Below, piece after piece: positions 1 through 64,000 of a stretch of DNA of 64,000 nt. The stretch is from Bacillota bacterium (GTDB lineage Bacteria; Bacillota; Sulfobacillia; JAIMAT01): contig JASBVM010000001.1 of NCBI GenBank assembly GCA_029961055.1, positions 6,888 through 70,887 on the forward strand. Reading direction: 5' to 3'. Positions within the stretch are counted from its first letter, which is position 1, and each line of letters begins with the position of its first letter. The position numbers and the translations under genes are program-made. Under the pieces are notes generated by a model that saw only the letters and a program-made list of their open reading frames with translations, was not told where the DNA came from and ran no database searches.

Positions 1-64
1 CACCGAAAGTGACACGCGTTGGCAGGATTATATCCCTTCGAGCCGCTGCCTGGCAGCCCTGCCC

Positions 65-1528
65 TCAATCCAGCAGGAGGCGGCGCAGGATCTTGCCCGC
101 GGCGCTCCGCGGCAGCGCCGGCAGGAAGCGGACCTCCACCGGCAGCCCTTCCAGGCCCAGGCGCCTGCAGCGCTCCTCCAGCTCGGCACGGCTCACCTCC
201 GGCGCCGCCACCACCACCCGCAGGCCGGTGGCCGTCGTCGAGCCGGGTTCCCGGCCCAGGGGGACCACCGCCGCCTCGCGGACGCCCGGCGAGGCCGAGA
301 GGGCGCTCTCCAGCGCGTGCACGTCCAGAAGGTGCCCGTCGATGCGGACCAACTGGCTCCGGCGCCCCGCCAGGAAGAGGTGCCCTTCCTCGTCCAGCCA
401 GCCCATGTCCCCGGTGCGCCAAAAGCCGCGGTCAAGGCCGGCGGCGCGGCTGCGTTCCTCGCCTCCGGGGCCGAGGTAGGCTCGGGCCAGGCCGGGCGAG
501 CGGAGCACCACCTCGCCCGTCCGGCGCGGGGGGAGCGGCTCGTCCGCCTCGTCCAGGATGGTCACCTGGCGGTGCCGCACCGGCCGCCCCACCGAGCCGT
601 CCAGCGGCTCGCTCCAGGCCAGGCGCAGCGTCATGATCCCCGCCTCGGTCGAGCCGTAATCCTGACCGATCCGCCGCCCGTACGCCTCGGCGAAGGCGTC
701 GTGGACCCCCCGCTCCAGAGGCGCCCCCGCGCTGAGGAAGCCGAGCACAGAGCGGAAGGCGTCCGGCTCGGCCTCCCCTTCTACCAGCCTGCGGTAGAGC
801 AGCGGCACCCCAAAGAGGAGGGCCGGCCGGCTCCGCCTCGCCAGCGCCACCACCGGCTCCCGTTCCGGCCCCGGGGCGACGGCGACGCGGCCGCCCAGGG
901 CCAGGGGCGTGAGCGTCCCGCCCACCAGGGCGTACGAGTGGGCGAGGGAGGTGGCGACCAGGGTGGAGAGGACGAGCTCGCGACCGGCGTCGGCGGCGAA
1001 GTCCACGATCTCGTTCCAGACCGCTGCGCCGGTGCGGACGGCCAGCTTGGAGGGCTCATCCGCCCCCGAGGTCAGCTGGGCGATCAGGTCGCCGGGCCGC
1101 CAGCCCGCGCCCCGCCCCTCCCATCGCTCCAGCCGCAAGCCCAGCGCATCGATCCGGCCTGCCACCGGGCGTCCCGTGGGGCCCGCCTCCAGGGGAAGCA
1201 GGAGCCACCGCGCTCCCGCCTCCTCCGCCCGGCGGACCATCTCGGCGTGCGGCAGGGTCGGCGGGAGGAGCGCCGCCGGCCGGCCGTCGGAGGCGGCCGC
1301 GAGGAGGGCGGCCACGAAGGCGAGGCCGTTGGGGAGCGCCAGGGCACCGGGGTCGAGCGCCTGCCCGGCGGGGGCGGTCGCCTGCAGGAGGTGTCGCACC
1401 TCCCTCGCCGCTTGCTGGAGATCGCCGTAACGGGCGGCCCCTCCGGGCTCGACCAGGGCGACCGCCCCGGGCTGCCGTCCCGCCCATCCCAGGACCGCCT
1501 CGGCCCAACGCGAAGCGGCGCCCGCCAC
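65..1528 (-). CDS. AMP-dependent synthetase/ligase (acyl/aryl-CoA ligase family)
   Basis: 487-aa ORF with a GTG start. It carries adenylate-forming motifs: LTSGADEPSKLAV (degenerate TSGTTGxPK), DYGSTE, and WRTGDMGWLDEEGHLFLAGR followed by a C-terminal AAGKILRR. The substrate cannot be inferred. Confidence 0.75.
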   Translation of the reverse strand: MAGAASRWAEAVLGWAGRQPGAVALVEPGGAARYGDLQQAAREVRHLLQATAPAGQALDPGALALPNGLAFVAALLAAASDGRPAALLPPTLPHAEMVRRAEEAGARWLLLPLEAGPTGRPVAGRIDALGLRLERWEGRGAGWRPGDLIAQLTSGADEPSKLAVRTGAAVWNEIVDFAADAGRELVLSTLVATSLAHSYALVGGTLTPLALGGRVAVAPGPEREPVVALARRSRPALLFGVPLLYRRLVEGEAEPDAFRSVLGFLSAGAPLERGVHDAFAEAYGRRIGQDYGSTEAGIMTLRLAWSEPLDGSVGRPVRHRQVTILDEADEPLPPRRTGEVVLRSPGLARAYLGPGGEERSRAAGLDRGFWRTGDMGWLDEEGHLFLAGRRSQLVRIDGHLLDVHALESALSASPGVREAAVVPLGREPGSTTATGLRVVVAAPEVSRAELEERCRRLGLEGLPVEVRFLPALPRSAAGKILRRLLLD

Positions 1529-1740
1529 CGCCCCGGCAGGCTCGGCCGCCCGTGGCCGGCGGGCGGGCGCCCTTCTTCTCTTCCGTCCCGACGTCGCGGA
1601 AGGTCACCTCCCCGTTGTCAACCGAGAATACGGGAGGGCGGGGGCGGCCCCCTGCCCGTGCGGCGCACGGCAGCCGGACATTTGCTAACGTGGGGGTACA
1701 GGCCGGTCGCGGCTTCCGGACGAGGAGGGGAGAGTGGGGC

Positions 1741-2448
1741 GTGACCGAGGTGCTGCTGGTCGACGACGAGAGCTCCATCCGCAAGCTGCTGGAGTTCAAC
1801 CTGCGCAAGGCGGGCTTCCAGCCGCTCCTCGCGGGCACGGGCAGGGAGGCCATGGAGATCCTGCGCACGCGGCATCCCGATCTGGCCATCCTGGACGTGA
1901 TGCTGCCGGACTGCGACGGCTTCGACCTCTACCGCCGCATCGCCGCCGAACGGCCGATGCCGGTCCTCTTCCTGACGGCGCGGGACAGCGAGGTGGACCG
2001 GGTGCTGGGGTTGGAGCTGGGCGCCGACGACTACGTGACCAAGCCCTTCTCGCCGCGGGAGCTGGTGGCCCGGGTCCGCGCCATCCTGCGCCGTACGGAG
2101 CGGGCCCGGGAGGCGGCCGACGGGCGGGCGCCGGTCGGGGAGGAGGCGCCGCTCCTCCGCTCCGGCGACCTGGTGATCGACGTCCGGGCCCACCAGGTGC
2201 GGCGGGGAGGGCGCGAGGTGCCGCTCACGCCGAAGGAGTTCGAACTCCTTCTCTACCTCGCCCGCCACCGGGGGGTGGCGCTCTCCCGCGAGACGCTGCT
2301 GCAGGCGGTCTGGGGCGACGACTTCTTCGGGGACCGGCGGGTGGTCGACGTTCACGTCCGTCACCTGCGCGAGAAGCTGGAGGCCGATCCCGCACGGCCG
2401 GTCCTCATCCGGACGGTCCGCGGCGTAGGGTACCGTTTCGGGGGGTGA
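1741..2448 (+). CDS. phoP: OmpR/PhoB-family response regulator
   Basis: In-frame GTG at 1741 preceded by GGAGGGGAGAG. Receiver domain: VLLVDDESSIRKLL...LDVMLPDCDGF...VTKPF. Winged-helix output: LTPKEFELLLYLARH...IRTVRGVGYRF. The ORF-track start at 1552 is a non-homologous upstream extension. A kinase and phoU follow directly. Confidence 0.85.
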   Translation: MTEVLLVDDESSIRKLLEFNLRKAGFQPLLAGTGREAMEILRTRHPDLAILDVMLPDCDGFDLYRRIAAERPMPVLFLTARDSEVDRVLGLELGADDYVTKPFSPRELVARVRAILRRTERAREAADGRAPVGEEAPLLRSGDLVIDVRAHQVRRGGREVPLTPKEFELLLYLARHRGVALSRETLLQAVWGDDFFGDRRVVDVHVRHLREKLEADPARPVLIRTVRGVGYRFGG

Positions 2449-2452
2449 TGGC

Positions 2453-3805
2453 GTGTCGGCGCCTCTGGGGCTCTTCCTGGCGGTGGCCTTTCTCGCCGGC
2501 CTGCTTCTGGGAGGCTGGCTGCGCGAGCGCTCCTGGCAGGCGGCGGCGACCCGTTGGCGGGCCATCCTGGAGGGGTCCGGGAGCGCCGAGGAGCTGGAGG
2601 CGCCCCCGGCCATGGTCGACCTCTTCCGCGTGGCCCGGAACCGGCTGCGCGAGCTGGCGGGCGAGGTGGAACGGTGCCGGCAGCGGACGCACCTTCTGGA
2701 GGAGTCGATCCGCACCCTGCCCACGGGGCTGATCCTGGTGGACCGGGAGGGGCGGGCGCTCCTCTTCAACCCCGCCTTGACCGAGCTCCTGGGCATCGCC
2801 CGCAGCCGCGTCCAGGCCGGGCGGCCGCACATCGAGCTGCTCCAGAACTTCCGCCTGAGCGAGATGGTGGACCGGGTGCTCGAGGACGGTGTGGAGCGCG
2901 CCATGGAGGTGGCGCCGGCCGCCTTTCGCGACCGCTACCTGGAGGCGCGCTGCGTGCCGCTGCGGGCTCCGCTTCCCGAGGCCGGGGCGGGGGAGAAGGG
3001 CGCGGCCGGGCCGGGGGAGCGGACGGAGGCCGAGGGACGGCACCAGGGGGCGCTCCTCGTCCTCCACGACGTCAGCGCCATCCGCCGGGGGGAACGGCTC
3101 CGGCGCGACTTCGTCGCCAACGTCTCGCACGAGTTGCGGACGCCGGTCACCTCCATCCTCGGCTTCACCGAGACGCTCCTCGACGGCGCCATCGACGACC
3201 GGGCCCTGGCCCGCGAGTTCGTGGGCATCATCGAGGGGGAGGCGCGCCGCCTGGCGGCCATGGTGGAGGAGCTTCTGGACCTGGCGCGCCTGGAGGCCAA
3301 GCAGGTGGAGCTCAACTACCGCACCTTCCTGGTGGCCGACCTGGTGCGCGAGGTGCTGGACCGCTTCCGTCCCCTGGCCAGCCAGCGGAGCGTCGGGCTG
3401 GAGAGCGACGTCGACTCCTCGCTCCAGCTGGAGGCCGATCGCGAGCGGGTCGCACAACTCCTGGGCAATCTGGTGGACAATGGGATCAAGTATACGCCCG
3501 AGGGGGGGACGGTGCGGGTCCGCGCCCAGGGCGCCAGCCGCCAGGGGAAGGGAGGCGTCCTGCTGGTAGTGGAGGATACGGGGCGCGGGATCCCGTCCGA
3601 CCAGCTGGACCGCATCTTCGAGCGCTTCTACCGGGTCGGCGAGGGACGCGAGCGGCCCGAGTCCCAGGCGGGCGGGAGCGGTCTCGGCCTGGCCATCGTC
3701 AAGCACATCGTGGAGGTACACGAAGGCACCGTCGAGGTCTGGAGCGAACCGGACAGGGGATCGCGGTTCGAGGTCTGGTTGCCCGCCCAGGCACCGGGCC
3801 GTTGA
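2453..3805 (+). CDS. phoR: Sensor histidine kinase (PhoR-like, TM + PAS + HisKA + HATPase)
   Basis: 450 aa. It has a hydrophobic N-terminus, the H-box FVANVSHELRTPVTSILGF, the N-box NLVDNGIKYT and the G-boxes EDTGRGIP and GGSGLGLAIVKHIV. It starts 4 nt after the regulator's stop. Confidence 0.85.
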   Translation: MSAPLGLFLAVAFLAGLLLGGWLRERSWQAAATRWRAILEGSGSAEELEAPPAMVDLFRVARNRLRELAGEVERCRQRTHLLEESIRTLPTGLILVDREGRALLFNPALTELLGIARSRVQAGRPHIELLQNFRLSEMVDRVLEDGVERAMEVAPAAFRDRYLEARCVPLRAPLPEAGAGEKGAAGPGERTEAEGRHQGALLVLHDVSAIRRGERLRRDFVANVSHELRTPVTSILGFTETLLDGAIDDRALAREFVGIIEGEARRLAAMVEELLDLARLEAKQVELNYRTFLVADLVREVLDRFRPLASQRSVGLESDVDSSLQLEADRERVAQLLGNLVDNGIKYTPEGGTVRVRAQGASRQGKGGVLLVVEDTGRGIPSDQLDRIFERFYRVGEGRERPESQAGGSGLGLAIVKHIVEVHEGTVEVWSEPDRGSRFEVWLPAQAPGR

Positions 3806-3849
3806 GGCGGCCCCGGGTTTCGGGGGGGTGCCGAAGGGAGGAAGCACCC

Positions 3850-4506
3850 ATGCCGAGGGAAAGCTTCAACGCGCAACTGGAGGAGCTGCGCAGCGCGGTG
3901 CTGAGGATGGGCAGCCGGGTCGAGGAGGCCATTCAGACCACGATGAGGGCGCTGGTGGAGCGCGACGTGGCCCTCGCCCGCGCCGTGGTCGAGGGCGACG
4001 ACGAGATCGACCAGATGCAGCACGGGGTGGAGCAGCTGGCCTCGCGCCTCATCGCCCTGCAACAGCCGCTGGCCGGCGACCTGCGCGTGATCATCAGCGC
4101 CATCAAGATCAGCGGCGACCTGGAGCGTATCGGCGACAACTGCGAGAACATCTGCAAGGTGGTCATCCGCCTGGACGGCAAGCCCTACGTGAAGCCGCTC
4201 ATCGATGTGCCGCGCATGGCCGAGCTGGCCAGGAGCATGCTGCGGGACACGCTGGAGGCGTACGTCTCCCACGACGTGGGTGCGATCCGGAACCTGCCCG
4301 AGCGCGACGACGAGGTGGACCACCTCTACTCCCAGGTGCTGCGGGAGCTCCTCACCTACATGATGCAGGATCCGCAGACGATCCAGCAGGGGCTCGAGCT
4401 GCTCCTCGTCTCCCGCTACCTGGAGCGGATCGCGGATCACGTCACCAACGTGGGCGAATCGGTCATCTACCTGGAGACGGGCGAGCACGTCGACCTGAAC
4501 GCCTGA
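3850..4506 (+). CDS. phoU: Phosphate signalling complex protein PhoU
   Basis: ATG at 3850 lies inside the long 2554..4506 frame. The protein begins MPRESFNAQLEELRSAVLRMG and has two PhoU repeats with DLERIGDNCENI and YLERIADHVTNV. Confidence 0.9.
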   Translation: MPRESFNAQLEELRSAVLRMGSRVEEAIQTTMRALVERDVALARAVVEGDDEIDQMQHGVEQLASRLIALQQPLAGDLRVIISAIKISGDLERIGDNCENICKVVIRLDGKPYVKPLIDVPRMAELARSMLRDTLEAYVSHDVGAIRNLPERDDEVDHLYSQVLRELLTYMMQDPQTIQQGLELLLVSRYLERIADHVTNVGESVIYLETGEHVDLNA

Positions 4507-4579
4507 CGGCGGACCTGTCCCGGGGCGGTCGGGCGGCGGACAGGCGGCGGCAGGGCCGCCGCGGGCTGGAGGTGCTCGG

Positions 4580-5560
4580 GTGAAGCAGCTCTACGGAGGC
4601 ATCGACCTGGGTGGGACCAAGATCGAGTCCGTGATCTGCGACGACACGGGACGGGTGCTGGCTTCGGACAGCCGCCCGACGCCGCTGGGGAGCGCCGGGG
4701 CGCTGCTGGCGGGGCTGGTCGCCTCGCTGGAGGCCACCTGCCGGAGCCTCGGCCTGCGGCCGGACGAGTTGGCGGGCGTCGGCCTGGGCGCCCCGGGCCC
4801 GCTGGACGCCGAGAGCGGCATCCTCCTCGAGCCGCCCAACCTGGGCGGTCTCCGCGACCTGCCCCTGGCGGGACCGCTGGCGGAGAGGCTGGGGGTCCGT
4901 TGCTTCCTGGAGAACGACGCCAACGCCGCCGCCCTGGGCGAGTTCACCTTCGGCGCGGGACGCGGGGCGCGGGACGGCGTCTACGTCACCCTCAGCACTG
5001 GCATCGGCGGGGGCCTCTACCTGGACGGGAAGCTGTACAGGGGCGCCGCCGGGACGGCCGGCGAGATCGGGCACATGATCCTGGAGCCGGGTGGACCGCT
5101 CTGCGGCTGCGGGCGACAGGGCTGCTGGGAGGCGTTGGCCTCCGGGCGGGCGCTGGCCCGGGAGGCGCGAGCGGCGCTGGAGGCGCTCCCGCCGGGACCG
5201 GAGCGCGACTGGTGGCTCCGGCGGCTGGACGGGCGGCTGGATGCGGTCACCGCCCGCGACGTCTTCGCCGCGGACGAGGCGGGCGTGGCCCCGGGACCGG
5301 AGCTGGTCGAGCGGGAAAGCTTCTGGGTGGGGGTCGGCCTGGCCAACCTGATCCAGATCCTGGCGCCGCGGCGGATCGTGGTCGGCGGGGGCGTCAGCAG
5401 GGCCGGCGAGCGGCTGCTCGGCCCGGCGCGCGCGAAGGCCCTGGAGCTCGCCTTCGCCAGCGCCACCCGCGGGCTGGAGATCGTGCGGGCCGGGTTGGAG
5501 GCGCCGGGGGCGGTGGGAGCCGCCACGGTGGCCCTGCGGAGGCTGCAGGAGGCGGGCTGA
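4580..5560 (+). CDS. glcK: ROK-family glucokinase
   Basis: 326 aa. It contains GIDLGGTKIES, LENDANAAALGE and the ROK zinc motif GHMILEPGGPLCGCGRQGCWE. Confidence 0.8.
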   Translation: MKQLYGGIDLGGTKIESVICDDTGRVLASDSRPTPLGSAGALLAGLVASLEATCRSLGLRPDELAGVGLGAPGPLDAESGILLEPPNLGGLRDLPLAGPLAERLGVRCFLENDANAAALGEFTFGAGRGARDGVYVTLSTGIGGGLYLDGKLYRGAAGTAGEIGHMILEPGGPLCGCGRQGCWEALASGRALAREARAALEALPPGPERDWWLRRLDGRLDAVTARDVFAADEAGVAPGPELVERESFWVGVGLANLIQILAPRRIVVGGGVSRAGERLLGPARAKALELAFASATRGLEIVRAGLEAPGAVGAATVALRRLQEAG

Positions 5561-5679
5561 CCCGCCCGCGAGGCGCCGGCCGGGGCCTGGACAGGCGGTA
5601 TACGGGCTGGAGGGGGGCTCATATACTAGAGCGCCTTCCGGGTGCGGCAGAGAGGCTGGCCGGAGAGGAGGGGAGAGGC

Positions 5680-6582
5680 GTGGAGACGATTCTGATCGGC
5701 ACCACGATGGCGGCGGACGCCATCGCGGACCGGCTCCGCTTCGAGGTCGGCCTGGCTTCCGACGGCGGTTACCGGCTGGAGGTCCGCTCCGAGCGACGTG
5801 ACCGCTGGGAGTTCCTGACCTGCCAGTTCGCCACGCCCTACCCCCTCACCGTCGAGGCCACCCGCGCCATCCGGCACCTGGTGGCGGACTCGCTCTCGGA
5901 CGTGATCGTCGAGCGGCTGGAGCCGCGCTGGCTCGAGCGGGTGCTGGAGCGGAACTACGGCTACTTCGACGAGCGGGCCCGGCAGGAGATCGGGCGGCTG
6001 GCCCGCGTCCGCCTCTACGGCTCGCCGGAGGGCCGGCCCAGGGTCAGCTACCTGATCGCCCGCCGCTCGCAGGTGCTGGAGCGGCTGTCCGAGTTCCTGG
6101 AGCGCCACAACGAGGTGGTGGTGGACGGCTTCCTCCGCTTTCGGATGAAGGATTACGTCCAGGAGCTGGAGGACGCGGTGGACGAGGCGGTCGACGAGTA
6201 CCTCAACCGGCGGGAGCAGGAAGAGCTGATCCGCTTCCTCCACGAGGTGCTCGCCACGCGGAAGCCCCGCCTGCCCGAGGTCCACGTCCTGGTCCGGCCG
6301 GGGGGCTCCTTCTACCTCGCGGACGGCCGGCACCGCCAGCTCTCCCAGGAGCTGCTGGTGGAGATGGGGGTCGAGCTGGGGGAGGCGGACGAGATGGTCG
6401 ACCTCCTCCTGAGCGCGCTGCTCTCGGTGGCGCCGGAGCGCGTCGTCCTGCACGGGGCCGAGCACCTGGATCCGCCGGCGCTCCAGATGGCCCGGGGCAT
6501 CTTCGCCGAGCGCCTCGACCTCTGCCCGGGTTGCGCCTGGTGCCGGCGGGCCGTCTTCGGCGCCCGCCCGAGCCCCTCCTGA
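5680..6582 (+). CDS. ytxC: YtxC-like sporulation protein
   Basis: In-frame GTG at 5680 (GGAGAGG upstream) within the 4900..6582 frame. The product resembles the YtxC family (…VVVDGFLRFRMKDYVQELEDAVDEAVDEYL…). In Bacillus, ytxC sits immediately upstream of thrS. Confidence 0.65.
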   Translation: METILIGTTMAADAIADRLRFEVGLASDGGYRLEVRSERRDRWEFLTCQFATPYPLTVEATRAIRHLVADSLSDVIVERLEPRWLERVLERNYGYFDERARQEIGRLARVRLYGSPEGRPRVSYLIARRSQVLERLSEFLERHNEVVVDGFLRFRMKDYVQELEDAVDEAVDEYLNRREQEELIRFLHEVLATRKPRLPEVHVLVRPGGSFYLADGRHRQLSQELLVEMGVELGEADEMVDLLLSALLSVAPERVVLHGAEHLDPPALQMARGIFAERLDLCPGCAWCRRAVFGARPSPS

Positions 6583-6705
6583 ACCGGGAAGAACGCCCGC
6601 AGGCACCCAGCGACGAAGGGGCGGCCCCCCGCCGGCCCCCGGCCGGCTGCGGGCGGCCGCCTGTCTCCGCCGCGGCCGCGGACGGCCCGCGACCGCCTTG
6701 TCGCC

Positions 6706-6948
6706 CTACTTGACCTTCTTCACCAGGATCCGGTCGTAGCCGTCCTTCTCCTCGACGCCGAGGAACTCCTGACCGGCCTTCTGGGCCCAGTTGGGGATGT
6801 CCCGCTTGGAGCCCTGGTCGGTGGAGAGGACGGCGATGACGTCGCCCACATTGGCCGAACGCATCGCCCGGATCAGCTCCATCATGGGCCCGGGGCAGAA
6901 GCTGCCCCGCGCGTCGATCTCCTTGGTCGCCGGAATGCCTTCCGCCAT
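6706..6948 (-). CDS. TusA/SirA-like sulfur carrier protein
   Basis: Only the last 80 aa of the 730-aa ORF-track entry are homologous. The protein begins [25 protein letters not shown], with the TusA CPxP active-site motif. Confidence 0.85.
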
Positions 6949-7058
6949 CTTCGTCGCCGCCTCCCCTGTCGTGGTGGAGGGAGGAGCTCCCTCCGTCTCC
7001 CATCCTGTCGCCGCTTGCCGACAGACGCCTCGTCGCACCCGCGCCGGCCCTTCAGCCC

Positions 7059-7484
7059 TCAGATGAAGAGGGTCGAGGAGGCGTCCTGGGTCATCTCGAT
7101 GAACTCGCCGACGCCGATGATGTCCTCGATGACCGGCTCGAAGTCTTCCTTGGTCAGCCCGAAGAGGTCCGCTGTCATCGCGCAGGCGTGGACGTGGACG
7201 TCTCCCAGCTCCTTCGCCTGGAGCAGCGTGTCGTACCAGTGGGGGACCTTCTTCTCCTGCATCACCGCCATCATCTGGGCGGCCTGGTCCTCGTAGTCCT
7301 TGCTCACCGCCTGCACCTTGTAGGGCTCGCCCTTGCGGAAGGCCATCAAGCCCCAGAAGGTGAGGAAGATGTCGACCCGGACATCGTTCATGACCGCGCC
7401 CGAGGTCATGATGGAGACGGGGTAGAGCTTGTCGACCGTCCCGTCGAAGACCACCATGCAGAGACGCTTCTTCTCCTCCGCCAT
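7059..7484 (-). CDS. DsrE/DsrF-like sulfur-relay family protein
   Basis: 141 aa. It contains [17 protein letters not shown]...[14 protein letters not shown], which fits the DsrE-like fold with a conserved Cys. Confidence 0.8.
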
Positions 7485-7538
7485 GCTGCAGGCTCCTTTC
7501 TCTCCGCCGGCCCTCCAGGGCTTGGGGCGGTTTGTTGA

Positions 7539-8201
7539 CTAGTGCTCCGCCGGAGCAGCCGCCACCGGCCTGCCCCGTCGCGCGGCCTCCTCGCGGGCGC
7601 CGCGCCCCGCACGGCTCAAGACCTCCAGGGCCAGCTCCAGCCCGTCCTGCAGGTCGGGGTCGCGGAGCCTGGCCATCAGGTGGCGGAGCTCGCCCCGCGG
7701 CTGGTGCCGCGGCGGCTCCCGCAGGACGTGGTCGACGTCGGCCAGCGCGGCCGGCAGCTGGCGGAAGATCTCGCTCTGCATCAGCAGGTCGGCCACGTCC
7801 AGCAGGCGGCTGAGCGTGCCGGCCAGCGAGCCGACCAGCTCGGGCGTGGTCGCGCTCAGCGCGGTCCCCAGGAAGCCCAGAAGCTCCTCGACCCGGGCCA
7901 GCCCGCCGTCCTTCTCCATCCGCTCGACCCGCTCCAGCAGCCGCTCCAGCGTCGGCAGCTCCGGCAGCAGCCGGTCCAGGAATCCCGCCAGTTCCGGCTT
8001 CGCCAGGCGGTCGGCCAGCTCCGCCAGCTGGCTCACCAGCGCCATCAGGCTGGAGAGCGTCTCGGGCGTCATGGAATCGGTGAAGGCGGTGAGAAGGCGG
8101 GCCGTCTCCTCCACGGTCCGGGCCGCGGGCTCGTCCAGGACCGGCGACGGGACGGCGCCGTCCGCCTCCACGCTCACCTTCGCCTCGTCCTTCTCGGTCA
8201 C
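7539..8201 (-). CDS. DUF1641 domain protein
   Basis: 220 aa, GTG start with GGGAGG 9 nt upstream. It is helical and Leu/Glu-rich with a DUF1641-like C-terminus. This family typically partners SQR-like flavoproteins. Confidence 0.6.
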
Positions 8202-8231
8202 CCCGTGTCGCCTCCCTTCCGGCTGCCCGGC

Positions 8232-9374
8232 CTAGAGCAGCCCGCGCAGCGACAGCCAGTACATCTCGTTGTAGGCCAGCTTGAACCAGTGGATCATGGC
8301 GGCCGGCGCGGTCGGCCGGGGCGGGGTCTTGTAGTCGAAGGCGACGTAGGTGGCTTCCTCCAGGCCCGCCTCGATGAAGCAGAAGACCTTGCCGTCGTAA
8401 AGGACGGTGGGCGGCTCGCCACGCAGCTCGTGGACCAGGTTCCTGGCCACCACCTCGGACTCGTAGTGGGCCACCGAGCCGGCCTTGGAGATGGGCAGGT
8501 CCGTCGCGTCGCCCAGCACGTAGATCCGCTCCTGGCCCTTCATCTTCAGCGTCTTGGGGTCGGTGGGGAGCCAGCCCTCGTTGTCGGCCAAGCCCGAGTC
8601 CCGGACCACCTTCGCGCCCACGTGCGGCGGGATGGCGACCAGCAGGTCGTACTCCATCTCCTCTCCCTCCAGGGTGCTCACCTTGTGGGCGTCGGGGTCG
8701 ACGCTCTCCATGTTGAAGAAGGTCTCGCCGCGGATGTTCCGCTCCGCGAAGACCCGGGCGGTCCAGTCGGCCACCGGCTGGACGGTGTGGAGCCGGGCGA
8801 TGGGGTAGGTGTAGACCAGCTCCGTCTTCTCGCGCAGGCCTGCGCGCCGGAGATAGTCGTCCAGGATGAACATGAACTCCAGGGGGGCCACCGGGCACTT
8901 GTGCGGCACCCCGATGGTCATCAGGACGCGGCCGCCCTGGAAGCCCTGGAGCGCCTTGCGGAGGCGGAGCGCCTCCTCCGTGGTGTAGAAGGAGTACCCG
9001 CCCTGTCGGAGCCCCGGGATGGCGTCCAGGTCGGGGTGCGACCCGGTGGCGATGACCAGGAAGTCATACTCCACCCGCCTCCCGCTGGCGCATTCCACCA
9101 CCCGCTTCTCGGGCGCGATGCGCACGGCGGGATCGACGATCAGCTGGACGCCGGGAAGGGTGAGCTGCCGCTGCGGGCGGAAGAAGCCGTCGGGCTGCGC
9201 CTGGTCCAGGGCGATGTAGAGGAGGCCCGGCTGGTAGAGATGACGGTCGCTGTCGCTGATGAGGAGGATTTCCAGCTCGCCGCGGTCCAGCTCCTGGCGC
9301 ATCATGCGGGCCAGACGGTTGGCGGCCATGAGGCCGCCGTCGCCCGCACCGAGGAAGACCACTCGCTGCGTCAT
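8232..9374 (-). CDS. FAD-dependent pyridine-nucleotide-disulfide oxidoreductase, sulfide:quinone oxidoreductase-like
   Basis: 380 aa. N-terminal Rossmann motif [17 protein letters not shown]. Cys-containing motifs [13 protein letters not shown] and [10 protein letters not shown]. It is followed by DUF1641, DsrE and TusA on the same strand. Confidence 0.75.
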
Positions 9375-9533
9375 CGTCCCACGCTCCTTTGAAATCCCAA
9401 GGCGTTATAGCGCCTTCCGTACCCCCGGGGGCATCGGGTGACGGACCCACATGACGGCCGCCTTAGGGCGGAGATCCTAGGGCGGCCACCGGACGGCAGC
9501 GGGCCCCGGGCCGCTCCGCCCCACCCGCCCGCC

Positions 9534-9562
9534 TTGACGGCGCGTCGGGCGCCCGCTAGACT
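9534..9562 (+). promoter_or_regulatory. Sigma-A-type promoter of the thrS leader (TTGACG-17-TAGACT)
   Basis: TTGACG at 9534-9539, a 17-nt spacer, and TAGACT at 9557-9562, located just upstream of the T-box leader. Confidence 0.55.
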
Positions 9563-9569
9563 CGACCCC

Positions 9570-9824
9570 GCAGGGAACAGCGTGCCCGGCGATGAGCGGG
9601 GCGAGTACGTTCCGGCACGGGTCCCCAGAGAGGGCGCGGCAGCTGCGAAGCGCCCGGCACCGCCGGATCGGAAGACCACCCGCGAGCCGTCCCCGAGGGG
9701 AGGCCGGCCGGCCGGTGCCGAAGGGGACCGGGAGCGCCCGATACAGCGCGAAGAGAGCGCGCCCGCGCGGCGCGAAGCAGGGTGGAACCGCGTCCAGCCG
9801 TCCCTTCGGGGCGGCTTTTTTGTT
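9570..9824 (+). promoter_or_regulatory. T-box leader (Thr specifier ACC) with intrinsic terminator
   Basis: T-box sequence AAGCAGGGTGGAACCGCG at 9775-9792. Candidate specifier GAAG-ACC-A at 9671-9678. Terminator hairpin GCCGUCCC-UUCG-GGGCGGC plus a T-run at 9797-9824. It lies directly upstream of thrS. Confidence 0.85.
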
Positions 9825-9876
9825 GGCCACCCGTGCTGCGCCAGCGCCGGCGACGACGGAGGAGGGTGCGACGACA

Positions 9877-11880
9877 ATGGATGGTCCCCACGCGCGCCCG
9901 GAGTCGGGCGACGGCAGGGTGCCGGAAGGACGGGAGGAGGGCCCGGTGCGCCTGCTCTTCCCCGACGGCGTGGAGCGGAGCTTTCCGGCGGGCGTGACCC
10001 CGCTCCAGGCGCTGGTGGAGAGCGACCGGCGGCTGGCCCGGGAGGCGGTGGTGGCGCGGCTGGACGGCGAGCTGGTCGACCTCAGCCGGCCGCTGGAACG
10101 CGGCGGCCGCATCGAGTTCCTCACCGCCCAGGACCCCGAGGGGCGGAAGGTTCTCCTGCACAGCGCCGCCCACCTGACCGCCCAGGCGGTCAAGCGGCTC
10201 TGGCCGGAGGCCCGTCTGGGCGTGGGGCCGGCGCTGGAGGAGACCTACTACTACGACATCGACCTGCCCGAGCCGCTCAGCGCCGACGACCTGCCCCGGA
10301 TCGAGGAAGCGATGCGCGACATCGTCTCCCAGGACCTCCCCATCCGGCGGGAGGTGCTCACCCGGGAGGAGGCGCTCGAGCTCTTCGAGCTGCGCGAGGA
10401 GCCGTACAAGTTGGAGATCATCCGCCAGCTGCCCGAAGGCGCCACCATCACCGCCTACCGGCAGGGCGAGTTCGTCGACCTCTGCCGGGGGCCCCACGTC
10501 CCCTCCACCGGGATGATCCGCGCCTTCAAGCTGCTGGGCGTGGCCGGCTCCTACTGGCGCGGCGACGAGCATGGACCGCGCATGCAGCGGATCTCCGGCA
10601 CCGCCTTCCGGAAGAGCGCGGAGCTGGAACACTTCCTCTGGGTGCGGGAGGAAGCCAGGCGGCGCGACCACCGCAAGCTGGGACCGGAGCTGGACCTGTT
10701 CTCCTTCCACGAGGAGGCGCCCGGCTTCGTCTTCTGGCACCCCAAGGGCTGGACGCTCTACCGCCAGCTGGAGGCCTTCTCGCGCGAGCTGCAGGAGGCG
10801 GCCGGCTACCGGGAGGTGCGCACGCCCCAGGTCTTCCGCACCGACCTCTGGAAGGTCTCCGGCCACTGGGAGCACTACCGCGAGAACATGTTCCTGATGG
10901 AGCGGGACGACGAGGTGCTGGGGCTGAAGCCGATGAACTGCCCGGCCCACTGCCTGCTGTACAAGGAGAAGACCCGCTCCTACCGCGACCTGCCGCTCCG
11001 CTTCATGGAGTATGAGGGACTCGCCCGCTACGAGCGCTCGGGCACGCTCCACGGCCTCCTCCGCGTCCGCGGCATGCACCAGGACGACGCGCACCTCTTC
11101 GTCCGCGAGGAGCAGATCCAGGAGGAGATCGCCCGCGTGCTGGAGCTGGTGGAGCGGGAGTACTCCACCTTCGGCATGCCCTACCGGGTGCTCTTCTCCA
11201 CGCGGCCGGAGGATTACATGGGCGAGCTGGCCACCTGGGAGCGCGCCGAGGCGGCGCTCCGGCAGGCGCTGGAGGCGACGGGCAAGCCGTACCAGATCAA
11301 CGAGGGCGACGGCGCCTTCTACGGCCCCAAGCTCGACTTCATGGTGACCGACACGCTCGGCCGGGAGTGGCAGTGCGCCACCGTCCAACTCGATTTCCAG
11401 CTGCCGGAGCGCTTCGATCTGACCTACGTGGACGAGCGCGGCGAGCTGCGCCGGCCGGTCATCATCCACCGCGCCATCCTGGGCTCGCTGGAGCGCTTCA
11501 TCGGCATCCTGGTGGAGCACTACGCGGGCGACTTCCCGCTCTGGCTGGCCCCGCTCCAGGCGCGCATCGTGCCCGTGGCCGACCGGCACCTGGAGTACGC
11601 GCGGAGGCTGGAGCGGGAGCTGGGCGCCCGCGGGCTGCGGGTGGAGGTGGACGACCGCAACGAGAAGCTGGGCTACAAGATCCGCCAGGCGGAGCTCGAG
11701 AAGGTCCCCTACGTGCTGGTGGTGGGCGACCGGGAGGCGAGCTCGGAGACGGTCGCCCTCCGCAGCCGCGGCGAGGGCGACCAGGGCCGGCTTCCTTGGG
11801 AGGAAGTGGCCGCGCGCCTGCTGGAGGAGGTCCGGCTCCGAAGCGGGCGGCCCGCGGCGCCCGCGGGCCGCCCGGGCTGA
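9877..11880 (+). CDS. thrS: Threonine--tRNA ligase
   Basis: ATG at 9877 (GGAGGAGGG upstream) in the 9592..11880 frame. It has TGS, editing and class II core domains (…HSAAHLTAQAVKRLWP…, …RGMHQDDAHLF…, …FYGPKLDFMVTD…). Confidence 0.95.
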   Translation: MDGPHARPESGDGRVPEGREEGPVRLLFPDGVERSFPAGVTPLQALVESDRRLAREAVVARLDGELVDLSRPLERGGRIEFLTAQDPEGRKVLLHSAAHLTAQAVKRLWPEARLGVGPALEETYYYDIDLPEPLSADDLPRIEEAMRDIVSQDLPIRREVLTREEALELFELREEPYKLEIIRQLPEGATITAYRQGEFVDLCRGPHVPSTGMIRAFKLLGVAGSYWRGDEHGPRMQRISGTAFRKSAELEHFLWVREEARRRDHRKLGPELDLFSFHEEAPGFVFWHPKGWTLYRQLEAFSRELQEAAGYREVRTPQVFRTDLWKVSGHWEHYRENMFLMERDDEVLGLKPMNCPAHCLLYKEKTRSYRDLPLRFMEYEGLARYERSGTLHGLLRVRGMHQDDAHLFVREEQIQEEIARVLELVEREYSTFGMPYRVLFSTRPEDYMGELATWERAEAALRQALEATGKPYQINEGDGAFYGPKLDFMVTDTLGREWQCATVQLDFQLPERFDLTYVDERGELRRPVIIHRAILGSLERFIGILVEHYAGDFPLWLAPLQARIVPVADRHLEYARRLERELGARGLRVEVDDRNEKLGYKIRQAELEKVPYVLVVGDREASSETVALRSRGEGDQGRLPWEEVAARLLEEVRLRSGRPAAPAGRPG

Positions 11881-11936
11881 GCCGCCGGGGGATCCGGTGC
11901 GGCCTCGCGCTCCCGGGCGCGGCCCGGCCGCAACCG

Positions 11937-11965
11937 TTGACTCTTCCTGCGGCCGATGGTAGACT
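11937..11965 (+). promoter_or_regulatory. Sigma-A-type promoter of the infC-rpmI-rplT operon (TTGACT-17-TAGACT)
   Basis: TTGACT at 11937-11942, a 17-nt spacer, and TAGACT at 11960-11965. Confidence 0.55.
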
Positions 11966-12124
11966 GCGCGCGACAAGTGCGGTCCACGAAGCAGAAGCTC
12001 GGCTTCTCCCCTGCCGCTCGAGCGCGCAGGGCCACCGGAACGAAGACGACCACGAGGGACGAAGTTCCGTCGGCGGTGGGCGCGGTGGCCCATCGCCGGT
12101 TTCGTTACATGGGGGTGATGGAGC

Positions 12125-12727
12125 ATCGCCAGGGAGTTGCGGGTCAACCAGGCCATCCGGGCCCGTGAGGTGCGCGTCATCGACGCGGACGGCGAGCAGC
12201 TGGGGGTCTTCCTGACCCGGGAGGCGCTCCGCGTCGCGGCCGAACGGGGCCTGGACCTGGTTGAGGTGGCGCCCAACGCGACGCCGCCGGTCTGCCGGCT
12301 GATGGACTACGGCCGCTACAAGTACGAGCAGGCCAAGCACGAGCGGGAAGCCCGGCGCCACCAACGGCTCGTCGACATCAAGGAAGTGAAGCTGCGACCG
12401 AACATCGACGACCACGACTTCGAGGTCAAGGCGCGGAACGCAGAGCGCTTCCTTCGCGAGGGAAACAAGGTGAAATGCACCATCATGTTCCGCGGCCGGG
12501 AGATCGTGCACTCCTCCTTGGGCCTTCAGCTGCTCCAGCAGCTGGTGGAACGGGTGCAGGACTTGGCTGTCGTCGAGCAACAACCCCGGGTCGAGGGCCG
12601 CAACATGGTGATGCTCCTGAGCCCCAAGCCCAACGCGGTCCGGCAGCGGGCGGGTGGCTCCCCGCAGGGCGAGGAGGAGACCAAGCCGAGCGAAGGCGGC
12701 GAGGCCGCGGGTGCAGGGTCCCAGTGA
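12125..12727 (+). CDS. infC: Translation initiation factor IF-3
   Basis: The frame opens at 12119. IARELRVNQAIRAREVRVID aligns with the IF-3 N-terminus (Bacillus ISKDQLVNEGIRAREVRLI), so an ATC start at 12125 is likely. TTG at 12137 is the first canonical alternative. Confidence 0.9.
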   Translation: MARELRVNQAIRAREVRVIDADGEQLGVFLTREALRVAAERGLDLVEVAPNATPPVCRLMDYGRYKYEQAKHEREARRHQRLVDIKEVKLRPNIDDHDFEVKARNAERFLREGNKVKCTIMFRGREIVHSSLGLQLLQQLVERVQDLAVVEQQPRVEGRNMVMLLSPKPNAVRQRAGGSPQGEEETKPSEGGEAAGAGSQ

Positions 12728-12773
12728 CCGGTTTCGCCCGCACCGGCTCGGAGGGACGAGGGGGTCAGACGGG

Positions 12774-12971
12774 ATGCCCAAGATGAAGACGCACAGGGGT
12801 GCCGCCAAGCGGTTCAAGCTGACCGCCAAGGGCCACTTCCGGCGCCAACGCGCCTACAATCACCACATCGCTCGCACCAAGTCCAAGAAGCAGCTCCGCC
12901 GTCTCGAGCGGCCGGCCGTGATCAGCCGGACGGACGAGCGGCGCCTGCGCCGGCTCCTGCCGGGGACCTGA
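12774..12971 (+). CDS. rpmI: 50S ribosomal protein L35
   Basis: The protein begins MPKMKTHRGAAKRFKLTAKGHFRR. It is 65 aa, from the ATG at 12774 within the 12654..12971 frame. Confidence 0.95.
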   Translation: MPKMKTHRGAAKRFKLTAKGHFRRQRAYNHHIARTKSKKQLRRLERPAVISRTDERRLRRLLPGT

Positions 12972-12989
12972 TCCAGGGGAGGGGTCCGG

Positions 12990-13343
12990 ATGACCCGTGT
13001 CAAGGGCGGGCCGCACAGCCGGCGCCGCCACAAGAAGATCCTGAAGCTGGCCAAGGGCTATTTCGGGGGGCGCCACGCCCTCTTCCGGCCGGCCAACGAG
13101 ACCGTCATGCACGCGCTCGCCCACGCCTACCGGCACCGCCGCCTGCGCAAGAGGGAGTTCCGCCGGCTGTGGATCGCGCGCATCAACGCCGCCGCGCGAC
13201 GGAACGGGCTTTCGTACAGCCGGCTGATCGCCGGGCTGAAGCGGGCCGGCGTGGCCATCAACAGGAAGATGCTGGCGGAGATGGCGGTGCGAGACCGCGC
13301 CGGGTTCGAGCAGCTGGTGGAGCGGGCGCGCGCCGCGCTCTGA
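12990..13343 (+). CDS. rplT: 50S ribosomal protein L20
   Basis: The protein begins [28 protein letters not shown] and is 117 aa. Confidence 0.95.
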
Positions 13344-13348
13344 GCCGG

Positions 13349-14152
13349 GTGCGCCTGGAAAGCGCGGGCAACCCGCGTCTGAAGCTGGTCCGCCGCCTGG
13401 CCCGCGACCGCAGGCTCCGGCACCAGAGGGGCCTGGTCCTGGTGGAGGGCGTGCAGCTCGCCCGGGATGCACTGGCGGCGGGGCTGGGCGTGGAGCTGGC
13501 GGTGCTGGCACCGGAGATGTGGGGAGAGGAGGCCCGCGGCTTGGCCGCGGGCCTTCCTGCCGATCGCGTGGTCGAGGTGAGCCCCTCGCTCTTCCGCCAG
13601 CTGAGCGATGTGGAGAGCCCCCAGGGCGTGGCGCTCCTGGTGCGCATGCCGGCCCCGTGGGACGGGCGCTCCGGCAGCGCGGACCATCCGCTGCTGGTGG
13701 TCGACCGGCTCCAGGATCCGGGCAACCTGGGCACGCTCCTGCGCGCGGCCGAGGGGCTGGGCTGCCGGGCGGCGCTTCTCCTGGAGGGGACGGTGGACGT
13801 CTGGAACCCCAAGGTGGTGCGGAGCGCCATGGGGGCCGCCTTCCGCCTGCCCCTCCGCTGGGGGGTGGAGCGGGAGCGGCTTCTGGCGGAGACGGTCGCG
13901 CAGGGCTGGAGGCTGCTGGTGGCGATGCCGCGGGGCGGGCGGCCGCTCTGGGAGACCCCCTTGCTGGGGCCCGTGGCGGTGGTGGTGGGCAACGAGGCCG
14001 GAGGCGTCTCCGAGGAGATCCGGCGCCGGGCGGAGGCGGTCACCATCCCCATGGAGGGTGGAGAGTCGTTGAACGCCGCCGTCGCGGGTGCGATGATCCT
14101 CTATGAGGCGGCGCGGCAGAGGGCTGCCATTCAGCGAAAAGCGATGTTATAA
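13349..14152 (+). CDS. TrmH/SpoU-family RNA 2'-O-methyltransferase
   Basis: GTG at 13349 in the 13169..14152 frame. SpoU motifs LQDPGNLGTLLRAAEG, VVVGNEAGGVS and GESLNAAVAGAMILYE. It occupies the same position as B. subtilis ysgA upstream of pheS. Confidence 0.85.
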   Translation: MRLESAGNPRLKLVRRLARDRRLRHQRGLVLVEGVQLARDALAAGLGVELAVLAPEMWGEEARGLAAGLPADRVVEVSPSLFRQLSDVESPQGVALLVRMPAPWDGRSGSADHPLLVVDRLQDPGNLGTLLRAAEGLGCRAALLLEGTVDVWNPKVVRSAMGAAFRLPLRWGVERERLLAETVAQGWRLLVAMPRGGRPLWETPLLGPVAVVVGNEAGGVSEEIRRRAEAVTIPMEGGESLNAAVAGAMILYEAARQRAAIQRKAML

Positions 14153-14240
14153 TGCGTGCGAACGCGCCTCCGTCGAGGCGAACGCGCCAGCGGATGCAGT
14201 GAGAGCGGGCGGGCGATGGCCGGAAGGGGGCAGACCCACG

Positions 14241-14336
14241 GTGCCGGCGGCCGACTTCTTCTGGGCGATCTTCGAGCGTACCGGGTCGATCCTGGCGTAC
14301 TTGCTCTATCGGAGCCTGCTGGGCGGCAACGGCTGA
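14241..14336 (+). CDS. YqzL-family small protein (31 aa)
   Basis: GTG at 14241, with GGAAGGGGG about 10 nt upstream. VPAADFFWAIFERTGSILAYLLYRSLL matches my recollection of the YqzL motif (F.W..F..TG.I.aYLLyk). Confidence 0.55.
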   Translation: MPAADFFWAIFERTGSILAYLLYRSLLGGNG

Positions 14337-14432
14337 GTCGGAAGGCGGGGGCCGATCCGGTTGCAGGCCCGCCCGGTGGATGGGGGCGGAGCGGGCACAG
14401 CGTCGGCGCCGGTCCGGTTCACGGGATCTGGT

Positions 14433-14462
14433 CACCCCTCCTCGGGGGTGGCTTTCTTGTTC
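14433..14462 (+). terminator. Rho-independent terminator after trmH/yqzL
   Basis: CACCCC-tcctcg-GGGGTG hairpin followed by GCTTTCTTGTT. Confidence 0.6.
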
Positions 14463-14533
14463 GGCGGAAGGCCGCGGGCCGGCGCCGGCGGGGAGCCGGA
14501 TGCGCGCGGGCACAGGCGGCCGCCGCTCGCGGT

Positions 14534-14563
14534 TGACATCTCCGGCCGCGCGGGCCGATACTG
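14534..14563 (+). promoter_or_regulatory. Sigma-A-type promoter of the pheST leader (TTGACA-18-GATACT)
   Basis: TTGACA at 14534-14539 and GATACT at 14558-14563. Confidence 0.55.
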
Positions 14564-14569
14564 GCGTAT

Positions 14570-14890
14570 CATCCCGAAGAGAAGAGTCCGGTCGTTCCGC
14601 TTCGGCCGGATGCGCGATGAGGGGGAGAGTAGCCCGGGAGTGCCGCCTCAGGGAGGCCGGCCAAGACTGGAAGCCGGCTGCGGCGGTTCCGGGTGAAGTT
14701 CACCCCTGAGCAGGTCTCCTGAGGGGGGAGGCGTCCCGCCGCACCGACGCCGTGCGGGACCTCCTCCGCCAGGGGGACGCGGGTGCGCCCGGTACCGCGC
14801 GCAGAGCCCTGCCGCCGAAGGATGCGGGCGGGGGAAGCAAGGGTGGTACCGCGGTGGACTTCCGCCCCTGGAGAGGGGGCGGTTTTTTTT
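14570..14890 (+). promoter_or_regulatory. T-box leader (Phe specifier UUC) with intrinsic terminator
   Basis: T-box sequence AAGCAAGGGTGGTACCGCG at about 14836-14853. Candidate specifier GAAG-TTC-A near 14693-14701. Terminator CCGCCCC-tggagag-GGGGCGG plus T8 at 14862-14890. Confidence 0.85.
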
Positions 14891-14980
14891 GGCCCGGTGG
14901 CCCCCTCGGGGCAAGGGTGGCGTGCTGCCGGGATAGCGCCGGGATCCCGCCGGGATCCCGGTCGAGACGGGGGTGAGACC

Positions 14981-16069
14981 GTGAACGAGGGCGTGGGGGA
15001 GAAGGGCGTGGAGGCGCTCGCCGAGGAGGCGCTGGCCCAGGTGGCGCAGGCCTCCTCCCCCGAGGAGGTCGAGCGCGTCCGGGTCGCCTTCCTGGGCAGG
15101 AAGGGCCGGCTCGCCGAGGCCTTCCGGCGCCTGCCCTCCCTTCCTGCCGAGGAGCGGAGGGATTACGGGCAGCGGTTGAACCGGGTGAAGAGCCGGATCG
15201 AGGAGGCGCTGCGGGGCCGGGCGGAGGAACTGGAGCGGAGCCGGCTGGAGGCTCGCCTGGCCGGAGAGCGCGTGGACGTGACGCTACCCGGCGTCCGGCC
15301 GCCCCTGGGCGCCTTCCATCCCCTCCGCCTGGCCGAGGAGCGGGTCGAGTCGATCATGGAGTCGCTGGGCTACGAGATCTGGGAGGGACCGGAGGTGGAG
15401 AGCGACGAGCTCAACTTCACCGCCCTCAACATCCCCCCGGACCACCCGGCGCGCGACATGCAGGACACGTTCTACCTGGAGGAACCGGCGGAGGGCAGGG
15501 CGGAAGCGGGGGCGCTCCTTCTGCGCACCCACACCTCGCCCGGCCAGATCCGCTACATGCGGGCGCACGCGCCCCGCCTCCCCGTCCGCATGATCTCGCC
15601 GGGCAGGGTCTACCGCCGCGACGACGACGCGCGCCACTCGCCGGTCTTCCACCAGGTCGAGGGGCTGGCGGTGGACCGCGGCGTGAGCATGGCCGACCTG
15701 AAGGGGACGCTGGAGGCGCTGGCGCGCGGCCTCTTCGGCGCCCGGACCCGGATCCGGCTGCGCCCGAGCTACTTCCCGTTCACCGAACCCAGCGTGGAGG
15801 TGGACGTCACCTGCACCATCTGCGGCGGCGAGGGCTGTACCGTCTGCGGCACGGGCTGGCTGGAGATCCTGGGCGCCGGCATGGTCCACCCGGTGGTGCT
15901 CCGCAACGGCGGCTACGACCCGGAGGAAGCGAGCGGTTTCGCCTTCGGCCTCGGCATCGAGCGGGTCGCCATGCTCCTCTACCGGATCGAGAACATCCGC
16001 CTGCTCTACCGGAACGACCTGCGCTGGCTCGAGCCGTTCCGCGGGGGGAGGGCCGTGGATGCGCGTTGA
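14981..16069 (+). CDS. pheS: Phenylalanine--tRNA ligase alpha subunit
   Basis: GTG at 14981 in the 14783..16069 frame. It contains …HPARDMQDTFYL…, …LLRTHTSPGQIR… and …FPFTEPSVEVD…. Confidence 0.95.
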   Translation: MNEGVGEKGVEALAEEALAQVAQASSPEEVERVRVAFLGRKGRLAEAFRRLPSLPAEERRDYGQRLNRVKSRIEEALRGRAEELERSRLEARLAGERVDVTLPGVRPPLGAFHPLRLAEERVESIMESLGYEIWEGPEVESDELNFTALNIPPDHPARDMQDTFYLEEPAEGRAEAGALLLRTHTSPGQIRYMRAHAPRLPVRMISPGRVYRRDDDARHSPVFHQVEGLAVDRGVSMADLKGTLEALARGLFGARTRIRLRPSYFPFTEPSVEVDVTCTICGGEGCTVCGTGWLEILGAGMVHPVVLRNGGYDPEEASGFAFGLGIERVAMLLYRIENIRLLYRNDLRWLEPFRGGRAVDAR

Positions 16070-18488
16070 CTGGCTCTGGTTGAAGGAGTTCGTGCTGCCG
16101 CCGGTGGGGCCCGAGGAGCTGGCCCGTCTCCTGCCCCTGCAGGGGCTGGAGGTGGCCGCCCTCGAGCTGGGTCCCCGCGGCTGGGAGGGGGTGCGGGTGG
16201 CACGGGTGGTGGCGGTGGAGCCCCACCCGGACGCCGACCAGCTCCGCGTCTGCCGCCTGGAGGCCGGGCTGGGCCGGACGGTCCAGGTGGTCTCCGGCGC
16301 CCCCAACCTGCGCGCCGGCATGCTCGCCGTCTGGGCGCCCCCGGGCAGCCGGCTGCCCGGGCGGAGCGAGCCCCTGGCGGCGGTCCGCTTCCGCGGCGTC
16401 CTCTCGGAGGGGATGCTCTGCGCGGGCGACGAGCTGGGCCTGCCCGGCGGCGACCACGGGGGGGTCCTGGAGCTGGCCGGGGGCGAGCCGGGGGAACCGG
16501 CGGAGCGGCGGCTGCCCGCCGGCGACGCGGTGCTGGAGCTGGAGCTGACGCCGAACTACGCGGTCCACTGCCAGAGCGTGCTGGGCGTCGCCCGGGAGGT
16601 GGCCGCCCGGTTCGGCCTGCCCCTTCCTGCCGGGCGGGCCCCCGAAGTCGACTGGGCTGCCCTGACCGCGAGCCCGGAGGCACCCGTCATCGAGCTGGAG
16701 GCCCCGGACGGCTGCGGCCGCTACGTGGCGCTGCTCCTGGAGGGGGTGCGGCCGCTCCCCTCGCCGGCCGAGGTCCAGCGGCGGCTCCGGGCGGCCGGCG
16801 TCCGGCCGATCAACGCCCTGGTGGACGCCACCAACTACGTGATGCTGGAGACCGGGCAGCCGCTCCACGCCTTCGACGCGGACCGCCTCGCCTGGCGCGA
16901 CGGCCGGCCGCTGGTGGGCGTCCGCCGGGCGCGCCCCGGGGAGCGGCTGGTCACGCTGGACGGCGCCGAGCGGGAGCTGTCCCGGGAGGACCTGGTGATC
17001 GCCAGCGGCGAGCGGCCGGTGGGCCTGGCGGGAGTCATGGGCGGGGCCGGGAGCCAGGTGGACGAGGGCACCCGGCGGATCCTCCTGGAGTCGGCCTGGT
17101 TCGAACCGCGGAGCATCCGCCGGACCTCGCGCCGGCTCGGCCTGGCCACGGAGGCGGCCGGCCGCTTCGAGAAGGGCGTCGACCCGGCGCTCCAGAGGGC
17201 GGCGGCGCTGCGCGCGGCCGAGCTCGTGGCCGCCTGGACGGGTGGCCGCCTGGTGGCGGCGGCGGAGGCGGCGGGGAGACTGCCGGAAGAGCGGACCGTC
17301 CGCTGGCGGCCCGAGCGGACGCGTTCGCTCCTGGGCGCGGAGATCGAACCCGGGGAGCAGCGGGACCTCCTGGAGCGGCTCGGCTTCCGGGTGGAGGAGG
17401 AGGCAGGGGCGGGGGGCGGGTCGGCCTTCCTGGTGCGCGTCCCCAGCTGGCGCGGCGACGTCGAGGGCGAGGCGGACCTGGCCGAGGAGGTGGCGCGGCT
17501 GGCGGGCTACGAGCGGATCCCGTCGCGTCTGGCGGTGACGCCCGCCCACCTGCCCGAGCCCGACCGGCCGGGCCGGCTGCGCAGGCTGGTCCGGGAGACG
17601 CTGGTGGGCGCGGGGCTGACGGAGGCGGTCGGCTACCCCCTGCAGGGGGAGGAGCGCCTCCGCACGCTGGGCTTCGATCCGGCGGGCTGCCCCCGCCTGG
17701 CCAACCCCATCACCCGCGAGCAGGCCTACCTGGAGCCCTCGCTCCTGCCCTCGCTGGTGGAGTCGGCCGAGGAGAACCGCCGGCAGGGCCGGGACGAGTG
17801 GGCGCTCTTCGAGATCGGGCGCCGCTTCGCCCGCTCCGAGCCGGGCGGCGTGGTGGAGCGGATGGCGGTGGGCTTCCTGGTGCGCGGGCGGCTGGCCGCC
17901 AGCTGGGCGGAGCCGGGCCGGCCGGCCGACTTCTTCACCGGCAAGGGGCTGGTGGAGGCCCTGCTCGAGCGGCTGGCGATCCGCGAGGTTCGCTTCGTCC
18001 GCGGCGGGCCGGCCGCGCTCCATCCCGGCCGCGCGGCCGAGCTGCGCGAGGCGGGGGGCGAAGGGCGGCTCCTGGGCTGGGTGGGCGAGCTCCACCCGGC
18101 GGTGGGCCGCGCCCTGGACTGGCCGGAGGGCGTGGTGGCGGGCGAACTCGACCTGGACGCCCTTCTGCCGCTGGCGCAGCCGCCGCGGGAGCCGGGGCCG
18201 CTGCCGCGCTACCCCGGCGTGGCGCGGGACCTCTCGCTGGTCGTCCCCGAGGAGGAGCCGGCGGAGAAGGTGGCAGAGGCGATCCGCCAGGCGGCCGGCC
18301 CCTGGCTGGACCAGCTCCGCCTCTTCGACGTGTACCATGGGGAGGAGGTGGGGGCGGGCCGGAAGAGCCTCGCCTTCTCCCTCACCTACCGCGCCCCGGA
18401 CCGGACGCTGAGCGACGAGGAGGTGGCCGGGGTCCACGAGGCGGTGCGCCGGCGCCTCAAGGAGGAAGGGGCGCAGCTCCGTTCGTGA
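16059..18488 (+). CDS. pheT: Phenylalanine--tRNA ligase beta subunit
   Basis: 809 aa, beginning MRVDWLWLKEFV. It has tRNA-binding, B3/4, B5 and FDX-ACB domains and overlaps the pheS stop by 11 nt. Confidence 0.95.
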   Translation: MRVDWLWLKEFVLPPVGPEELARLLPLQGLEVAALELGPRGWEGVRVARVVAVEPHPDADQLRVCRLEAGLGRTVQVVSGAPNLRAGMLAVWAPPGSRLPGRSEPLAAVRFRGVLSEGMLCAGDELGLPGGDHGGVLELAGGEPGEPAERRLPAGDAVLELELTPNYAVHCQSVLGVAREVAARFGLPLPAGRAPEVDWAALTASPEAPVIELEAPDGCGRYVALLLEGVRPLPSPAEVQRRLRAAGVRPINALVDATNYVMLETGQPLHAFDADRLAWRDGRPLVGVRRARPGERLVTLDGAERELSREDLVIASGERPVGLAGVMGGAGSQVDEGTRRILLESAWFEPRSIRRTSRRLGLATEAAGRFEKGVDPALQRAAALRAAELVAAWTGGRLVAAAEAAGRLPEERTVRWRPERTRSLLGAEIEPGEQRDLLERLGFRVEEEAGAGGGSAFLVRVPSWRGDVEGEADLAEEVARLAGYERIPSRLAVTPAHLPEPDRPGRLRRLVRETLVGAGLTEAVGYPLQGEERLRTLGFDPAGCPRLANPITREQAYLEPSLLPSLVESAEENRRQGRDEWALFEIGRRFARSEPGGVVERMAVGFLVRGRLAASWAEPGRPADFFTGKGLVEALLERLAIREVRFVRGGPAALHPGRAAELREAGGEGRLLGWVGELHPAVGRALDWPEGVVAGELDLDALLPLAQPPREPGPLPRYPGVARDLSLVVPEEEPAEKVAEAIRQAAGPWLDQLRLFDVYHGEEVGAGRKSLAFSLTYRAPDRTLSDEEVAGVHEAVRRRLKEEGAQLRS

Positions 18489-18509
18489 AAGGGGTCGGGT
18501 CGAGGCTTC

Positions 18510-20510
18510 ATGCCGCTTCTGGAGCTGGAGGACGTGGGCTGGTGGGCCGGCGACCGGCCGGTGCTCGAGGGTGTCTCGGCGGCCGTGGAACCCCGGCAGC
18601 GGATCGGCGTGGTCGGGCGCAACGGCGGCGGGAAGAGCACCCTTCTCCGGCTGATGGCCGGCGAGCTCCTTCCCGACGAGGGGAGCGTCCGGCGCCGCCC
18701 CGGCCTGCGCGTCCGCTACGTGCGCCAGGAGGCCGGGACCGCCGACGGGCGCAGTGCCTGGGAGCGGGCCGAGGCCGCCTTCGCGGAGCTGAGACGGCTG
18801 GAGGCGGAGATGCACCGCCTCGAGATCGAGCTGGCCGAGGGCCGTGCCTCCCCCGCCGACCTGGAGCGCTACGGCCTCGTCCAGGCGCGCTTCCAGAGTG
18901 CGGGCGGGTGGAGCTACCGGAACCGGATCGAGACGGTGCTGCGCGGTGTCGGCCTGGCCGAGTCGCGCTGGCGCCTGCCCTCGCGGGAGTTGAGCGGGGG
19001 CGAGCGCGTCCGCCTGGAGCTGGCGGCGGCGCTTCTCGATCCCGGTGACGTCCTGCTCCTGGACGAACCCACCAACCACCTGGACCTGGAGGCGGTCGCC
19101 TGGCTGGAGGAAGCGCTCCAGGCCCTTCCTGCGGCGGTGGTGGTGGTCGCTCACGACCGCCACCTGCTCGACCGCGTCCCCTCCGTCACCTGGGAGGTGG
19201 CCGGCGGCCGCCTCCGCACCTACCCGGGCGGCTACTCGCACTACGCGGAGCTGCGCAGGCAGGAGGAACGCCGCCAGGAGGCGGAGGAGGGGCGACGCCG
19301 GCGGGAGGCGGCCAGGCTCCGCGCCTTCATCGAGCGGAACCGGGCGGGCCAGCTGGCCCGCCAGGCGAAGAGCCGCGAGAAGCGGCTGGAACGGCTCCTG
19401 GGCGAGTCGGCGGGAGGCGGGGCGAGCGGGCGGGAGCCGGGGGGCGTCCCCCGGCTGGGAGCGGCTGCCGACCGGCTGGCGGTGGCGGGCGCCCTGGCCC
19501 TCCGCCTGGAGAGACTCTCCATCGGGCGCGGCGGCTACCGGGCCGGCCCCTTCTCCGCCGAGCTCCGGGTGGGCGAGCGGGTGGCGGTGGTCGGCCCCAA
19601 CGGCGCGGGCAAGAGCACGCTCCTGGCCACCCTGGCCGGCGCGCTGGAGCCGCTGGGGGGGACGCTCCTGCCCGGGCCCGGGCTGCGCGTCACCTGGCTG
19701 GCCCAGGGGCGCTGGCCGCCCGAGCTGGAGGCGCTGCCGCCGGAGCGATCGCTCCTGGACGCGCTGCTGGAGCTGCGGCCGCTGGACCGCGAGGAGGCGC
19801 ACCGTTGGCTGGCCCGCTTCGGCTGGCCGGGGGAGACGGCGCTCCGGCCGCTGGCGGGCCTCTCGGGAGGTGAGAGGGCGCGGCTCGCCCTGCTGCTGGC
19901 CCTGATGGAGCCGTGCGACCTCCTGCTCCTGGACGAGCCCACCAACCACCTGGACCTGGAGACGCGGGAGGCGCTGGAGCGGACGCTGGCTCGGCTTCCC
20001 GCCGCGCTGGTGGTGGTCAGCCACGATCGGACCTTCCTCACCCATGTCGCCGGCCGCCTCTGGCTGGTGGAGGGGGGACGGATCCGGGAGCTGCCGGAAG
20101 GGACGGCCCTCCTTGCCGGTGAGGGCCTTCCCTGGGCCGCCGGGGCGGCCGCCCGGCCCGCACCCCCCGCCACCGGGTCGGGCGAGGGGCGTGTGCGGGA
20201 GGCGGGCGAGCACGCCGACCGGCGCGGAGGCGCGCAGAGCCGGGAGGCGGCCGCCCGCGGGCGGGCGACGCTCCGGCGGAGGCAGGCGGAGCTGGCCGAG
20301 CTGGAAGCGCGCATCGAGGCGCTGGAGGAGGAGCGGGACCGGCTCCGGGAGCGGCTGACCCGCCCGCCCTCCGCCCAGGAGGAGCTGACCCGCCTGGGCG
20401 AACGGTACCAGGCGCTGGAGGCGGAGCTGGAGAACGCGTACGGCCGCTGGCTCGAGATGGCGGAGGACTCGGCGGCGGAGCTCCCGGGCGGCGAACGGGG
20501 GGCGAAGTGA
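18510..20510 (+). CDS. ABC-F family ATPase (two ABC domains, no permease)
   Basis: 666 aa. It has two Walker A motifs (GRNGGGKST, GPNGAGKST), two signature motifs (LSGGERVR, LSGGERAR) and a charged coiled-coil C-terminus. Confidence 0.85.
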   Translation: MPLLELEDVGWWAGDRPVLEGVSAAVEPRQRIGVVGRNGGGKSTLLRLMAGELLPDEGSVRRRPGLRVRYVRQEAGTADGRSAWERAEAAFAELRRLEAEMHRLEIELAEGRASPADLERYGLVQARFQSAGGWSYRNRIETVLRGVGLAESRWRLPSRELSGGERVRLELAAALLDPGDVLLLDEPTNHLDLEAVAWLEEALQALPAAVVVVAHDRHLLDRVPSVTWEVAGGRLRTYPGGYSHYAELRRQEERRQEAEEGRRRREAARLRAFIERNRAGQLARQAKSREKRLERLLGESAGGGASGREPGGVPRLGAAADRLAVAGALALRLERLSIGRGGYRAGPFSAELRVGERVAVVGPNGAGKSTLLATLAGALEPLGGTLLPGPGLRVTWLAQGRWPPELEALPPERSLLDALLELRPLDREEAHRWLARFGWPGETALRPLAGLSGGERARLALLLALMEPCDLLLLDEPTNHLDLETREALERTLARLPAALVVVSHDRTFLTHVAGRLWLVEGGRIRELPEGTALLAGEGLPWAAGAAARPAPPATGSGEGRVREAGEHADRRGGAQSREAAARGRATLRRRQAELAELEARIEALEEERDRLRERLTRPPSAQEELTRLGERYQALEAELENAYGRWLEMAEDSAAELPGGERGAK

Positions 20511-20514
20511 CGCC

Positions 20515-20826
20515 ATGGCGGAGATGGAGCGCGTCGAGGTGAAGATCTTGGAGCGTCCGTTCGTCCTCCGGGGGACGGCTTCGGCGGAGGAGCTGGAGCG
20601 ACTGGCGGCGGAGACCGACCGGCGGATGCGCGAGATCGCGGAGAAGAACCCGCACCTCTCCGCCCTGCAGGTGGCCGTGCTGGCGGCGCTCAACCTGGCG
20701 GGCGAGCTCGAGGAAGCCAGGCGCCTCAACCGCCGGCTGCAACGAGCGCTGGAGGAGGAGTGGAGCCGCGAGCTCCGCCCGCTGCGCGACGGGTCGGCCG
20801 AGGGCGACCTCCCCTCCTCCGGGTGA
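20515..20826 (+). CDS. zapA: Cell division protein ZapA
   Basis: 103 aa. VEVKILERPFVLRGTASAEELERLAAETDRRMREI...LQVAVLAALNLAGEL follows the ZapA pattern. Confidence 0.8.
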   Translation: MAEMERVEVKILERPFVLRGTASAEELERLAAETDRRMREIAEKNPHLSALQVAVLAALNLAGELEEARRLNRRLQRALEEEWSRELRPLRDGSAEGDLPSSG

Positions 20827-20871
20827 CCGAGCCCAGGGGCCGGCCGCAGCCGGCGGGCGGCCGGGCCATCC

Positions 20872-21891
20872 TCAGCCGGAGACGACGGCCTCCCCCTCCA
20901 GGGCGAGGCGACGGAGCCGCTCCCGCTCCGCTCGCTCGAGCGCGGGGCCGCCCTCCAGGCTGAGGAGCAGCGCGCCCCGCACCGGCTCGCGCGCCGCCCT
21001 GCGGCAGTCGGCGGCGGGCAGCGAGCGGTGGAGCTCCAGGCGGAGCGCGTCCTCCAGCCAGGGGTTCTCGGGTCGGAAGAGTCCCCCGGCCAGCACCACG
21101 GGCAGCGCCGGGCCGCCCACGGGCGCGCTCAGGCCGGCCTGCCGCGCGGCCGCCCGGGCCGAGCCGGCCAGCTTCCTCCCCATCTCCAGCAGCAGCTCCT
21201 GGGCGACGGCGTCGCCCTCGCCGGCCAGGCGGACGACCAGGGGCGGGATGGCGGCCACCAGCCGGAAGACCTCGTCCGAGGGAGCCGCCTGACCTCCGCC
21301 GAGCCGTTCCGCCAGCTCGTCGTAGTCGCGGGCGCCGGTCAGCGCCAGCAGCTCCGGTTCGAGGCGCGTGCCGGCCCCCGAGCCTTCCTCGGAGCGGAAG
21401 GCCGCGTGGAGGGCGGCCCGCGCCAGGTCGATGCCGCCGCCGTAGTTCCCCTGTTCGTATCCCTTGCCGCGGAGGGTGAAGAGGCGGCCGGAGGCGTCCC
21501 GGGCCGCGGCGTTGGCGCCCGTCCCGGCCACCACCGCCACCGCCGGGCCGCCCTCGGGGGCGCCCCCCCAGAGTGCCGCCCAGGTGTCGTTGATCAGCCG
21601 GATCGACCAGCCTGGCAGCGCCTCGGCCAGGAGCGCCGAGACCCGGATGCGCTCCGCCTCCGTGTCCACGCCGGCCAGGGCGAAGGCGGCGGAGACGGGC
21701 GCCTCCGGGCCGCCGCCCGCCGCCGCGATCGCCCGCCCGAGCAGGTCCTTCAGAAGGGCCAGGGCGCGCTCCGGCCCCCAGACCTCGGGGCTCGAGCCCG
21801 CCCCCTCGGCGCGGCCCACCCGCCCGCTCCCGCTCTCCAGCGCCAGCACCCGCGTCCGCGACGCGCCGCCGTCGACGCCCACGTAGATCAC
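20872..21891 (-). CDS. BadF/BadG/BcrA/BcrD-type ATPase (N-acetylglucosamine-kinase-like)
   Basis: Only the last 339 aa of the 799-aa ORF-track entry are homologous. The protein begins VIYVGVDGGASRTRVLAL and contains AVVAGTGANAA. The GTG at 21891 overlaps the TGA of the upstream gene (GTGA). Confidence 0.75.
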   Translation of the reverse strand: MIYVGVDGGASRTRVLALESGSGRVGRAEGAGSSPEVWGPERALALLKDLLGRAIAAAGGGPEAPVSAAFALAGVDTEAERIRVSALLAEALPGWSIRLINDTWAALWGGAPEGGPAVAVVAGTGANAAARDASGRLFTLRGKGYEQGNYGGGIDLARAALHAAFRSEEGSGAGTRLEPELLALTGARDYDELAERLGGGQAAPSDEVFRLVAAIPPLVVRLAGEGDAVAQELLLEMGRKLAGSARAAARQAGLSAPVGGPALPVVLAGGLFRPENPWLEDALRLELHRSLPAADCRRAAREPVRGALLLSLEGGPALERAERERLRRLALEGEAVVSG

Positions 21892-23645
21892 GAGGCGACC
21901 CCCTTGGCCGGCGACGGCCGCCGGGGGGCCTCGGTGACGACGCGGAAGCCCATCCGGCGCGCCCGTTCGACGAAGTAGCGGACGTTCTCGACGCGGGCCG
22001 GACCGCCCAGCGTGCAGCGGTCGAAGGCGCCGTCCAGCGCCACCAGGATCGTCTCCGCCAGGCAGGCCGGGACCAGGCCGGGGCCGTAACCCAGGTCGAT
22101 CTGGAAGCGCGCCTCCCCGGGCAGGGCGACCACGCCGCCCGGTACCACCTCCACGCCCGGGAGCTCGGCCACGGAGGGGTCGACGTCGGCCGGGCGGCCC
22201 ACGTCGTAGAGGAGGGTTCCCGGGCGGACGTGCTCGGGGCGGACCACGGGCTCCACCTGGGAGGTGGCGGTGAAGACCACGTCCGCCTGCCGCAGGAGGG
22301 CGAGATCGGTCCCCGAGACCACCTCCAGGCCGGGAAAGTGGCGGCGGAGGGTGGCCGCCGACCGCTCCAGGCGGTCCAGGCTCGTCCCCAGCATGAGCAG
22401 CCGCCCCACCTGGCCGGCGATGCTGCGGGCGATGCCGAAGCCGACCACACCGTTGGCACCCACCACCGCAGCCGTCGCCTGCGAGAGGTCGAGCCCGCGG
22501 GCGCGGAGCCGCGCCATCACCCGCGGCACCGCCTCCGCCACGGCACCGGCGGTGTAGGCGCCGCCGTTGGTGACGGGGATGGGCGAGCCCTCCTGAACGG
22601 CCGAACCCTTTTCGCCCACCACCGACCAGTAGGCACCCAGCCCGAGCACCGTCGCCCCCAGCTCGCGGGCGAGCCGCGCCGCCTGCCGGGCCCGCCGCAC
22701 GGCCAGGTGCTCGTGGCGTTTGATCTGGGCGGGCAGCATGGGCACGCCCAGGAGGTAGATCCGCGCCCGCTTCCCCGTGGAGGTGAGGATGCCGGAGATC
22801 TCGTCCACCTCCATCGGCCGGATCCGGAGGGCCAACCGTTCCAGCCAGCGCTCCGGCAGGAGCCGCCGCCGGACCAGCGGCGCCAGCCAGCCGAAGCGCC
22901 GCGGCTGCCACCAGTCCTCCGGCGTCATCGGGTGGATCAGGAAGGCGCAGGCGACCTCCTCCGGGTCGGTCTCGGGGAGCGGCCTGCGCTCGCCCAGGCG
23001 GGGTTCGACACCGTCCAGGATGCGGCCGAGGTGCTCCTTCTGCCGCCAGAGGAGGAGCGAGGCGAGGAGCAGGGTGGGCCAGAGGAGGCCGGTGGCGCCC
23101 CCCGCGGCCGCGGCCACCGGCAGCGCCAGGGCGCCCAGGGCCACCGCCAACGAGGGCCAGCCCCAGCGTCCCCCCACCAGCCGGGGGAGCAGGAGCGCGG
23201 CCGCAGCCGCCAGCAGCGGCAGGAGCGCGGCCCCCGCCCCGAGCGAACCGGAGAGGGCCAGGGCCGCCCACCCGCCGGCGGCGGAGGCGGTGCCGCGGCT
23301 ACGCGGCGCCAGCCCGCCCGGCCAGAGGAAGGCGGGCGAGTACAGGTGCCCGGCGGTGACGCCCAGCACCGCCCAGTAGGCGAGATCCCGCCCGACCCGC
23401 GCGGCCAGCCAGACGGCCAGAGCCGCCTTGAGCAGGTCCGGAAGGCCGAAGAGCAGCGGCCAGGCGCTCCCCAGCCGCCGCCTCAGCGTACCCAGGCCCA
23501 GGTTGTAGGGACTCAGCCAGCGGACGTCCGCATGCTTCAGCGCCCACGCCAGGGCGTAGCCCACCGGCAGGGCGCCCCAGGCGAAGGAGGCGGCCAAGGC
23601 CGCGAGGAGCACCGCGGCGCGCAGGAGCAGATCGGACACACGCAC
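21888..23645 (-). CDS. Fusion protein: PlsY-like membrane domain + acyl-ACP-reductase (AAR)-like NAD(P) domain
   Basis: 585 aa. The first ~200 aa are hydrophobic and alignable to PlsY (…DLLKAALAVWLAARVG…, …TAGHLYSP…). The C-terminal ~340 aa align to cyanobacterial AAR (TNGGAYTAGAV, LSQATAAVVGANGVVG, VPACLAETILVALDG). A start at the GTG at 23639 is also possible. Confidence 0.7.
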   Translation of the reverse strand: MRVSDLLLRAAVLLAALAASFAWGALPVGYALAWALKHADVRWLSPYNLGLGTLRRRLGSAWPLLFGLPDLLKAALAVWLAARVGRDLAYWAVLGVTAGHLYSPAFLWPGGLAPRSRGTASAAGGWAALALSGSLGAGAALLPLLAAAAALLLPRLVGGRWGWPSLAVALGALALPVAAAAGGATGLLWPTLLLASLLLWRQKEHLGRILDGVEPRLGERRPLPETDPEEVACAFLIHPMTPEDWWQPRRFGWLAPLVRRRLLPERWLERLALRIRPMEVDEISGILTSTGKRARIYLLGVPMLPAQIKRHEHLAVRRARQAARLARELGATVLGLGAYWSVVGEKGSAVQEGSPIPVTNGGAYTAGAVAEAVPRVMARLRARGLDLSQATAAVVGANGVVGFGIARSIAGQVGRLLMLGTSLDRLERSAATLRRHFPGLEVVSGTDLALLRQADVVFTATSQVEPVVRPEHVRPGTLLYDVGRPADVDPSVAELPGVEVVPGGVVALPGEARFQIDLGYGPGLVPACLAETILVALDGAFDRCTLGGPARVENVRYFVERARRMGFRVVTEAPRRPSPAKGVAS

Positions 23646-23676
23646 CCTCTCCTTCTGGAAAGGCGTCGGCCCGATT

Positions 23677-24738
23677 CTACCTGGATTGCGACGGCTTGGG
23701 CTGGGCCAGGGGATCTTCGGAGAGAAGCCGGGCGAGAGGGAGAATCTGGTATCCGTGCGCCTCGATCCGCCGGATCAGCTCGGGAAGCGCGCGGGCCGTC
23801 TCGGCGGTGGGGTGCATCAGGACGAGCGCGCCGGGGTGCAGCTTCTGCTCGACCCGCTCCAGGATCGCCTCCGGGGAGGGATGCTGCCAGTCGACGGTGT
23901 CGACGGACCAGAGGATCACCTGGTGCCCGGCGGCCAGCGCCTGGTCCAGGACGGCCGGGGTGACCACTCCCCGGTGGGGGCTGAAGTAGAGCGGTCGCCT
24001 TCCCGTCACCGCCAGGATGACCCGGTCGGCCTGGACCACCTGGCGGGCCACCTCCGCCTCGCCCAGGTGCTCGTACTCCACCGTCTGCCAACCGTGGGAG
24101 TCGATCTCCTGCCCGGCGTCGGCGATGGCCTGCGCCAGGCGGGCGTTCTTCTCGGCCCAGCTGCCCACCAGGAAGAAGCTCGCCTGAACGCCCGCCCCCT
24201 GCAGCGCCTCCAGGATGGGCGGCAGGTACTCGTTCCCCCAGGCGACGTTGACCAGCAGGGAGACCGCGCGCCGCTGGGGGTTCCCCTGGTAGATGGGCGC
24301 CGGCGGCAGGTCGTCGAGGTGGACGCGGGGCGGCTGGAGCCGGTAGACGGGGCTGACGCGGGCTCCGTCGGGAGCGCGCAGCGCCGCCTCTACGGTGGCG
24401 GCCACGTCGAGGCGGAGGCCGGCCAGGCCGGGGACCCTTCCTCGCGTGACCGGGTCGATGCGGGCGTCCTCGGGCTGCGAGGAGAGCTGGCGGGACAGCT
24501 GGTCGAGCCAGCGGCGCAACTCCCGCTCGGTCCACCCGCTCACCTCGCGGTCGGCCAGCATGACGCCGGGGCGGACGGTGCGGAAGGGCTGGTCCAGCGG
24601 TCCCGTGGAGGAGCGGGAGGCGGGGCCGATCGGCGCGTCGTGGAGGAAGGCCCAGAGGAGGCCGAAGAGCAGCAGGGCGGCGGCCAGGTGCGCCGCCACG
24701 CGCAGGAGTCGCCGGAAGCTCCTCGCGTCGAAGATCAC
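23677..24738 (-). CDS. Polysaccharide deacetylase family sporulation protein (YlxY/PdaB-like), N-terminal membrane anchor
   Basis: Only the last ~353 aa of the 936-aa ORF-track entry are homologous. GTG at 24738 lies 8 nt after GGGAGG. A TM helix is followed by a NodB domain with LLVNVAWGNEYLPPILEAL…ASFFLVGSWAEK…DSHGW. Confidence 0.8.
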   Translation of the reverse strand: MIFDARSFRRLLRVAAHLAAALLLFGLLWAFLHDAPIGPASRSSTGPLDQPFRTVRPGVMLADREVSGWTERELRRWLDQLSRQLSSQPEDARIDPVTRGRVPGLAGLRLDVAATVEAALRAPDGARVSPVYRLQPPRVHLDDLPPAPIYQGNPQRRAVSLLVNVAWGNEYLPPILEALQGAGVQASFFLVGSWAEKNARLAQAIADAGQEIDSHGWQTVEYEHLGEAEVARQVVQADRVILAVTGRRPLYFSPHRGVVTPAVLDQALAAGHQVILWSVDTVDWQHPSPEAILERVEQKLHPGALVLMHPTAETARALPELIRRIEAHGYQILPLARLLSEDPLAQPKPSQSR

Positions 24739-26087
24739 CGTCGCCAACCTCCCGCCGGGGGGCCGGGTCGTGCGGTGGAGCCGCCGAGAGAGGGTATGGC
24801 GGGAGGGACGCCGGGAGACCTGGCCGCGGACGGGGAGTCGTTCCCGGTGGGAGGGACCGGTAAGATGGGGAGCTGCAAAGGAGGTCGGTGAGGAGTGGAG
24901 TCGGAGGCCACCCGGGTGGTGGTGACCGGCGTCGGCGCCGTCAGCGCGCTGGGAGTGGGTGCGGAGAGGCTCCGCGCCGGCCTGGCGGGCGCATGCGCCG
25001 CCGCCCGCATCGAGGAATGGGACGGCCTGGGGCGGCTGCCGGTGGCGAGGGTGGAGGGTTTCGAGCCGGAGCGCTTCCTCCCGCCCCGGGTCGTGCGGAA
25101 CAACGAGCGCTTCAGCCACCTGGCGGTCGCCGCCGCCGACCTGGCGCTGGAAGAGGCGGCTCTCGACCCGGCGGCGCTGGACCCCTGGCGCGTGGGCGTC
25201 GTCGGCGGAACGACGGTGGGCGGCCCGGGCGAGCTGATCGCCGGGCTGGAGCGGGTCCAGGTGAGCGGCCCGCGGCGGGTCGGCCCGCACACGATCCCGC
25301 GCATCATCCCCAACATCGCGGCCGGTCTGATCGCGGAGAAGCACGGGTTCCGGGGCGTCAACACCACCCTGACCACCGCCTCGGGGGCGGGTCTGGATGC
25401 GCTCGGCACCGCCTTCCTCTCGCTGTCGGAGGGCGAGGCGGACGTGATCCTGGCGGGTGCCAGCGAGTCCTCGCTGGAGCCGCTTCTTCTCGGGCCGCTC
25501 CTGCGCACCGGCGAGCTGAGCCGGAGCGGGGGACGGCCGTTCGACGCGCGCCGCGACGGGGTGACGGCCGGCGAGGGCGCCGCCTGGCTGGTCCTGGAGA
25601 GCCTGGCGCACGCGGAGGCCCGCGGCGCCCGCATCCTGGCCGAGGTGGTGGGCTACGGGCGGGCGCTGGCGACGGGCCCGCTGCTGGACGGCCCGACGCT
25701 GGCCGACGGCCTGGCGCGGGCGATCCGCGCCGCCCTCGACGAGGCCGGCGTGGGCCCGGAGGCGGTGGCGGCGGTGGTCGCTCACGCCGCCGGCTCGCCG
25801 CGGGTCGACCGGGCGGAGGCGGAGGCGTTGCACGCCGTCTTCGGCGGGGCGCTGCCGCCGGTGACGGCGCCCGCGGGGGCGCTGGGCTACACCATGGCCG
25901 CCAGCGGCGCCCTCCAGGCGGCGGTCGCCGTCCTCAGCCTGGCCGCCGGGGAGCTCCCCCCCACGGCCGGCTGGCAGGAAGCCGACCCGTCGCTGGAGCT
26001 CCTCCCGGTCCATGACGGCCCGCATCCGTTGGGCACGCGGCCGGGCCGGCCTCTCCTCCTCTGCACCGCCATCGGCCTGGGCGGCCC

Positions 26088-26863
<776 letters not shown>

Positions 26864-26867
<4 letters not shown>

Positions 26868-27652
26868 GCTGGATCTCGGTCCTGGTGACGCTGGTCTTCG
26901 TCGCCGTGGCGCTGGTGGTCTCCTACCTGCAGCGCCTCGACCTGGAGCGGGATCTGACGGTGGGGGCGGTGCGGGCGCTCCTCCAGCTGCTGGCCATGGG
27001 CTACGTGCTGGAGTTCGTCTTCCGCCTGGCTTCCTGGCCGCTGATCCTCCTGGTGCTGGCGGCCATGGCGGGGGTGGCGGTCCAGAACGCGGGGCAGCGG
27101 GGCGCCGGGCTGCCGCAGCGCTTCCTCCCGCCGGGGGTGGGTATCGTGGTGGCCGAGGCCGTCACCCTCGCCCTCCTGCTGCTCCTCGGTCTGATCCCCG
27201 GGGAGGCGCGCTACGTCATCCCCATCAGCGGCATGATCATCGGCAACAGCATGGTGGCCAGCGGCCTCGTCCTCAACCGCCTGAAGGCGGAGATGCGCGG
27301 GCGCCGGGGGGAGGTGCTCTCCGCGCTGGCGCTGGGCGCCCCGCCCCGGCTGGCGGCGGCGGTCCCGCTGCGCGAATCGGTCCGGGCGGGTATGATCCCC
27401 ACGGTCGACTCGCTCAAGACGGTGGGCATCGTCCAGCTGCCGGGGATGATGACGGGGCTGCTCATCGCGGGCGCCAGCCCGCTCCAGGCGGTCCGCTACC
27501 AGATCCTGGTCATGTTCATGCTCTCCACCTCGGTGGGGGTCGCCTCGATCCTGACGGGCTTGCTGGCCTACCGGCAGTTCTTCAACGCGGCGGAACAGCT
27601 GGTCCTGCCCGCGGAGGCGGAGGCGGCACCCCGGGGGGCGGGACGGCGCTGA
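26864..27652 (+). CDS. ABC transporter permease, UPF0014 (FetB/YbbM-like)
   Basis: GTG at 26864 overlaps the ATPase stop (GTGA). The product is a polytopic membrane protein beginning VSWISVLVTLVFVAVALVVSYLQRLDLE and containing …PISGMIIGNSM…. Confidence 0.8.
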
Positions 27653-27715
27653 CGGGGGAGGAGGACCGCCGCCGGAGCCGATCCCGGGGGCGGAGTCGGG
27701 AGTGAAGCGGCAGTC

Positions 27716-30169
27716 GTGTTCGACAAGACGGTCTTGGAGATGCTGGACTTCCCCCGCATCCTCGAGGAGCTGGCCGCCTGCACGGAGTTCGCGCCCGCCC
27801 GGGAGGCGGCGCGCCGGCTGGAGCCCTCGGCCGACCCGGGGGCGGTGGCCGCGCGGCAGGGCTGGACGGCGGAGGCGATCCGGCTCCGCGGGCGAGGGGG
27901 GAGCCCGGCCCGCATGCCGGCGCTGGATCCGCGACCCTGGCTGGAGAGGCTCCGGATGGGTGCGACGCTGACCGGCGAGGAGCTCTTCGCGCTCCTCTCC
28001 TTCCTGAGGGCCACGGGGCGGATGGCCGACTGGCTGCTGGCCGAGGCTGCCTCCGAGCCACACCTCCGGGAGGAGGCCCGGCGCCTCCCCCGTCTGCCCG
28101 CGCTGGAGGAGCGGCTGGAACGCTCGGTCGGCGCCGACGGCGGCTGGCTGGACACGGCCTCTCCCGCCCTGGCCGCGCTGCGGCGCCGCCGTCGGGAACT
28201 GGAGGCGGCGCTCCGGGAGCGGCTGGAGAGCCTCGCCCGCGGGCTGGCCGCCCGCCAGGTGCTCCAGGAGCCGGTGGTCACCGTCCGGGGTGGCCGCTTC
28301 TGCCTGCCGGTGCGGGCCGACCAGCGGGCGGCGGTGCCGGGCATCGTCCACGACCGCTCGGCCACCGGCGCCACGCTCTTCGTCGAGCCGGCCGTGGTGG
28401 TGGAGCTGGGCAACCGGATCCGCATGGTGGAGCGCCAGGAAGAGGAAGAGTGCCAGCGCCTCGCCCGCCAGCTCTCCGGTCTGGCGCGCCGCGAGCTGGA
28501 CCTGCTGGAGGCGGGGTCGGAGGCGGCCACCCGGCTCGAGCTCCTGCTGGCGGCGGCCGAGATGGCCGAGCGCCAGCGGGCGGCGCTGCCGCTCCTCCGC
28601 CCGGGGCCTCCCGCCGCCGTCTTGCGCGGGGCCCGCCATCCGCTGCTGGGGGAGCGGGCGGTCCCGATCGACCTGGAGATCGGCCGGGAGTTCGATCTCC
28701 TGGTGATCACGGGGCCCAACACCGGCGGCAAGACCGTGGCGCTGAAGACGCTGGGGCTCCTGGTCCTGATGGCGCAGAGCGGCCTGGCCGTCCCGGCCGG
28801 GGAGGGGAGCGAGCTCGCCCCCTTCCCCTCCGTCTGGGTGGACGTGGGCGACGAGCAGAGCATCGAGCAGAGCCTCAGCACCTTCTCCTCGCACATGAGC
28901 CGGATCGTGCGCATCTTCCGCGAGCTGGAGCCGGGCGCCCTGGTCCTGCTGGACGAGATCGGCGCCGGCACCGACCCGAGGGAGGGGGCGGCGCTGGCCA
29001 CCGCCATCGTGGAAGAGCTCCTCCGCCGCCAGGCACGGGTGCTGGCCACCACCCACCTGGGCGAGCTGAAGACGCTGGCGACGCGCCTGCCCCGCGCGGA
29101 GAACGCCAGCGTCGCCTTCGACGAGGAGACGCTGGAGCCCGTCTACCGCCTGGAGCTGGGCCTCCCCGGCCGCTCGCACGCGCTGCGCATCGCCGAGCGG
29201 CTCGGCCTCCCCGCCCCGCTGGTGGCGCGCGCCCGCTCCCTCCTCCCCGAGGAGGAGCAGGATGTCAGCGAGCTGATCCGTCACCTCGAGGAAGAGCGGG
29301 CCGAGCTGGCCGCCCAGCGCCGGCGGCTGGCGCGGCTTCTGGAGCGGCAGGAGCAGCTGACCCGGGAGGCCGAGGAGCGCCTGGCCAGGGTGCGGGAGCG
29401 GGAGGCGCGGTTCCAGGCCGAGGCGCGGGCGGAGGCGCTGGCCATCGTCGCCGAGGCGAAGCGCGAGGCGGACGAGCGCCTGCGCGAGCTGCGCCGGCTG
29501 GCCGAGCAGGCGACCGCGCGGCCGGAGAGTCTGCGCGAGGCGGAGAGCGCCCGCCAGGGGCTGAACCGGCTGCGCAGACGCGTCGAGGCGGTCACCGCCG
29601 GCGGGGAGGAGGCGGAGGCCGCGCCCGCGCGACCACCCCGGGCGGGCGAGCCGGTCTGGATCGGCTCGCTGCGGGCGGAGGGGCGGCTCCTGGAGGTGAA
29701 GGGGCGGGAGGCGGTGGTCCAGGTCGGCTTCCTCCGCGTCAACCTCCCCCTGGAGCAGCTCCGGCCGCTGGGCAAGGGGGAGCGGTCCGCCCGGGCGGCG
29801 GAGGGTGCCGGCGACGGCGCCGCGGGGAGCGCGGCGGCCCCGCCTTCCGGCGCGGGGGGCGCCGGGGCGGCGGTCGGCGAGCTGGGCCGGCGCAAGGCCG
29901 AGAGCGTCCGGTCCGAGATCGACCTCCGCGGCCTGACCGTGGACGAGGCGCTGGAGCGGGTGGACAAGTACCTGGACGACGCGCTCCTGGCCGGCCTGGA
30001 GAGGGTGCGGATCATCCACGGGAAGGGGACGGGGGCGCTCCGCCAGGCGGTGGGCGAGCACCTGCGGGCAAGCCCCTGGGTGGCGGAGCTGAGCCTGGCG
30101 CCGCCGGAGGAAGGGGGCGCGGGCGTCACCGTGGTGACGCTCCGCGGGGCGAAGCCCCCTAGGGGGTGA
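27716..30169 (+). CDS. mutS2: Endonuclease MutS2 (MutS domain + C-terminal Smr)
   Basis: 817 aa. It has ITGPNTGGKTV, LLDEIGAGTDP and a C-terminal Smr domain (IDLRGLTVDEALERVDKYLD…IIHGKGTGALR). Confidence 0.9.
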   Translation: MFDKTVLEMLDFPRILEELAACTEFAPAREAARRLEPSADPGAVAARQGWTAEAIRLRGRGGSPARMPALDPRPWLERLRMGATLTGEELFALLSFLRATGRMADWLLAEAASEPHLREEARRLPRLPALEERLERSVGADGGWLDTASPALAALRRRRRELEAALRERLESLARGLAARQVLQEPVVTVRGGRFCLPVRADQRAAVPGIVHDRSATGATLFVEPAVVVELGNRIRMVERQEEEECQRLARQLSGLARRELDLLEAGSEAATRLELLLAAAEMAERQRAALPLLRPGPPAAVLRGARHPLLGERAVPIDLEIGREFDLLVITGPNTGGKTVALKTLGLLVLMAQSGLAVPAGEGSELAPFPSVWVDVGDEQSIEQSLSTFSSHMSRIVRIFRELEPGALVLLDEIGAGTDPREGAALATAIVEELLRRQARVLATTHLGELKTLATRLPRAENASVAFDEETLEPVYRLELGLPGRSHALRIAERLGLPAPLVARARSLLPEEEQDVSELIRHLEEERAELAAQRRRLARLLERQEQLTREAEERLARVREREARFQAEARAEALAIVAEAKREADERLRELRRLAEQATARPESLREAESARQGLNRLRRRVEAVTAGGEEAEAAPARPPRAGEPVWIGSLRAEGRLLEVKGREAVVQVGFLRVNLPLEQLRPLGKGERSARAAEGAGDGAAGSAAAPPSGAGGAGAAVGELGRRKAESVRSEIDLRGLTVDEALERVDKYLDDALLAGLERVRIIHGKGTGALRQAVGEHLRASPWVAELSLAPPEEGGAGVTVVTLRGAKPPRG

Positions 30170-32741
30170 CCGTGATCGCGCCCTGCTCGCCCGGGTGGAG
30201 CGCGCAGTGGAAGGTGTAGGTGCCCGGCCTCTCGATCCGGACCGGCACGTCGGTGCTCTCCCCGGCCGGGATCTTGACGTCGAGCTGGAGCCCGTCCACG
30301 ACCAGCTCGTGCTCCTGGTCCGTGGTGTTCCGCACGTGGAGGAGGCCGAGCCCGGCCTTGAGCTGGAAGGCGGCGGGCGACCAACCCGTGCCGGTGATCT
30401 GGAGGTCGACGGCGTCGGACGGTCCGGACGGGGACGCATCACCCGGCGGCGTGGGCGGCGTCCCGGCCGCCCCCTGGTCCGGCGGCGGGCTGCCCGCTGC
30501 CGGCGCGCCGTTGCAGCTGGCGGTGGGCGCGGTCATCGACATGTCGGCCGCCTGGGCCGGCGGCCGGCGGAGAAAGAGCTTGGTCACCGGGGTGCAGGCG
30601 CAGCCGGGTTGGTAGAGCAGCCCGGGCTGGTCGGCGCAGACCTCCGCCTGGTAGAAGGCGTCGTCCAGCTCGGCCGGCTGCGTCCCGGCGATGAAGAGCT
30701 CGTCCCGCGCCCAGCGGTCCGGGGTGAGCGGACCGGCTACCTTGCCGGACTTGGCGGAGATGCGGACGCTGACCAGGCCGCTCGGACGGGGGAAGTCCAC
30801 CGGCTTCTGGCCGCGGAGCGCCGCGCTCATCACCATGCGGAAGAGGGCCGCCGGCCCCCGGGAGGAGCCGCCCTGCATGTTCCCCGGTAGCGGGCTCAGA
30901 TGCCCCTCGTGGCCGACCCAGACGATTCCCGTCAGCCGGGGCGTGAAGCCGGCGAACCAGGCGTTGACGTAGTTCTCGTCCGTCCCCGTCTTGCCGGCCG
31001 TGGGCCAGCCGGGGATCTTGGCCGCGCCGCCGGTGTGGCCGGGCGAGATGAAGCCGTTGGCCGGCAGGTCCTCCACCACCGAGCGGAGGATGTCGGTCAT
31101 GACGTAGGCCACCTGCGGGCTGATCACGCGGGTCAGCGAGGGCTGGTTCTCCTCCAGCACCTTCCCGTCGGCGGTGACCACCTTCCGGATGGCCAGCGGC
31201 TGCGGGCGGAGCCCGCCGTTGGCGATGGTGGAGTAGGCGACCGCCATCTCGAGCGGCGTCACGCCGCGGGTCAGGCCGCCCAGCGCCAGCGCCAGCGTCC
31301 GGTCCTGGGGCGTCAGCGACTCCAGCCCCAGCGCGCGCGCCATGGCGTAGCCCTTGTCGACGCCGATGGCGTCGAGCACGCGCACGGCCACCACGTTGAC
31401 CGAGCGGCGGACGGCCTCGCGGACGGTGGTCAGGCCCATGAACTGGCCGCTCTCGAAGTTCTGCGGAGTCCAGGCTCTCTGCCCGGGCCGCGGGAAGGTG
31501 ACGGGCGCGTCGTCGAAGACGGAGGCCGCGGTCACCCCCTGGCTCAGGGCGGGCACGTAGACGGCGATGGGCTTGATGGCCGAGCCGGGCCGGTTCGGTA
31601 GCACCGCCCAGTTGTTGCCGCGGCTGGTGGTGTGCTCGAGGCCGCCCACCATGGCCAGGATCTCGCCGGTCTGGGGGTCCATCAGCACGGCGGCGGCCTG
31701 GATCGGGCGCGAGAGGCGGGCGGGAGGGTACCAGCCGCGCAGGTTGTCGGTGACGATCTTCTGCGCTTCCTGGTCGATGCGCGGATCCAGGGTGGTGTAG
31801 ATGCGCAGGCCGCCCTCGTACACCTGCTTCCAGCTGTACCCGTGCTGGCGGAGCTGGTCGATCACGTAGTCGACGAACCAGGGGTCGGGGTAGTCCTTCT
31901 GCACGATGCGCCGCGCCGGGTGGACGCCCAGCGGCTGGCGCTTCGCCTCCTCCGCCTGGTCGGCGGTGATGAAGCCCGCCTCCGCCATCTCGTCCAGCAC
32001 CAGGTTCCGCCGGTCCAGCGCCGCCTGCGGGTGGCCGATCGGCTCGTACAGGTTGGGCGCCTTGGGCAGCGCCGCCAGCGTCGCCGCCTGGGCGAGCGTC
32101 AGATGCTTGGCGTCCACGTCGAAGTAGGCGCGGGAGGCGGCCTCGATCCCGTAGGCGGCGTGGCCGAAGTAGATCAGGTTCAGGTACATCTCCAGGATCT
32201 GCTGCTTGGAGTACTGGCGCTCCAGCGCCACCGCCGTGACGGCCTCGCGGATCTTCCGGTCCAGCGTCCGCTCGGTCCCCACCTCGCGGGCGTACAGGTT
32301 CCGGGCCAGCTGCTGGGTGATGGTGCTGCCGCCCTGGAGCGAGCCGCCCCGCAGGTCGTGGACCAGCGCTCCCAGCGTCCGCACCACGTCGATGCCGTGG
32401 TGCTGGTAGAAGCGCCGATCCTCGACGGCCAGGAAGGCCTCCGGCACCACCCGCGGCAGATCGCCCAGGTGGGTCCAGGTCCGGTCCTGGGTGGCGAAGA
32501 TGGTGGTCACGGGCTGCCCGTAGCGGTCGTAGATGATGGACGACATCTGCGGAGAGGGCGGGGTCGGGGCCAGCTCCGGCAGGCTGCGCAGCGCCGCCAG
32601 GACGAGCCCCGCGCCGACCCCCAGACCGGCCACGACGGAGACCAGGAGGAGGAGGCCGATGATCCGGCCGATGCGGAGGCGGCGGCGAGGCTGACCGCGG
32701 TCGTGTCGGGCTGCCATGCGGGGCGATACCCCCTGTCCCAT
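30159..32741 (-). CDS. Class A penicillin-binding protein (PBP1A, glycosyltransferase + transpeptidase) with C-terminal cupredoxin-like domain
   Basis: 860 aa. GT51 motifs EDRRFYQHHGID and RKIRE. Transpeptidase motifs SAIKP and KTGT. A Pro/Gly linker is followed by an 84-aa beta-rich tail ending TYTFHCALHPGEQGAITVTP. Confidence 0.9.
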   Translation of the reverse strand: MGQGVSPRMAARHDRGQPRRRLRIGRIIGLLLLVSVVAGLGVGAGLVLAALRSLPELAPTPPSPQMSSIIYDRYGQPVTTIFATQDRTWTHLGDLPRVVPEAFLAVEDRRFYQHHGIDVVRTLGALVHDLRGGSLQGGSTITQQLARNLYAREVGTERTLDRKIREAVTAVALERQYSKQQILEMYLNLIYFGHAAYGIEAASRAYFDVDAKHLTLAQAATLAALPKAPNLYEPIGHPQAALDRRNLVLDEMAEAGFITADQAEEAKRQPLGVHPARRIVQKDYPDPWFVDYVIDQLRQHGYSWKQVYEGGLRIYTTLDPRIDQEAQKIVTDNLRGWYPPARLSRPIQAAAVLMDPQTGEILAMVGGLEHTTSRGNNWAVLPNRPGSAIKPIAVYVPALSQGVTAASVFDDAPVTFPRPGQRAWTPQNFESGQFMGLTTVREAVRRSVNVVAVRVLDAIGVDKGYAMARALGLESLTPQDRTLALALGGLTRGVTPLEMAVAYSTIANGGLRPQPLAIRKVVTADGKVLEENQPSLTRVISPQVAYVMTDILRSVVEDLPANGFISPGHTGGAAKIPGWPTAGKTGTDENYVNAWFAGFTPRLTGIVWVGHEGHLSPLPGNMQGGSSRGPAALFRMVMSAALRGQKPVDFPRPSGLVSVRISAKSGKVAGPLTPDRWARDELFIAGTQPAELDDAFYQAEVCADQPGLLYQPGCACTPVTKLFLRRPPAQAADMSMTAPTASCNGAPAAGSPPPDQGAAGTPPTPPGDASPSGPSDAVDLQITGTGWSPAAFQLKAGLGLLHVRNTTDQEHELVVDGLQLDVKIPAGESTDVPVRIERPGTYTFHCALHPGEQGAITVTP

Positions 32742-32825
32742 CGGGCGATGGAATTATACCATTGGCCCCTGAGGGCCCCGGCCGGGGTGGCGACCGGCCG
32801 GGGGGAGGAGGGTGAAGAGCCCGAC

Positions 32826-34097
32826 ATGGCAGCAGAGGGTGCTCCCGGAACGCGATCGGACGCCAAGGAAGCCGACCTGGACGAGCAGGTGCGCCTGCTC
32901 ACCCAGGGAGCGGTGGCGGTGGTCTCCCCGGAGGAGCTCCGCCGGAAGCTGGAGCGGGCGGCGCGGGAGGGACGGCCGCTCAAGGTGAAGCTGGGGCTGG
33001 ACCCGACCAGCCCCGACGTCCACCTGGGTCACACCGTGGTCCTGCGGAGGCTGCGGGCCTTCCAGGAGCTGGGCCACGAGGTGGTGGTCATCGTCGGCGA
33101 CTTCACCGCCCGCATCGGCGACCCCAGCGGCCGCTCGGAGACGAGGAAGCCGCTGGACGAGGCGACCATCGAGGCGAACGCGCGGACCTACGCCGAGCAG
33201 GTCTTCCGCGTGCTCGACCCGGGCAGGACGCGGGTGGTCCACAACTCCGCCTGGCTGGCGCCGCTCGATCTGGCCGCGGTCATCCGCCTGACCGGCATGA
33301 CCACCGTCGCCCGTATCCTCGAGCGGGACGACTTCGCCAAGCGCTTCCGGGAGAACCAGCCCATCGGCCTCCACGAGCTGCTCTACCCGCTCCTGCAGGG
33401 ATACGACTCGGTCGCCCTGGAGGCGGACGTCGAGCTGGGCGGGACGGACCAGACCTTCAACCTGATGATGGCGCGGGAGATCCAGCGCGCCTTCGGCCAG
33501 GAGCCGGAGGTGGCGATGACCATGCCCGTGCTGGAGGGGCTGGACGGCGTCCAGAAGATGAGCAAGAGCCTGGGCAACTACGTGGGGGTCACGGACCCGC
33601 CCGGCGAGATGTACGGCAAGCTGATGTCCATCCCCGACGGGCTGGTGGCGCGCTACCTCCTCCTCTGCACCGACGTGCCCGAGGCGGAGATCCGGTCCAT
33701 GGAGCGGTCCATGCGGGCGGGCCGCCTCAACCCGCGCGACGTCAAGGCGCTGATGGCGCGGGAGATCGTCCGCCTCTACCATGGGCAGGAGGCGGCGCAG
33801 GCGGCCGAGGCCGGCTTCCTCGCCGTCTTCCGCCAGCGGAAGCCGCCCGAGGAGGTGCCGGAGGTGCGGCTGGCGGCGTCGCAGCTGCCGGAGGGCGGAT
33901 CGGACGTCCCCCACCTGCTGGCCGCGGCGGGGCTGGTGACCAGCGTCAGCGAGGGCCGGCGGCTGGTCCTCCAGGGCGGCGTCCGTGTCGACGGCCAACG
34001 GGTCGACGACGCCGACCGGCTCTGGCAGGTGCACGACGGACTGCTCCTCCAGGTCGGGCGACGCCGGTTCGCGCGCATCCGGCTCTCCGGAACCTGA
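32826..34097 (+). CDS. tyrS: Tyrosine--tRNA ligase
   Basis: ATG at 32826 in the 31632..34097 frame. HIGH-type motif PDVHLGH, KMSKS present, and a C-terminal S4-like domain. Confidence 0.9.
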   Translation: MAAEGAPGTRSDAKEADLDEQVRLLTQGAVAVVSPEELRRKLERAAREGRPLKVKLGLDPTSPDVHLGHTVVLRRLRAFQELGHEVVVIVGDFTARIGDPSGRSETRKPLDEATIEANARTYAEQVFRVLDPGRTRVVHNSAWLAPLDLAAVIRLTGMTTVARILERDDFAKRFRENQPIGLHELLYPLLQGYDSVALEADVELGGTDQTFNLMMAREIQRAFGQEPEVAMTMPVLEGLDGVQKMSKSLGNYVGVTDPPGEMYGKLMSIPDGLVARYLLLCTDVPEAEIRSMERSMRAGRLNPRDVKALMAREIVRLYHGQEAAQAAEAGFLAVFRQRKPPEEVPEVRLAASQLPEGGSDVPHLLAAAGLVTSVSEGRRLVLQGGVRVDGQRVDDADRLWQVHDGLLLQVGRRRFARIRLSGT

Positions 34098-34152
34098 CGC
34101 GCGGGGGGCACATAAGCTGCCAGCGCCCCCGCGAAGGGTGGCGGTGGTGGCG

Positions 34153-34950
34153 ATGCGGCGGCGTCGGTGGCGACGGAGGCGGCGGGGTCGCCCCTCCCTG
34201 GCTCTCTTCCTGGCGATCGTGCTGCTGGCGGCAGGCGTGGTGGAGGCGGACCGGCTCCTCGCCCCCTCCCTCGCGGCGCTGGCCGCCCAGCAGGCCCGGA
34301 CCTGGGCGGAGTCGGCGATCAACAGGGCCGTCCAGCAGGAGATCGGCTCGCAGATCCGCTACAGCGACCTGTACACGGTGGTGCGCGGCGGCGGCGGGCA
34401 GGTCGACTTCCTCCAGCCGAACACCCCCAGGATCAACGCGCTGATCGCGGCGGTGACGCTGGACGCGGAGCGGCAGCTGGGGCAGCTCGACCGGCAGACC
34501 GTTCCGATCCCGCTGGGCCAACTCTTGCATATTCGCCTGCTGGCCACCTTAGGACCGGCGATCCCGGTGGCCGTCGAACCGATCGGCCCGGTCTCGGCCG
34601 AGGTCTCCTCGCGCTTCGAGTCCGCCGGCATCAACCAGACCCGGCACGTGGTCAGCCTCCGGCTGACCAGCCGGGTGGCGGTGGTGATCCCGCCCGTCGT
34701 CCGCTCGCTCCAGGTGGCCCAGAATGTCCCCATCGCCGAGGCGATCATCGTCGGGCCGGTGCCTCCTTCGCTCTTCTCCTGGCCCGGGACGACAGGCAGC
34801 GGCGGCCCGGCGGCGCCGGGGTCGCTCCAGGGACGGCCGCCCGCCCGGTTCCCGGCGCCGGCGGGCGCAGGGGAGGGCAGCTCGGGCCCGATCACCGAGA
34901 AGAGCGGCAGCGTAAATTCCGATGAACTTAGTCGGATTAGAAGGATTTGA
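34153..34950 (+). CDS. yunB: Sporulation protein YunB
   Basis: ATG at 34153 in the 33985..34950 frame. A basic N-terminus and TM helix are followed by a YunB-like core (…YSDLYTVVRGGGGQVDFLQPNT…INQTRHVVSLRL…). The Pro/Gly-rich tail is probably not conserved. Confidence 0.7.
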   Translation: MRRRRWRRRRRGRPSLALFLAIVLLAAGVVEADRLLAPSLAALAAQQARTWAESAINRAVQQEIGSQIRYSDLYTVVRGGGGQVDFLQPNTPRINALIAAVTLDAERQLGQLDRQTVPIPLGQLLHIRLLATLGPAIPVAVEPIGPVSAEVSSRFESAGINQTRHVVSLRLTSRVAVVIPPVVRSLQVAQNVPIAEAIIVGPVPPSLFSWPGTTGSGGPAAPGSLQGRPPARFPAPAGAGEGSSGPITEKSGSVNSDELSRIRRI

Positions 34951-35082
34951 CCGCCTCCCTCCCGAACTCCCAGGGGCGTCGGATCCCTCCGGGGGAGGCG
35001 CGGGGAAGCGCGGGCCCCGCCGGCGGTGGTACGCCGGGGCGGCGGGGAAGCTTCCTCCCGGAGGGGGGAGGGAGGAATCCGA

Positions 35083-36018
35083 GTGCGCATCGCGCGAGAC
35101 ATCACCTGGACGATCGGGAACACGCCGCTGGTGGAGCTGAGGCGGGTGACCGACGGGGCGGGGGCGCGGGTGGTGGCCAAGCTGGAGTCCTTCAACCCGC
35201 TCTCCAGCGTCAAGGACCGGATCGCCCTGGCCATGGTGGAGGCGGCGGAACGCCAGGGGAGGATCGGGCCGGACAGCCTCCTGGTGGAGCCGACCAGCGG
35301 CAACACCGGCATCGGCCTCGCCTTCGTCTGCGCCGCCCGCGGGTACCGCCTCGTGCTGACCATGCCGGAGACCATGTCGCTGGAGCGAAGGAAGCTCCTG
35401 CGGGCCCTGGGCGCGGAGCTGGTGCTGACGCCGGGCAGCGAGGGCATGTCCGGTGCCATCGCCAAGGCCGAGGAGATCGTCCGGCAGCATCCGGGCGCGG
35501 TCATGCTCCAGCAGTTCGAGAACCCGGCCAACCCGGAGGTGCACCGGAGGACGACGGCGGAGGAGATCTGGCGCGACACCGACGGCCTGGTGGACGCGGT
35601 GGTGGCGGGTGTGGGCACGGGCGGGACGCTGACCGGGGTGGGCGAGGTGCTCAAGGAGCGGAAGCCCGGCATCCGAATGGTGGCGGTCGAGCCGGAGGAG
35701 TCGGCAGTATTGTCAGGTAAGCGGCCAGGACCTCACAAGATTCAGGGTATCGGAGCAGGTTTCGTCCCCAAGGTGCTGAACACTAGCCTCTATGATGAGG
35801 TGATCCAGGTCAGCTCCGAGGACGCCCTGGCCATGGGCCGGCGCCTGGCGCGCGAGGAAGGGATCCTGGCCGGCATCTCCTCCGGGGCGGCGGTCCACGC
35901 CGCGGTCCAGCTGGCGCACCGCGAGGAGATGCGCGGGCGCCTGGTGGTGGTCATCCTTCCTGACACGGGGGAGCGCTACCTCTCCACGGCGCTCTTCTCC
36001 ACGCCGGACGAGGCCTGA
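35083..36018 (+). CDS. cysK: Cysteine synthase A (O-acetylserine sulfhydrylase)
   Basis: GTG at 35083 after GGGAGGAGG. It contains IGNTPLVEL, the PLP-lysine region [19 protein letters not shown] and GIGAGFVP. Confidence 0.9.
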
Positions 36019-36151
36019 CCGCCGGCGTCCGCGAGCGAGGGAGGCGACGGGTACGGAAACGAGCATCCGCGAGGAGCCCGCCCTGGAGCGGGCCCGGCAC
36101 CTCGCCGGCTGGCTGGAGGAAGCGCGCCGGCGGGCGGGTGCCGACTGGTTC

Positions 36152-36799
36152 GTGGTGGGACTGAGCGGCGGCGTCGACTCGGCGGTGACGGCCGCGCTCT
36201 GCAAGCAGGCGCATCCGCAGGTGGTGGGGGTGATCATGCCCTGCCACTCCCAGCCCGAGGACGAGCGCGCCGCCGCCGAGGTGGCCCGGGCGCTGGGCAT
36301 CGAGACGCTCCGCTTCGACCTGGGACCCGCCTACGACGCGCTCCTGGCGACGTACGAGTCGGTTCTGGGAGCGCAGCCGGAGCGCTCGCTGGCGCGGGCC
36401 AACCTGAAGCCGAGGCTGCGCATGGCCACCCTCTACTTCGTCGCCAACGTCCGCAACGGCCTGGTGGTGGGCACGGGCAACCGGAGCGAGCTGTACGTCG
36501 GCTACTTCACCAAGTACGGCGACGGCGGCGTCGACCTCCTCCCCATCGGCGGGCTGGTCAAGGAGGAGGTCTACGCCCTGGCGCGGGCGCTGGGACTGCC
36601 CCGCATCGTGCTGGAGAAGCCGCCCTCGGCCGGCCTCTGGGCTGGCCAGACGGACGAGGGCGAGATGGGCCTCCGCTACGCCGACCTGGACCGCTACCTG
36701 CTCACCGGCCAAGGCGAAGCCGAGGTGGTGGAGCGGATCGAGCGGATGCACCGGAAGGCGGTCCACAAGCTGGAGCTGCCGCCCATCGCACCCTCCTGA
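36152..36799 (+). CDS. nadE: NH3-dependent NAD+ synthetase (true start probably upstream of 36152)
   Basis: PP-loop VVGLSGGVDSAV, then …NLKPRLRM…, GTGNRSELYVGYFTKYGDGG. Coordinates run from the first canonical start, but homologous N-terminal sequence continues upstream with no ATG, GTG or TTG (see findings). Confidence 0.8.
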   Translation: MVGLSGGVDSAVTAALCKQAHPQVVGVIMPCHSQPEDERAAAEVARALGIETLRFDLGPAYDALLATYESVLGAQPERSLARANLKPRLRMATLYFVANVRNGLVVGTGNRSELYVGYFTKYGDGGVDLLPIGGLVKEEVYALARALGLPRIVLEKPPSAGLWAGQTDEGEMGLRYADLDRYLLTGQGEAEVVERIERMHRKAVHKLELPPIAPS

Positions 36800-36827
36800 G
36801 GGTCCGGTGCTATCATCGTAGCGGCAT

Positions 36828-36861
36828 GGGGGGCGGGGCGGGACGGACGCCCCGCCCCCTT
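36828..36861 (+). terminator. GC-rich hairpin after nadE
   Basis: GGGGGGCGGGGCG-ggacgga-CGCCCCGCCCCC followed by TTCC. The stem is strong but the U-tract is weak. Confidence 0.4.
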
Positions 36862-36896
36862 CCGCCTCAGGCCGGCCGAGAGGAGGGGAGAGGGAG

Positions 36897-37652
36897 TTGT
36901 CCGGGCATTCCAAATGGCACAACCGGGTGCACAGGAAGTCGCGCCAGGACGCGCAGAAGGGCGCGCTCTACTCGAAGATGGCGCGGGAGATCATGGTCGC
37001 CGCCCGGGCCGGCGGGCCGGACCCCGAGAGCAACACGGCGCTCCGGCTGGCCATCGACCGGGCCAAGGCGGCCAGCGTCCCCATGGAGAACATCCAGCGC
37101 GCCATCCAGCGGGGAGCCGGCGGCAACGAGGCCGACCAGCTGGAGGAAGTGAGCTACGAGGGCTACGCCCCGGGCGGCGTCGCCGTCTACGTGGAGGCGC
37201 TGACCGACAACCGGAACCGGACCACCAGCGAGATCCGCTACATCTTCACGCGGAACGGCGGCAGCCTCGCGGAGGCCGGTGCGGTCGCCTGGATGTTCGA
37301 CCGGAAGGGCTACCTGGTGATCAACCGCGAGGAGCACGACGTCGACGAGGAGCGCCTGCTGGAGTGGGCGGCCGACGCCGGCGCCGAGGACGTCCGCGTC
37401 TCGGACGACGCCTACGAGGTGATCACCGCGCCCGAGGACCTCGTCCCGGTGCGGAGGGCCCTGGAGGGGCAGGGCGTGACCTTCGCCGAGGTCTCGCTCA
37501 GCATGCTGCCCAAGAGCGAGATCCGCATCGAGGGCAAGGAGGCCGAGCAGGCCCTGCGCCTGGTGGACGCCCTGGAGGATCACGACGACGTCCAGAACGT
37601 CTACACCAACCTCCAGATCGACGACGAGGAGCTGGCCCGCCTTGAGGAGTGA
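36897..37652 (+). CDS. yebC: YebC/PmpR-family DNA-binding regulator
   Basis: 251 aa with a TTG start. The protein begins MSGHSKWHNRVHRKSRQDAQKG and contains YEGYAPGGVAVYVEALTDNRNRT. Confidence 0.9.
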   Translation: MSGHSKWHNRVHRKSRQDAQKGALYSKMAREIMVAARAGGPDPESNTALRLAIDRAKAASVPMENIQRAIQRGAGGNEADQLEEVSYEGYAPGGVAVYVEALTDNRNRTTSEIRYIFTRNGGSLAEAGAVAWMFDRKGYLVINREEHDVDEERLLEWAADAGAEDVRVSDDAYEVITAPEDLVPVRRALEGQGVTFAEVSLSMLPKSEIRIEGKEAEQALRLVDALEDHDDVQNVYTNLQIDDEELARLEE

Positions 37653-37706
37653 AGCGGAGCCTCCGGGGCGAGGCGGAGCGAGGGCGGTCCCGGTCCGGGG
37701 AATGCG

Positions 37707-37734
37707 GGGCGGTGGTGAGACCACCGCCCTTCTC
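37707..37734 (+). terminator. Rho-independent terminator after yebC
   Basis: GGGCGGTGG-tgaga-CCACCGCCC followed by TTCTC. Confidence 0.5.
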
Positions 37735-37819
37735 GCAAGATCGAGAGGCTGGATCAGGGATCATCTGTCCCTCCAGGGAAATGGCAACGACCGCGTCGAA
37801 GTGGGCACGGCGGGAGGTG

Positions 37820-38647
37820 ATGCCCGTGCCCGGCGCCCGGCCCGAGCCGCGGGCGGGACGCCCATGGCCGGCGGACCTGCTGGACCAGGCGCGTTCGGGC
37901 GACGCCCGCGCCCGGGAGGAGCTGATCGCCCGCTTCACGCCTTTCATCCTGCGGGTGGCCGCGCAGGCCTGCGGCCGCTACGTCCGGCTGGGGCTGGACG
38001 ACGAGGCCAGCGTGGCGCTCATCGCCTTCAACGAGGCCATCGACCGGTACGACGCCTCCAGGGGTGCGGGCTTCCTCCCCTTCAGCCAGCAGGTGATCCG
38101 GCGTCGTCTGGTGGACTACTTCCGCAGCCAGTCGCGCCACCCCGAGACCCCGTTCTCCTCGCTGGCCGGCGAGGCGGAGGAGGACGAGGCCCCGGGGGAG
38201 GGCGCGGTGGAGGCGTTCCAGGTCGCCGGCGCGCTCAGCGAGCACCAGCGCGCCGAGCAGGCCAGCGCGCGGCGCGAGGAGATCGAGGAGTTCCGCCGCG
38301 AGCTCCGGCGCCTGGGGCTCGACCTGACCGACCTGGTCCGCTCCTCCCCCCGCCACCGGGACACGCGCCAGGTGGCGCTCCGGGTGGCGCGGCGCATCGC
38401 CGAGGTGCCGCGCTACCGGGAGCTCCTCCTGGCGACCGGCAGGCTGCCCGTGGACGAGCTGGTGAACGACCCGGGACTCGCCGTCCGCGTCCGTCCGAAG
38501 ACCCTGCGCAGGCTGCGAAGCTATCTGGTGGCGGTGGTCCTTCTCTTGACCGGGGACTTTCCCCAGCTGAGGGGCTTCCTCCCGCTGACGCCCGAGGAGG
38601 CGGAGCCCGGCGAGGGGCGGAGCGGATATGTCCAGGAAGAACGCTGA
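37820..38647 (+). CDS. sigI: RNA polymerase sigma factor SigI
   Basis: ATG at 37820 in the 37649..38647 frame. It aligns with the SigI family (ARFTPFILRVAAQACGRYV…DDEASVALIAFNEAIDRYD…, C-terminal …RLRSYLVAVVLLL). It is followed by rsgI with a 20-nt overlap. Confidence 0.8.
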   Translation: MPVPGARPEPRAGRPWPADLLDQARSGDARAREELIARFTPFILRVAAQACGRYVRLGLDDEASVALIAFNEAIDRYDASRGAGFLPFSQQVIRRRLVDYFRSQSRHPETPFSSLAGEAEEDEAPGEGAVEAFQVAGALSEHQRAEQASARREEIEEFRRELRRLGLDLTDLVRSSPRHRDTRQVALRVARRIAEVPRYRELLLATGRLPVDELVNDPGLAVRVRPKTLRRLRSYLVAVVLLLTGDFPQLRGFLPLTPEEAEPGEGRSGYVQEER

Positions 38648-40040
38648 ACGGAACGGCGGAGAGCGGGCGACGATCCTGGAGCAGGAGGGCGGCTGGGCGG
38701 TCGTCCTCACCCGGGACGGGGAGTTCCGCCGCCTCCGCCTGCCCGCCGGCCGCGCCTGGCAGGTGGGCGACGAGCTGGCTCTGCCGGAGCCCGCGGGCGC
38801 GGGCCGGGGCGGACGCCGCCGGCTCTGGGCGGCTGCGGCGGTGGCCGCGGCGCTCCTCCTGGTCGTCCTCGGGACGCTCTCGCCCTGGTCGCGCCCCACC
38901 GCGTGGGCCTATGTCTCGCTGGACTGGCACGGGGGCGTGGAGTTCACCACCGACCGGGACGGGCGCGTGATCGACGCCCGCGCCTTCTCGACCGCAGGCG
39001 CGGAGCTTCTGCGCGACGTGGCCTGGCGCGGCAGGCCCATCGACCAGGTGCTGGCCCAGGCCGCCGAGAAGGAGATCCAGGACGCCCGGACGGGCAACGA
39101 TGCCGCTTCGGCGCAGGGCAAGGCAAGTCCCGCCGGCCAGCCCCCCACCCCGGTGCTGGTGGGGATCGCTCCGGCCCGGCAGGGCGCGTCCCCGGACCGG
39201 GTGGAGAAACGGGTCCGGTCCGGCGCGGAGCGGTTGCAGGGCCTGCTCCAGAGCCAGGCGGCCGACGTGCCCGTCATGCTCCTTCGGGTCGAGGGCTCGC
39301 TCGCCGCCGACCGGGACCGGGTCCAGAGCGTCGGGGCCAGCCAGGCCTGGGCGGAGGCGCAGCGCCACCTGCCCGGCGTCCGGGTGGAGCCGGGTTGGGC
39401 GGCGCTCTTCCGGCAGCTCCTGTCGCAGGGGCTGGACCCGCAGCGGACCATCGGCGGGCAGCTTCTGCAGGGGGTTCTTCCCAAGGAGGGCGGGGCGCCG
39501 TCCGGGAAGGAGGGCCGGGAGGCGCCGGCGACCGGGCCTGCCGCGCAAGCGGGTTTGCCCGCCGGGGCCGCCGGCTCGACCCGTTCCGGCCATCCCGGGG
39601 AAGAGGGGGGGACGGGGCAGCCGGGAGGCTCGGCCGAGACGGGCGCAGCGCATCCGCTGCCCCCTCCGGTCGGGAAGCCGCCGCAAGGGGCCGACGCCGC
39701 CGGAAAGGCCCCCTTCGAGCCCGGGCGGTCCCGGGGCGAGCCGGCTTCCGTCCGGGGCCCCTCGTCCGGTCGCACGGAAAAGGGCGGCACCGGTCTGCCG
39801 TCCCTGCCGCGGCAGGGCTGCCAACCCCGCCTCGAAGGAGCGCGGCAGCTGGTCGGGAGCTGCCCGGAGGCGGAACCGCGACCGGGCGGGAAGGTGGCAC
39901 CGCCGCAAGGCGGCCGGGAGGAGGCGGGCGCGCCACAGCGGTCCCGCTCCGGTGACGCTTCCTGGAAGGGTCTCCTGGATCGCCTCGGCTCGCTCGGCCG
40001 GCAGCTCGAAGGGTTGCTGGGCGCCCCCGGCGGGGATTAA
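38628..40040 (+). CDS. rsgI: Anti-sigma-I factor RsgI (N-terminal RsgI_N domain, TM, long low-complexity C-terminus)
   Basis: 470 aa. GERATILEQEGGWAVVLTRDGEFRRLRLP matches the RsgI_N pattern. It has a single TM helix (LWAAAAVAAALLLVVLG). The C-terminal half is rich in Pro, Gly and Ala. Confidence 0.7.
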   Translation: MSRKNAERNGGERATILEQEGGWAVVLTRDGEFRRLRLPAGRAWQVGDELALPEPAGAGRGGRRRLWAAAAVAAALLLVVLGTLSPWSRPTAWAYVSLDWHGGVEFTTDRDGRVIDARAFSTAGAELLRDVAWRGRPIDQVLAQAAEKEIQDARTGNDAASAQGKASPAGQPPTPVLVGIAPARQGASPDRVEKRVRSGAERLQGLLQSQAADVPVMLLRVEGSLAADRDRVQSVGASQAWAEAQRHLPGVRVEPGWAALFRQLLSQGLDPQRTIGGQLLQGVLPKEGGAPSGKEGREAPATGPAAQAGLPAGAAGSTRSGHPGEEGGTGQPGGSAETGAAHPLPPPVGKPPQGADAAGKAPFEPGRSRGEPASVRGPSSGRTEKGGTGLPSLPRQGCQPRLEGARQLVGSCPEAEPRPGGKVAPPQGGREEAGAPQRSRSGDASWKGLLDRLGSLGRQLEGLLGAPGGD

Positions 40041-40062
40041 GATCGCCGCGGTGTCGGCCAGC

Positions 40063-41103
40063 GTGCGCGTGGATGAGTTCGACTACGAGCTCCCCGAGGA
40101 GCTGATCGCCCAGGAGCCGCTGGAGCCGCGGGACGGCTCCCGGCTGATGGTCCTCGACCGGCGCAGGGGCCGGTGGGAGCATGCACGCTTTCGCGACCTG
40201 GCGGAGATTCTGCAGCCGGGCGACTGCCTGGTGCTCAACGACACCCGGGTCAGGCCGGCGCGGCTGATCGGGCGGCGCGACTCCGGGGGCCGGGTGGAGC
40301 TGCTCCTCCTGCGACCGCTGGGCGAGGATCGCTGGGAGGTCCTGGGCCGGCCGGCGAGAAAGCTGAGGGCCGGCTCTCTGCTTCTCTTCGGCGCGGCGGA
40401 GGCGGGCCAGGGAGAGCGGCTGGAGGCCGAGGTGCTGGAAAACCGCGGCGAGGGCGTCCTCCGGGTGCGCTTCCGCTACCGGGGTGAGTGGGAGAGGCTC
40501 CTGGAGCGGCTCGGGCAGGTGCCGCTCCCTCCGTACATCCGCAGGCCGCTGGAGGATCCGGAGAGGTACCAGACCGTCTACGCCCGCGAGCCCGGGTCGG
40601 CGGCGGCGCCCACGGCCGGGCTCCACTTCACGCCGGAGCTCCTGGAGCGGCTGCGCGAGCGCGGCGTGGAGCAGGTGAAGATCACCCTCCACGTCGGCAT
40701 CGACACCTTCCGGCCCGTCCTGGAGGAGGAAGTGGAGCGCCACCGCATGCACGCCGAGTTCTTCACCGTCTCGGAGGAGGCGGCCGAGGCCATCAACCGG
40801 GCCCGGGCCGCGGGCGGGCGGCGGGTGGCGGTGGGAACCACGGTGGTCCGCACCCTGGAGAGCGTCGCCGATCCCCAGGGCCGCGTCCGGCCCGCCCGGG
40901 GCTGGACCGACCTCTTCATCTACCCGGGCTACCGCTACCGGGCGGTGGACGCGCTCCTCACCAACTTCCACCTGCCCCGCTCGACGCTGCTGATGCTGGT
41001 CTCCGCCTTCGCCGGGCGCGACCTGATCCTGGCCGCCTACCGCGAGGCGGTCGGCCGGCGGTACCGTTTCTTCTCCTTCGGCGATGCCATGCTGATCCTG
41101 TGA
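40063..41103 (+). CDS. queA: S-adenosylmethionine:tRNA ribosyltransferase-isomerase
   Basis: GTG at 40063 gives VRVDEFDYELPEELIAQEP, which matches the QueA N-terminus. GTG at 40051 is an alternative start. The C-terminus is …RFFSFGDAMLIL. Confidence 0.9.
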   Translation: MRVDEFDYELPEELIAQEPLEPRDGSRLMVLDRRRGRWEHARFRDLAEILQPGDCLVLNDTRVRPARLIGRRDSGGRVELLLLRPLGEDRWEVLGRPARKLRAGSLLLFGAAEAGQGERLEAEVLENRGEGVLRVRFRYRGEWERLLERLGQVPLPPYIRRPLEDPERYQTVYAREPGSAAAPTAGLHFTPELLERLRERGVEQVKITLHVGIDTFRPVLEEEVERHRMHAEFFTVSEEAAEAINRARAAGGRRVAVGTTVVRTLESVADPQGRVRPARGWTDLFIYPGYRYRAVDALLTNFHLPRSTLLMLVSAFAGRDLILAAYREAVGRRYRFFSFGDAMLIL

Positions 41104-41123
41104 GGACGGTGGACGAGGTGGCG

Positions 41124-42245
41124 ATGCGGCCGCGCTGGCGTCTTCTCGCCCGGGACCGGTCCAGCCGCGCCCGGGCAGGCGTTCTGGAGACCGCCCACGG
41201 CGAGGTTCCGACCCCGGCCTTCATGCCGGTGGGCACGCTGGGCGCGGTCCGCACCCTGGCGCCGTGGGAGGTGGAGGCCACGGGGACGCGGATGCTCCTG
41301 GCCAACACCTATCACCTCTTCCTGCGGCCGGGGGCGGAGCGGGTGGCCCGGGCGGGCGGCCTCCACGCCTTCATGGGCTGGGAGCACGCCGTCCTCACCG
41401 ACTCGGGCGGCTACCAGGTGATGAGCCTGGCGCCGCTGCGACGCATCGACGAGGACGGGGTGACCTTCCGCTCCCACATCGACGGCTCGCTCCAGCGGCT
41501 GACGCCCGAGGTGGCCGTCGCGGTCCAGGAGCAGCTCGGCTCCGACGTGGCCATGGTGCTGGACGTCTGCCCGCCCTACGGCGCCCCGGCGGAGGAGCTG
41601 GAGGAAGCGGTCCGCCTCACCGGCGCCTGGGCGGCGCGGGCGCGGCGCGTCCACCGGAGGCCCGACCAGGCGCTCTTCGGCATCATCCAGGGCGGCGTCG
41701 ACCTGGAGCTCCGCCGCCGCTCCACGGAGCAGGTGACGGCCCTCGACTTCCACGGCTACGCGCTGGGCGGCCTGAGCGTGGGCGAACCGAAGGAGCTGAT
41801 GCTGCGGACGCTGGAGGAAGTGATCCCCTGGCTCCCGGAGGACCGCCCCCGCTACCTGATGGGTGTCGGCACCCCCCTCGACCTGCTGGAGGGGGTGCGG
41901 CGCGGCGTGGACCTCTTCGACTGCGTGGAGCCGGCCCGGGTGGCGCGGCACGGGACGGCGTGGACCCGGGAGGGCGCCCTCCGCCTCCTCAACCGCCGCT
42001 TCGCCGACGATTTCCGCCCGCTCGATCCGGCCTGCACCTGCTCCACCTGCCGCCACTTCAGCCGGGCCTACCTCCGTCACCTGCTGAAAGTGGGGGAGGC
42101 GCTGGCCAGGCGGCTCCTCACCCTGCACAACATCACTTTCACGCAAGATATCGTTGCCGGATTGCGAAAAGACATCATCGAGGGGCGGAAACTCGGCGAA
42201 GGATGGTTTTCGTGGAGGGAAACAGGCTTGCAAGGAGAGGATTGA
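41124..42245 (+). CDS. tgt: Queuine tRNA-ribosyltransferase
   Basis: ATG at 41124 in the 40488..42245 frame. It contains TPAFMPVGT, LANTYHL, TDSGGYQV, and the zinc motif CTCSTCRHFSRAYLRHL. Confidence 0.92.
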   Translation: MRPRWRLLARDRSSRARAGVLETAHGEVPTPAFMPVGTLGAVRTLAPWEVEATGTRMLLANTYHLFLRPGAERVARAGGLHAFMGWEHAVLTDSGGYQVMSLAPLRRIDEDGVTFRSHIDGSLQRLTPEVAVAVQEQLGSDVAMVLDVCPPYGAPAEELEEAVRLTGAWAARARRVHRRPDQALFGIIQGGVDLELRRRSTEQVTALDFHGYALGGLSVGEPKELMLRTLEEVIPWLPEDRPRYLMGVGTPLDLLEGVRRGVDLFDCVEPARVARHGTAWTREGALRLLNRRFADDFRPLDPACTCSTCRHFSRAYLRHLLKVGEALARRLLTLHNITFTQDIVAGLRKDIIEGRKLGEGWFSWRETGLQGED

Positions 42246-42270
42246 CAAAGCAGGGAAACCGCCCTACACA
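42242..42270 (+). promoter_or_regulatory. Candidate promoter of gdh copy 1 (TTGACA-17-TACACA)
   Basis: TTGACA at 42242-42247 overlaps the tgt stop. The 29-nt block, including the spacer ..GGAAACCGCCC, is almost identical to the one at 43981-44009. Confidence 0.45.
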
Positions 42271-42603
42271 GAGGGTGGAGTGAGCGGGTGGTGCCGGCGA
42301 TCGGCCGGAACCGGGAGGGTCGGCTCGTGAGCTGCAGGCAAAAGCTACCTCGGCGGGTATGCCCGCATATCGCGCCCCTCCCCGGCGGCCGGGTGGAGCG
42401 GAAGTCATCCAGGGCTTGCAGGGTTTCCTGCAAGCCCTGAATATTTCGGCCACTTCAGCATGACGAAGTACCGGCCGGCGGCCCGCACGGCGACGGACCG
42501 GCTCCCCTTCCGCGGCCCATGGGGCGGCGGCCGGGAGCCGAGCGGCGCGCTGACCGCATGCGCCCCGGGGAGAGGGCGCGGCGGGGCGAAGGAGGTCGTA
42601 GCG

Positions 42604-43869
42604 TTGGCCGACCTGGTGGTGAAGGAGACGACCAACCCGTACAGGATCGTGCAGAGGCAGATCCGCCACGCCTGCGAGGCACTGGGACTGCCGGAGGTCG
42701 CCTACGAGATGCTGAAGGCACCCAAGCGCTTCCTCGAGGTGCAGATCCCCGTGCGCATGGACGACGGCACTGTCCGTCTCTTCACCGGCTACCGGTCCCA
42801 GCACAACGACGCCCTGGGGCCGGCCAAGGGCGGCATCCGCTTTCACCCCGGCGTCACCCCGGACGAGGTGAAGGCGCTCTCCATGTGGATGACGCTCAAG
42901 TGTTCCCTGCTCGGCCTGCCGCTGGGCGGGGGCAAGGGCGGGGTCGTCTGCGATCCCACAGAGCTGAGCGAGCGCGAGCTCGAGGCGCTGAGCCGGGGCT
43001 ACATCCGGGCCATCGCCCCCTTCATCGGACCGGAACAGGACGTGCCGGCCCCGGACGTCTTCACCAACGCCCGCGTCATGGCCTGGATGATGGACGAGTA
43101 CAGCCAGATCCAGGGCCACAACGTCTTCAGCGCCATCACCGGCAAGCCGGAGGTGCTGGGAGGCTCCTCCGGCCGGACAGGGGCCACGGGCCGCGGCGTG
43201 GCCATCACCATCCGCAAGGCGGCGGAGCGGCTGGGGCTGAAGCTCCGGGGCGCGACGGCGGCGGTTCAGGGGTTCGGCAATGTGGGCTCGCATGCAGCCC
43301 GCTACCTGGCGGAGCTCGGCGTGCGCATCGTCGGGATCTCGGACGTCCACGGTGGCGTCTACAACCCGGACGGCATCGACGTCCAGGCGGCCGTCGAGTG
43401 GACGCGGCGGGAGGGGAGCGTGGCCGGCCTCCCGGGGACGAAAGCCGTCGCCTCCGACGAGGTTCTCTTCCTCCCGGTAGACATCCTGGTGCCTGCCGCC
43501 CTGGAGGACCAGCTGACGGCTGAAAACGCGGGCCGGGTCCAGGCGCGCATCATCGGCGAGGGAGCCAACGGCCCGACCACGCCGGAGGCGGACGAGATCC
43601 TGTACCGGAACGGGGTGCTGGTCATCCCGGACGTGCTGGCCAACGCCGGCGGCGTGACGGTCAGCTACTTCGAGTGGGTGCAGAACCTGTACCACTTCAC
43701 CTGGACCGAGGCGGAGGTCAACCGACGGCTGGAGGAGATGATGGGGCGCGCCTTCGACACCGTCTATGCGGTGCATGAGGAGCACGGCGTCCCGATGCGC
43801 GAGGCGGCCGACAGGGTGGCCGTCAAGCGGATCTACGACGCGATGGAGGCCCGCGGCTGGCTCCACTGA
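42604..43869 (+). CDS. gdh: NAD(P)-specific glutamate dehydrogenase, copy 1
   Basis: TTG at 42604 lies 7 nt after GAAGGAGG. The protein begins LADLVVKETTNPYRIVQRQI and contains [21 protein letters not shown] and VQGFGNVG. It is 421 aa, the same length as copy 2. Confidence 0.9.
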   Translation: MADLVVKETTNPYRIVQRQIRHACEALGLPEVAYEMLKAPKRFLEVQIPVRMDDGTVRLFTGYRSQHNDALGPAKGGIRFHPGVTPDEVKALSMWMTLKCSLLGLPLGGGKGGVVCDPTELSERELEALSRGYIRAIAPFIGPEQDVPAPDVFTNARVMAWMMDEYSQIQGHNVFSAITGKPEVLGGSSGRTGATGRGVAITIRKAAERLGLKLRGATAAVQGFGNVGSHAARYLAELGVRIVGISDVHGGVYNPDGIDVQAAVEWTRREGSVAGLPGTKAVASDEVLFLPVDILVPAALEDQLTAENAGRVQARIIGEGANGPTTPEADEILYRNGVLVIPDVLANAGGVTVSYFEWVQNLYHFTWTEAEVNRRLEEMMGRAFDTVYAVHEEHGVPMREAADRVAVKRIYDAMEARGWLH

Positions 43870-43894
43870 TCACGCAGGAAGGAACGAACGAACG

Positions 43895-43922
43895 GGCGGC
43901 GAGGCCGGGCGGCCTCGCCGCC
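43895..43922 (+). terminator. Hairpin terminator after gdh copy 1
   Basis: Perfect 12-bp stem GGCGGCGAGGCC-gggc-GGCCTCGCCGCC followed by TCCTCTT. Confidence 0.5.
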
Positions 43923-43980
43923 TCCTCTTGCCGCGGGAGTCGGCCGGCTTTCTCGCGGAAAAGGGATCTGCCGGGCCGGA

Positions 43981-44009
43981 TTGACAATTGCCGGAAACCG
44001 CCCTACAAG
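43981..44009 (+). promoter_or_regulatory. Candidate promoter of gdh copy 2 (TTGACA-17-TACAAG)
   Basis: It has the same architecture and spacer sequence as 42242-42270. Confidence 0.45.
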
Positions 44010-44225
44010 AGGACGGGGCCAGGGTTTGCAGGGTTGCTTCTCGCCCTGCAGGCCTCTGTGCTGCGACCGCTTCAGCAGGCCAAGCACGTCGGCGGGCGGC
44101 CGTTCCAAGCGTCCCGCCGGGATGCCCCCGGCCCCGCGAGGGGACGACTGGCAGCGAGCGGGACGGGCGAAGCTGTGAGCGCAGGCAACCTGTGGAGGGT
44201 TGCAGCGGGGCGAGGGGGGAATCGG

Positions 44226-45491
44226 ATGGCCGACCTGCTGGCGAAGGAAACGACCAACCCGTTCGAGATCGTGCAGGGGCAGATCCGGCATGCCTGCGAG
44301 GCACTCGGGGTACCGCCGGCCGCCTTCGAGGTGTTGAGGGCGCCCAGGCGCTTCCTCGAGGTCCGGATCCCCGTGCGCATGGACGACGGCACCGTCCGCC
44401 TCTTTACGGGCTACCGAGCGCAGCACAACGACGCCCTGGGACCCACCAAGGGGGGGATTCGCTTTCACCCTGCTGTCACCCCGGACGAGGTGAAGGCGCT
44501 CTCCATGTGGATGACCCTCAAGTGCTCGCTGCTCGGCCTGCCGCTCGGCGGCGGCAAGGGCGGGGTCGTCTGCAACCCCAAGGAGATGAGCGAGCGCGAG
44601 CTGGAGGAGTTGAGCCGCGGCTACATCCGGGCCATCGCTCCCATCGTCGGACCGGAGAAGGATGTGCCGGCGCCCGACGTCTACACCAACCCCCGGATCA
44701 TGGCCTGGATGATGGACGAGTACAGCAAAATCCAGGGCCACAACGTCTTCGGCCTGATCACCGGCAAACCGGTGGCCGTCGGCGGTTCGCTGGGTCGCAG
44801 CGAGGCGACGGGTCGGGGCTGCGTGGTGACGGTGAGCCGCGCCGCCGAGCGGGTAGGCCTCGACCTGACCGGGGCGACCGTGGCCGTCCAGGGCTTCGGC
44901 AACGCCGGCAGCGTCGCTGCCCGGTTGATCGGTCAGCGCGGCGCCCGCGTCGTGGCGGTGAGCGACTCCAAGGGCGGTATCTTCAAGGCGGACGGCCTGG
45001 ATGTCGAAGCGGTCGTCCGGCACAAGGCCGAGACAGGGACGGTCCTCGGCTTCCCCGGCGCGCGGGAGATCACCAACGACGAGCTCCTCACGCTCGACGT
45101 CGACATCCTCATTCCGGCCGCGCTGGAGAACCAGCTGACCGCGGAGAACGCGCCGCGCATCCGGGCGCGGATCATCGCCGAAGCGGCCAACGGTCCCACC
45201 ACGCCGGAGGCCGACGAGATCCTGTACCGCAACGGCGTCCTGGTGGTCCCGGACGTGCTGGCCAATGCGGGTGGCGTCACCGTCAGCTACTTCGAGTGGG
45301 TCCAGAACCGGTATAACTTCTACTGGACGGAAGAAGAGGTCAACCAGCGGTTGGAAGCGATGATGACCAGGGCCTTCGACGCCGTCTACGTCATGCATGA
45401 GGAGCGCGGCGTCTCCATGCGCGAGGCCGCCGACATGGTGGCGGTCCGGCGCGTCGTCGACGCCATGGAGGCCCGGGGATGGCTACACTGA
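44226..45491 (+). CDS. gdh: NAD(P)-specific glutamate dehydrogenase, copy 2
   Basis: ATG at 44226. The protein begins [20 protein letters not shown] and is 421 aa. By eye it is about three-quarters identical to copy 1. Confidence 0.9.
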
Positions 45492-45618
45492 ACGCGAGCG
45501 CCTGAGGGGCCCGGAAGGCGGCGGGGCCGAAAGAGCCTCGCCGCCTCGTCGTCAGCGGCGCCTTCGGTGCCGCCGCCGGCAGGCGGGAGGCCCGCCGGGC
45601 GCGAGGGAGGGACGCCGG

Positions 45619-47289
45619 ATGCGCTGGGACGAGGAAGCCCGCACGCGGCACGAGGCTTGGCTGGAGCGGCTGGAGGCTGCGCCCCGGCGGCGCCAGCGGT
45701 TCGCCACGCCGTCGGGCCTCGAGGTGAAGCCGCTCTATACGCCCGAGGACCTCCCCGACGCTCCCTACGCGGAGCGCCTAGGCTTTCCGGGGGAGTACCC
45801 CTTCACGCGCGGGATCTACCCCAGCATGTACCGCGGGCGGACGTGGACCATGCGGCAGTACGCCGGCTATGCCACCGCCGAGGAGTCCAACCGCCGCTAC
45901 CGCTACCTGCTGGAGCAGGGCCAGACCGGCTTGAGCGTCGCCTTCGACCTGCCGACGCAGATCGGGTACGACTCGGACCATCCCCTCGCCTTCGGCGAGG
46001 TGGGGCGGGTCGGCGTGGCCATCGACACGGTGGAAGACATGGAGCGGCTCTTCGAGGGGATCCCGCTCGACCGGGTCAGCACCTCCATGACCATCAACGC
46101 CACCGCCGCCACGCTCCTGGCCTTCTACATCGTGGTCGCGGAACGGCGCGGGATCCCGCCGGAGAAGCTGTCGGGCACCGTCCAGAACGACATCCTCAAG
46201 GAGTACGCCGCCCGGGGCACGTACATCTACCCGCCCGGCCCCTCCATGCGCCTGGTCACCGACCTGATGGAGTTCTGCGCGGAGCGGGTGCCGAACTGGA
46301 ATACCATCAGCATCTCCGGCTACCACATCCGCGAGGCGGGCGCGACGGCGGTGGAGGAGCTGGCCTTCACCCTGGCCGACGGGATCGCCTACGTCCGGGC
46401 GGCGGTGGATCGGGGCCTGGAGGTCGACCGCTTCGCGCCCAGGCTCTCCTTCTTCTTCAACGCCCACATGCACTTCTTCGAGGAGATCGCCAAGTTCCGG
46501 GCGGCCCGGCGGATGTGGGCGAAGATCATGCGCGAGCGCTTCGGCGCCCGCGACCCGCGCTCCTGGATGCTCCGCTTCCACACCCAGACGGCGGGCTCCA
46601 CCCTGACCGCCCAGCAGCCGGAGAACAACGTGGTCCGCGTCACGCTCCAGGCGCTGGCGGCCGTCCTGGGAGGCACCCAGTCGCTGCACACCAACGCCCG
46701 CGACGAGGCGCTGGCGCTGCCCACGGAGGAGAGCGCGCGCCTGGCGCTGCGCACCCAGCAGATCCTGGCGCTGGAGAGCGGCGTGGCCGACACCGCCGAC
46801 CCGCTGGGCGGCTCCTACTTCGTGGAGGCGCTGACCGACCGCCTGGAGCAGGAAGCGTGGCAGCTGATCGAGGAGATCGACCGCATGGGGGGCGCGGTCC
46901 GCGCGGTGGAGGAAGGCTGGATGCAGGAGCGGATCCGCCGCAGCGCCTACCGCTACCAGCGGGCGGTGGAGTCGGGCGAGCAGCCGGTGGTGGGTGTCAA
47001 CGTCCTCCGCGACGAGGAAGGGGCGGGCGACCCGGCCTCCGGCCTCCTCCAGATCGACCCCGCGGTGGAGCGGGACCAGGTGGAGCGCCTCCGCGCCTAC
47101 CGCGCCCGGAGGGACGCCGTCGCGGTGGCCCGCGCGCGGGAGAGGCTGGAGCAGTCGGCGCGCGACCCGCACGCCAACCTGCTGCCGCCCATCCTCGAGG
47201 CGGCCCGTGCCGGCGTCACGCTGGGCGAGATCGCCGACACGCTGCGCGCCGTCTTCGGCGAGTACGGCGCCGCCCGGCAGGCGGGCTAG
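45619..47289 (+). CDS. Methylmalonyl-CoA mutase, large (catalytic) subunit
   Basis: ATG at 45619 lies 8 nt after GAGGGAGGG. It contains [34 protein letters not shown] and [13 protein letters not shown]. Confidence 0.9.
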
Positions 47290-47331
47290 GCCGCGCGGGG
47301 CGAGGCGCGAGCCGGGAGGGAGGCGAAGAGG

Positions 47332-47769
47332 ATGAGGTTGGAGCGGCCCATCCGGGTTCTGGTGGCCAAGCCGGGGCTGGACGGGCACGACCGGGGCGCC
47401 AAGGTGATCGCCCAGGCGCTCCGCGACGCCGGCATGGAGGTGATCTACACCGGGCTTCGCCAGACGCCGGCCATGATCGCGCAGGCGGCGCTGGAGGAGG
47501 ACGTGGACGTGGTCGGACTCTCCAGCCTCTCCGGCGCCCACCGCACGCTCTTTCCCGAGGTGCTGCGGGAGATGCGGGAGCGGGGGCTGGGGGACGTACC
47601 GGTGATCGCCGGCGGCATCATCCCGCCGGAGGATGCGGAGCGCCTGGAGGCCGCCGGCATCGCCCGCATCTTTCCGCCGGGCACGCCGCTGGAGAGGATC
47701 GTGGCGGCCGTGGAGGAGCTGGCGCGGGGGCGCCGGACGGGCGAGCTGAGCCGCAGGGGGGAGGGATGA
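47332..47769 (+). CDS. Methylmalonyl-CoA mutase, B12-binding small subunit
   Basis: 145 aa. It contains [18 protein letters not shown] (the DxHxxG cobalamin motif) and GLSSLSGAH. Confidence 0.9.
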
Positions 47770-48185
47770 GCGTGGAGCGGCCGGCGTTGGACCACATCGG
47801 GGTGGCGGTGGACGACCTGGAAGCCGCCCTCCCCCGCTGGGGCGCCCTGGGGCTGGCGGCCGTCCACGTGGAGGAGGTGGCCGGGGACCGGGTCCGGGTG
47901 GCGCTTCTCCCCTTCGCCGGGGGAGGGCGGATCGAGCTGCTGGAGCCGACCGATCCCGCAGGCCCGGTGGGTCGCTTCCTCTCGCGGAGGGGGGCGGGGC
48001 TCCACCACGTCGCCCTGCGGGTGGCGGACATCCGGCGGGCGCTGCGGGAGGCGGTGGAGGCGGGGCTGGAGGCCATCGACGCGGAGCCGCGGCGCGGCGC
48101 CGAGGGCCAGTGGGTCGCCTTCCTCAAGCCGGCGGGGCTGGGGGGCGTCCTGGTCGAACTCTGCCAGAAGGAGGAGGAGGCTTGA
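47766..48185 (+). CDS. Methylmalonyl-CoA epimerase (VOC/glyoxalase fold)
   Basis: ATG at 47766 overlaps the upstream stop (ATGA). It contains [21 protein letters not shown] and GLHHVALRV. Confidence 0.85.
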
Positions 48186-49729
48186 GCGCGGGAGACGTGT
48201 CGGAGCTGCTCCGCCGCCGCCAGCAGGCGCTGGCGGGTGGCGGCCCGGAGCGCGTCGCCAAGCAGCATGCCCAGGGGAAGCTGACCGCCCGCGAGCGGCT
48301 GGAGATCCTCTTCGACCCGGGCAGTTTCCAGGAGATCGGGCAGCTGGCCGCCCACCGGGGCGACGTGCCCGGCCTGGAGGGGCGCGAGGCGCCCGGCGAC
48401 GGGGTGGTGACCGGGTGGGGCCGGGTGGAGGGACGGACGGTCTTCGCCTTCGCCCAGGACTTCACCCAGATCGGCGGCACCCTGGGCGAGGTCCACGCCC
48501 AGAAGATCCAGAAGCTCCAGGAGACGGCACTCCGGGCCGGTGCGCCCGTCGTCGGCCTGCAGGACTCCGGTGGCGCCCGCATCCAGGAGGGCGTGGCGGC
48601 GCTGGACGGGTACGCCGGCATCTTCCGCAGGAACACGCTGGCCTCCGGGGTGATCCCCCAGATCTCGGTCATCCTGGGCCCCTGCGCCGGCGGGGCGGTC
48701 TACAGCCCGGCGCTGACCGACCTGGTGGTGATGGTCGAGGGGACCAGCCAGATGTTCATCACCGGCCCTGACGTGATCCGGGCCGTCACCGGCGAGGAGA
48801 TCACCCACGAGGAGCTGGGCGGCGCGAGGGCGCACTTCGTGCGGAGCGGCGTCGCGCACCTCGTGGCGCCGGACGACCGGAGCGCGCTGGAGCTGGTGCG
48901 GCGGCTCCTGGGATACCTTCCTTCCAACAACGTCGAGGATCCGCCGGCGGGCGAAGCCCGCGAGCCGGACGCGCAGGCCTCCGAGGAGCTGGAGCACGCC
49001 ATCCCCGCGGACCCCAACCGTCCCTATGACGTGCGCCGGGTGATCCAGGGGCTGGTGGACGCGGGCAGCTGGCTGGAGATCCAGGCCGGCTTCGCGCAGA
49101 ACGCGGTGGTCGGACTGGCGCGCATGGCCGGCCGGGTCGTCGGGGTGGTGGCCAACCAGCCGCGGACGCTGGCGGGCACGCTGGACATCGACGCCTCCGA
49201 CAAGATCGCCCGCTTCGTCCGCCTCTGCGACGCCTTCAACATCCCCCTGGTGACGCTGGTGGACACGCCGGGCTACCTGCCCGGGCGGGCGCAGGAGCAC
49301 GGCGGCATCATCCGCCACGGGGCCAAGGTGCTTTACGCCTACGCCGAGGCGACGGTACCCAAGGTGAGCCTCATCCTGCGCAAGGCGTACGGCGGCGCCT
49401 ACATCGCCATGTGCTGCCGCGGGCTGGGCGCCGACCTCGCCTGGGCCTGGCCGACCGCCGAGATCGCGGTGATGGGGCCGGAGGGCGCCGCCAACATCAT
49501 CTACCGGCGGGAGATCGAGGCGGCCGAGGATCCCGCCGCCGAGCGCGCGCGCCGGGTGGCGGAGTACCGCGAGCGGTTGGCCAACCCCTTCGTCGCGGCG
49601 GAGCGCGGCTTCATCGACGACGTGCTCCTGCCCGGGGAGACGCGGGCGCGGCTGATCGCGGCCCTGGAGGGGCTGGCCGCCAAGCGGGAGGAGCGCCCCC
49701 CCAGGAAGCACGGCAATCTCCCGCTGTGA
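48182..49729 (+). CDS. Acyl-CoA carboxylase carboxyltransferase subunit (propionyl-CoA carboxylase beta / methylmalonyl-CoA carboxyltransferase 12S type)
   Basis: TTG at 48182 overlaps the epimerase stop. It contains GKLTARERLEILFDPGSFQEIG, GGARIQEG, and …PGYLPGRAQEHGGIIRHGAKVLYAY…. Confidence 0.9.
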   Translation: MSAGDVSELLRRRQQALAGGGPERVAKQHAQGKLTARERLEILFDPGSFQEIGQLAAHRGDVPGLEGREAPGDGVVTGWGRVEGRTVFAFAQDFTQIGGTLGEVHAQKIQKLQETALRAGAPVVGLQDSGGARIQEGVAALDGYAGIFRRNTLASGVIPQISVILGPCAGGAVYSPALTDLVVMVEGTSQMFITGPDVIRAVTGEEITHEELGGARAHFVRSGVAHLVAPDDRSALELVRRLLGYLPSNNVEDPPAGEAREPDAQASEELEHAIPADPNRPYDVRRVIQGLVDAGSWLEIQAGFAQNAVVGLARMAGRVVGVVANQPRTLAGTLDIDASDKIARFVRLCDAFNIPLVTLVDTPGYLPGRAQEHGGIIRHGAKVLYAYAEATVPKVSLILRKAYGGAYIAMCCRGLGADLAWAWPTAEIAVMGPEGAANIIYRREIEAAEDPAAERARRVAEYRERLANPFVAAERGFIDDVLLPGETRARLIAALEGLAAKREERPPRKHGNLPL

Positions 49730-49752
49730 CGCGGGGAGGAGGGGAACGGACC

Positions 49753-49998
49753 TTGGCCGGCACGGAGGACCGGGCGGGCGGGCGGAGGCTGGCGCCCGCG
49801 CAGGTGGCGGCCATCGCGGCCGCGCTGGCGGCGTCGGAGGAGGAGGGCGGGAGGGCCGGTGCCCGGATCCGGGTCCGGCCGGCGGCCGGCTCGGCGCCCG
49901 GCGTCGACGGCTTCTCCCCCTGGCGGTGGGCCGGTCGGATGGACGGGATGCGCGGGGCGGAACGCCTGATGCTGATGCGAGGAGGTCGCAAGGCGTGA
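49753..49998 (+). CDS. Small hypothetical protein between the carboxyltransferase and the biotin carrier (possible epsilon/OadG-like accessory subunit)
   Basis: TTG at 49753 lies about 8 nt after GGAGGAGGGG. The stop overlaps the GTG of the next gene (GTGA). It contains QVAAIAAALAA, reminiscent of small carboxylase/decarboxylase accessory subunits. No TM helix is seen. Confidence 0.4.
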   Translation: MAGTEDRAGGRRLAPAQVAAIAAALAASEEEGGRAGARIRVRPAAGSAPGVDGFSPWRWAGRMDGMRGAERLMLMRGGRKA

Positions 49999-50420
49999 TC
50001 CGACGCTATCGGGTTCGGGTGGACGGGCAGGAGTTCGAGGTGGAGGTGGAGAGCCTGGGGCCCGTCGTGGCGGAGGGCGCGGCCCGGGCCGTCGCCGGGG
50101 CGCCGGTGGAGGCGGCCGCGGAGGTGGCCCCGCCGCCGCGGCCCGAGGCGGCGGAGCCGCGCGCCGGCGGCTCCGGGGGAGCGCGTCCCGCGGCCGCCGC
50201 CGGCGAACGGGTGGTCGCCCCGCTTCCGGGCGTGGTCCTGGAGGTGCGGGCGGAGGAGGGCCAGCGCGTGGAGGAAGGCGACGTTCTCTGCGTCCTGGAG
50301 GCGATGAAGATGGAGAACGAGATCACGGCCCCGGTCGGCGGCACCGTCGCCGAGGTGGCCGTCCGGCCGAGCGAGGCGGTGAACACCGGCGACCTCCTCT
50401 TCGTCCTGGCTGCCGGTTGA
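49995..50420 (+). CDS. Biotin carboxyl carrier protein (biotinyl domain)
   Basis: GTG at 49995 follows GAGGAGGT. An Ala/Pro linker is followed by VLCVLEAMKMENEITAP, which contains the AMKM biotinylation motif. Confidence 0.88.
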   Translation: MIRRYRVRVDGQEFEVEVESLGPVVAEGAARAVAGAPVEAAAEVAPPPRPEAAEPRAGGSGGARPAAAAGERVVAPLPGVVLEVRAEEGQRVEEGDVLCVLEAMKMENEITAPVGGTVAEVAVRPSEAVNTGDLLFVLAAG

Positions 50421-50505
50421 GGAGGAGAAGGCGCTCCTGCGCAGGCAGCTCCTCGCCTGGCGGCGGAGCCTCCCGCCCGCGCAGCGGCGTGCCTGGGACC
50501 GGGCC

Positions 50506-51018
50506 ATGGTCCGCCGGTTGCTGGCCTGGCCGCCCTTTCTCCAGGCGCACCTGGTGATGGGCTACGTCGCCTGGCGGGGGGAGCCGGACCTGGGGGCGGC
50601 CCTCCGCTGGCGCCGGCGGCAGGGGGGAGCGGTGGTCCTGCCCGCCACCGATCCCGCCGCGCACCGGATCCTGCCGCGCCGCTTCCTCTCGGGGATGAGA
50701 CTGCGACGGGGCCCGCTGGGGATCCCGGAACCCCCCGAGGAGGCTCCGGCGGTCGACCCCTCCGAGATCGACCTGGTCCTCCTGCCCGGCGTCGCCTTCG
50801 ACCGTCGCGGCTTCCGCCTCGGCTACGGCGGCGGCTACTTCGACCGCTGGCTCGCCCGGCCCGGGATGCACGCCCGTACCGTGGGCGTCGCCTACGCGGC
50901 CCAGATCGTCGAGAGCCTTCCGCACGCGCCCTGGGACCGGAGGGTGGAGGAGCTGCTCAGCGAGGAAGCGGGGCCGGAGCGATGCGCCGGACCCGGCCGT
51001 GCTCCAGGGCGAAGATGA
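50506..51018 (+). CDS. 5-formyltetrahydrofolate cyclo-ligase (true start probably upstream of 50506)
   Basis: It contains [29 protein letters not shown]. Coordinates run from the first canonical ATG. The homologous N-terminal helix (EEKALLRRQLLAWRRSL) is encoded upstream in frame (see findings). Confidence 0.8.
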
Positions 51019-51361
51019 GCGCCTCGGCGGTGGCGCGGTTGGTGGCCACCGGCACGCCGCGGACGTCGCAGAGCCGGAGCAGGGCGGAGACGTCGGGCTC
51101 GTGCGGATGGGCGGTCAGGGGGTCGCGGAAGAAGAAGAGGACGTCGACGCGGCCCTGGGCGATCTCGCTGCCCACCTGCTGGTCGCCGCCCATGGGCCCG
51201 GAGAGGAGGCGCTCCACGTCCAGGCCGGTCGCCTCGGCGACCACCCGGCCGGTGGTGCCGGTGGCCACCAGCTCGTGGGCGGCCAGCAGCTCCCGGTGCT
51301 GGCGGGCGAAGTCGACCATCTCGGGCTTCCGGCGATCATGGGCCACCAGCGCGATGCGCAA
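50957..51361 (-). CDS. mgsA: Methylglyoxal synthase
   Basis: 134 aa. TTG start lies 8 nt after GGGAGG. It contains [32 protein letters not shown] and [12 protein letters not shown]. Confidence 0.92.
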
Positions 51362-51423
51362 GCGCTCCGCCTCCCGACCCTTTCGTGGCTCCGTCTTCTT
51401 TCTTCGCGTGGAAAACTTCGCGT

Positions 51424-51452
51424 GAAAAATGCGGCCGCCTGCCGGCGGCCGC
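51424..51452 (-). terminator. Rho-independent terminator after tRNA-Ala
   Basis: On the minus strand, GCGGCCGCC-ggca-GGCGGCCGC is followed by ATTTTTCA. Confidence 0.65.
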
Positions 51453-51479
51453 AGCTCCCACGCAAATCCCCTGCGAATC

Positions 51480-51555
51480 TGGTGGACGTGGCGGGATTCG
51501 AACCCGCTACCTCTAGCTTGCGATGCTAGCGCTCTCCCAATTGAGCTACACGCCC
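51480..51555 (-). tRNA. tRNA-Ala (anticodon CGC), CCA encoded
   Basis: The reverse complement is GGGCGTGTAGCTCAATTGGGAGAGCGCTAGCATCGCAAGCTAGAGGTAGCGGGTTCGAATCCCGCCACGTCCACCA. It folds as a cloverleaf with anticodon loop AUCGCAA, the G3:U70 Ala identity pair, and a TTCGAAT T-loop. Confidence 0.95.
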
Positions 51556-51804
51556 TCGCGGCGCCCCTCAGTATAGCCGCGACGCGAGCGGCGGGTCAAG
51601 CGACCGCACCCGACAGGAGGCGCCGGCCTGCCGCCCACCCCTGGCGGCGACCGGCGGCGGAGAGCGTGCGCGGCCCCGACCGCCGTCGGCCGCGGGAGCC
51701 TTTCGGTCCTCCGCGCCGAGCCCGGTCGAGCCGTGCCCGCCCGCGGCCGGGGAAGGCTCAAAGGTGGGGGAGGAGATCCGATCCCAGGACCGAAGAGGGC
51801 AGGC

Positions 51805-51830
51805 AGTGGGTCAAAGTGGGGCCAAGTGGG
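51805..51830 (+). promoter_or_regulatory. MraZ operator: three AGTGGG direct repeats at 10-bp spacing
   Basis: AGTGGG occurs at 51805-10, 51815-20 and 51825-30, ending 32 nt upstream of the mraZ start. This matches the known MraZ-box architecture of (G)TGGG repeats with a 10-bp period. Confidence 0.7.
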
Positions 51831-51862
51831 AGACCCACCCGGCGGGATGGCGGCGAGCGAGC

Positions 51863-52333
51863 GTGCTGATCGGGGAGTACCGCCACAGCCTCGATGCCAA
51901 GGGCAGGGTGACGATCCCGGCCCGGCTCCGCGACGAGTTGGGCGCGCGGGTGATCCTCACCCGCGGCCTCGACCGCTGCCTCTTCGTCTATTCCGTGGAG
52001 GACTGGGAACGGCTCCGCGCGGGTCTGGCCCAACTCCCCTTCACCCAGGCCGACGTGCGCGCCTTCGCCCGCCTCTTCTTCGCGGGGGCGGTGGAGGGCG
52101 AGGTGGATCGCCAGGGGCGGCTCCTGATCCCGCCCATGTTGCGCGAGTACGGCGGCATCGATCGGGAGATCGCCATCCTGGGCGTCTCGGACCGGCTGGA
52201 GATCTGGGCTGCCGAGGTCTGGGAGGAGTATGCCCGGCGGACCTCCGCCTCCTACGAGGCGGTGGCCGAACGGCTCTTCGCGCCCGGGTGGGGAGCGGGG
52301 CGCGAGGAGCGGGGGGCAGGTACCAGGGGGTGA
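51863..52333 (+). CDS. mraZ: Transcriptional regulator MraZ
   Basis: GTG at 51863 in the 51764..52333 frame. The protein begins VLIGEYRHSLDAKGRVTIPARLR. A second SpoVT/AbrB-like repeat is DRQGRLLIPPMLR. Confidence 0.92.
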   Translation: MLIGEYRHSLDAKGRVTIPARLRDELGARVILTRGLDRCLFVYSVEDWERLRAGLAQLPFTQADVRAFARLFFAGAVEGEVDRQGRLLIPPMLREYGGIDREIAILGVSDRLEIWAAEVWEEYARRTSASYEAVAERLFAPGWGAGREERGAGTRG

Positions 52334-52339
52334 GAGGCT

Positions 52340-53272
<933 letters not shown>

Positions 53273-53274
53273 CG

Positions 53275-53787
53275 ATGCAGGGTAGCCGAGCGGTTGCGCG
53301 GGGCCGGCCGCAGGAGGGGGCGGGGCGGGCCGCGCGCTCGCCGCGCCGCCGTCCCGCCGCCCGGGAGGGTCGCCGCTCCGAGCTGCGCTTCCTCGGGGGG
53401 CTGGCGCTCCTCTGGCTGCTGGCGGTGGGCGTGGTCGTCCTCCACGTACAGGTGAGCAGCGCCGCCTACCGGCTCGATCAGGAGGCCAGCCGCCTGGCCG
53501 CGCTCCGCCAGCAGGAGGCGCTCCTGGCGGCGCAGGCCGCCAGCCTCGACTCGCCGCAGCGCGTGCTGAGCGAGGCGCGTACCAAGCTGGGACTGGTGAC
53601 GCCGCAGGCTTCCCCCATCCCGCTCCGGCCCGGCCGGCCCGCCGGGGCGCCGCCGGCGCCGGCCGGCAGGCAGGCGGTGGTGCGGTTGCCACCCCCGCCG
53701 CAGCCTTCCCCCGAACGGGCGGCGGTCCAGTCCTGGTGGGGCCACGCCGTCCGCTTCGCCCAGGCGCTCTGGGCGCTCGGCCGGTGA
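53275..53787 (+). CDS. ftsL: Cell division protein FtsL (bitopic, coiled coil)
   Basis: The call rests on its position between rsmH and the class B PBP. It has a basic N-terminus, a single TM helix (LGGLALLWLLAVGVVVL) and a coiled coil (YRLDQEASRLAALRQQEALL). Confidence 0.65.
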   Translation: MQGSRAVARGRPQEGAGRAARSPRRRPAAREGRRSELRFLGGLALLWLLAVGVVVLHVQVSSAAYRLDQEASRLAALRQQEALLAAQAASLDSPQRVLSEARTKLGLVTPQASPIPLRPGRPAGAPPAPAGRQAVVRLPPPPQPSPERAAVQSWWGHAVRFAQALWALGR

Positions 53788-53851
53788 CGGTCTGCGCGGA
53801 CCGGTCGCCAGCTCCGCGTCGCACGGTGCGAGACGGTGAGAGAGGAAGCGG

Positions 53852-55999
53852 GTGAGGTGGAGGACGATGAGGGCCGAGGGTAGGCGCCGCCTGGCCGTGG
53901 TGCTGATCGGGACGCTCGCGGCGCTGCTCCTCCTGGCCGTCCGTGTCGCCTACCTGCAGCTCTGGCGCGGCTCGGAGCTGGCCAGACAGGCGCAGGAGAC
54001 GCGCACCCACGACCTTCCCGTCGCCCCCAAACGCGGCGAGATCGTCGACACCCGCGGCCGTCCCCTGGCGGTGGACGTCACCGCCCAGACGGTGGTGGCC
54101 AACCCGGCCGAGATCACCGACCCGGCGGGGGAGGCGGCCAAGCTGGCACCCGTGCTGGACGTGCCCGAGCCGGTCATCCGCCAGATCCTCTCCACCCGCA
54201 GCTCGTACCAGTACGTGAAGAGGAAGGTGGACCCGAAGACCGCCCAGGCCGTCCGCGACCTCCACCTGCCCGGGATCTACCTGACCCAGGAGAGCTCCCG
54301 CTTCTACCCCGACGGCATCCTGGCCGCCAACGTCCTGGGTTTCACCGGCATCGACAACCAGGGGCTGGACGGCGTGGAGGCGGTCTACAACAAGGAGCTG
54401 CAGGGCAAGCCGGGAGCGATCCGCCTCCAGTTCGACGCCCGCTCGCAGCCGCTTCCCCAGGCGGGCGCCGTCTACAAGAAGCCGGAGGACGGCATGACCC
54501 TGGAGCTCACCATCGACCGGACCGTCCAGACCATCGTGGAGCAGGAGATCGAGCGCGTCTTCCAGCGCGTCCATCCGCTGGGAGCGTGGGCCCTGGTCAT
54601 GGACCCCAACACCGGCGCCATCCTGGGCATGGCCCAGCGCCCCAGCCTCGACCCGAACCGCTGGCAGCAGCTCTCCGGCCAGGAGCTGCAGAGGCTCTCG
54701 CGCGACCTCCTCATCGACAACACCTACCCGCCGGGGTCGGTCTTCAAGCCGGTCACGGCCGCCATCGCCATCGAGACCGGCAAGGTGACCCCCGAGACGC
54801 CCTTCTACGACCCCGGCAGCGCCCGCATCCTGGGCCAGACCATCTCCAACTGGAACGGCGCCGGCCGGGGGGCGACCAATTTCGGCGAGGGCTTCCAGGA
54901 CTCGGCCAACGTCGTCTTCGCCAAGACGGGGCTGATGATCGGCAAGAGCACCTTCTACGAGTACCTGAGGAAGTTCGGCTTCATGGGAACCACCGGCGTC
55001 GACCTCCCCGGCGAGGCGCTGAGCATCATGCCGCCGGAGTCGCGAGCCACCGACCTCGACCTGGCGCTGATGGCCTTCGGCCAGACCCTGACGGTGACGC
55101 CCATCGCCATGGCCCGGGCGATCGCCGCCATCGCCAACGGCGGCTACCTGGTGACGCCACACGTGGCCAAGGCGCTGCTCTCGCCCGACGGGCGGGTGGT
55201 CCGAACCTTCGAGTGGAAGCCCCAGGGCAGGGTGATCTCAGCCCAGACCGCGGCCACGGTCCGCTCCCTCATGGAGCGGGTGGTGCAGAACGGGACCGGC
55301 GTGGAGGGGCAGATCCCCGGCTACCGGGTCGGCGGCAAGACGGGCACCTCGCAGAAGGTGATCGGCGGCCGGGTGGTGCCTGGAAAGAATATCGCATCGT
55401 TCATCGGACTCGTCCCCATTGATCGCCCCCGGCTTTTGATCTACGTAATGGTGGATGAGCCGCAGGGGGTCCCGTACGGCGGCCAGGTGGCGGCACCGGT
55501 CTTCCACGATATCGCCGTGCAGGTGCTCAACGTCCTGCACATTCCCCCGGATGCCAAGGTGGGGAACGGCACCGCCCCCGGCGGACAGGAGCAGGACACG
55601 CTGGTACCCAACCTCGTCAACCTGGACCGCAAGACGGCCGAGGGGCTGGCACAGGAGAGCGGGGTCCAGCTCCGCTTCCTGGGCGGCGGGCCCCTGGTGC
55701 TTCGCCAGCTGCCGGCCAAGGGCGCGGTGGTGGTGCGCGGCAGCATCGTCTACGCGTACACCGACCCGGCCCCGGGAAGCCCGGCCGCCCAGGGCAAGGT
55801 GACCGTCCCCGACCTCCAAGGGCGGCTGCTGGGCGACGCCGCCGACCTTCTGGCCTCGGTGGGCCTCCGGATGGAGGCCGAGGGCGACGGGGTGGTCACC
55901 GGCCAGACACCCGCGGCGGGGAGCCTGGTGGACCCGGGGACCGTCGTCCGGCTGCGGTTGACGGCAGCGCCCCAGGAAGGTGTGACCGGACCTCCGTGA
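53852..55999 (+). CDS. Class B penicillin-binding protein (FtsI/PBP2B/SpoVD type) with two PASTA domains
   Basis: 715 aa. It has a PBP dimerisation domain, SVFKP, KTGTSQ, and two C-terminal PASTA repeats (VPNLVNLDRKTAEGL…, VPDLQGRLLGDAADLL…). Confidence 0.9.
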   Translation: MRWRTMRAEGRRRLAVVLIGTLAALLLLAVRVAYLQLWRGSELARQAQETRTHDLPVAPKRGEIVDTRGRPLAVDVTAQTVVANPAEITDPAGEAAKLAPVLDVPEPVIRQILSTRSSYQYVKRKVDPKTAQAVRDLHLPGIYLTQESSRFYPDGILAANVLGFTGIDNQGLDGVEAVYNKELQGKPGAIRLQFDARSQPLPQAGAVYKKPEDGMTLELTIDRTVQTIVEQEIERVFQRVHPLGAWALVMDPNTGAILGMAQRPSLDPNRWQQLSGQELQRLSRDLLIDNTYPPGSVFKPVTAAIAIETGKVTPETPFYDPGSARILGQTISNWNGAGRGATNFGEGFQDSANVVFAKTGLMIGKSTFYEYLRKFGFMGTTGVDLPGEALSIMPPESRATDLDLALMAFGQTLTVTPIAMARAIAAIANGGYLVTPHVAKALLSPDGRVVRTFEWKPQGRVISAQTAATVRSLMERVVQNGTGVEGQIPGYRVGGKTGTSQKVIGGRVVPGKNIASFIGLVPIDRPRLLIYVMVDEPQGVPYGGQVAAPVFHDIAVQVLNVLHIPPDAKVGNGTAPGGQEQDTLVPNLVNLDRKTAEGLAQESGVQLRFLGGGPLVLRQLPAKGAVVVRGSIVYAYTDPAPGSPAAQGKVTVPDLQGRLLGDAADLLASVGLRMEAEGDGVVTGQTPAAGSLVDPGTVVRLRLTAAPQEGVTGPP

Positions 56000-56032
56000 T
56001 CCGGGCGCATCCCAAGATCTGGAGGGAACGTC

Positions 56033-57544
56033 TTGCGACTTTCGGAAGTGCTTGCCCTGTGCGAGGTGCGTGAGATCCGGGGGGACCCGGCCACCGAGGT
56101 GACGGGGGTGGCCTACGACTCTCGCCGCGTCGAGCCCGGCGACCTCTTCGTGGCCGTGCCCGGCTTCCGCACCAACGGCCACCTGTACGTGAAGGAGGCG
56201 GTGGCGCGAGGGGCGGCGGCGGTCCTGGCCGAACAGCCGGTGGAGACCGGGGGGCGCCCGGTGGCGCTGGTGGCGGACACCCGGCGCGCCCTGCCCCGGG
56301 TGGCCGCGCAGTTCTTCGGTCACCCTTCCAAGCAGCTCCGGGTGGTGGGGGTGACGGGGACCAACGGGAAGACCACCACCACCTTCCTGATTCACGCCAT
56401 CCTGTCGCGCCGCCATCCCACCGGCCTGATCGGCACCGTGACCAACGTGGTGGGGGGGCGGCGCGTGCCGGTGGAGCACACGACGCCCGAAGGCCCCGAC
56501 CTCCAGCGGATGATGCGGGCCATGTGCGACGCCGGCGACCGGGCGGTGGCCATGGAGGTCTCCTCCCATGCCCTCAGCTTGCACCGCGTGGACGCGGTGG
56601 AATTCGACGTGGGCGTCTTCACCAACCTCACGCAGGACCACCTGGACTTTCACGGCGACCTGGAGCACTACCTGGAGGCCAAGGCGCTCCTCTTCCGCTC
56701 GCTCGGTCGGAGCACCTGGGGCCCGCCCAAGCAGGGCCCCAAGGCGGCCGTCCTCAACGCCGACGATCCGGCCAGCCGGCGGATGCGGGAGGTGACGGCG
56801 GTTCCCGTGCTCACCTACGGGCTGGGCGAGGGCGCCGACTTGCGGGGCGAGGTCCGGCGCATGGAGAGCGGCTCCACGCGGGTGGCGGTCGAGGGAGCGT
56901 ACGGAGGGGGCGAGTTGCTCCTGCCGCTGCCGGGCCGCTTCAACGTCTACAACGCCCTGGCCGCGCTCGGCGCGACGCTGGCGCTGGGGGTGCCGCTGGA
57001 CGCAGGGCTGGAAGCGCTGGCCCAGGCCCCGGTCGTCCCCGGCCGGTTCGAACGCATCGAGGGCGAGCAGCCCTTCACCGTGGTGGTGGATTACGCCCAT
57101 ACGCCCGACGGCCTGGAGAACGTGCTCAAGACGGCCCGCGAGCTGACCCGGGGCCGGGTGATCGTCGTCTTCGGGGCGGGTGGCGACCGGGACCGCGGCA
57201 AGCGGCCGCTGATGGGTGCCGTGGCCGCCCGCTGGGCCGACCGCATCGTTCTCACCTCCGACAACCCGCGCGGCGAGGAGCCGGAGGCCATCCTGGACGA
57301 CATCGAGCAGGGGCTGGCCGGGACGGGCGCCAGCTACACCCGCTGCGTCGACCGGCGGGAGGCGATCCGCGAGGCCATCGCCTCCGCCGCCCCCGGCGAC
57401 CTGGTCCTGATCGCCGGCAAGGGGCACGAGACCTACCAGATCTTCCGCGAGCGGACCGTCCACTTCGACGACCGCGAGGAGGCCCGGGCGGCCCTGGACG
57501 ACCTGGGCTTCGCGGTGGCGGGACCCCGGGGAGAGCGCCCGTGA
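56033..57544 (+). CDS. murE: UDP-N-acetylmuramoyl-L-alanyl-D-glutamate--2,6-diaminopimelate ligase
   Basis: 503 aa with a TTG start. It contains VTGTNGKTTT, the DNPR motif (TSDNPRGE) and IAGKGHE. Confidence 0.9.
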   Translation: MRLSEVLALCEVREIRGDPATEVTGVAYDSRRVEPGDLFVAVPGFRTNGHLYVKEAVARGAAAVLAEQPVETGGRPVALVADTRRALPRVAAQFFGHPSKQLRVVGVTGTNGKTTTTFLIHAILSRRHPTGLIGTVTNVVGGRRVPVEHTTPEGPDLQRMMRAMCDAGDRAVAMEVSSHALSLHRVDAVEFDVGVFTNLTQDHLDFHGDLEHYLEAKALLFRSLGRSTWGPPKQGPKAAVLNADDPASRRMREVTAVPVLTYGLGEGADLRGEVRRMESGSTRVAVEGAYGGGELLLPLPGRFNVYNALAALGATLALGVPLDAGLEALAQAPVVPGRFERIEGEQPFTVVVDYAHTPDGLENVLKTARELTRGRVIVVFGAGGDRDRGKRPLMGAVAARWADRIVLTSDNPRGEEPEAILDDIEQGLAGTGASYTRCVDRREAIREAIASAAPGDLVLIAGKGHETYQIFRERTVHFDDREEARAALDDLGFAVAGPRGERP

Positions 57545-58911
57545 GGTACGAGGCCGGCGAGTTGGCCCGGATCCTCCCCGGCTCGCGCCTCCTGGGCGAC
57601 GGGCGTGCCGTCGCCACCGGGGTGGCGAGCGACAGCCGCGAGGTGGCGCCGGGGGATCTCTTCGTCGCCCTGCCCGGCAGCCGGGTCGATGGGCACCACT
57701 TCCTCGCCGCCGCCTGGGAGGCGGGGGCGACGGTGGCGCTGGTGCAGCGGGAACCGGCCGTGGTGCCGGCCGGGCGCGCGGTCCTCCGCGTCGCCGACAC
57801 CCGGTGGGCGCTGGAGCGGCTGGCGCGGGAGCACCGGCGCCGATGGGGCGGCCGCGTGGTGGCGGTGACGGGGAGCGTGGGCAAGACCAGCACCCGCGAC
57901 CTGGTGGCGGCGGTGCTGGCCAGCCGCTTCCGTGTCCTGCGCGCCGAGCGGAATTTCAACACCGAGGTGGGGGTGCCCCTGACGCTCCTCCGGCTCGCTC
58001 CGGAGCATGAGGTGGCGGTCCTGGAGCTGGCCATGCGGGCTCCGGGCGAGATCCGCACCCTGGCCCGCCTCGCGGAGCCGGAGACCGGCGTGGTCACCCG
58101 CATCGCACCGGTCCACCTGGAGTTCCTGGGCTCGCTGGAGGCCATCGCCCGGGCCAAGGGGGAGCTGGTGGAGGAGCTTCCGGCCTCCGGCCGGGCGGTC
58201 CTCTCCGCCGACGATCCGTGGCAGGCCGGCATGGCGGGGAGGAGCCGGGCTCCGGTCCTCTGGTACGGGGGCGGCGAGCGGGCGCAGGTGCGGTACGAGG
58301 CGGTGGAGGCAAGACCGGAGGGGAGCCGCTTCCGCCTCCGCCTGCCGGACGGCCGGAGCGTCGAGGCGGCGCTCCCGTTCCCGGGCGAGCACATGGTCTA
58401 CGACGCCACGGCGGCGGCGGCGGTCGGCTTCCTCATGGGCGTGGAGCCGGAGGCGATCGCGGAGGGGCTGGCGCGCGCGGAGTTGACGGCCCATCGGGAT
58501 CGCTGGGTGGATGCGGGTCCCTGGCGGATCCTCGACGACTGCTACAATGCCAGCCCCGCCTCGCTGGAGGCGGCGCTGGCCGTCCTCGCCGGCGCGCCGG
58601 GGCGGCGGGTGGCCGTTCTCGGCGAGATGCTGGAGCTGGGGCCGGAGTCGGAGCGGTACCACCGCGAGGCGGGTGCGAAGGCGGCGGCCAGTGGCGTCTC
58701 GCTGCTCATCGCCGTGGGGGCCGGGCCGGCTCTCCTGGCGCTGGCCGAGGCGGCGCGCCAGGCCGGCGTCCCCGAGGTCGTCGAGGCGGAGGACGCCGGG
58801 GCGGCTGCGGAGGCGGCCCTGAACCGGCTCCGGCCGGGCGACGTCGTCCTCGTCAAGGGGTCGCGCGCGCTGGGACTGGAGCGGGTCGTCGAGGCGCTGA
58901 GCCATGCTTGA
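57541..58911 (+). CDS. murF: UDP-N-acetylmuramoyl-tripeptide--D-alanyl-D-alanine ligase
   Basis: GTG at 57541 overlaps the murE stop (GTGA). It contains VTGSVGKTSTR, DCYNASPAS and VLVKGSRA. Confidence 0.9.
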   Translation: MRYEAGELARILPGSRLLGDGRAVATGVASDSREVAPGDLFVALPGSRVDGHHFLAAAWEAGATVALVQREPAVVPAGRAVLRVADTRWALERLAREHRRRWGGRVVAVTGSVGKTSTRDLVAAVLASRFRVLRAERNFNTEVGVPLTLLRLAPEHEVAVLELAMRAPGEIRTLARLAEPETGVVTRIAPVHLEFLGSLEAIARAKGELVEELPASGRAVLSADDPWQAGMAGRSRAPVLWYGGGERAQVRYEAVEARPEGSRFRLRLPDGRSVEAALPFPGEHMVYDATAAAAVGFLMGVEPEAIAEGLARAELTAHRDRWVDAGPWRILDDCYNASPASLEAALAVLAGAPGRRVAVLGEMLELGPESERYHREAGAKAAASGVSLLIAVGAGPALLALAEAARQAGVPEVVEAEDAGAAAEAALNRLRPGDVVLVKGSRALGLERVVEALSHA

Positions 58912-59896
58912 GACATGGCAGCGCGGCTGGTGGCTCCCCCTGGCGGCGGCCGCCGCCTTCGGCCTGCTCGGAACGCTTCTCGTGACGCCACTCCTGCTCC
59001 CTCTTCTGCGCCGCTGGCACGTCGGCCAGGCGGTCCGCCCGGAGGGGCCGGCCACGCACCGGGTGAAGGCGGGGACGCCCACCATGGGCGGCCTCGCCTT
59101 TGTCCCGGTCACCGCGGCGGCCACCCTTCTCTGGGCACCGCCCAGCGCCCCCACGGCGGTGGCGCTGGCGCTCTTCCTGGGCCACGGAGCCCTGGGCTGG
59201 CTGGATGACCACCTGAAGGTGGTCCGCCACCGCTCGCTCGGTCTGGCCGCGCGGTACAAGCTCCTGGGCCAGACGATCCTGGCGCTTCTCCTGGTCTGGG
59301 CCGTCGGCCACGGGGAGCTGGGCAGCTGGGTCCAGATCCCCTTCACCAGCCAGCGCATCGATCTCGGCTGGGCCTACCCGGTCCTGGTCTGGCTGGTGGT
59401 GCTGGCGGCGAGCAACGCCGTCAACCTGACCGACGGCCTGGACGGTCTCCTCGGCGCGACCACGCTGCCGGTGGCGCTGGCATATGCATGGATCGCCATC
59501 GCCGCCGGCCAGGCCGGCCTGGCCGTCGGCATGAGCGCGCTCTTCGGGGCGCTCCTGGGCTTCCTCGTCTTCAACCGTCACCCGGCGCAGATCTTCATGG
59601 GCGACACCGGCTCCCTGGCGGTGGGCGGACTGCTGGCGGCGGTGGCCATCCTGACCAAGACCGAGCTGTATCTGGTCCTGATCGGTCTGGTCTATGTGCT
59701 GGAGGCGCTTTCGGTGATCGTCCAGGTGGCCAGTTTCCAGCTGACGGGTCGGCGAGTCCTGCGCATGAGCCCGCTCCACCACCATTTCGAGCTGGGCGGC
59801 ATGAGCGAGGAAGGGGTGGTGGGCCGCTTCACCCTGCTCTCCCTGCTGGCGAGTGCGACGGGACTCCTCTCTCTCTGGATCTCGGGGGGCTGGTAG
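58904..59896 (+). CDS. mraY: Phospho-N-acetylmuramoyl-pentapeptide transferase
   Basis: 330 aa. It contains GTPTMGG, NAVNLTDGLDGL, IFMGDTGSLAVGG and PLHHHFE. Confidence 0.95.
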   Translation: MLETWQRGWWLPLAAAAAFGLLGTLLVTPLLLPLLRRWHVGQAVRPEGPATHRVKAGTPTMGGLAFVPVTAAATLLWAPPSAPTAVALALFLGHGALGWLDDHLKVVRHRSLGLAARYKLLGQTILALLLVWAVGHGELGSWVQIPFTSQRIDLGWAYPVLVWLVVLAASNAVNLTDGLDGLLGATTLPVALAYAWIAIAAGQAGLAVGMSALFGALLGFLVFNRHPAQIFMGDTGSLAVGGLLAAVAILTKTELYLVLIGLVYVLEALSVIVQVASFQLTGRRVLRMSPLHHHFELGGMSEEGVVGRFTLLSLLASATGLLSLWISGGW

Positions 59897-59898
59897 CG

Positions 59899-60999
59899 GT
59901 GAGGGAGCGCCGCCCGCCGGTGGACTTCGGAATCCTGGCGCCGGTCCTGCTGCTGCTGGCCGTCGGTCTGGTCATGGTGCTCAGCGCCAGCGGCCCCGAG
60001 GGCCTGGTGGTCTACGGCGACCCGTACTACTTTTTCAAGCGCCAGCTCGCCTGGGCGCTGATGGGCGGGCTGGGCATGTGGGTCGCCTCGCGGGTCGACT
60101 ACGCGAACTGGCGGCGGTGGGCGGCGCCGCTGATGGCGGTCACCGTGGTGGCGCTGGTCCTGGTGTTGCTGCCCGGGGTGGGGGTCGAGTCGCACGGGGC
60201 CCGGCGCTGGCTCGGCTTCGGCGGCCTCAGCTTCCAGCCCTCGGAGATGTCGAAGCTGACGGCGGTGCTCTTCTTCGCCCACCTTCTCTCGCGTACCCCC
60301 GAGGGTGCCAAGGACATCCCCAGGGGCCTCCTGCCGGTGACTTTGGGCGTCGCCGTCCTGGGAGCCCTGATCATGCTGGAGCCCGACCTGGGGACCACGG
60401 TCACCATCGCCGGCACGGCCCTCATCCTTCTCTTCGTCGCAGGCATGCGCGTCTCGCACCTGGTGGGCGCCGGGCTGGCCGCGGTGCCGGCTCTGGCCTA
60501 CCTGATCTTCGCCGAGGGTTACAGGCGGCAGCGCTTCTTCGCCTTTCTCAACCCCCAGGCCGATCCGCTGGGAGCGGGTTACCACATCACCCAGGGACTC
60601 TACGCGCTGGGCGAGGGTTCGCTCTTCGGCGCAGGCCTGGGCAACAGCCTGCAGAAATACTTCTACGTGCCCGAGCGGCACACCGACTTCATCTTCACCA
60701 TCCTGGCCAACGAGCTGGGCTTCGTGGGCGCGCTGGCCGTCATCGTGCTCTTCGCGGTCCTGGGCTGGCGGGGCTTCCGGGTCGCCCTGCGGGCGCCGGA
60801 CAGCCTGGGCGCGCTGCTGGCCGCGGGGGTGACGGCGGCGATCCTGGTGCAGGCGGTGGTCAACATCGGCGTGGTCAGCTCGGTCCTGCCCATCACGGGC
60901 ATCCCGCTGCCCTTCGTCAGCTTCGGCGGCTCGAGCCTCGTCTTCAGCCTCACCTCGGTGGGGGTTCTGCTCAATGTCTCGCGCTACGCCAGGCTCTGA
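59899..60999 (+). CDS. ftsW: FtsW/RodA/SpoVE-family peptidoglycan glycosyltransferase
   Basis: GTG at 59899 in the 59488..60999 frame. It is polytopic, with FQPSEMSKL, PDLGT, TDFIFTILANELGF and GIPLPFVSFGGSS. Confidence 0.88.
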   Translation: MRERRPPVDFGILAPVLLLLAVGLVMVLSASGPEGLVVYGDPYYFFKRQLAWALMGGLGMWVASRVDYANWRRWAAPLMAVTVVALVLVLLPGVGVESHGARRWLGFGGLSFQPSEMSKLTAVLFFAHLLSRTPEGAKDIPRGLLPVTLGVAVLGALIMLEPDLGTTVTIAGTALILLFVAGMRVSHLVGAGLAAVPALAYLIFAEGYRRQRFFAFLNPQADPLGAGYHITQGLYALGEGSLFGAGLGNSLQKYFYVPERHTDFIFTILANELGFVGALAVIVLFAVLGWRGFRVALRAPDSLGALLAAGVTAAILVQAVVNIGVVSSVLPITGIPLPFVSFGGSSLVFSLTSVGVLLNVSRYARL

Positions 61000-62176
61000 G
61001 CCGGGCGCGCCGGCGCGCCCGGCCTGGAGAGGCGGGGTGCGGCGCCCGCGCAAGGTGCTGATCAGCGGCGGCGGAACGGGGGGCCACATCTACCCGGCGC
61101 TGGCCATCGCCCGGGAGCTGGAGCGGGCGGTCCCGCAGGAGCTGGCGGCCCCCGTGGAGATCGTCTACGTCGGCGTGGCCGGCGGGATGGAGGAGCGCCT
61201 GGCCAAGCAGGCCGGGTACCGCTTCCTCGCGGTGGAGGCGGGCGGGCTGGTGGGGAAACGGCCGCTGGAGCTCCTGAGGAACGGGGCGCGGATGGGGATC
61301 GGACTCTTCCAGGCGGCGGCGCTCCTCCGCCGGGAGAAGCCGGACCTGGTGGTGGGCACGGGCGGGTATGCCGCCGCGCCGCTCCTGGTCGCGGCCGTCC
61401 TGCTGCGCGTGCCGGCGGTCATCCAGGAGCAGAATGCCGTCCCCGGCAGGGTCAACCAGATGCTGGCGCCCTGGGTGCGCGAGGTCTACCTGGCCTATCC
61501 GGAGGCGGCCCGCCGCCTGCGGGGACGGAGTCTGGTGACGGGCAACCCGATCCGCGCGGAGGTGGTGGAGGCCCGGCGGGAGGAGGCCCGCCGCCGCCTG
61601 GGGCTGCCCGCCGGCGACGCGCTGGTCCTCTGTACCATGGGCAGCCGGGGCTCCGCCGCGGTCAACCGGGTGCTGGCCGACCTGACCGCGGAATGGGCGC
61701 GCCGCCCGCCGGGGAGGCCGCCGGCCTTCCTGCTGCTCGCCACGGGACGCGCCCACCACCGGGACTTCCTGGCGCGGCTCGGCCGCGCCGGCGTGCCCGA
61801 GGAAGGGCCGCACCACCGGGTCCTCGCCTACATCGACGAGATGCCGCAGGCGCTGGCGGCCGCCGACCTCGCGGTGGCGCGCGCGGGGGCCATCAGCCTG
61901 GCCGAGCTGACCGCCCGCGGCCTGCCCGCGGTGCTGGTCCCCTCGCCGCATGTCGCCTACGACCACCAGCATGCCAATGCCGCCGCGCTGGCGCGCCAGG
62001 GCGCGGCGGTGGTCCTGGAGGAAGCCGAGCTCACCCCCGAGCGCCTCCGCTCGCTTCTGGAGCGCCTGCTCGGGGACCGCGAGGAGCTGGCGCGGATGGC
62101 GGCCGCCAGCCGGAGCCTCGGTCGCCCGGAGGCGGCGCGGGCGGTGGCGGAACGGCTCCTGCGCCTCCTTCGCTAG
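60974..62176 (+). CDS. murG: UDP-N-acetylglucosamine--N-acetylmuramyl-(pentapeptide) pyrophosphoryl-undecaprenol N-acetylglucosamine transferase
   Basis: It contains ISGGGTGGHIYPALAIA and EQNAVPG. A start at the GTG at 61037 is equally plausible. Confidence 0.9.
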   Translation: MSRATPGSEPGAPARPAWRGGVRRPRKVLISGGGTGGHIYPALAIARELERAVPQELAAPVEIVYVGVAGGMEERLAKQAGYRFLAVEAGGLVGKRPLELLRNGARMGIGLFQAAALLRREKPDLVVGTGGYAAAPLLVAAVLLRVPAVIQEQNAVPGRVNQMLAPWVREVYLAYPEAARRLRGRSLVTGNPIRAEVVEARREEARRRLGLPAGDALVLCTMGSRGSAAVNRVLADLTAEWARRPPGRPPAFLLLATGRAHHRDFLARLGRAGVPEEGPHHRVLAYIDEMPQALAAADLAVARAGAISLAELTARGLPAVLVPSPHVAYDHQHANAAALARQGAAVVLEEAELTPERLRSLLERLLGDREELARMAAASRSLGRPEAARAVAERLLRLLR

Positions 62177-62320
62177 GCCTGGCCGGCCCGGCCCCGGCCG
62201 GCTCCCGGTCGTCTCCCGGTCGGCGGGACCGGCAGGGGTGCTGGCGCATACTTCGGAAGGAGAGCGGCGGTGCGGACGAGCCCGATCGCCCTACGGCGCA
62301 TCGACGGAGAAGGGACGCAG

Positions 62321-63739
62321 ATGGACGGCAACCGGGCAGCAGACGGGCAGTGGCATCTGATGGGTGCCGGGGGAAGCGGCATGGTCGGGCTGGCCCTCCT
62401 TCTGGAGTCTGCGGGCGAGAGCGTCACGGGCTGTGACGCCCACGAGTCGGAGGCCCTGGAGGAACTGGCCCGGCACGGGATCGAGATGGCTTGCGGGCAT
62501 CGGCCGGAACACCTGTCCGACTGCCGCCGACTCGTGGTCTCGAGGGCGATCCACCCCCGGAACCCGGAGGTGGTCGAGGCGCTGCGTCGCGGTCTCACCG
62601 TGGAGTACCGCGGCGAGCGACTGGCGGCGCTCTTCAACCGGCGGCGGGGGATCGCCGTCGCCGGCAGCCACGGCAAGTCGACGACCGCCGGATGGATCGG
62701 CTGGTGCCTCCGCGAGGCGGGGCTGGAACCCACCGTCTATCTGGGCGCGCGCCTGAGCGGGCTGGGGACGCCGGTGCTGGTCGGCGGCGGGGACCTCTTC
62801 GTCGCCGAGAGCGACGAGAGCGACGCCAGCTTCGAACTGCTCCACCCCTGGCTGGCCGTGGTCACCAACGTGGACGACGACCACCTGGAGCGCTACGGGA
62901 GCATGGAACGGATGGTGGAGGGCTTCCGCCGCTTCGTGGACGGCGTGAGGCCCGGCGGGTACGCCCTCCTGGCCGCCGAGGATCCGCTCCTGGGCGGGAT
63001 CCGCTCCCGGACGCGGATCGTCACGTACGGACTGGGAACGGGCGAACTGCGCGCCGGGGAGGTCCGCTCCAGCCTGGAGGGCGAGAACTTCCGCGTCCGC
63101 TGGCGCGGCCGGGACCTGGGTCTCTGGCAGATCCGCCTGCACGGCCTGCACAACGTCCGGAACGCGCTGGCGGTGATCGGAACGCTCGCCCTCCTCGGCC
63201 TCGACGTCGAGGAGAGCCGCCGGCTGCTGCAGGCCTACCGCGGGGTGGCACGCCGCCTCGAGCACGTCGGCGAGGCGGCCGGGCGCCACCTCCTGGACGA
63301 CTTCGGCCATCACCCCGCCGAAGTCGAGGCGACCCTCCGCGCCGCCAGGAAGCTGGCGGGCGGCGGTCGCCTCCTGGTCATCTTCCAACCCCACCGCTAC
63401 ACCCGCACCCGCCGCCTGGCGGAAGCCTTCGGGCCGGCGCTTGCCCTGGCCGACCAGGTCTGGGTGATGCCCGTCTACGCCGCAGGCGAGGAGCCCCTGC
63501 CCGGGGCCGATCCGGCCCGCATCGTGGAGGCCGTGCGGCGGGCGGGGGGCCGGGCCGAGCTGGCCGCCTCCGGCGAGGAGGCCGCGGCCGCGGCGGCCGG
63601 CCGGAGTTCGGCGGGTGATCTCATCCTCACCCTGGGGGCAGGCGACGTGTATACTGTCGGACCGGAAGTCCTGCGGCAGCTGAACGGGGAGAGGGCGGTT
63701 GGAACCGGCGGCGGCACCCTTCGCAGAAGCGATCCGTAG
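62321..63739 (+). CDS. murC: UDP-N-acetylmuramate--L-alanine ligase
   Basis: ATG at 62321 in the 62270..63739 frame. HLMGAGGSGMVGLALLL, AVAGSHGKSTT and DDFGHHPAE align to MurC rather than MurD. Confidence 0.88.
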   Translation: MDGNRAADGQWHLMGAGGSGMVGLALLLESAGESVTGCDAHESEALEELARHGIEMACGHRPEHLSDCRRLVVSRAIHPRNPEVVEALRRGLTVEYRGERLAALFNRRRGIAVAGSHGKSTTAGWIGWCLREAGLEPTVYLGARLSGLGTPVLVGGGDLFVAESDESDASFELLHPWLAVVTNVDDDHLERYGSMERMVEGFRRFVDGVRPGGYALLAAEDPLLGGIRSRTRIVTYGLGTGELRAGEVRSSLEGENFRVRWRGRDLGLWQIRLHGLHNVRNALAVIGTLALLGLDVEESRRLLQAYRGVARRLEHVGEAAGRHLLDDFGHHPAEVEATLRAARKLAGGGRLLVIFQPHRYTRTRRLAEAFGPALALADQVWVMPVYAAGEEPLPGADPARIVEAVRRAGGRAELAASGEEAAAAAAGRSSAGDLILTLGAGDVYTVGPEVLRQLNGERAVGTGGGTLRRSDP

Positions 63740-64000
63740 GATAGGCGGGATCCGAGTGGCGGCCGGAGAGCCGCTGGCGCGTCATACGACGCTGCGGATC
63801 GGCGGTCCCGCCGATTTCTTTGTGGAACCGGAGACGGAGACAGGGTTGCGAGCCCTTCTTTCTCTATGCGCGGAGAGCGGTGTCGATGTCCACTTCCTGG
63901 GGCAGGGGTCGAACGTCCTGGTGCCGGACGAGGGCGTGCGCGGGGTGGTGCTGACCACGCGCCGGCTCTTCGACCGCTGTCGCTTCCAGGGGCGCGAGGT
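63699..64000 (+). CDS. murB: UDP-N-acetylenolpyruvoylglucosamine reductase, 5' part (runs off the window)
   Basis: My own translation from the TTG at 63699 gives …GEPLARHTTLRIGGPADFFVEPET…HFLGQGSNVLVPDEG…, typical of the MurB FAD-binding N-terminus. The start is uncertain. The ORF is absent from the ORF track because no stop falls in the window. Confidence 0.8.
   Translation, partial: MEPAAAPFAEAIRRIGGIRVAAGEPLARHTTLRIGGPADFFVEPETETGLRALLSLCAESGVDVHFLGQGSNVLVPDEGVRGVVLTTRRLFDRCRFQGRE

Follow-up and report, generated by a model that had tools for sequence, protein, structure and literature searches.

The joining, in one open reading frame of a Bacillota contig, of a PlsY-like membrane acyltransferase domain to a domain resembling cyanobacterial acyl-ACP reductase (AAR) raises the question of whether such a protein is genuine and, if so, what reaction it carries out. 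An earlier note had recognized the fusion in the window, the whole stretch of 64,000 nucleotides analysed here, and had suggested that it attaches reduced chains to glycerol phosphate. We followed up this suggestion by profile searches, structure prediction and comparison with homologues; the features of the locus are collected in Table 1.

Gene and domain organization of the fusion

Table 1. Coordinates of the fusion gene, its domains and motifs, and the adjoining genes in the window
Feature	Position	Strand	Remark
BadF/BcrAD-type (NagK-like) ATPase gene	20872..21891	-	downstream of fusion
Fusion ORF	21888..23645	-	585 aa from GTG 23645; stop TGA 21888-21890
Complete AAR/PigE-N-type (COG5322) acyl-thioester reductase, residues 230-570	21936..22958	-	profile and fold matches
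PACLAE with Cys528	22053..22070	-	aligns with acyl-accepting Cys294 of AAR
Dinucleotide-binding loop VVGANGVVGFG (GxxGxxG)	22434..22466	-	G396, G399, G404 invariant
Conserved linker, residues 219-229	22959..22991	-	last PlsY helix to first reductase strand
PlsY-fold 7-TM domain, residues 1-218	22992..23645	-	PF02660, 5xj5 alignment, Foldseek, AlphaFold helices
PlsY motif 3 remnant WRQKEHLGR	23022..23048	-	canonical YRHRENIxR
Loop 3 ('phosphate hole') APRSRGTAS	23283..23309	-	canonical FxGGKGVAT
GH ahead of loop 3, H92 = H100	23337-23351	-	retained
PlsY motif 1 remnant SPYNLGLGTLRR	23478..23513	-	canonical GSGNxGATNxxR
Membrane-anchored YlxY/PdaB-like polysaccharide deacetylase gene	23677..24780	-	upstream, about 31-37 nt before fusion start

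The gene call in the database starts at the second GTG, at 23639, and gives a protein of 583 aa; a GGAG ribosome-binding site lies 9 nt before this codon, which is probably the true start. Translational coupling to the downstream gene, as previously proposed, is real, the GTG start of the ATPase overlapping the TGA stop of the fusion in a GTGA at 21888-21891, and this adjacency is kept only in the closest MAG. The deacetylase gene expected upstream was likewise found, and it probably belongs to the same operon as the fusion. No conserved functional partner, aminotransferase included, adjoins the gene in any clade. Neither the 64-kb window nor the surroundings of related loci contain a gene resembling aldehyde-deformylating oxygenase (ADO), which acts with AAR to make alkanes, and the window has no separate plsY.

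Both domain assignments made in the earlier note proved right, and the motifs that it quoted (DLLKAALAVWLA, TAGHLYSP, SPYNLGLGT and VVGANGVVG) all lie where it had placed them. Residues 20-209 score 52.3 bits against Pfam PF02660 G3P_acyltransf, for which the cut-off is 24.1 bits, and the N-terminal domain matches Aquifex PlsY 5xj5 (E 1e-6; Foldseek TM 0.78) and is 29% identical to the canonical PlsY of Thermus scotoductus. The score of the fusion with the equivalog model TIGR00023, 32.5 bits, falls below the cut-off of 137.2 bits. In the C-terminal ~340 aa, sequence and fold agree on AAR: an end-to-end alignment with Synechococcus AAR 6jzq spans residues about 276-569 (E 3.5e-12), the same stretch matches the PigE N-domain 4ppm (E 8.6e-16), and the best Foldseek matches are the AAR chains 6jzu and 6jzz (TM 0.74-0.76, about 362 columns). 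With the PigE-type model NF053554, residues 281-569 cover model positions 48-335 at 92.8 bits (E 1.7e-26; equivalog cut-off 850 bits), and the score with TIGR04058 is 41.7 bits, below the cut-off of 449.7 bits; a Pfam search found no Aminotran_3 domain in the fusion protein. The Cys alignment proposed in the earlier note also held, since the Cys of PACLAE stands exactly opposite that of fACFAE in AAR, which is Cys294, and VVGANGVVG aligns with VVGATGDIG of AAR. Cys528 and the GxxGxxG loop are invariant in 39 diverse family members, and about 60 reductase positions are invariant, including P526-A527-C528-A530-E531 and G396/G399/G404. Of the AAR triad for the 2'-phosphate of NADPH, R193 is kept as R425, while R189 is replaced by T421 and R314 by G548.

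The full-length fusion is predicted by AlphaFold with a pLDDT of 91 and a pTM of 0.89. The fusion goes far beyond what chance would produce: its architecture is shared by at least 435 homologues at E<=1e-3, and by 750 at E<=1e-50. Purifying selection acts on both halves, with dN/dS against the nearest orthologue of 0.29 in the N-domain and 0.14 in the C-domain. The frameshift that the earlier note wished to exclude is not present, more than 700 full-length homologues with the fusion being known. Thus, an assembly or frameshift artefact joining two genes, or an ordinary shikimate/quinate dehydrogenase as C-terminal half, is practically out of the question: PF01488 Shikimate_DH is the best Pfam label for that half, but it is limited to the Rossmann part (residues 386-500), whereas AAR, PigE-N and the carmabin TAD are matched over all 340 residues of the domain, by sequence as well as by fold and including the catalytic Cys, and the single ORF with its conserved linker is found in hundreds of independent assemblies, complete genomes of cultured Deinococcus and Thermus among them. 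The dehydrogenase identity itself was ruled out, as only the Rossmann part matches, Shikimate_dh_N gives no match and the remainder is AAR-like.

The PlsY pocket and the fusion family

The Gly-rich PlsY motif is indeed degenerate, as noticed earlier, and the changes extend to other active-site elements. In motif 1 of the fusion, S35 is replaced by P46 and T41 by G52, with N37, G39 and R45 retained; in loop 3, where RSRGTA is preceded by a 5-residue insertion, G102 has become R115 and K104 has become R117; and in motif 3, H177 is replaced by Q202 and N180 by H205. H92 is invariant. The query has therefore lost five residues that G3P acylation by PlsY requires (S35P, T41G, K104R, H177Q and N180H), and among the G3P clamp S35/R45/K104/N180 and the 2-OH binders S142/H177 only R45 and S142 are kept. 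T41, which binds the acyl carbonyl in PlsY, is Gly in the query and Glu in Deinococcota. Mutants of Aquifex PlsY show how costly such changes can be, with 4.8% activity for S35A, 4.75% for T41A, 25% for K104R, 1.0% for H177Q and 0.95% for N180H, effects that may not be transferable to an N-domain only 24-29% identical.

The fusion is not specific to Firmicutes but belongs to a large family, spread over three phyla, that has its centre in Armatimonadota and Deinococcota. We counted 258 fusion loci in GTDB species genomes, and the 80 of these that were listed come from Armatimonadota, a few Bacillota, Deinococcus, Thermus, Meiothermus and Oceanithermus. R115 is invariant throughout, and the changes of G36 to His/Tyr and of G102 to Arg are family-wide. 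Type B members carry the signature SPHN..GLGT..A/H..H and Deinococcota SAYN..GVEN..R/R.RG/[FY]KEN, the G3P clamp of types B and C being altered by S35P/A, R45A, H177F/Y and N180H. Since each clade conserves a signature of its own, the substitutions do not reflect random decay. Type A (GSHNIGATN..R, H..N), which makes up about half of the Armatimonadota copies, keeps all canonical G3P and acyl-phosphate side chains, as does a second fusion clade at greater distance (P0163, P0173 and P0213); judged by these residues, the PlsY module of both groups may still acylate G3P.

A canonical plsY elsewhere in the genome, which the earlier note had held to speak against its reading, is present in Thermus. 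Canonical PlsY proteins of ~200 aa occur in T. scotoductus, T. composti, T. sediminis, T. oshimai, T. igniterrae and Meiothermus ruber, each of which also has the fusion; both proteins are present in T. composti, and in T. scotoductus scaffold KB905730.1 holds the two together. The fusion is therefore a specialised paralogue in Thermus. PGAP and JGI annotate the family as glycerol-3-phosphate acyltransferase, a name that stands in hundreds of genomes, including Thermus and Deinococcus, and is probably wrong for most members.

Proposed function and alternative readings

With moderate confidence, we propose that the protein is a genuine two-domain inner-membrane enzyme, a specialised PlsY paralogue that is not the cell's glycerol-3-phosphate acyltransferase but a membrane-docked, aldehyde-forming fatty-acyl reductase. 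In AAR, the acyl chain is held as a thioester on Cys294 and the tunnel exit lies at the N-terminal segment (PMC7089970); reduction of a thioester to an aldehyde is also the reaction of the PigE N-domain (PMC8341465). By analogy with AAR, the fusion presumably forms its aldehyde via a thioester: Cys528 would be loaded with an activated fatty acyl group, for which acyl-ACP or acyl-CoA is the most likely donor, and hydride transfer by the NAD(P)H-dependent cytoplasmic C-domain would then release a long-chain fatty aldehyde. Since an 11-residue linker tethers the reductase to the last PlsY helix, this aldehyde would emerge at the membrane face and enter the lipid groove of the PlsY-derived module. 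That module keeps the parts that hold a lipid head group and a phosphate (H92, the loop-3 backbone, N37, G39 and S142), its rebuilt polar pocket should no longer accept G3P, and it could be a station for docking and hand-off or, with a different polar partner, a catalyst. The pathway would supply a membrane lipid with a reduced, non-ester hydrocarbon chain.

An unlikely alternative is an acyl-phosphate reductase, in which the PlsY-like module would bind acyl-phosphate from PlsX or a fatty-acid kinase and pass it to Cys528, where phosphate would leave and NAD(P)H would yield the aldehyde. The route from acyl-phosphate through thioester to aldehyde is established enzymology, used by aspartate-semialdehyde dehydrogenase, ArgC, ProA and GAPDH. 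In agreement with this model, the PlsY site is preserved on its acyl-phosphate side (H92 = H100 invariant, K/R-G of loop 3, N37 and G39) and lost on its G3P side, and the PlsY-DegV fusion (Li et al.) has been interpreted as channelling acyl-phosphate at just this position. However, the thioester substrate of AAR enters via the hydrophilic cleft shared with NADPH, and the alkyl tail alone fills the tunnel, which points away; from the membrane side, a dianionic head group would need to pass through this hydrophobic tunnel to reach Cys528. Moreover, T41, the binder of the acyl-phosphate carbonyl, is among the residues replaced in the query and in Deinococcota.

The ether-lipid model, in which the PlsY module would couple the aldehyde or alcohol made by the reductase to G3P, for example via a hemiacetal, to give 1-O-alk-1-enyl or alkyl glycerol phosphate, appears improbable. 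A rigid coupling of the two active sites, predicted from the pTM of 0.89 and the conserved linker, would suit it, and the intact G3P pocket beside an intact reductase in type A and the second fusion clade makes some G3P-linked chemistry plausible for those members. In the query, however, the clamp is dismantled by S35P, H177Q and N180H, and an aldehyde lacks the phosphate leaving group that PlsY chemistry needs. The cited lipid literature describes alkylamine and 1,2-diol lipids but no ether lipids for Deinococcota, and we found no alkyl-DHAP-synthase-like or desaturase-like partner near the gene. The attachment of reduced chains to glycerol phosphate suggested in the earlier note is thus weakened, because it requires a working G3P site and the clamp, 2-OH and acyl-carbonyl binders as well as K104 are replaced.

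Also improbable, in our judgement, is a self-feeding acyltransferase whose PlsY module would make lysophosphatidic acid from acyl-phosphate supplied by the C-domain, either by phosphorolysis at Cys528 (a PlsX bypass) or by GAPDH-like oxidation of an aldehyde. The PGAP/JGI name, the housekeeping setting (infC-rpmI-rplT in Thermaceae, pheST at the query locus), the precedent of PlsY-DegV for a C-terminal donor domain and the existence of fusions with a canonical PlsY module all speak for it. Against it stand the co-existing canonical PlsY of Thermus and Meiothermus, the substitution in the query of residues whose single mutation leaves <=1% activity, and the strict constraint on the nucleotide-binding loop, which a transacylase would not need.

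Returning to the membrane-docked reductase, the candidate output in Deinococcota would be the alkylamine chain of their phosphoglycolipids. Deinococcota lipids include alkylamine and 1,2-diol types (PMC3398001, PMC9636437), and in literature as recent as 2022 no enzyme has been assigned to formation of the alkylamine 'third chain' (PMC9636437; PMC3398001). Fusions of this reductase domain to class-III aminotransferases recur, and the domain is also found in PigE, TamH and the carmabin TAD. Since this reductase family repeatedly partners aminotransferases and the alkylamine enzymes are unassigned, the fusion family is a candidate for the alkylamine pathway; that it is the missing enzyme of the Deinococcus-Thermus alkylamine branch, acting by an 'inverted' PlsY reaction, is a doubtful proposition. 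According to this proposal, the fatty aldehyde made by the reductase would be transaminated to the alkylamine, and the lipid amine would then occupy the acyl groove, with a polar acyl-phosphate, such as 3-phosphoglyceroyl phosphate, spanning the phosphate hole and the former G3P clamp. Such a reaction would yield an N-(phospho)glyceroyl alkylamine, isosteric with lysophosphatidic acid, and the Glu at T41 in Deinococcota together with the family-wide His/Tyr at G36 and Arg at G102 would accommodate the amine and the additional phosphate. Our literature search found no report of alkylamine lipids in Armatimonadota or Bacillota; if the proposal is true, related three-chain lipids are expected in Armatimonadota and in the Bacillota lineage of the query, which is high in GC and spore-forming.

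Relation to known systems

In agreement with the earlier note, our literature search found no paper describing an enzyme of this type. The family offers a genetically testable candidate for a question dating from the 1980s, the origin of the alkylamine 'third chain' in the signature phosphoglycolipids of Deinococcus and Thermus, both of them transformable genera. The PlsY fold, so far associated with one reaction only, would here be reused with a rebuilt polar pocket and a hard-wired redox enzyme, a new way to couple soluble acyl-thioester chemistry to the membrane.

The myxobacterial ether-lipid enzyme ElbD is also a multidomain protein, combining reductase and AGPAT domains, but its AGPAT (PlsC-type) and reductase families differ from those of the fusion and the likeness is conceptual only. 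With PlsY (Aquifex aeolicus 5XJ5 and Thermus PlsY), the fusion shares the 7-TM fold (TM 0.78, 24-29% identity), the DxxKG motif, H92, N37, G39, R45, S142, the juxtamembrane W.xKE..R..G.E and a cytoplasmic C-terminus, and it differs by S35P, T41G, G102R, K104R, H177Q and N180H and by an extra C-terminal enzyme of 360 residues. Natural PlsY-DegV fusions of Bellilinea and Thermanaerothrix, read as substrate channelling (Li et al. 2017), likewise place a lipid-handling domain on the cytoplasmic C-terminus of PlsY; there, a DegV/FakB acyl-phosphate carrier feeds a canonical PlsY, whereas the partner here is a redox domain and the PlsY site is remodelled. AAR of Synechococcus elongatus (6JZQ/6JZU) shares the full-length fold, the catalytic Cys, GxxGxxG and R193 at only 22-23% identity, and the fusion differs from it in being membrane-tethered and in lacking equivalents of R189 and R314. 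Closest to the fusion by sequence profile are the COG5322 thioester-reductase domains that work with aminotransferases, namely the PigE N-domain (4PPM), the TamH TR domain and the carmabin TAD (9E4S), in which reduction of the acyl thioester gives an aldehyde for subsequent amination. The substrate of the fusion is presumably a long-chain fatty acyl group, and where those relatives have a PLP aminotransferase as partner, the fusion has a PlsY-fold membrane domain.

The fusion protein and its two domains

The fusion of a PlsY-type and a reductase-type domain reported in the earlier note is indeed encoded by a single ORF, of 585 aa when counted from its GTG start. Just 5' of the ORF the sequence is GAAGGAGAGGGTGCGTGTG. 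Of two in-frame GTG starts the second lies 9 nt past the GGAG, and gene calling in the database also begins there for the identical protein P0001, which has 583 aa and is encoded on a 145.6-kb contig; spacing from the ribosome-binding site and the gene call thus favour the second start, and a protein of 583 rather than 585 aa. As the earlier note stated, the TGA stop of the fusion shares bases with the GTG start of the gene that follows (cctcGTGAtctac). This gene encodes a BadF/BcrAD-type ATPase weakly similar to NagK, and the gene on the 5' side encodes a membrane-anchored YlxY/PdaB-like polysaccharide deacetylase whose end lies 31-37 nt from the fusion start, depending on the GTG chosen. The window has a G+C content of ~77% and carries the sporulation genes YtxC, YunB and RsgI together with housekeeping genes, and the nearest relatives are uncultured "Bacillota bacterium" MAGs. 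A promoter/terminator scan was uninformative.

Profile and structure searches bore out both domain assignments. Residues 20-209 pass the Pfam model PF02660 (52.3 bits against a cut-off of 24.1), and the N-terminal domain aligns with Aquifex PlsY (5xj5) and is 29% identical to the PlsY of Thermus scotoductus. The top Pfam label of the C-terminal half, Shikimate_DH, is confined to the Rossmann core (386-500). Over its full 340 residues the domain scored 92.8 bits with the PigE N-domain model and 41.7 bits with the AAR model, both far under the equivalog cut-offs, and matched the solved structures of PigE (4ppm, E 8.6e-16) and AAR (6jzq, E 3.5e-12). This coverage and these AAR-type fold matches rule out an ordinary shikimate dehydrogenase. 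The cysteine alignment of the earlier note was right, since PACLAE falls over fACFAE of AAR, in which Cys294 carries the acyl thioester. An AlphaFold model built from 39 family members (mean pLDDT 91.3, pTM 0.89) resembled AAR best among PDB entries (TM 0.74-0.76), followed by the carmabin TAD reductase, and its N-terminal part matched PlsY 5xj5 with a TM of 0.78.

We found at least 435 homologues (E<=1e-3) of the same length and with both Pfam domains, most of them in Armatimonadota MAGs. Scanning one genome per GTDB species gave 258 loci, the best 80 of which include Deinococcus, Thermus, Meiothermus and Oceanithermus, with complete genomes of cultured strains among them, and a Thermus-seeded search at E<=1e-50 returned 750 proteins, which belong to named species of Thermus, Meiothermus and Oceanithermus. 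Because the architecture is kept in more than 700 proteins and in complete genomes, a false fusion or frameshift, the artefact against which the earlier note had cautioned, is ruled out. The linker and first reductase strand are conserved as well (EPRLGE..PLP....EV.CAFLIHP), and, measured against an 82%-identical orthologue, the PlsY-like half has a dN/dS of 0.29 and the reductase half one of 0.14.

The PlsY half and its canonical paralogue

Most invariant positions of the family fall in the reductase half, among them G396, G399 and G404 of the nucleotide loop and P526-A527-C528-A530-E531 (fusion numbering), while the more variable PlsY half can be separated into types. Type A, about half of the Armatimonadota copies (GSHNIGATN..R, R.KA, H..N), keeps all the side chains that Aquifex PlsY uses for glycerol 3-phosphate (G3P) and acyl-phosphate. 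Type B, the other Armatimonadota (SPHNLGLGT..A, H..H), carries, in Aquifex PlsY numbering, S35P, T41G, R45A and N180H; type C, the Deinococcota (S[AV]YNLG[VL]E[NS]..R, R.RG, [FY]KEN), carries S35A/V, T41E, K104R and H177F/Y; and the window protein and its two closest relatives, from Bacillota MAGs (SPYNLGLGT..RR, RSRG, WRQKEH), carry S35P, T41G, K104R, H177Q and N180H. Throughout the family G36 is replaced by His or Tyr and G102 by an invariant Arg, and all types retain H92, N37, G39, S142 and the DxxKG motif. In Aquifex PlsY single mutants, the activity left was 1.0% for H177Q, 0.95% for N180H, 4.8% for S35A, 4.75% for T41A, 1.1% for R45A, 25% for K104R, 0.32% for H177F and 0.03% for H177Y (PMC5700162), and on these values the window protein and types B and C would be expected to acylate G3P very poorly. 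Since each type retains a signature of its own, the polar pocket looks rebuilt rather than decayed. Some members of type A, and of a distant clade with a canonical PlsY half, may still use G3P.

As a query for the housekeeping enzyme we used T. thermophilus PlsY, translated from the synthetic gene printed in the supplement of PMC5700162, which is canonical (~197 aa, with GSGNIGATN, GGKGVAT and THRENLKRL). It detected a PlsY of ~200 aa in T. scotoductus, T. composti, T. sediminis, T. oshimai, T. igniterrae, Marinithermus, Calidithermus, Meiothermus ruber, M. cerbereus and a Deinococcus, species that carry the fusion too. The two genes lie at ~48.9 kb (plsY) and ~32.8-34.4 kb (fusion) of scaffold KB905730.1 in T. 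scotoductus DSM 8553, and on BMPJ01000001 (plsY) and BMPJ01000005 (fusion) in T. composti. This co-occurrence rules out the fusion as the housekeeping PlsY of Thermus and Meiothermus; at least in Thermaceae it is a paralogue. In a side observation, the canonical plsY of Thermus overlaps by 8 nt a gene for a PIG-L family (PF02585) GlcNAc de-N-acetylase, which might plausibly turn PGL, the phosphoglycolipid that carries GlcNAc, into PGLN, its GlcN counterpart described in 2022.

Gene neighbourhood

All-against-all ORF clustering of 83 loci revealed no functional neighbour common to different clades (coordinates are collected in the table). Sharing was confined to three lineages. In Thermaceae the fusion comes directly after infC-rpmI-rplT, with a small PF06695 gene that overlaps its start and a nucleosidase-like PNP_UDP_1 gene behind it; in Deinococcus ispH follows the fusion; and one Armatimonadota group has a CN hydrolase and DUF72 nearby, the other Armatimonadota copies adjoining unrelated housekeeping or unannotated genes. 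The deacetylase, fusion and kinase-like genes of the window lineage stand together otherwise only in the closest MAG, Bu54 (GCA_029960955.1). Class-III aminotransferases occur near the fusion gene only sporadically. The gene behaves like one with a constitutively needed, stand-alone function. A search of the window for plsX, plsY, plsC and ACP motifs, with Pfam annotation of most of its 64 kb, found no lipid-pathway partner and no separate plsY; a distant AMP-binding enzyme and an atypical ketoacyl synthase are present.

Several further features were observed around fusion loci. In the window, infC-rpmI-rplT-pheST is only ~8 kb away from the fusion, perhaps a trace of gene order inherited from a common ancestor. 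The atypical ketoacyl synthase, whose gene is transcribed divergently from the deacetylase-fusion-kinase genes and conserved beside the fusion in Bu54, scores 264.7 bits against a fabF cut-off of 493.75 and is without the catalytic residues: compared with T. thermophilus FabF (1j3n), it has Ser for Cys (TTASGAG), Tyr for the second His (GALGY) and Ala for Lys. Deinococcus alpinitundrae has two fusion copies (loci L056 and L082), and the divergent one at L082 (VCSAHNLGISN, LKEQ) adjoins an alpha/beta hydrolase, an SDR, an MFS transporter and a ketoacyl synthase 40% identical to that of the window. Type-A fusions of two Armatimonadota MAGs share unannotated flanks, with two ORFs of ~180-200 aa upstream and one of ~655 aa downstream; the three flanking ORFs checked at L086 had no Pfam match.

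Coordinates of the fusion ORF and of features at related loci
Sequence	Position	Strand	Feature
Window	21888-23645	-	Fusion ORF
Window	23639-23645	-	Two in-frame GTG starts, 6 nt apart; second at 23639
Window	24895-26121	+	FabF-like ketoacyl synthase
Window	42547-49729		Two tandem Glu/Leu/Phe/Val-type amino-acid dehydrogenase genes, then methylmalonyl-CoA-mutase-like, B12-binding and carboxyltransferase genes
Window	52334-62176		dcw cell-wall cluster, mraW to murG
L084 (Thermaceae; same order in L030, L047, L068)	6368-10327		infC-rpmI-rplT, small PF06695 membrane-protein gene, fusion, PNP_UDP_1 gene
L086 (Armatimonadota)	6650-7827, 9929-11896		ORFs flanking type-A fusion
L087 (Armatimonadota)	6821-7905, 10985-12967		ORFs flanking type-A fusion
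L088 (Thermus scotoductus)	4001-5279		Canonical plsY and PIG-L gene, overlapping
L090 (T. composti)	4001-5282		Canonical plsY and PIG-L gene, overlapping

Candidate reactions and known relatives

The AAR-type catalytic apparatus of the fusion is intact, 11 conserved residues join this domain to the cytoplasmic end of the PlsY fold, and that fold has lost the G3P clamp yet retains the elements that hold lipid and phosphate. AAR holds its thioester substrate and NADPH in one hydrophilic cleft above the Cys and the alkyl chain in a tunnel, at whose far mouth, formed by the N-terminal segment, the aldehyde exits to a partner enzyme (PMC7089970). Since this segment is tied to the membrane domain in the fusion, the aldehyde would probably be passed into the PlsY-derived groove or the membrane; how Cys528, the tunnel mouth and the groove lie relative to each other is inferred here. 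We favour, at about even odds, a reductase that docks at the membrane and forms an aldehyde from acyl-ACP/CoA; its PlsY module would serve as a hand-off station or act catalytically on a new polar substrate. An ASADH-like acyl-phosphate reductase would exploit the retained phosphate hole, and is unlikely. The characterised relatives AAR (PMC7089970), PigE (PMC8341465) and TamH (PMC9594044) all convert an acyl thioester to an aldehyde.

A lipid of T. thermophilus HB8 and D. radiodurans bears on the possible product. Their phosphoglycolipid is N-(((GlcNAc)acyl2Gro)P-2)GroA)alkylamine, with an alkyl group that in Thermus is iso-heptadecanyl, of the iso type found in the cell's fatty acids (PMC3398001), and a 2022 paper stated that the enzymes making this third hydrophobic chain had not been identified (PMC9636437). 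The reductase occurs in every Deinococcota genus listed and its family habitually feeds aminotransferases, which makes it an obvious candidate for the first step of alkylamine chain formation. It is a good deal more speculative, and rather improbable, that the rebuilt pocket of the PlsY half joins the alkylamine to a polar acyl-phosphate, for example 1,3-bisphosphoglycerate, to give what would be an isostere of lysophosphatidic acid. The Deinococcota-specific change of T41 to Glu, together with the His/Tyr and Arg gained family-wide, would fit the binding of an amine and one more phosphate. No aminotransferase is linked to the fusion gene, and in the literature searched such lipids are not known from Armatimonadota or Bacillota.

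The route of the earlier note, in which a reduced chain is made or attached to glycerol phosphate as an ether lipid or unusual spore/membrane lipid, appears quite improbable: type A retains the G3P side chains, but a separate canonical plsY, named beforehand as evidence against the proposal, is present in Thermus, which for that genus refutes the glycerol-phosphate acyltransferase part of the proposal. A self-feeding G3P acyltransferase, against which the substituted G3P residues and the canonical paralogue of Thermus and Meiothermus also speak, is slightly less probable still.

The widespread annotation of the fusion family is probably corrected here, and an old lipid-biosynthesis question becomes directly testable in two genetically tractable genera, Thermus and Deinococcus. 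The C-terminal domain alone retrieved 2472 clusters at 50% identity, comprising stand-alone proteins of ~350 aa, PigE-like fusions to class-III aminotransferases, fusions to SRPBCC lipid-binding domains, and a second, distant clade fused to a fully canonical PlsY (proteins P0163, P0173 and P0213); a plasmid collection yielded only PigE-like reductase-aminotransferases, in Thioclava. The COG5322 literature located also deals with transaminase-linked pathways. Both domain families have been described before. The literature searched, which covered the fusion, COG5322, AAR-like proteins of Deinococcus and Thermus, and alkylamine biosynthesis, contains no description of the fusion, of its remodelled PlsY site or of its function. 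The sole PlsY fusion reported by Li et al. 2017, who searched for such fusions, is PlsY-DegV.
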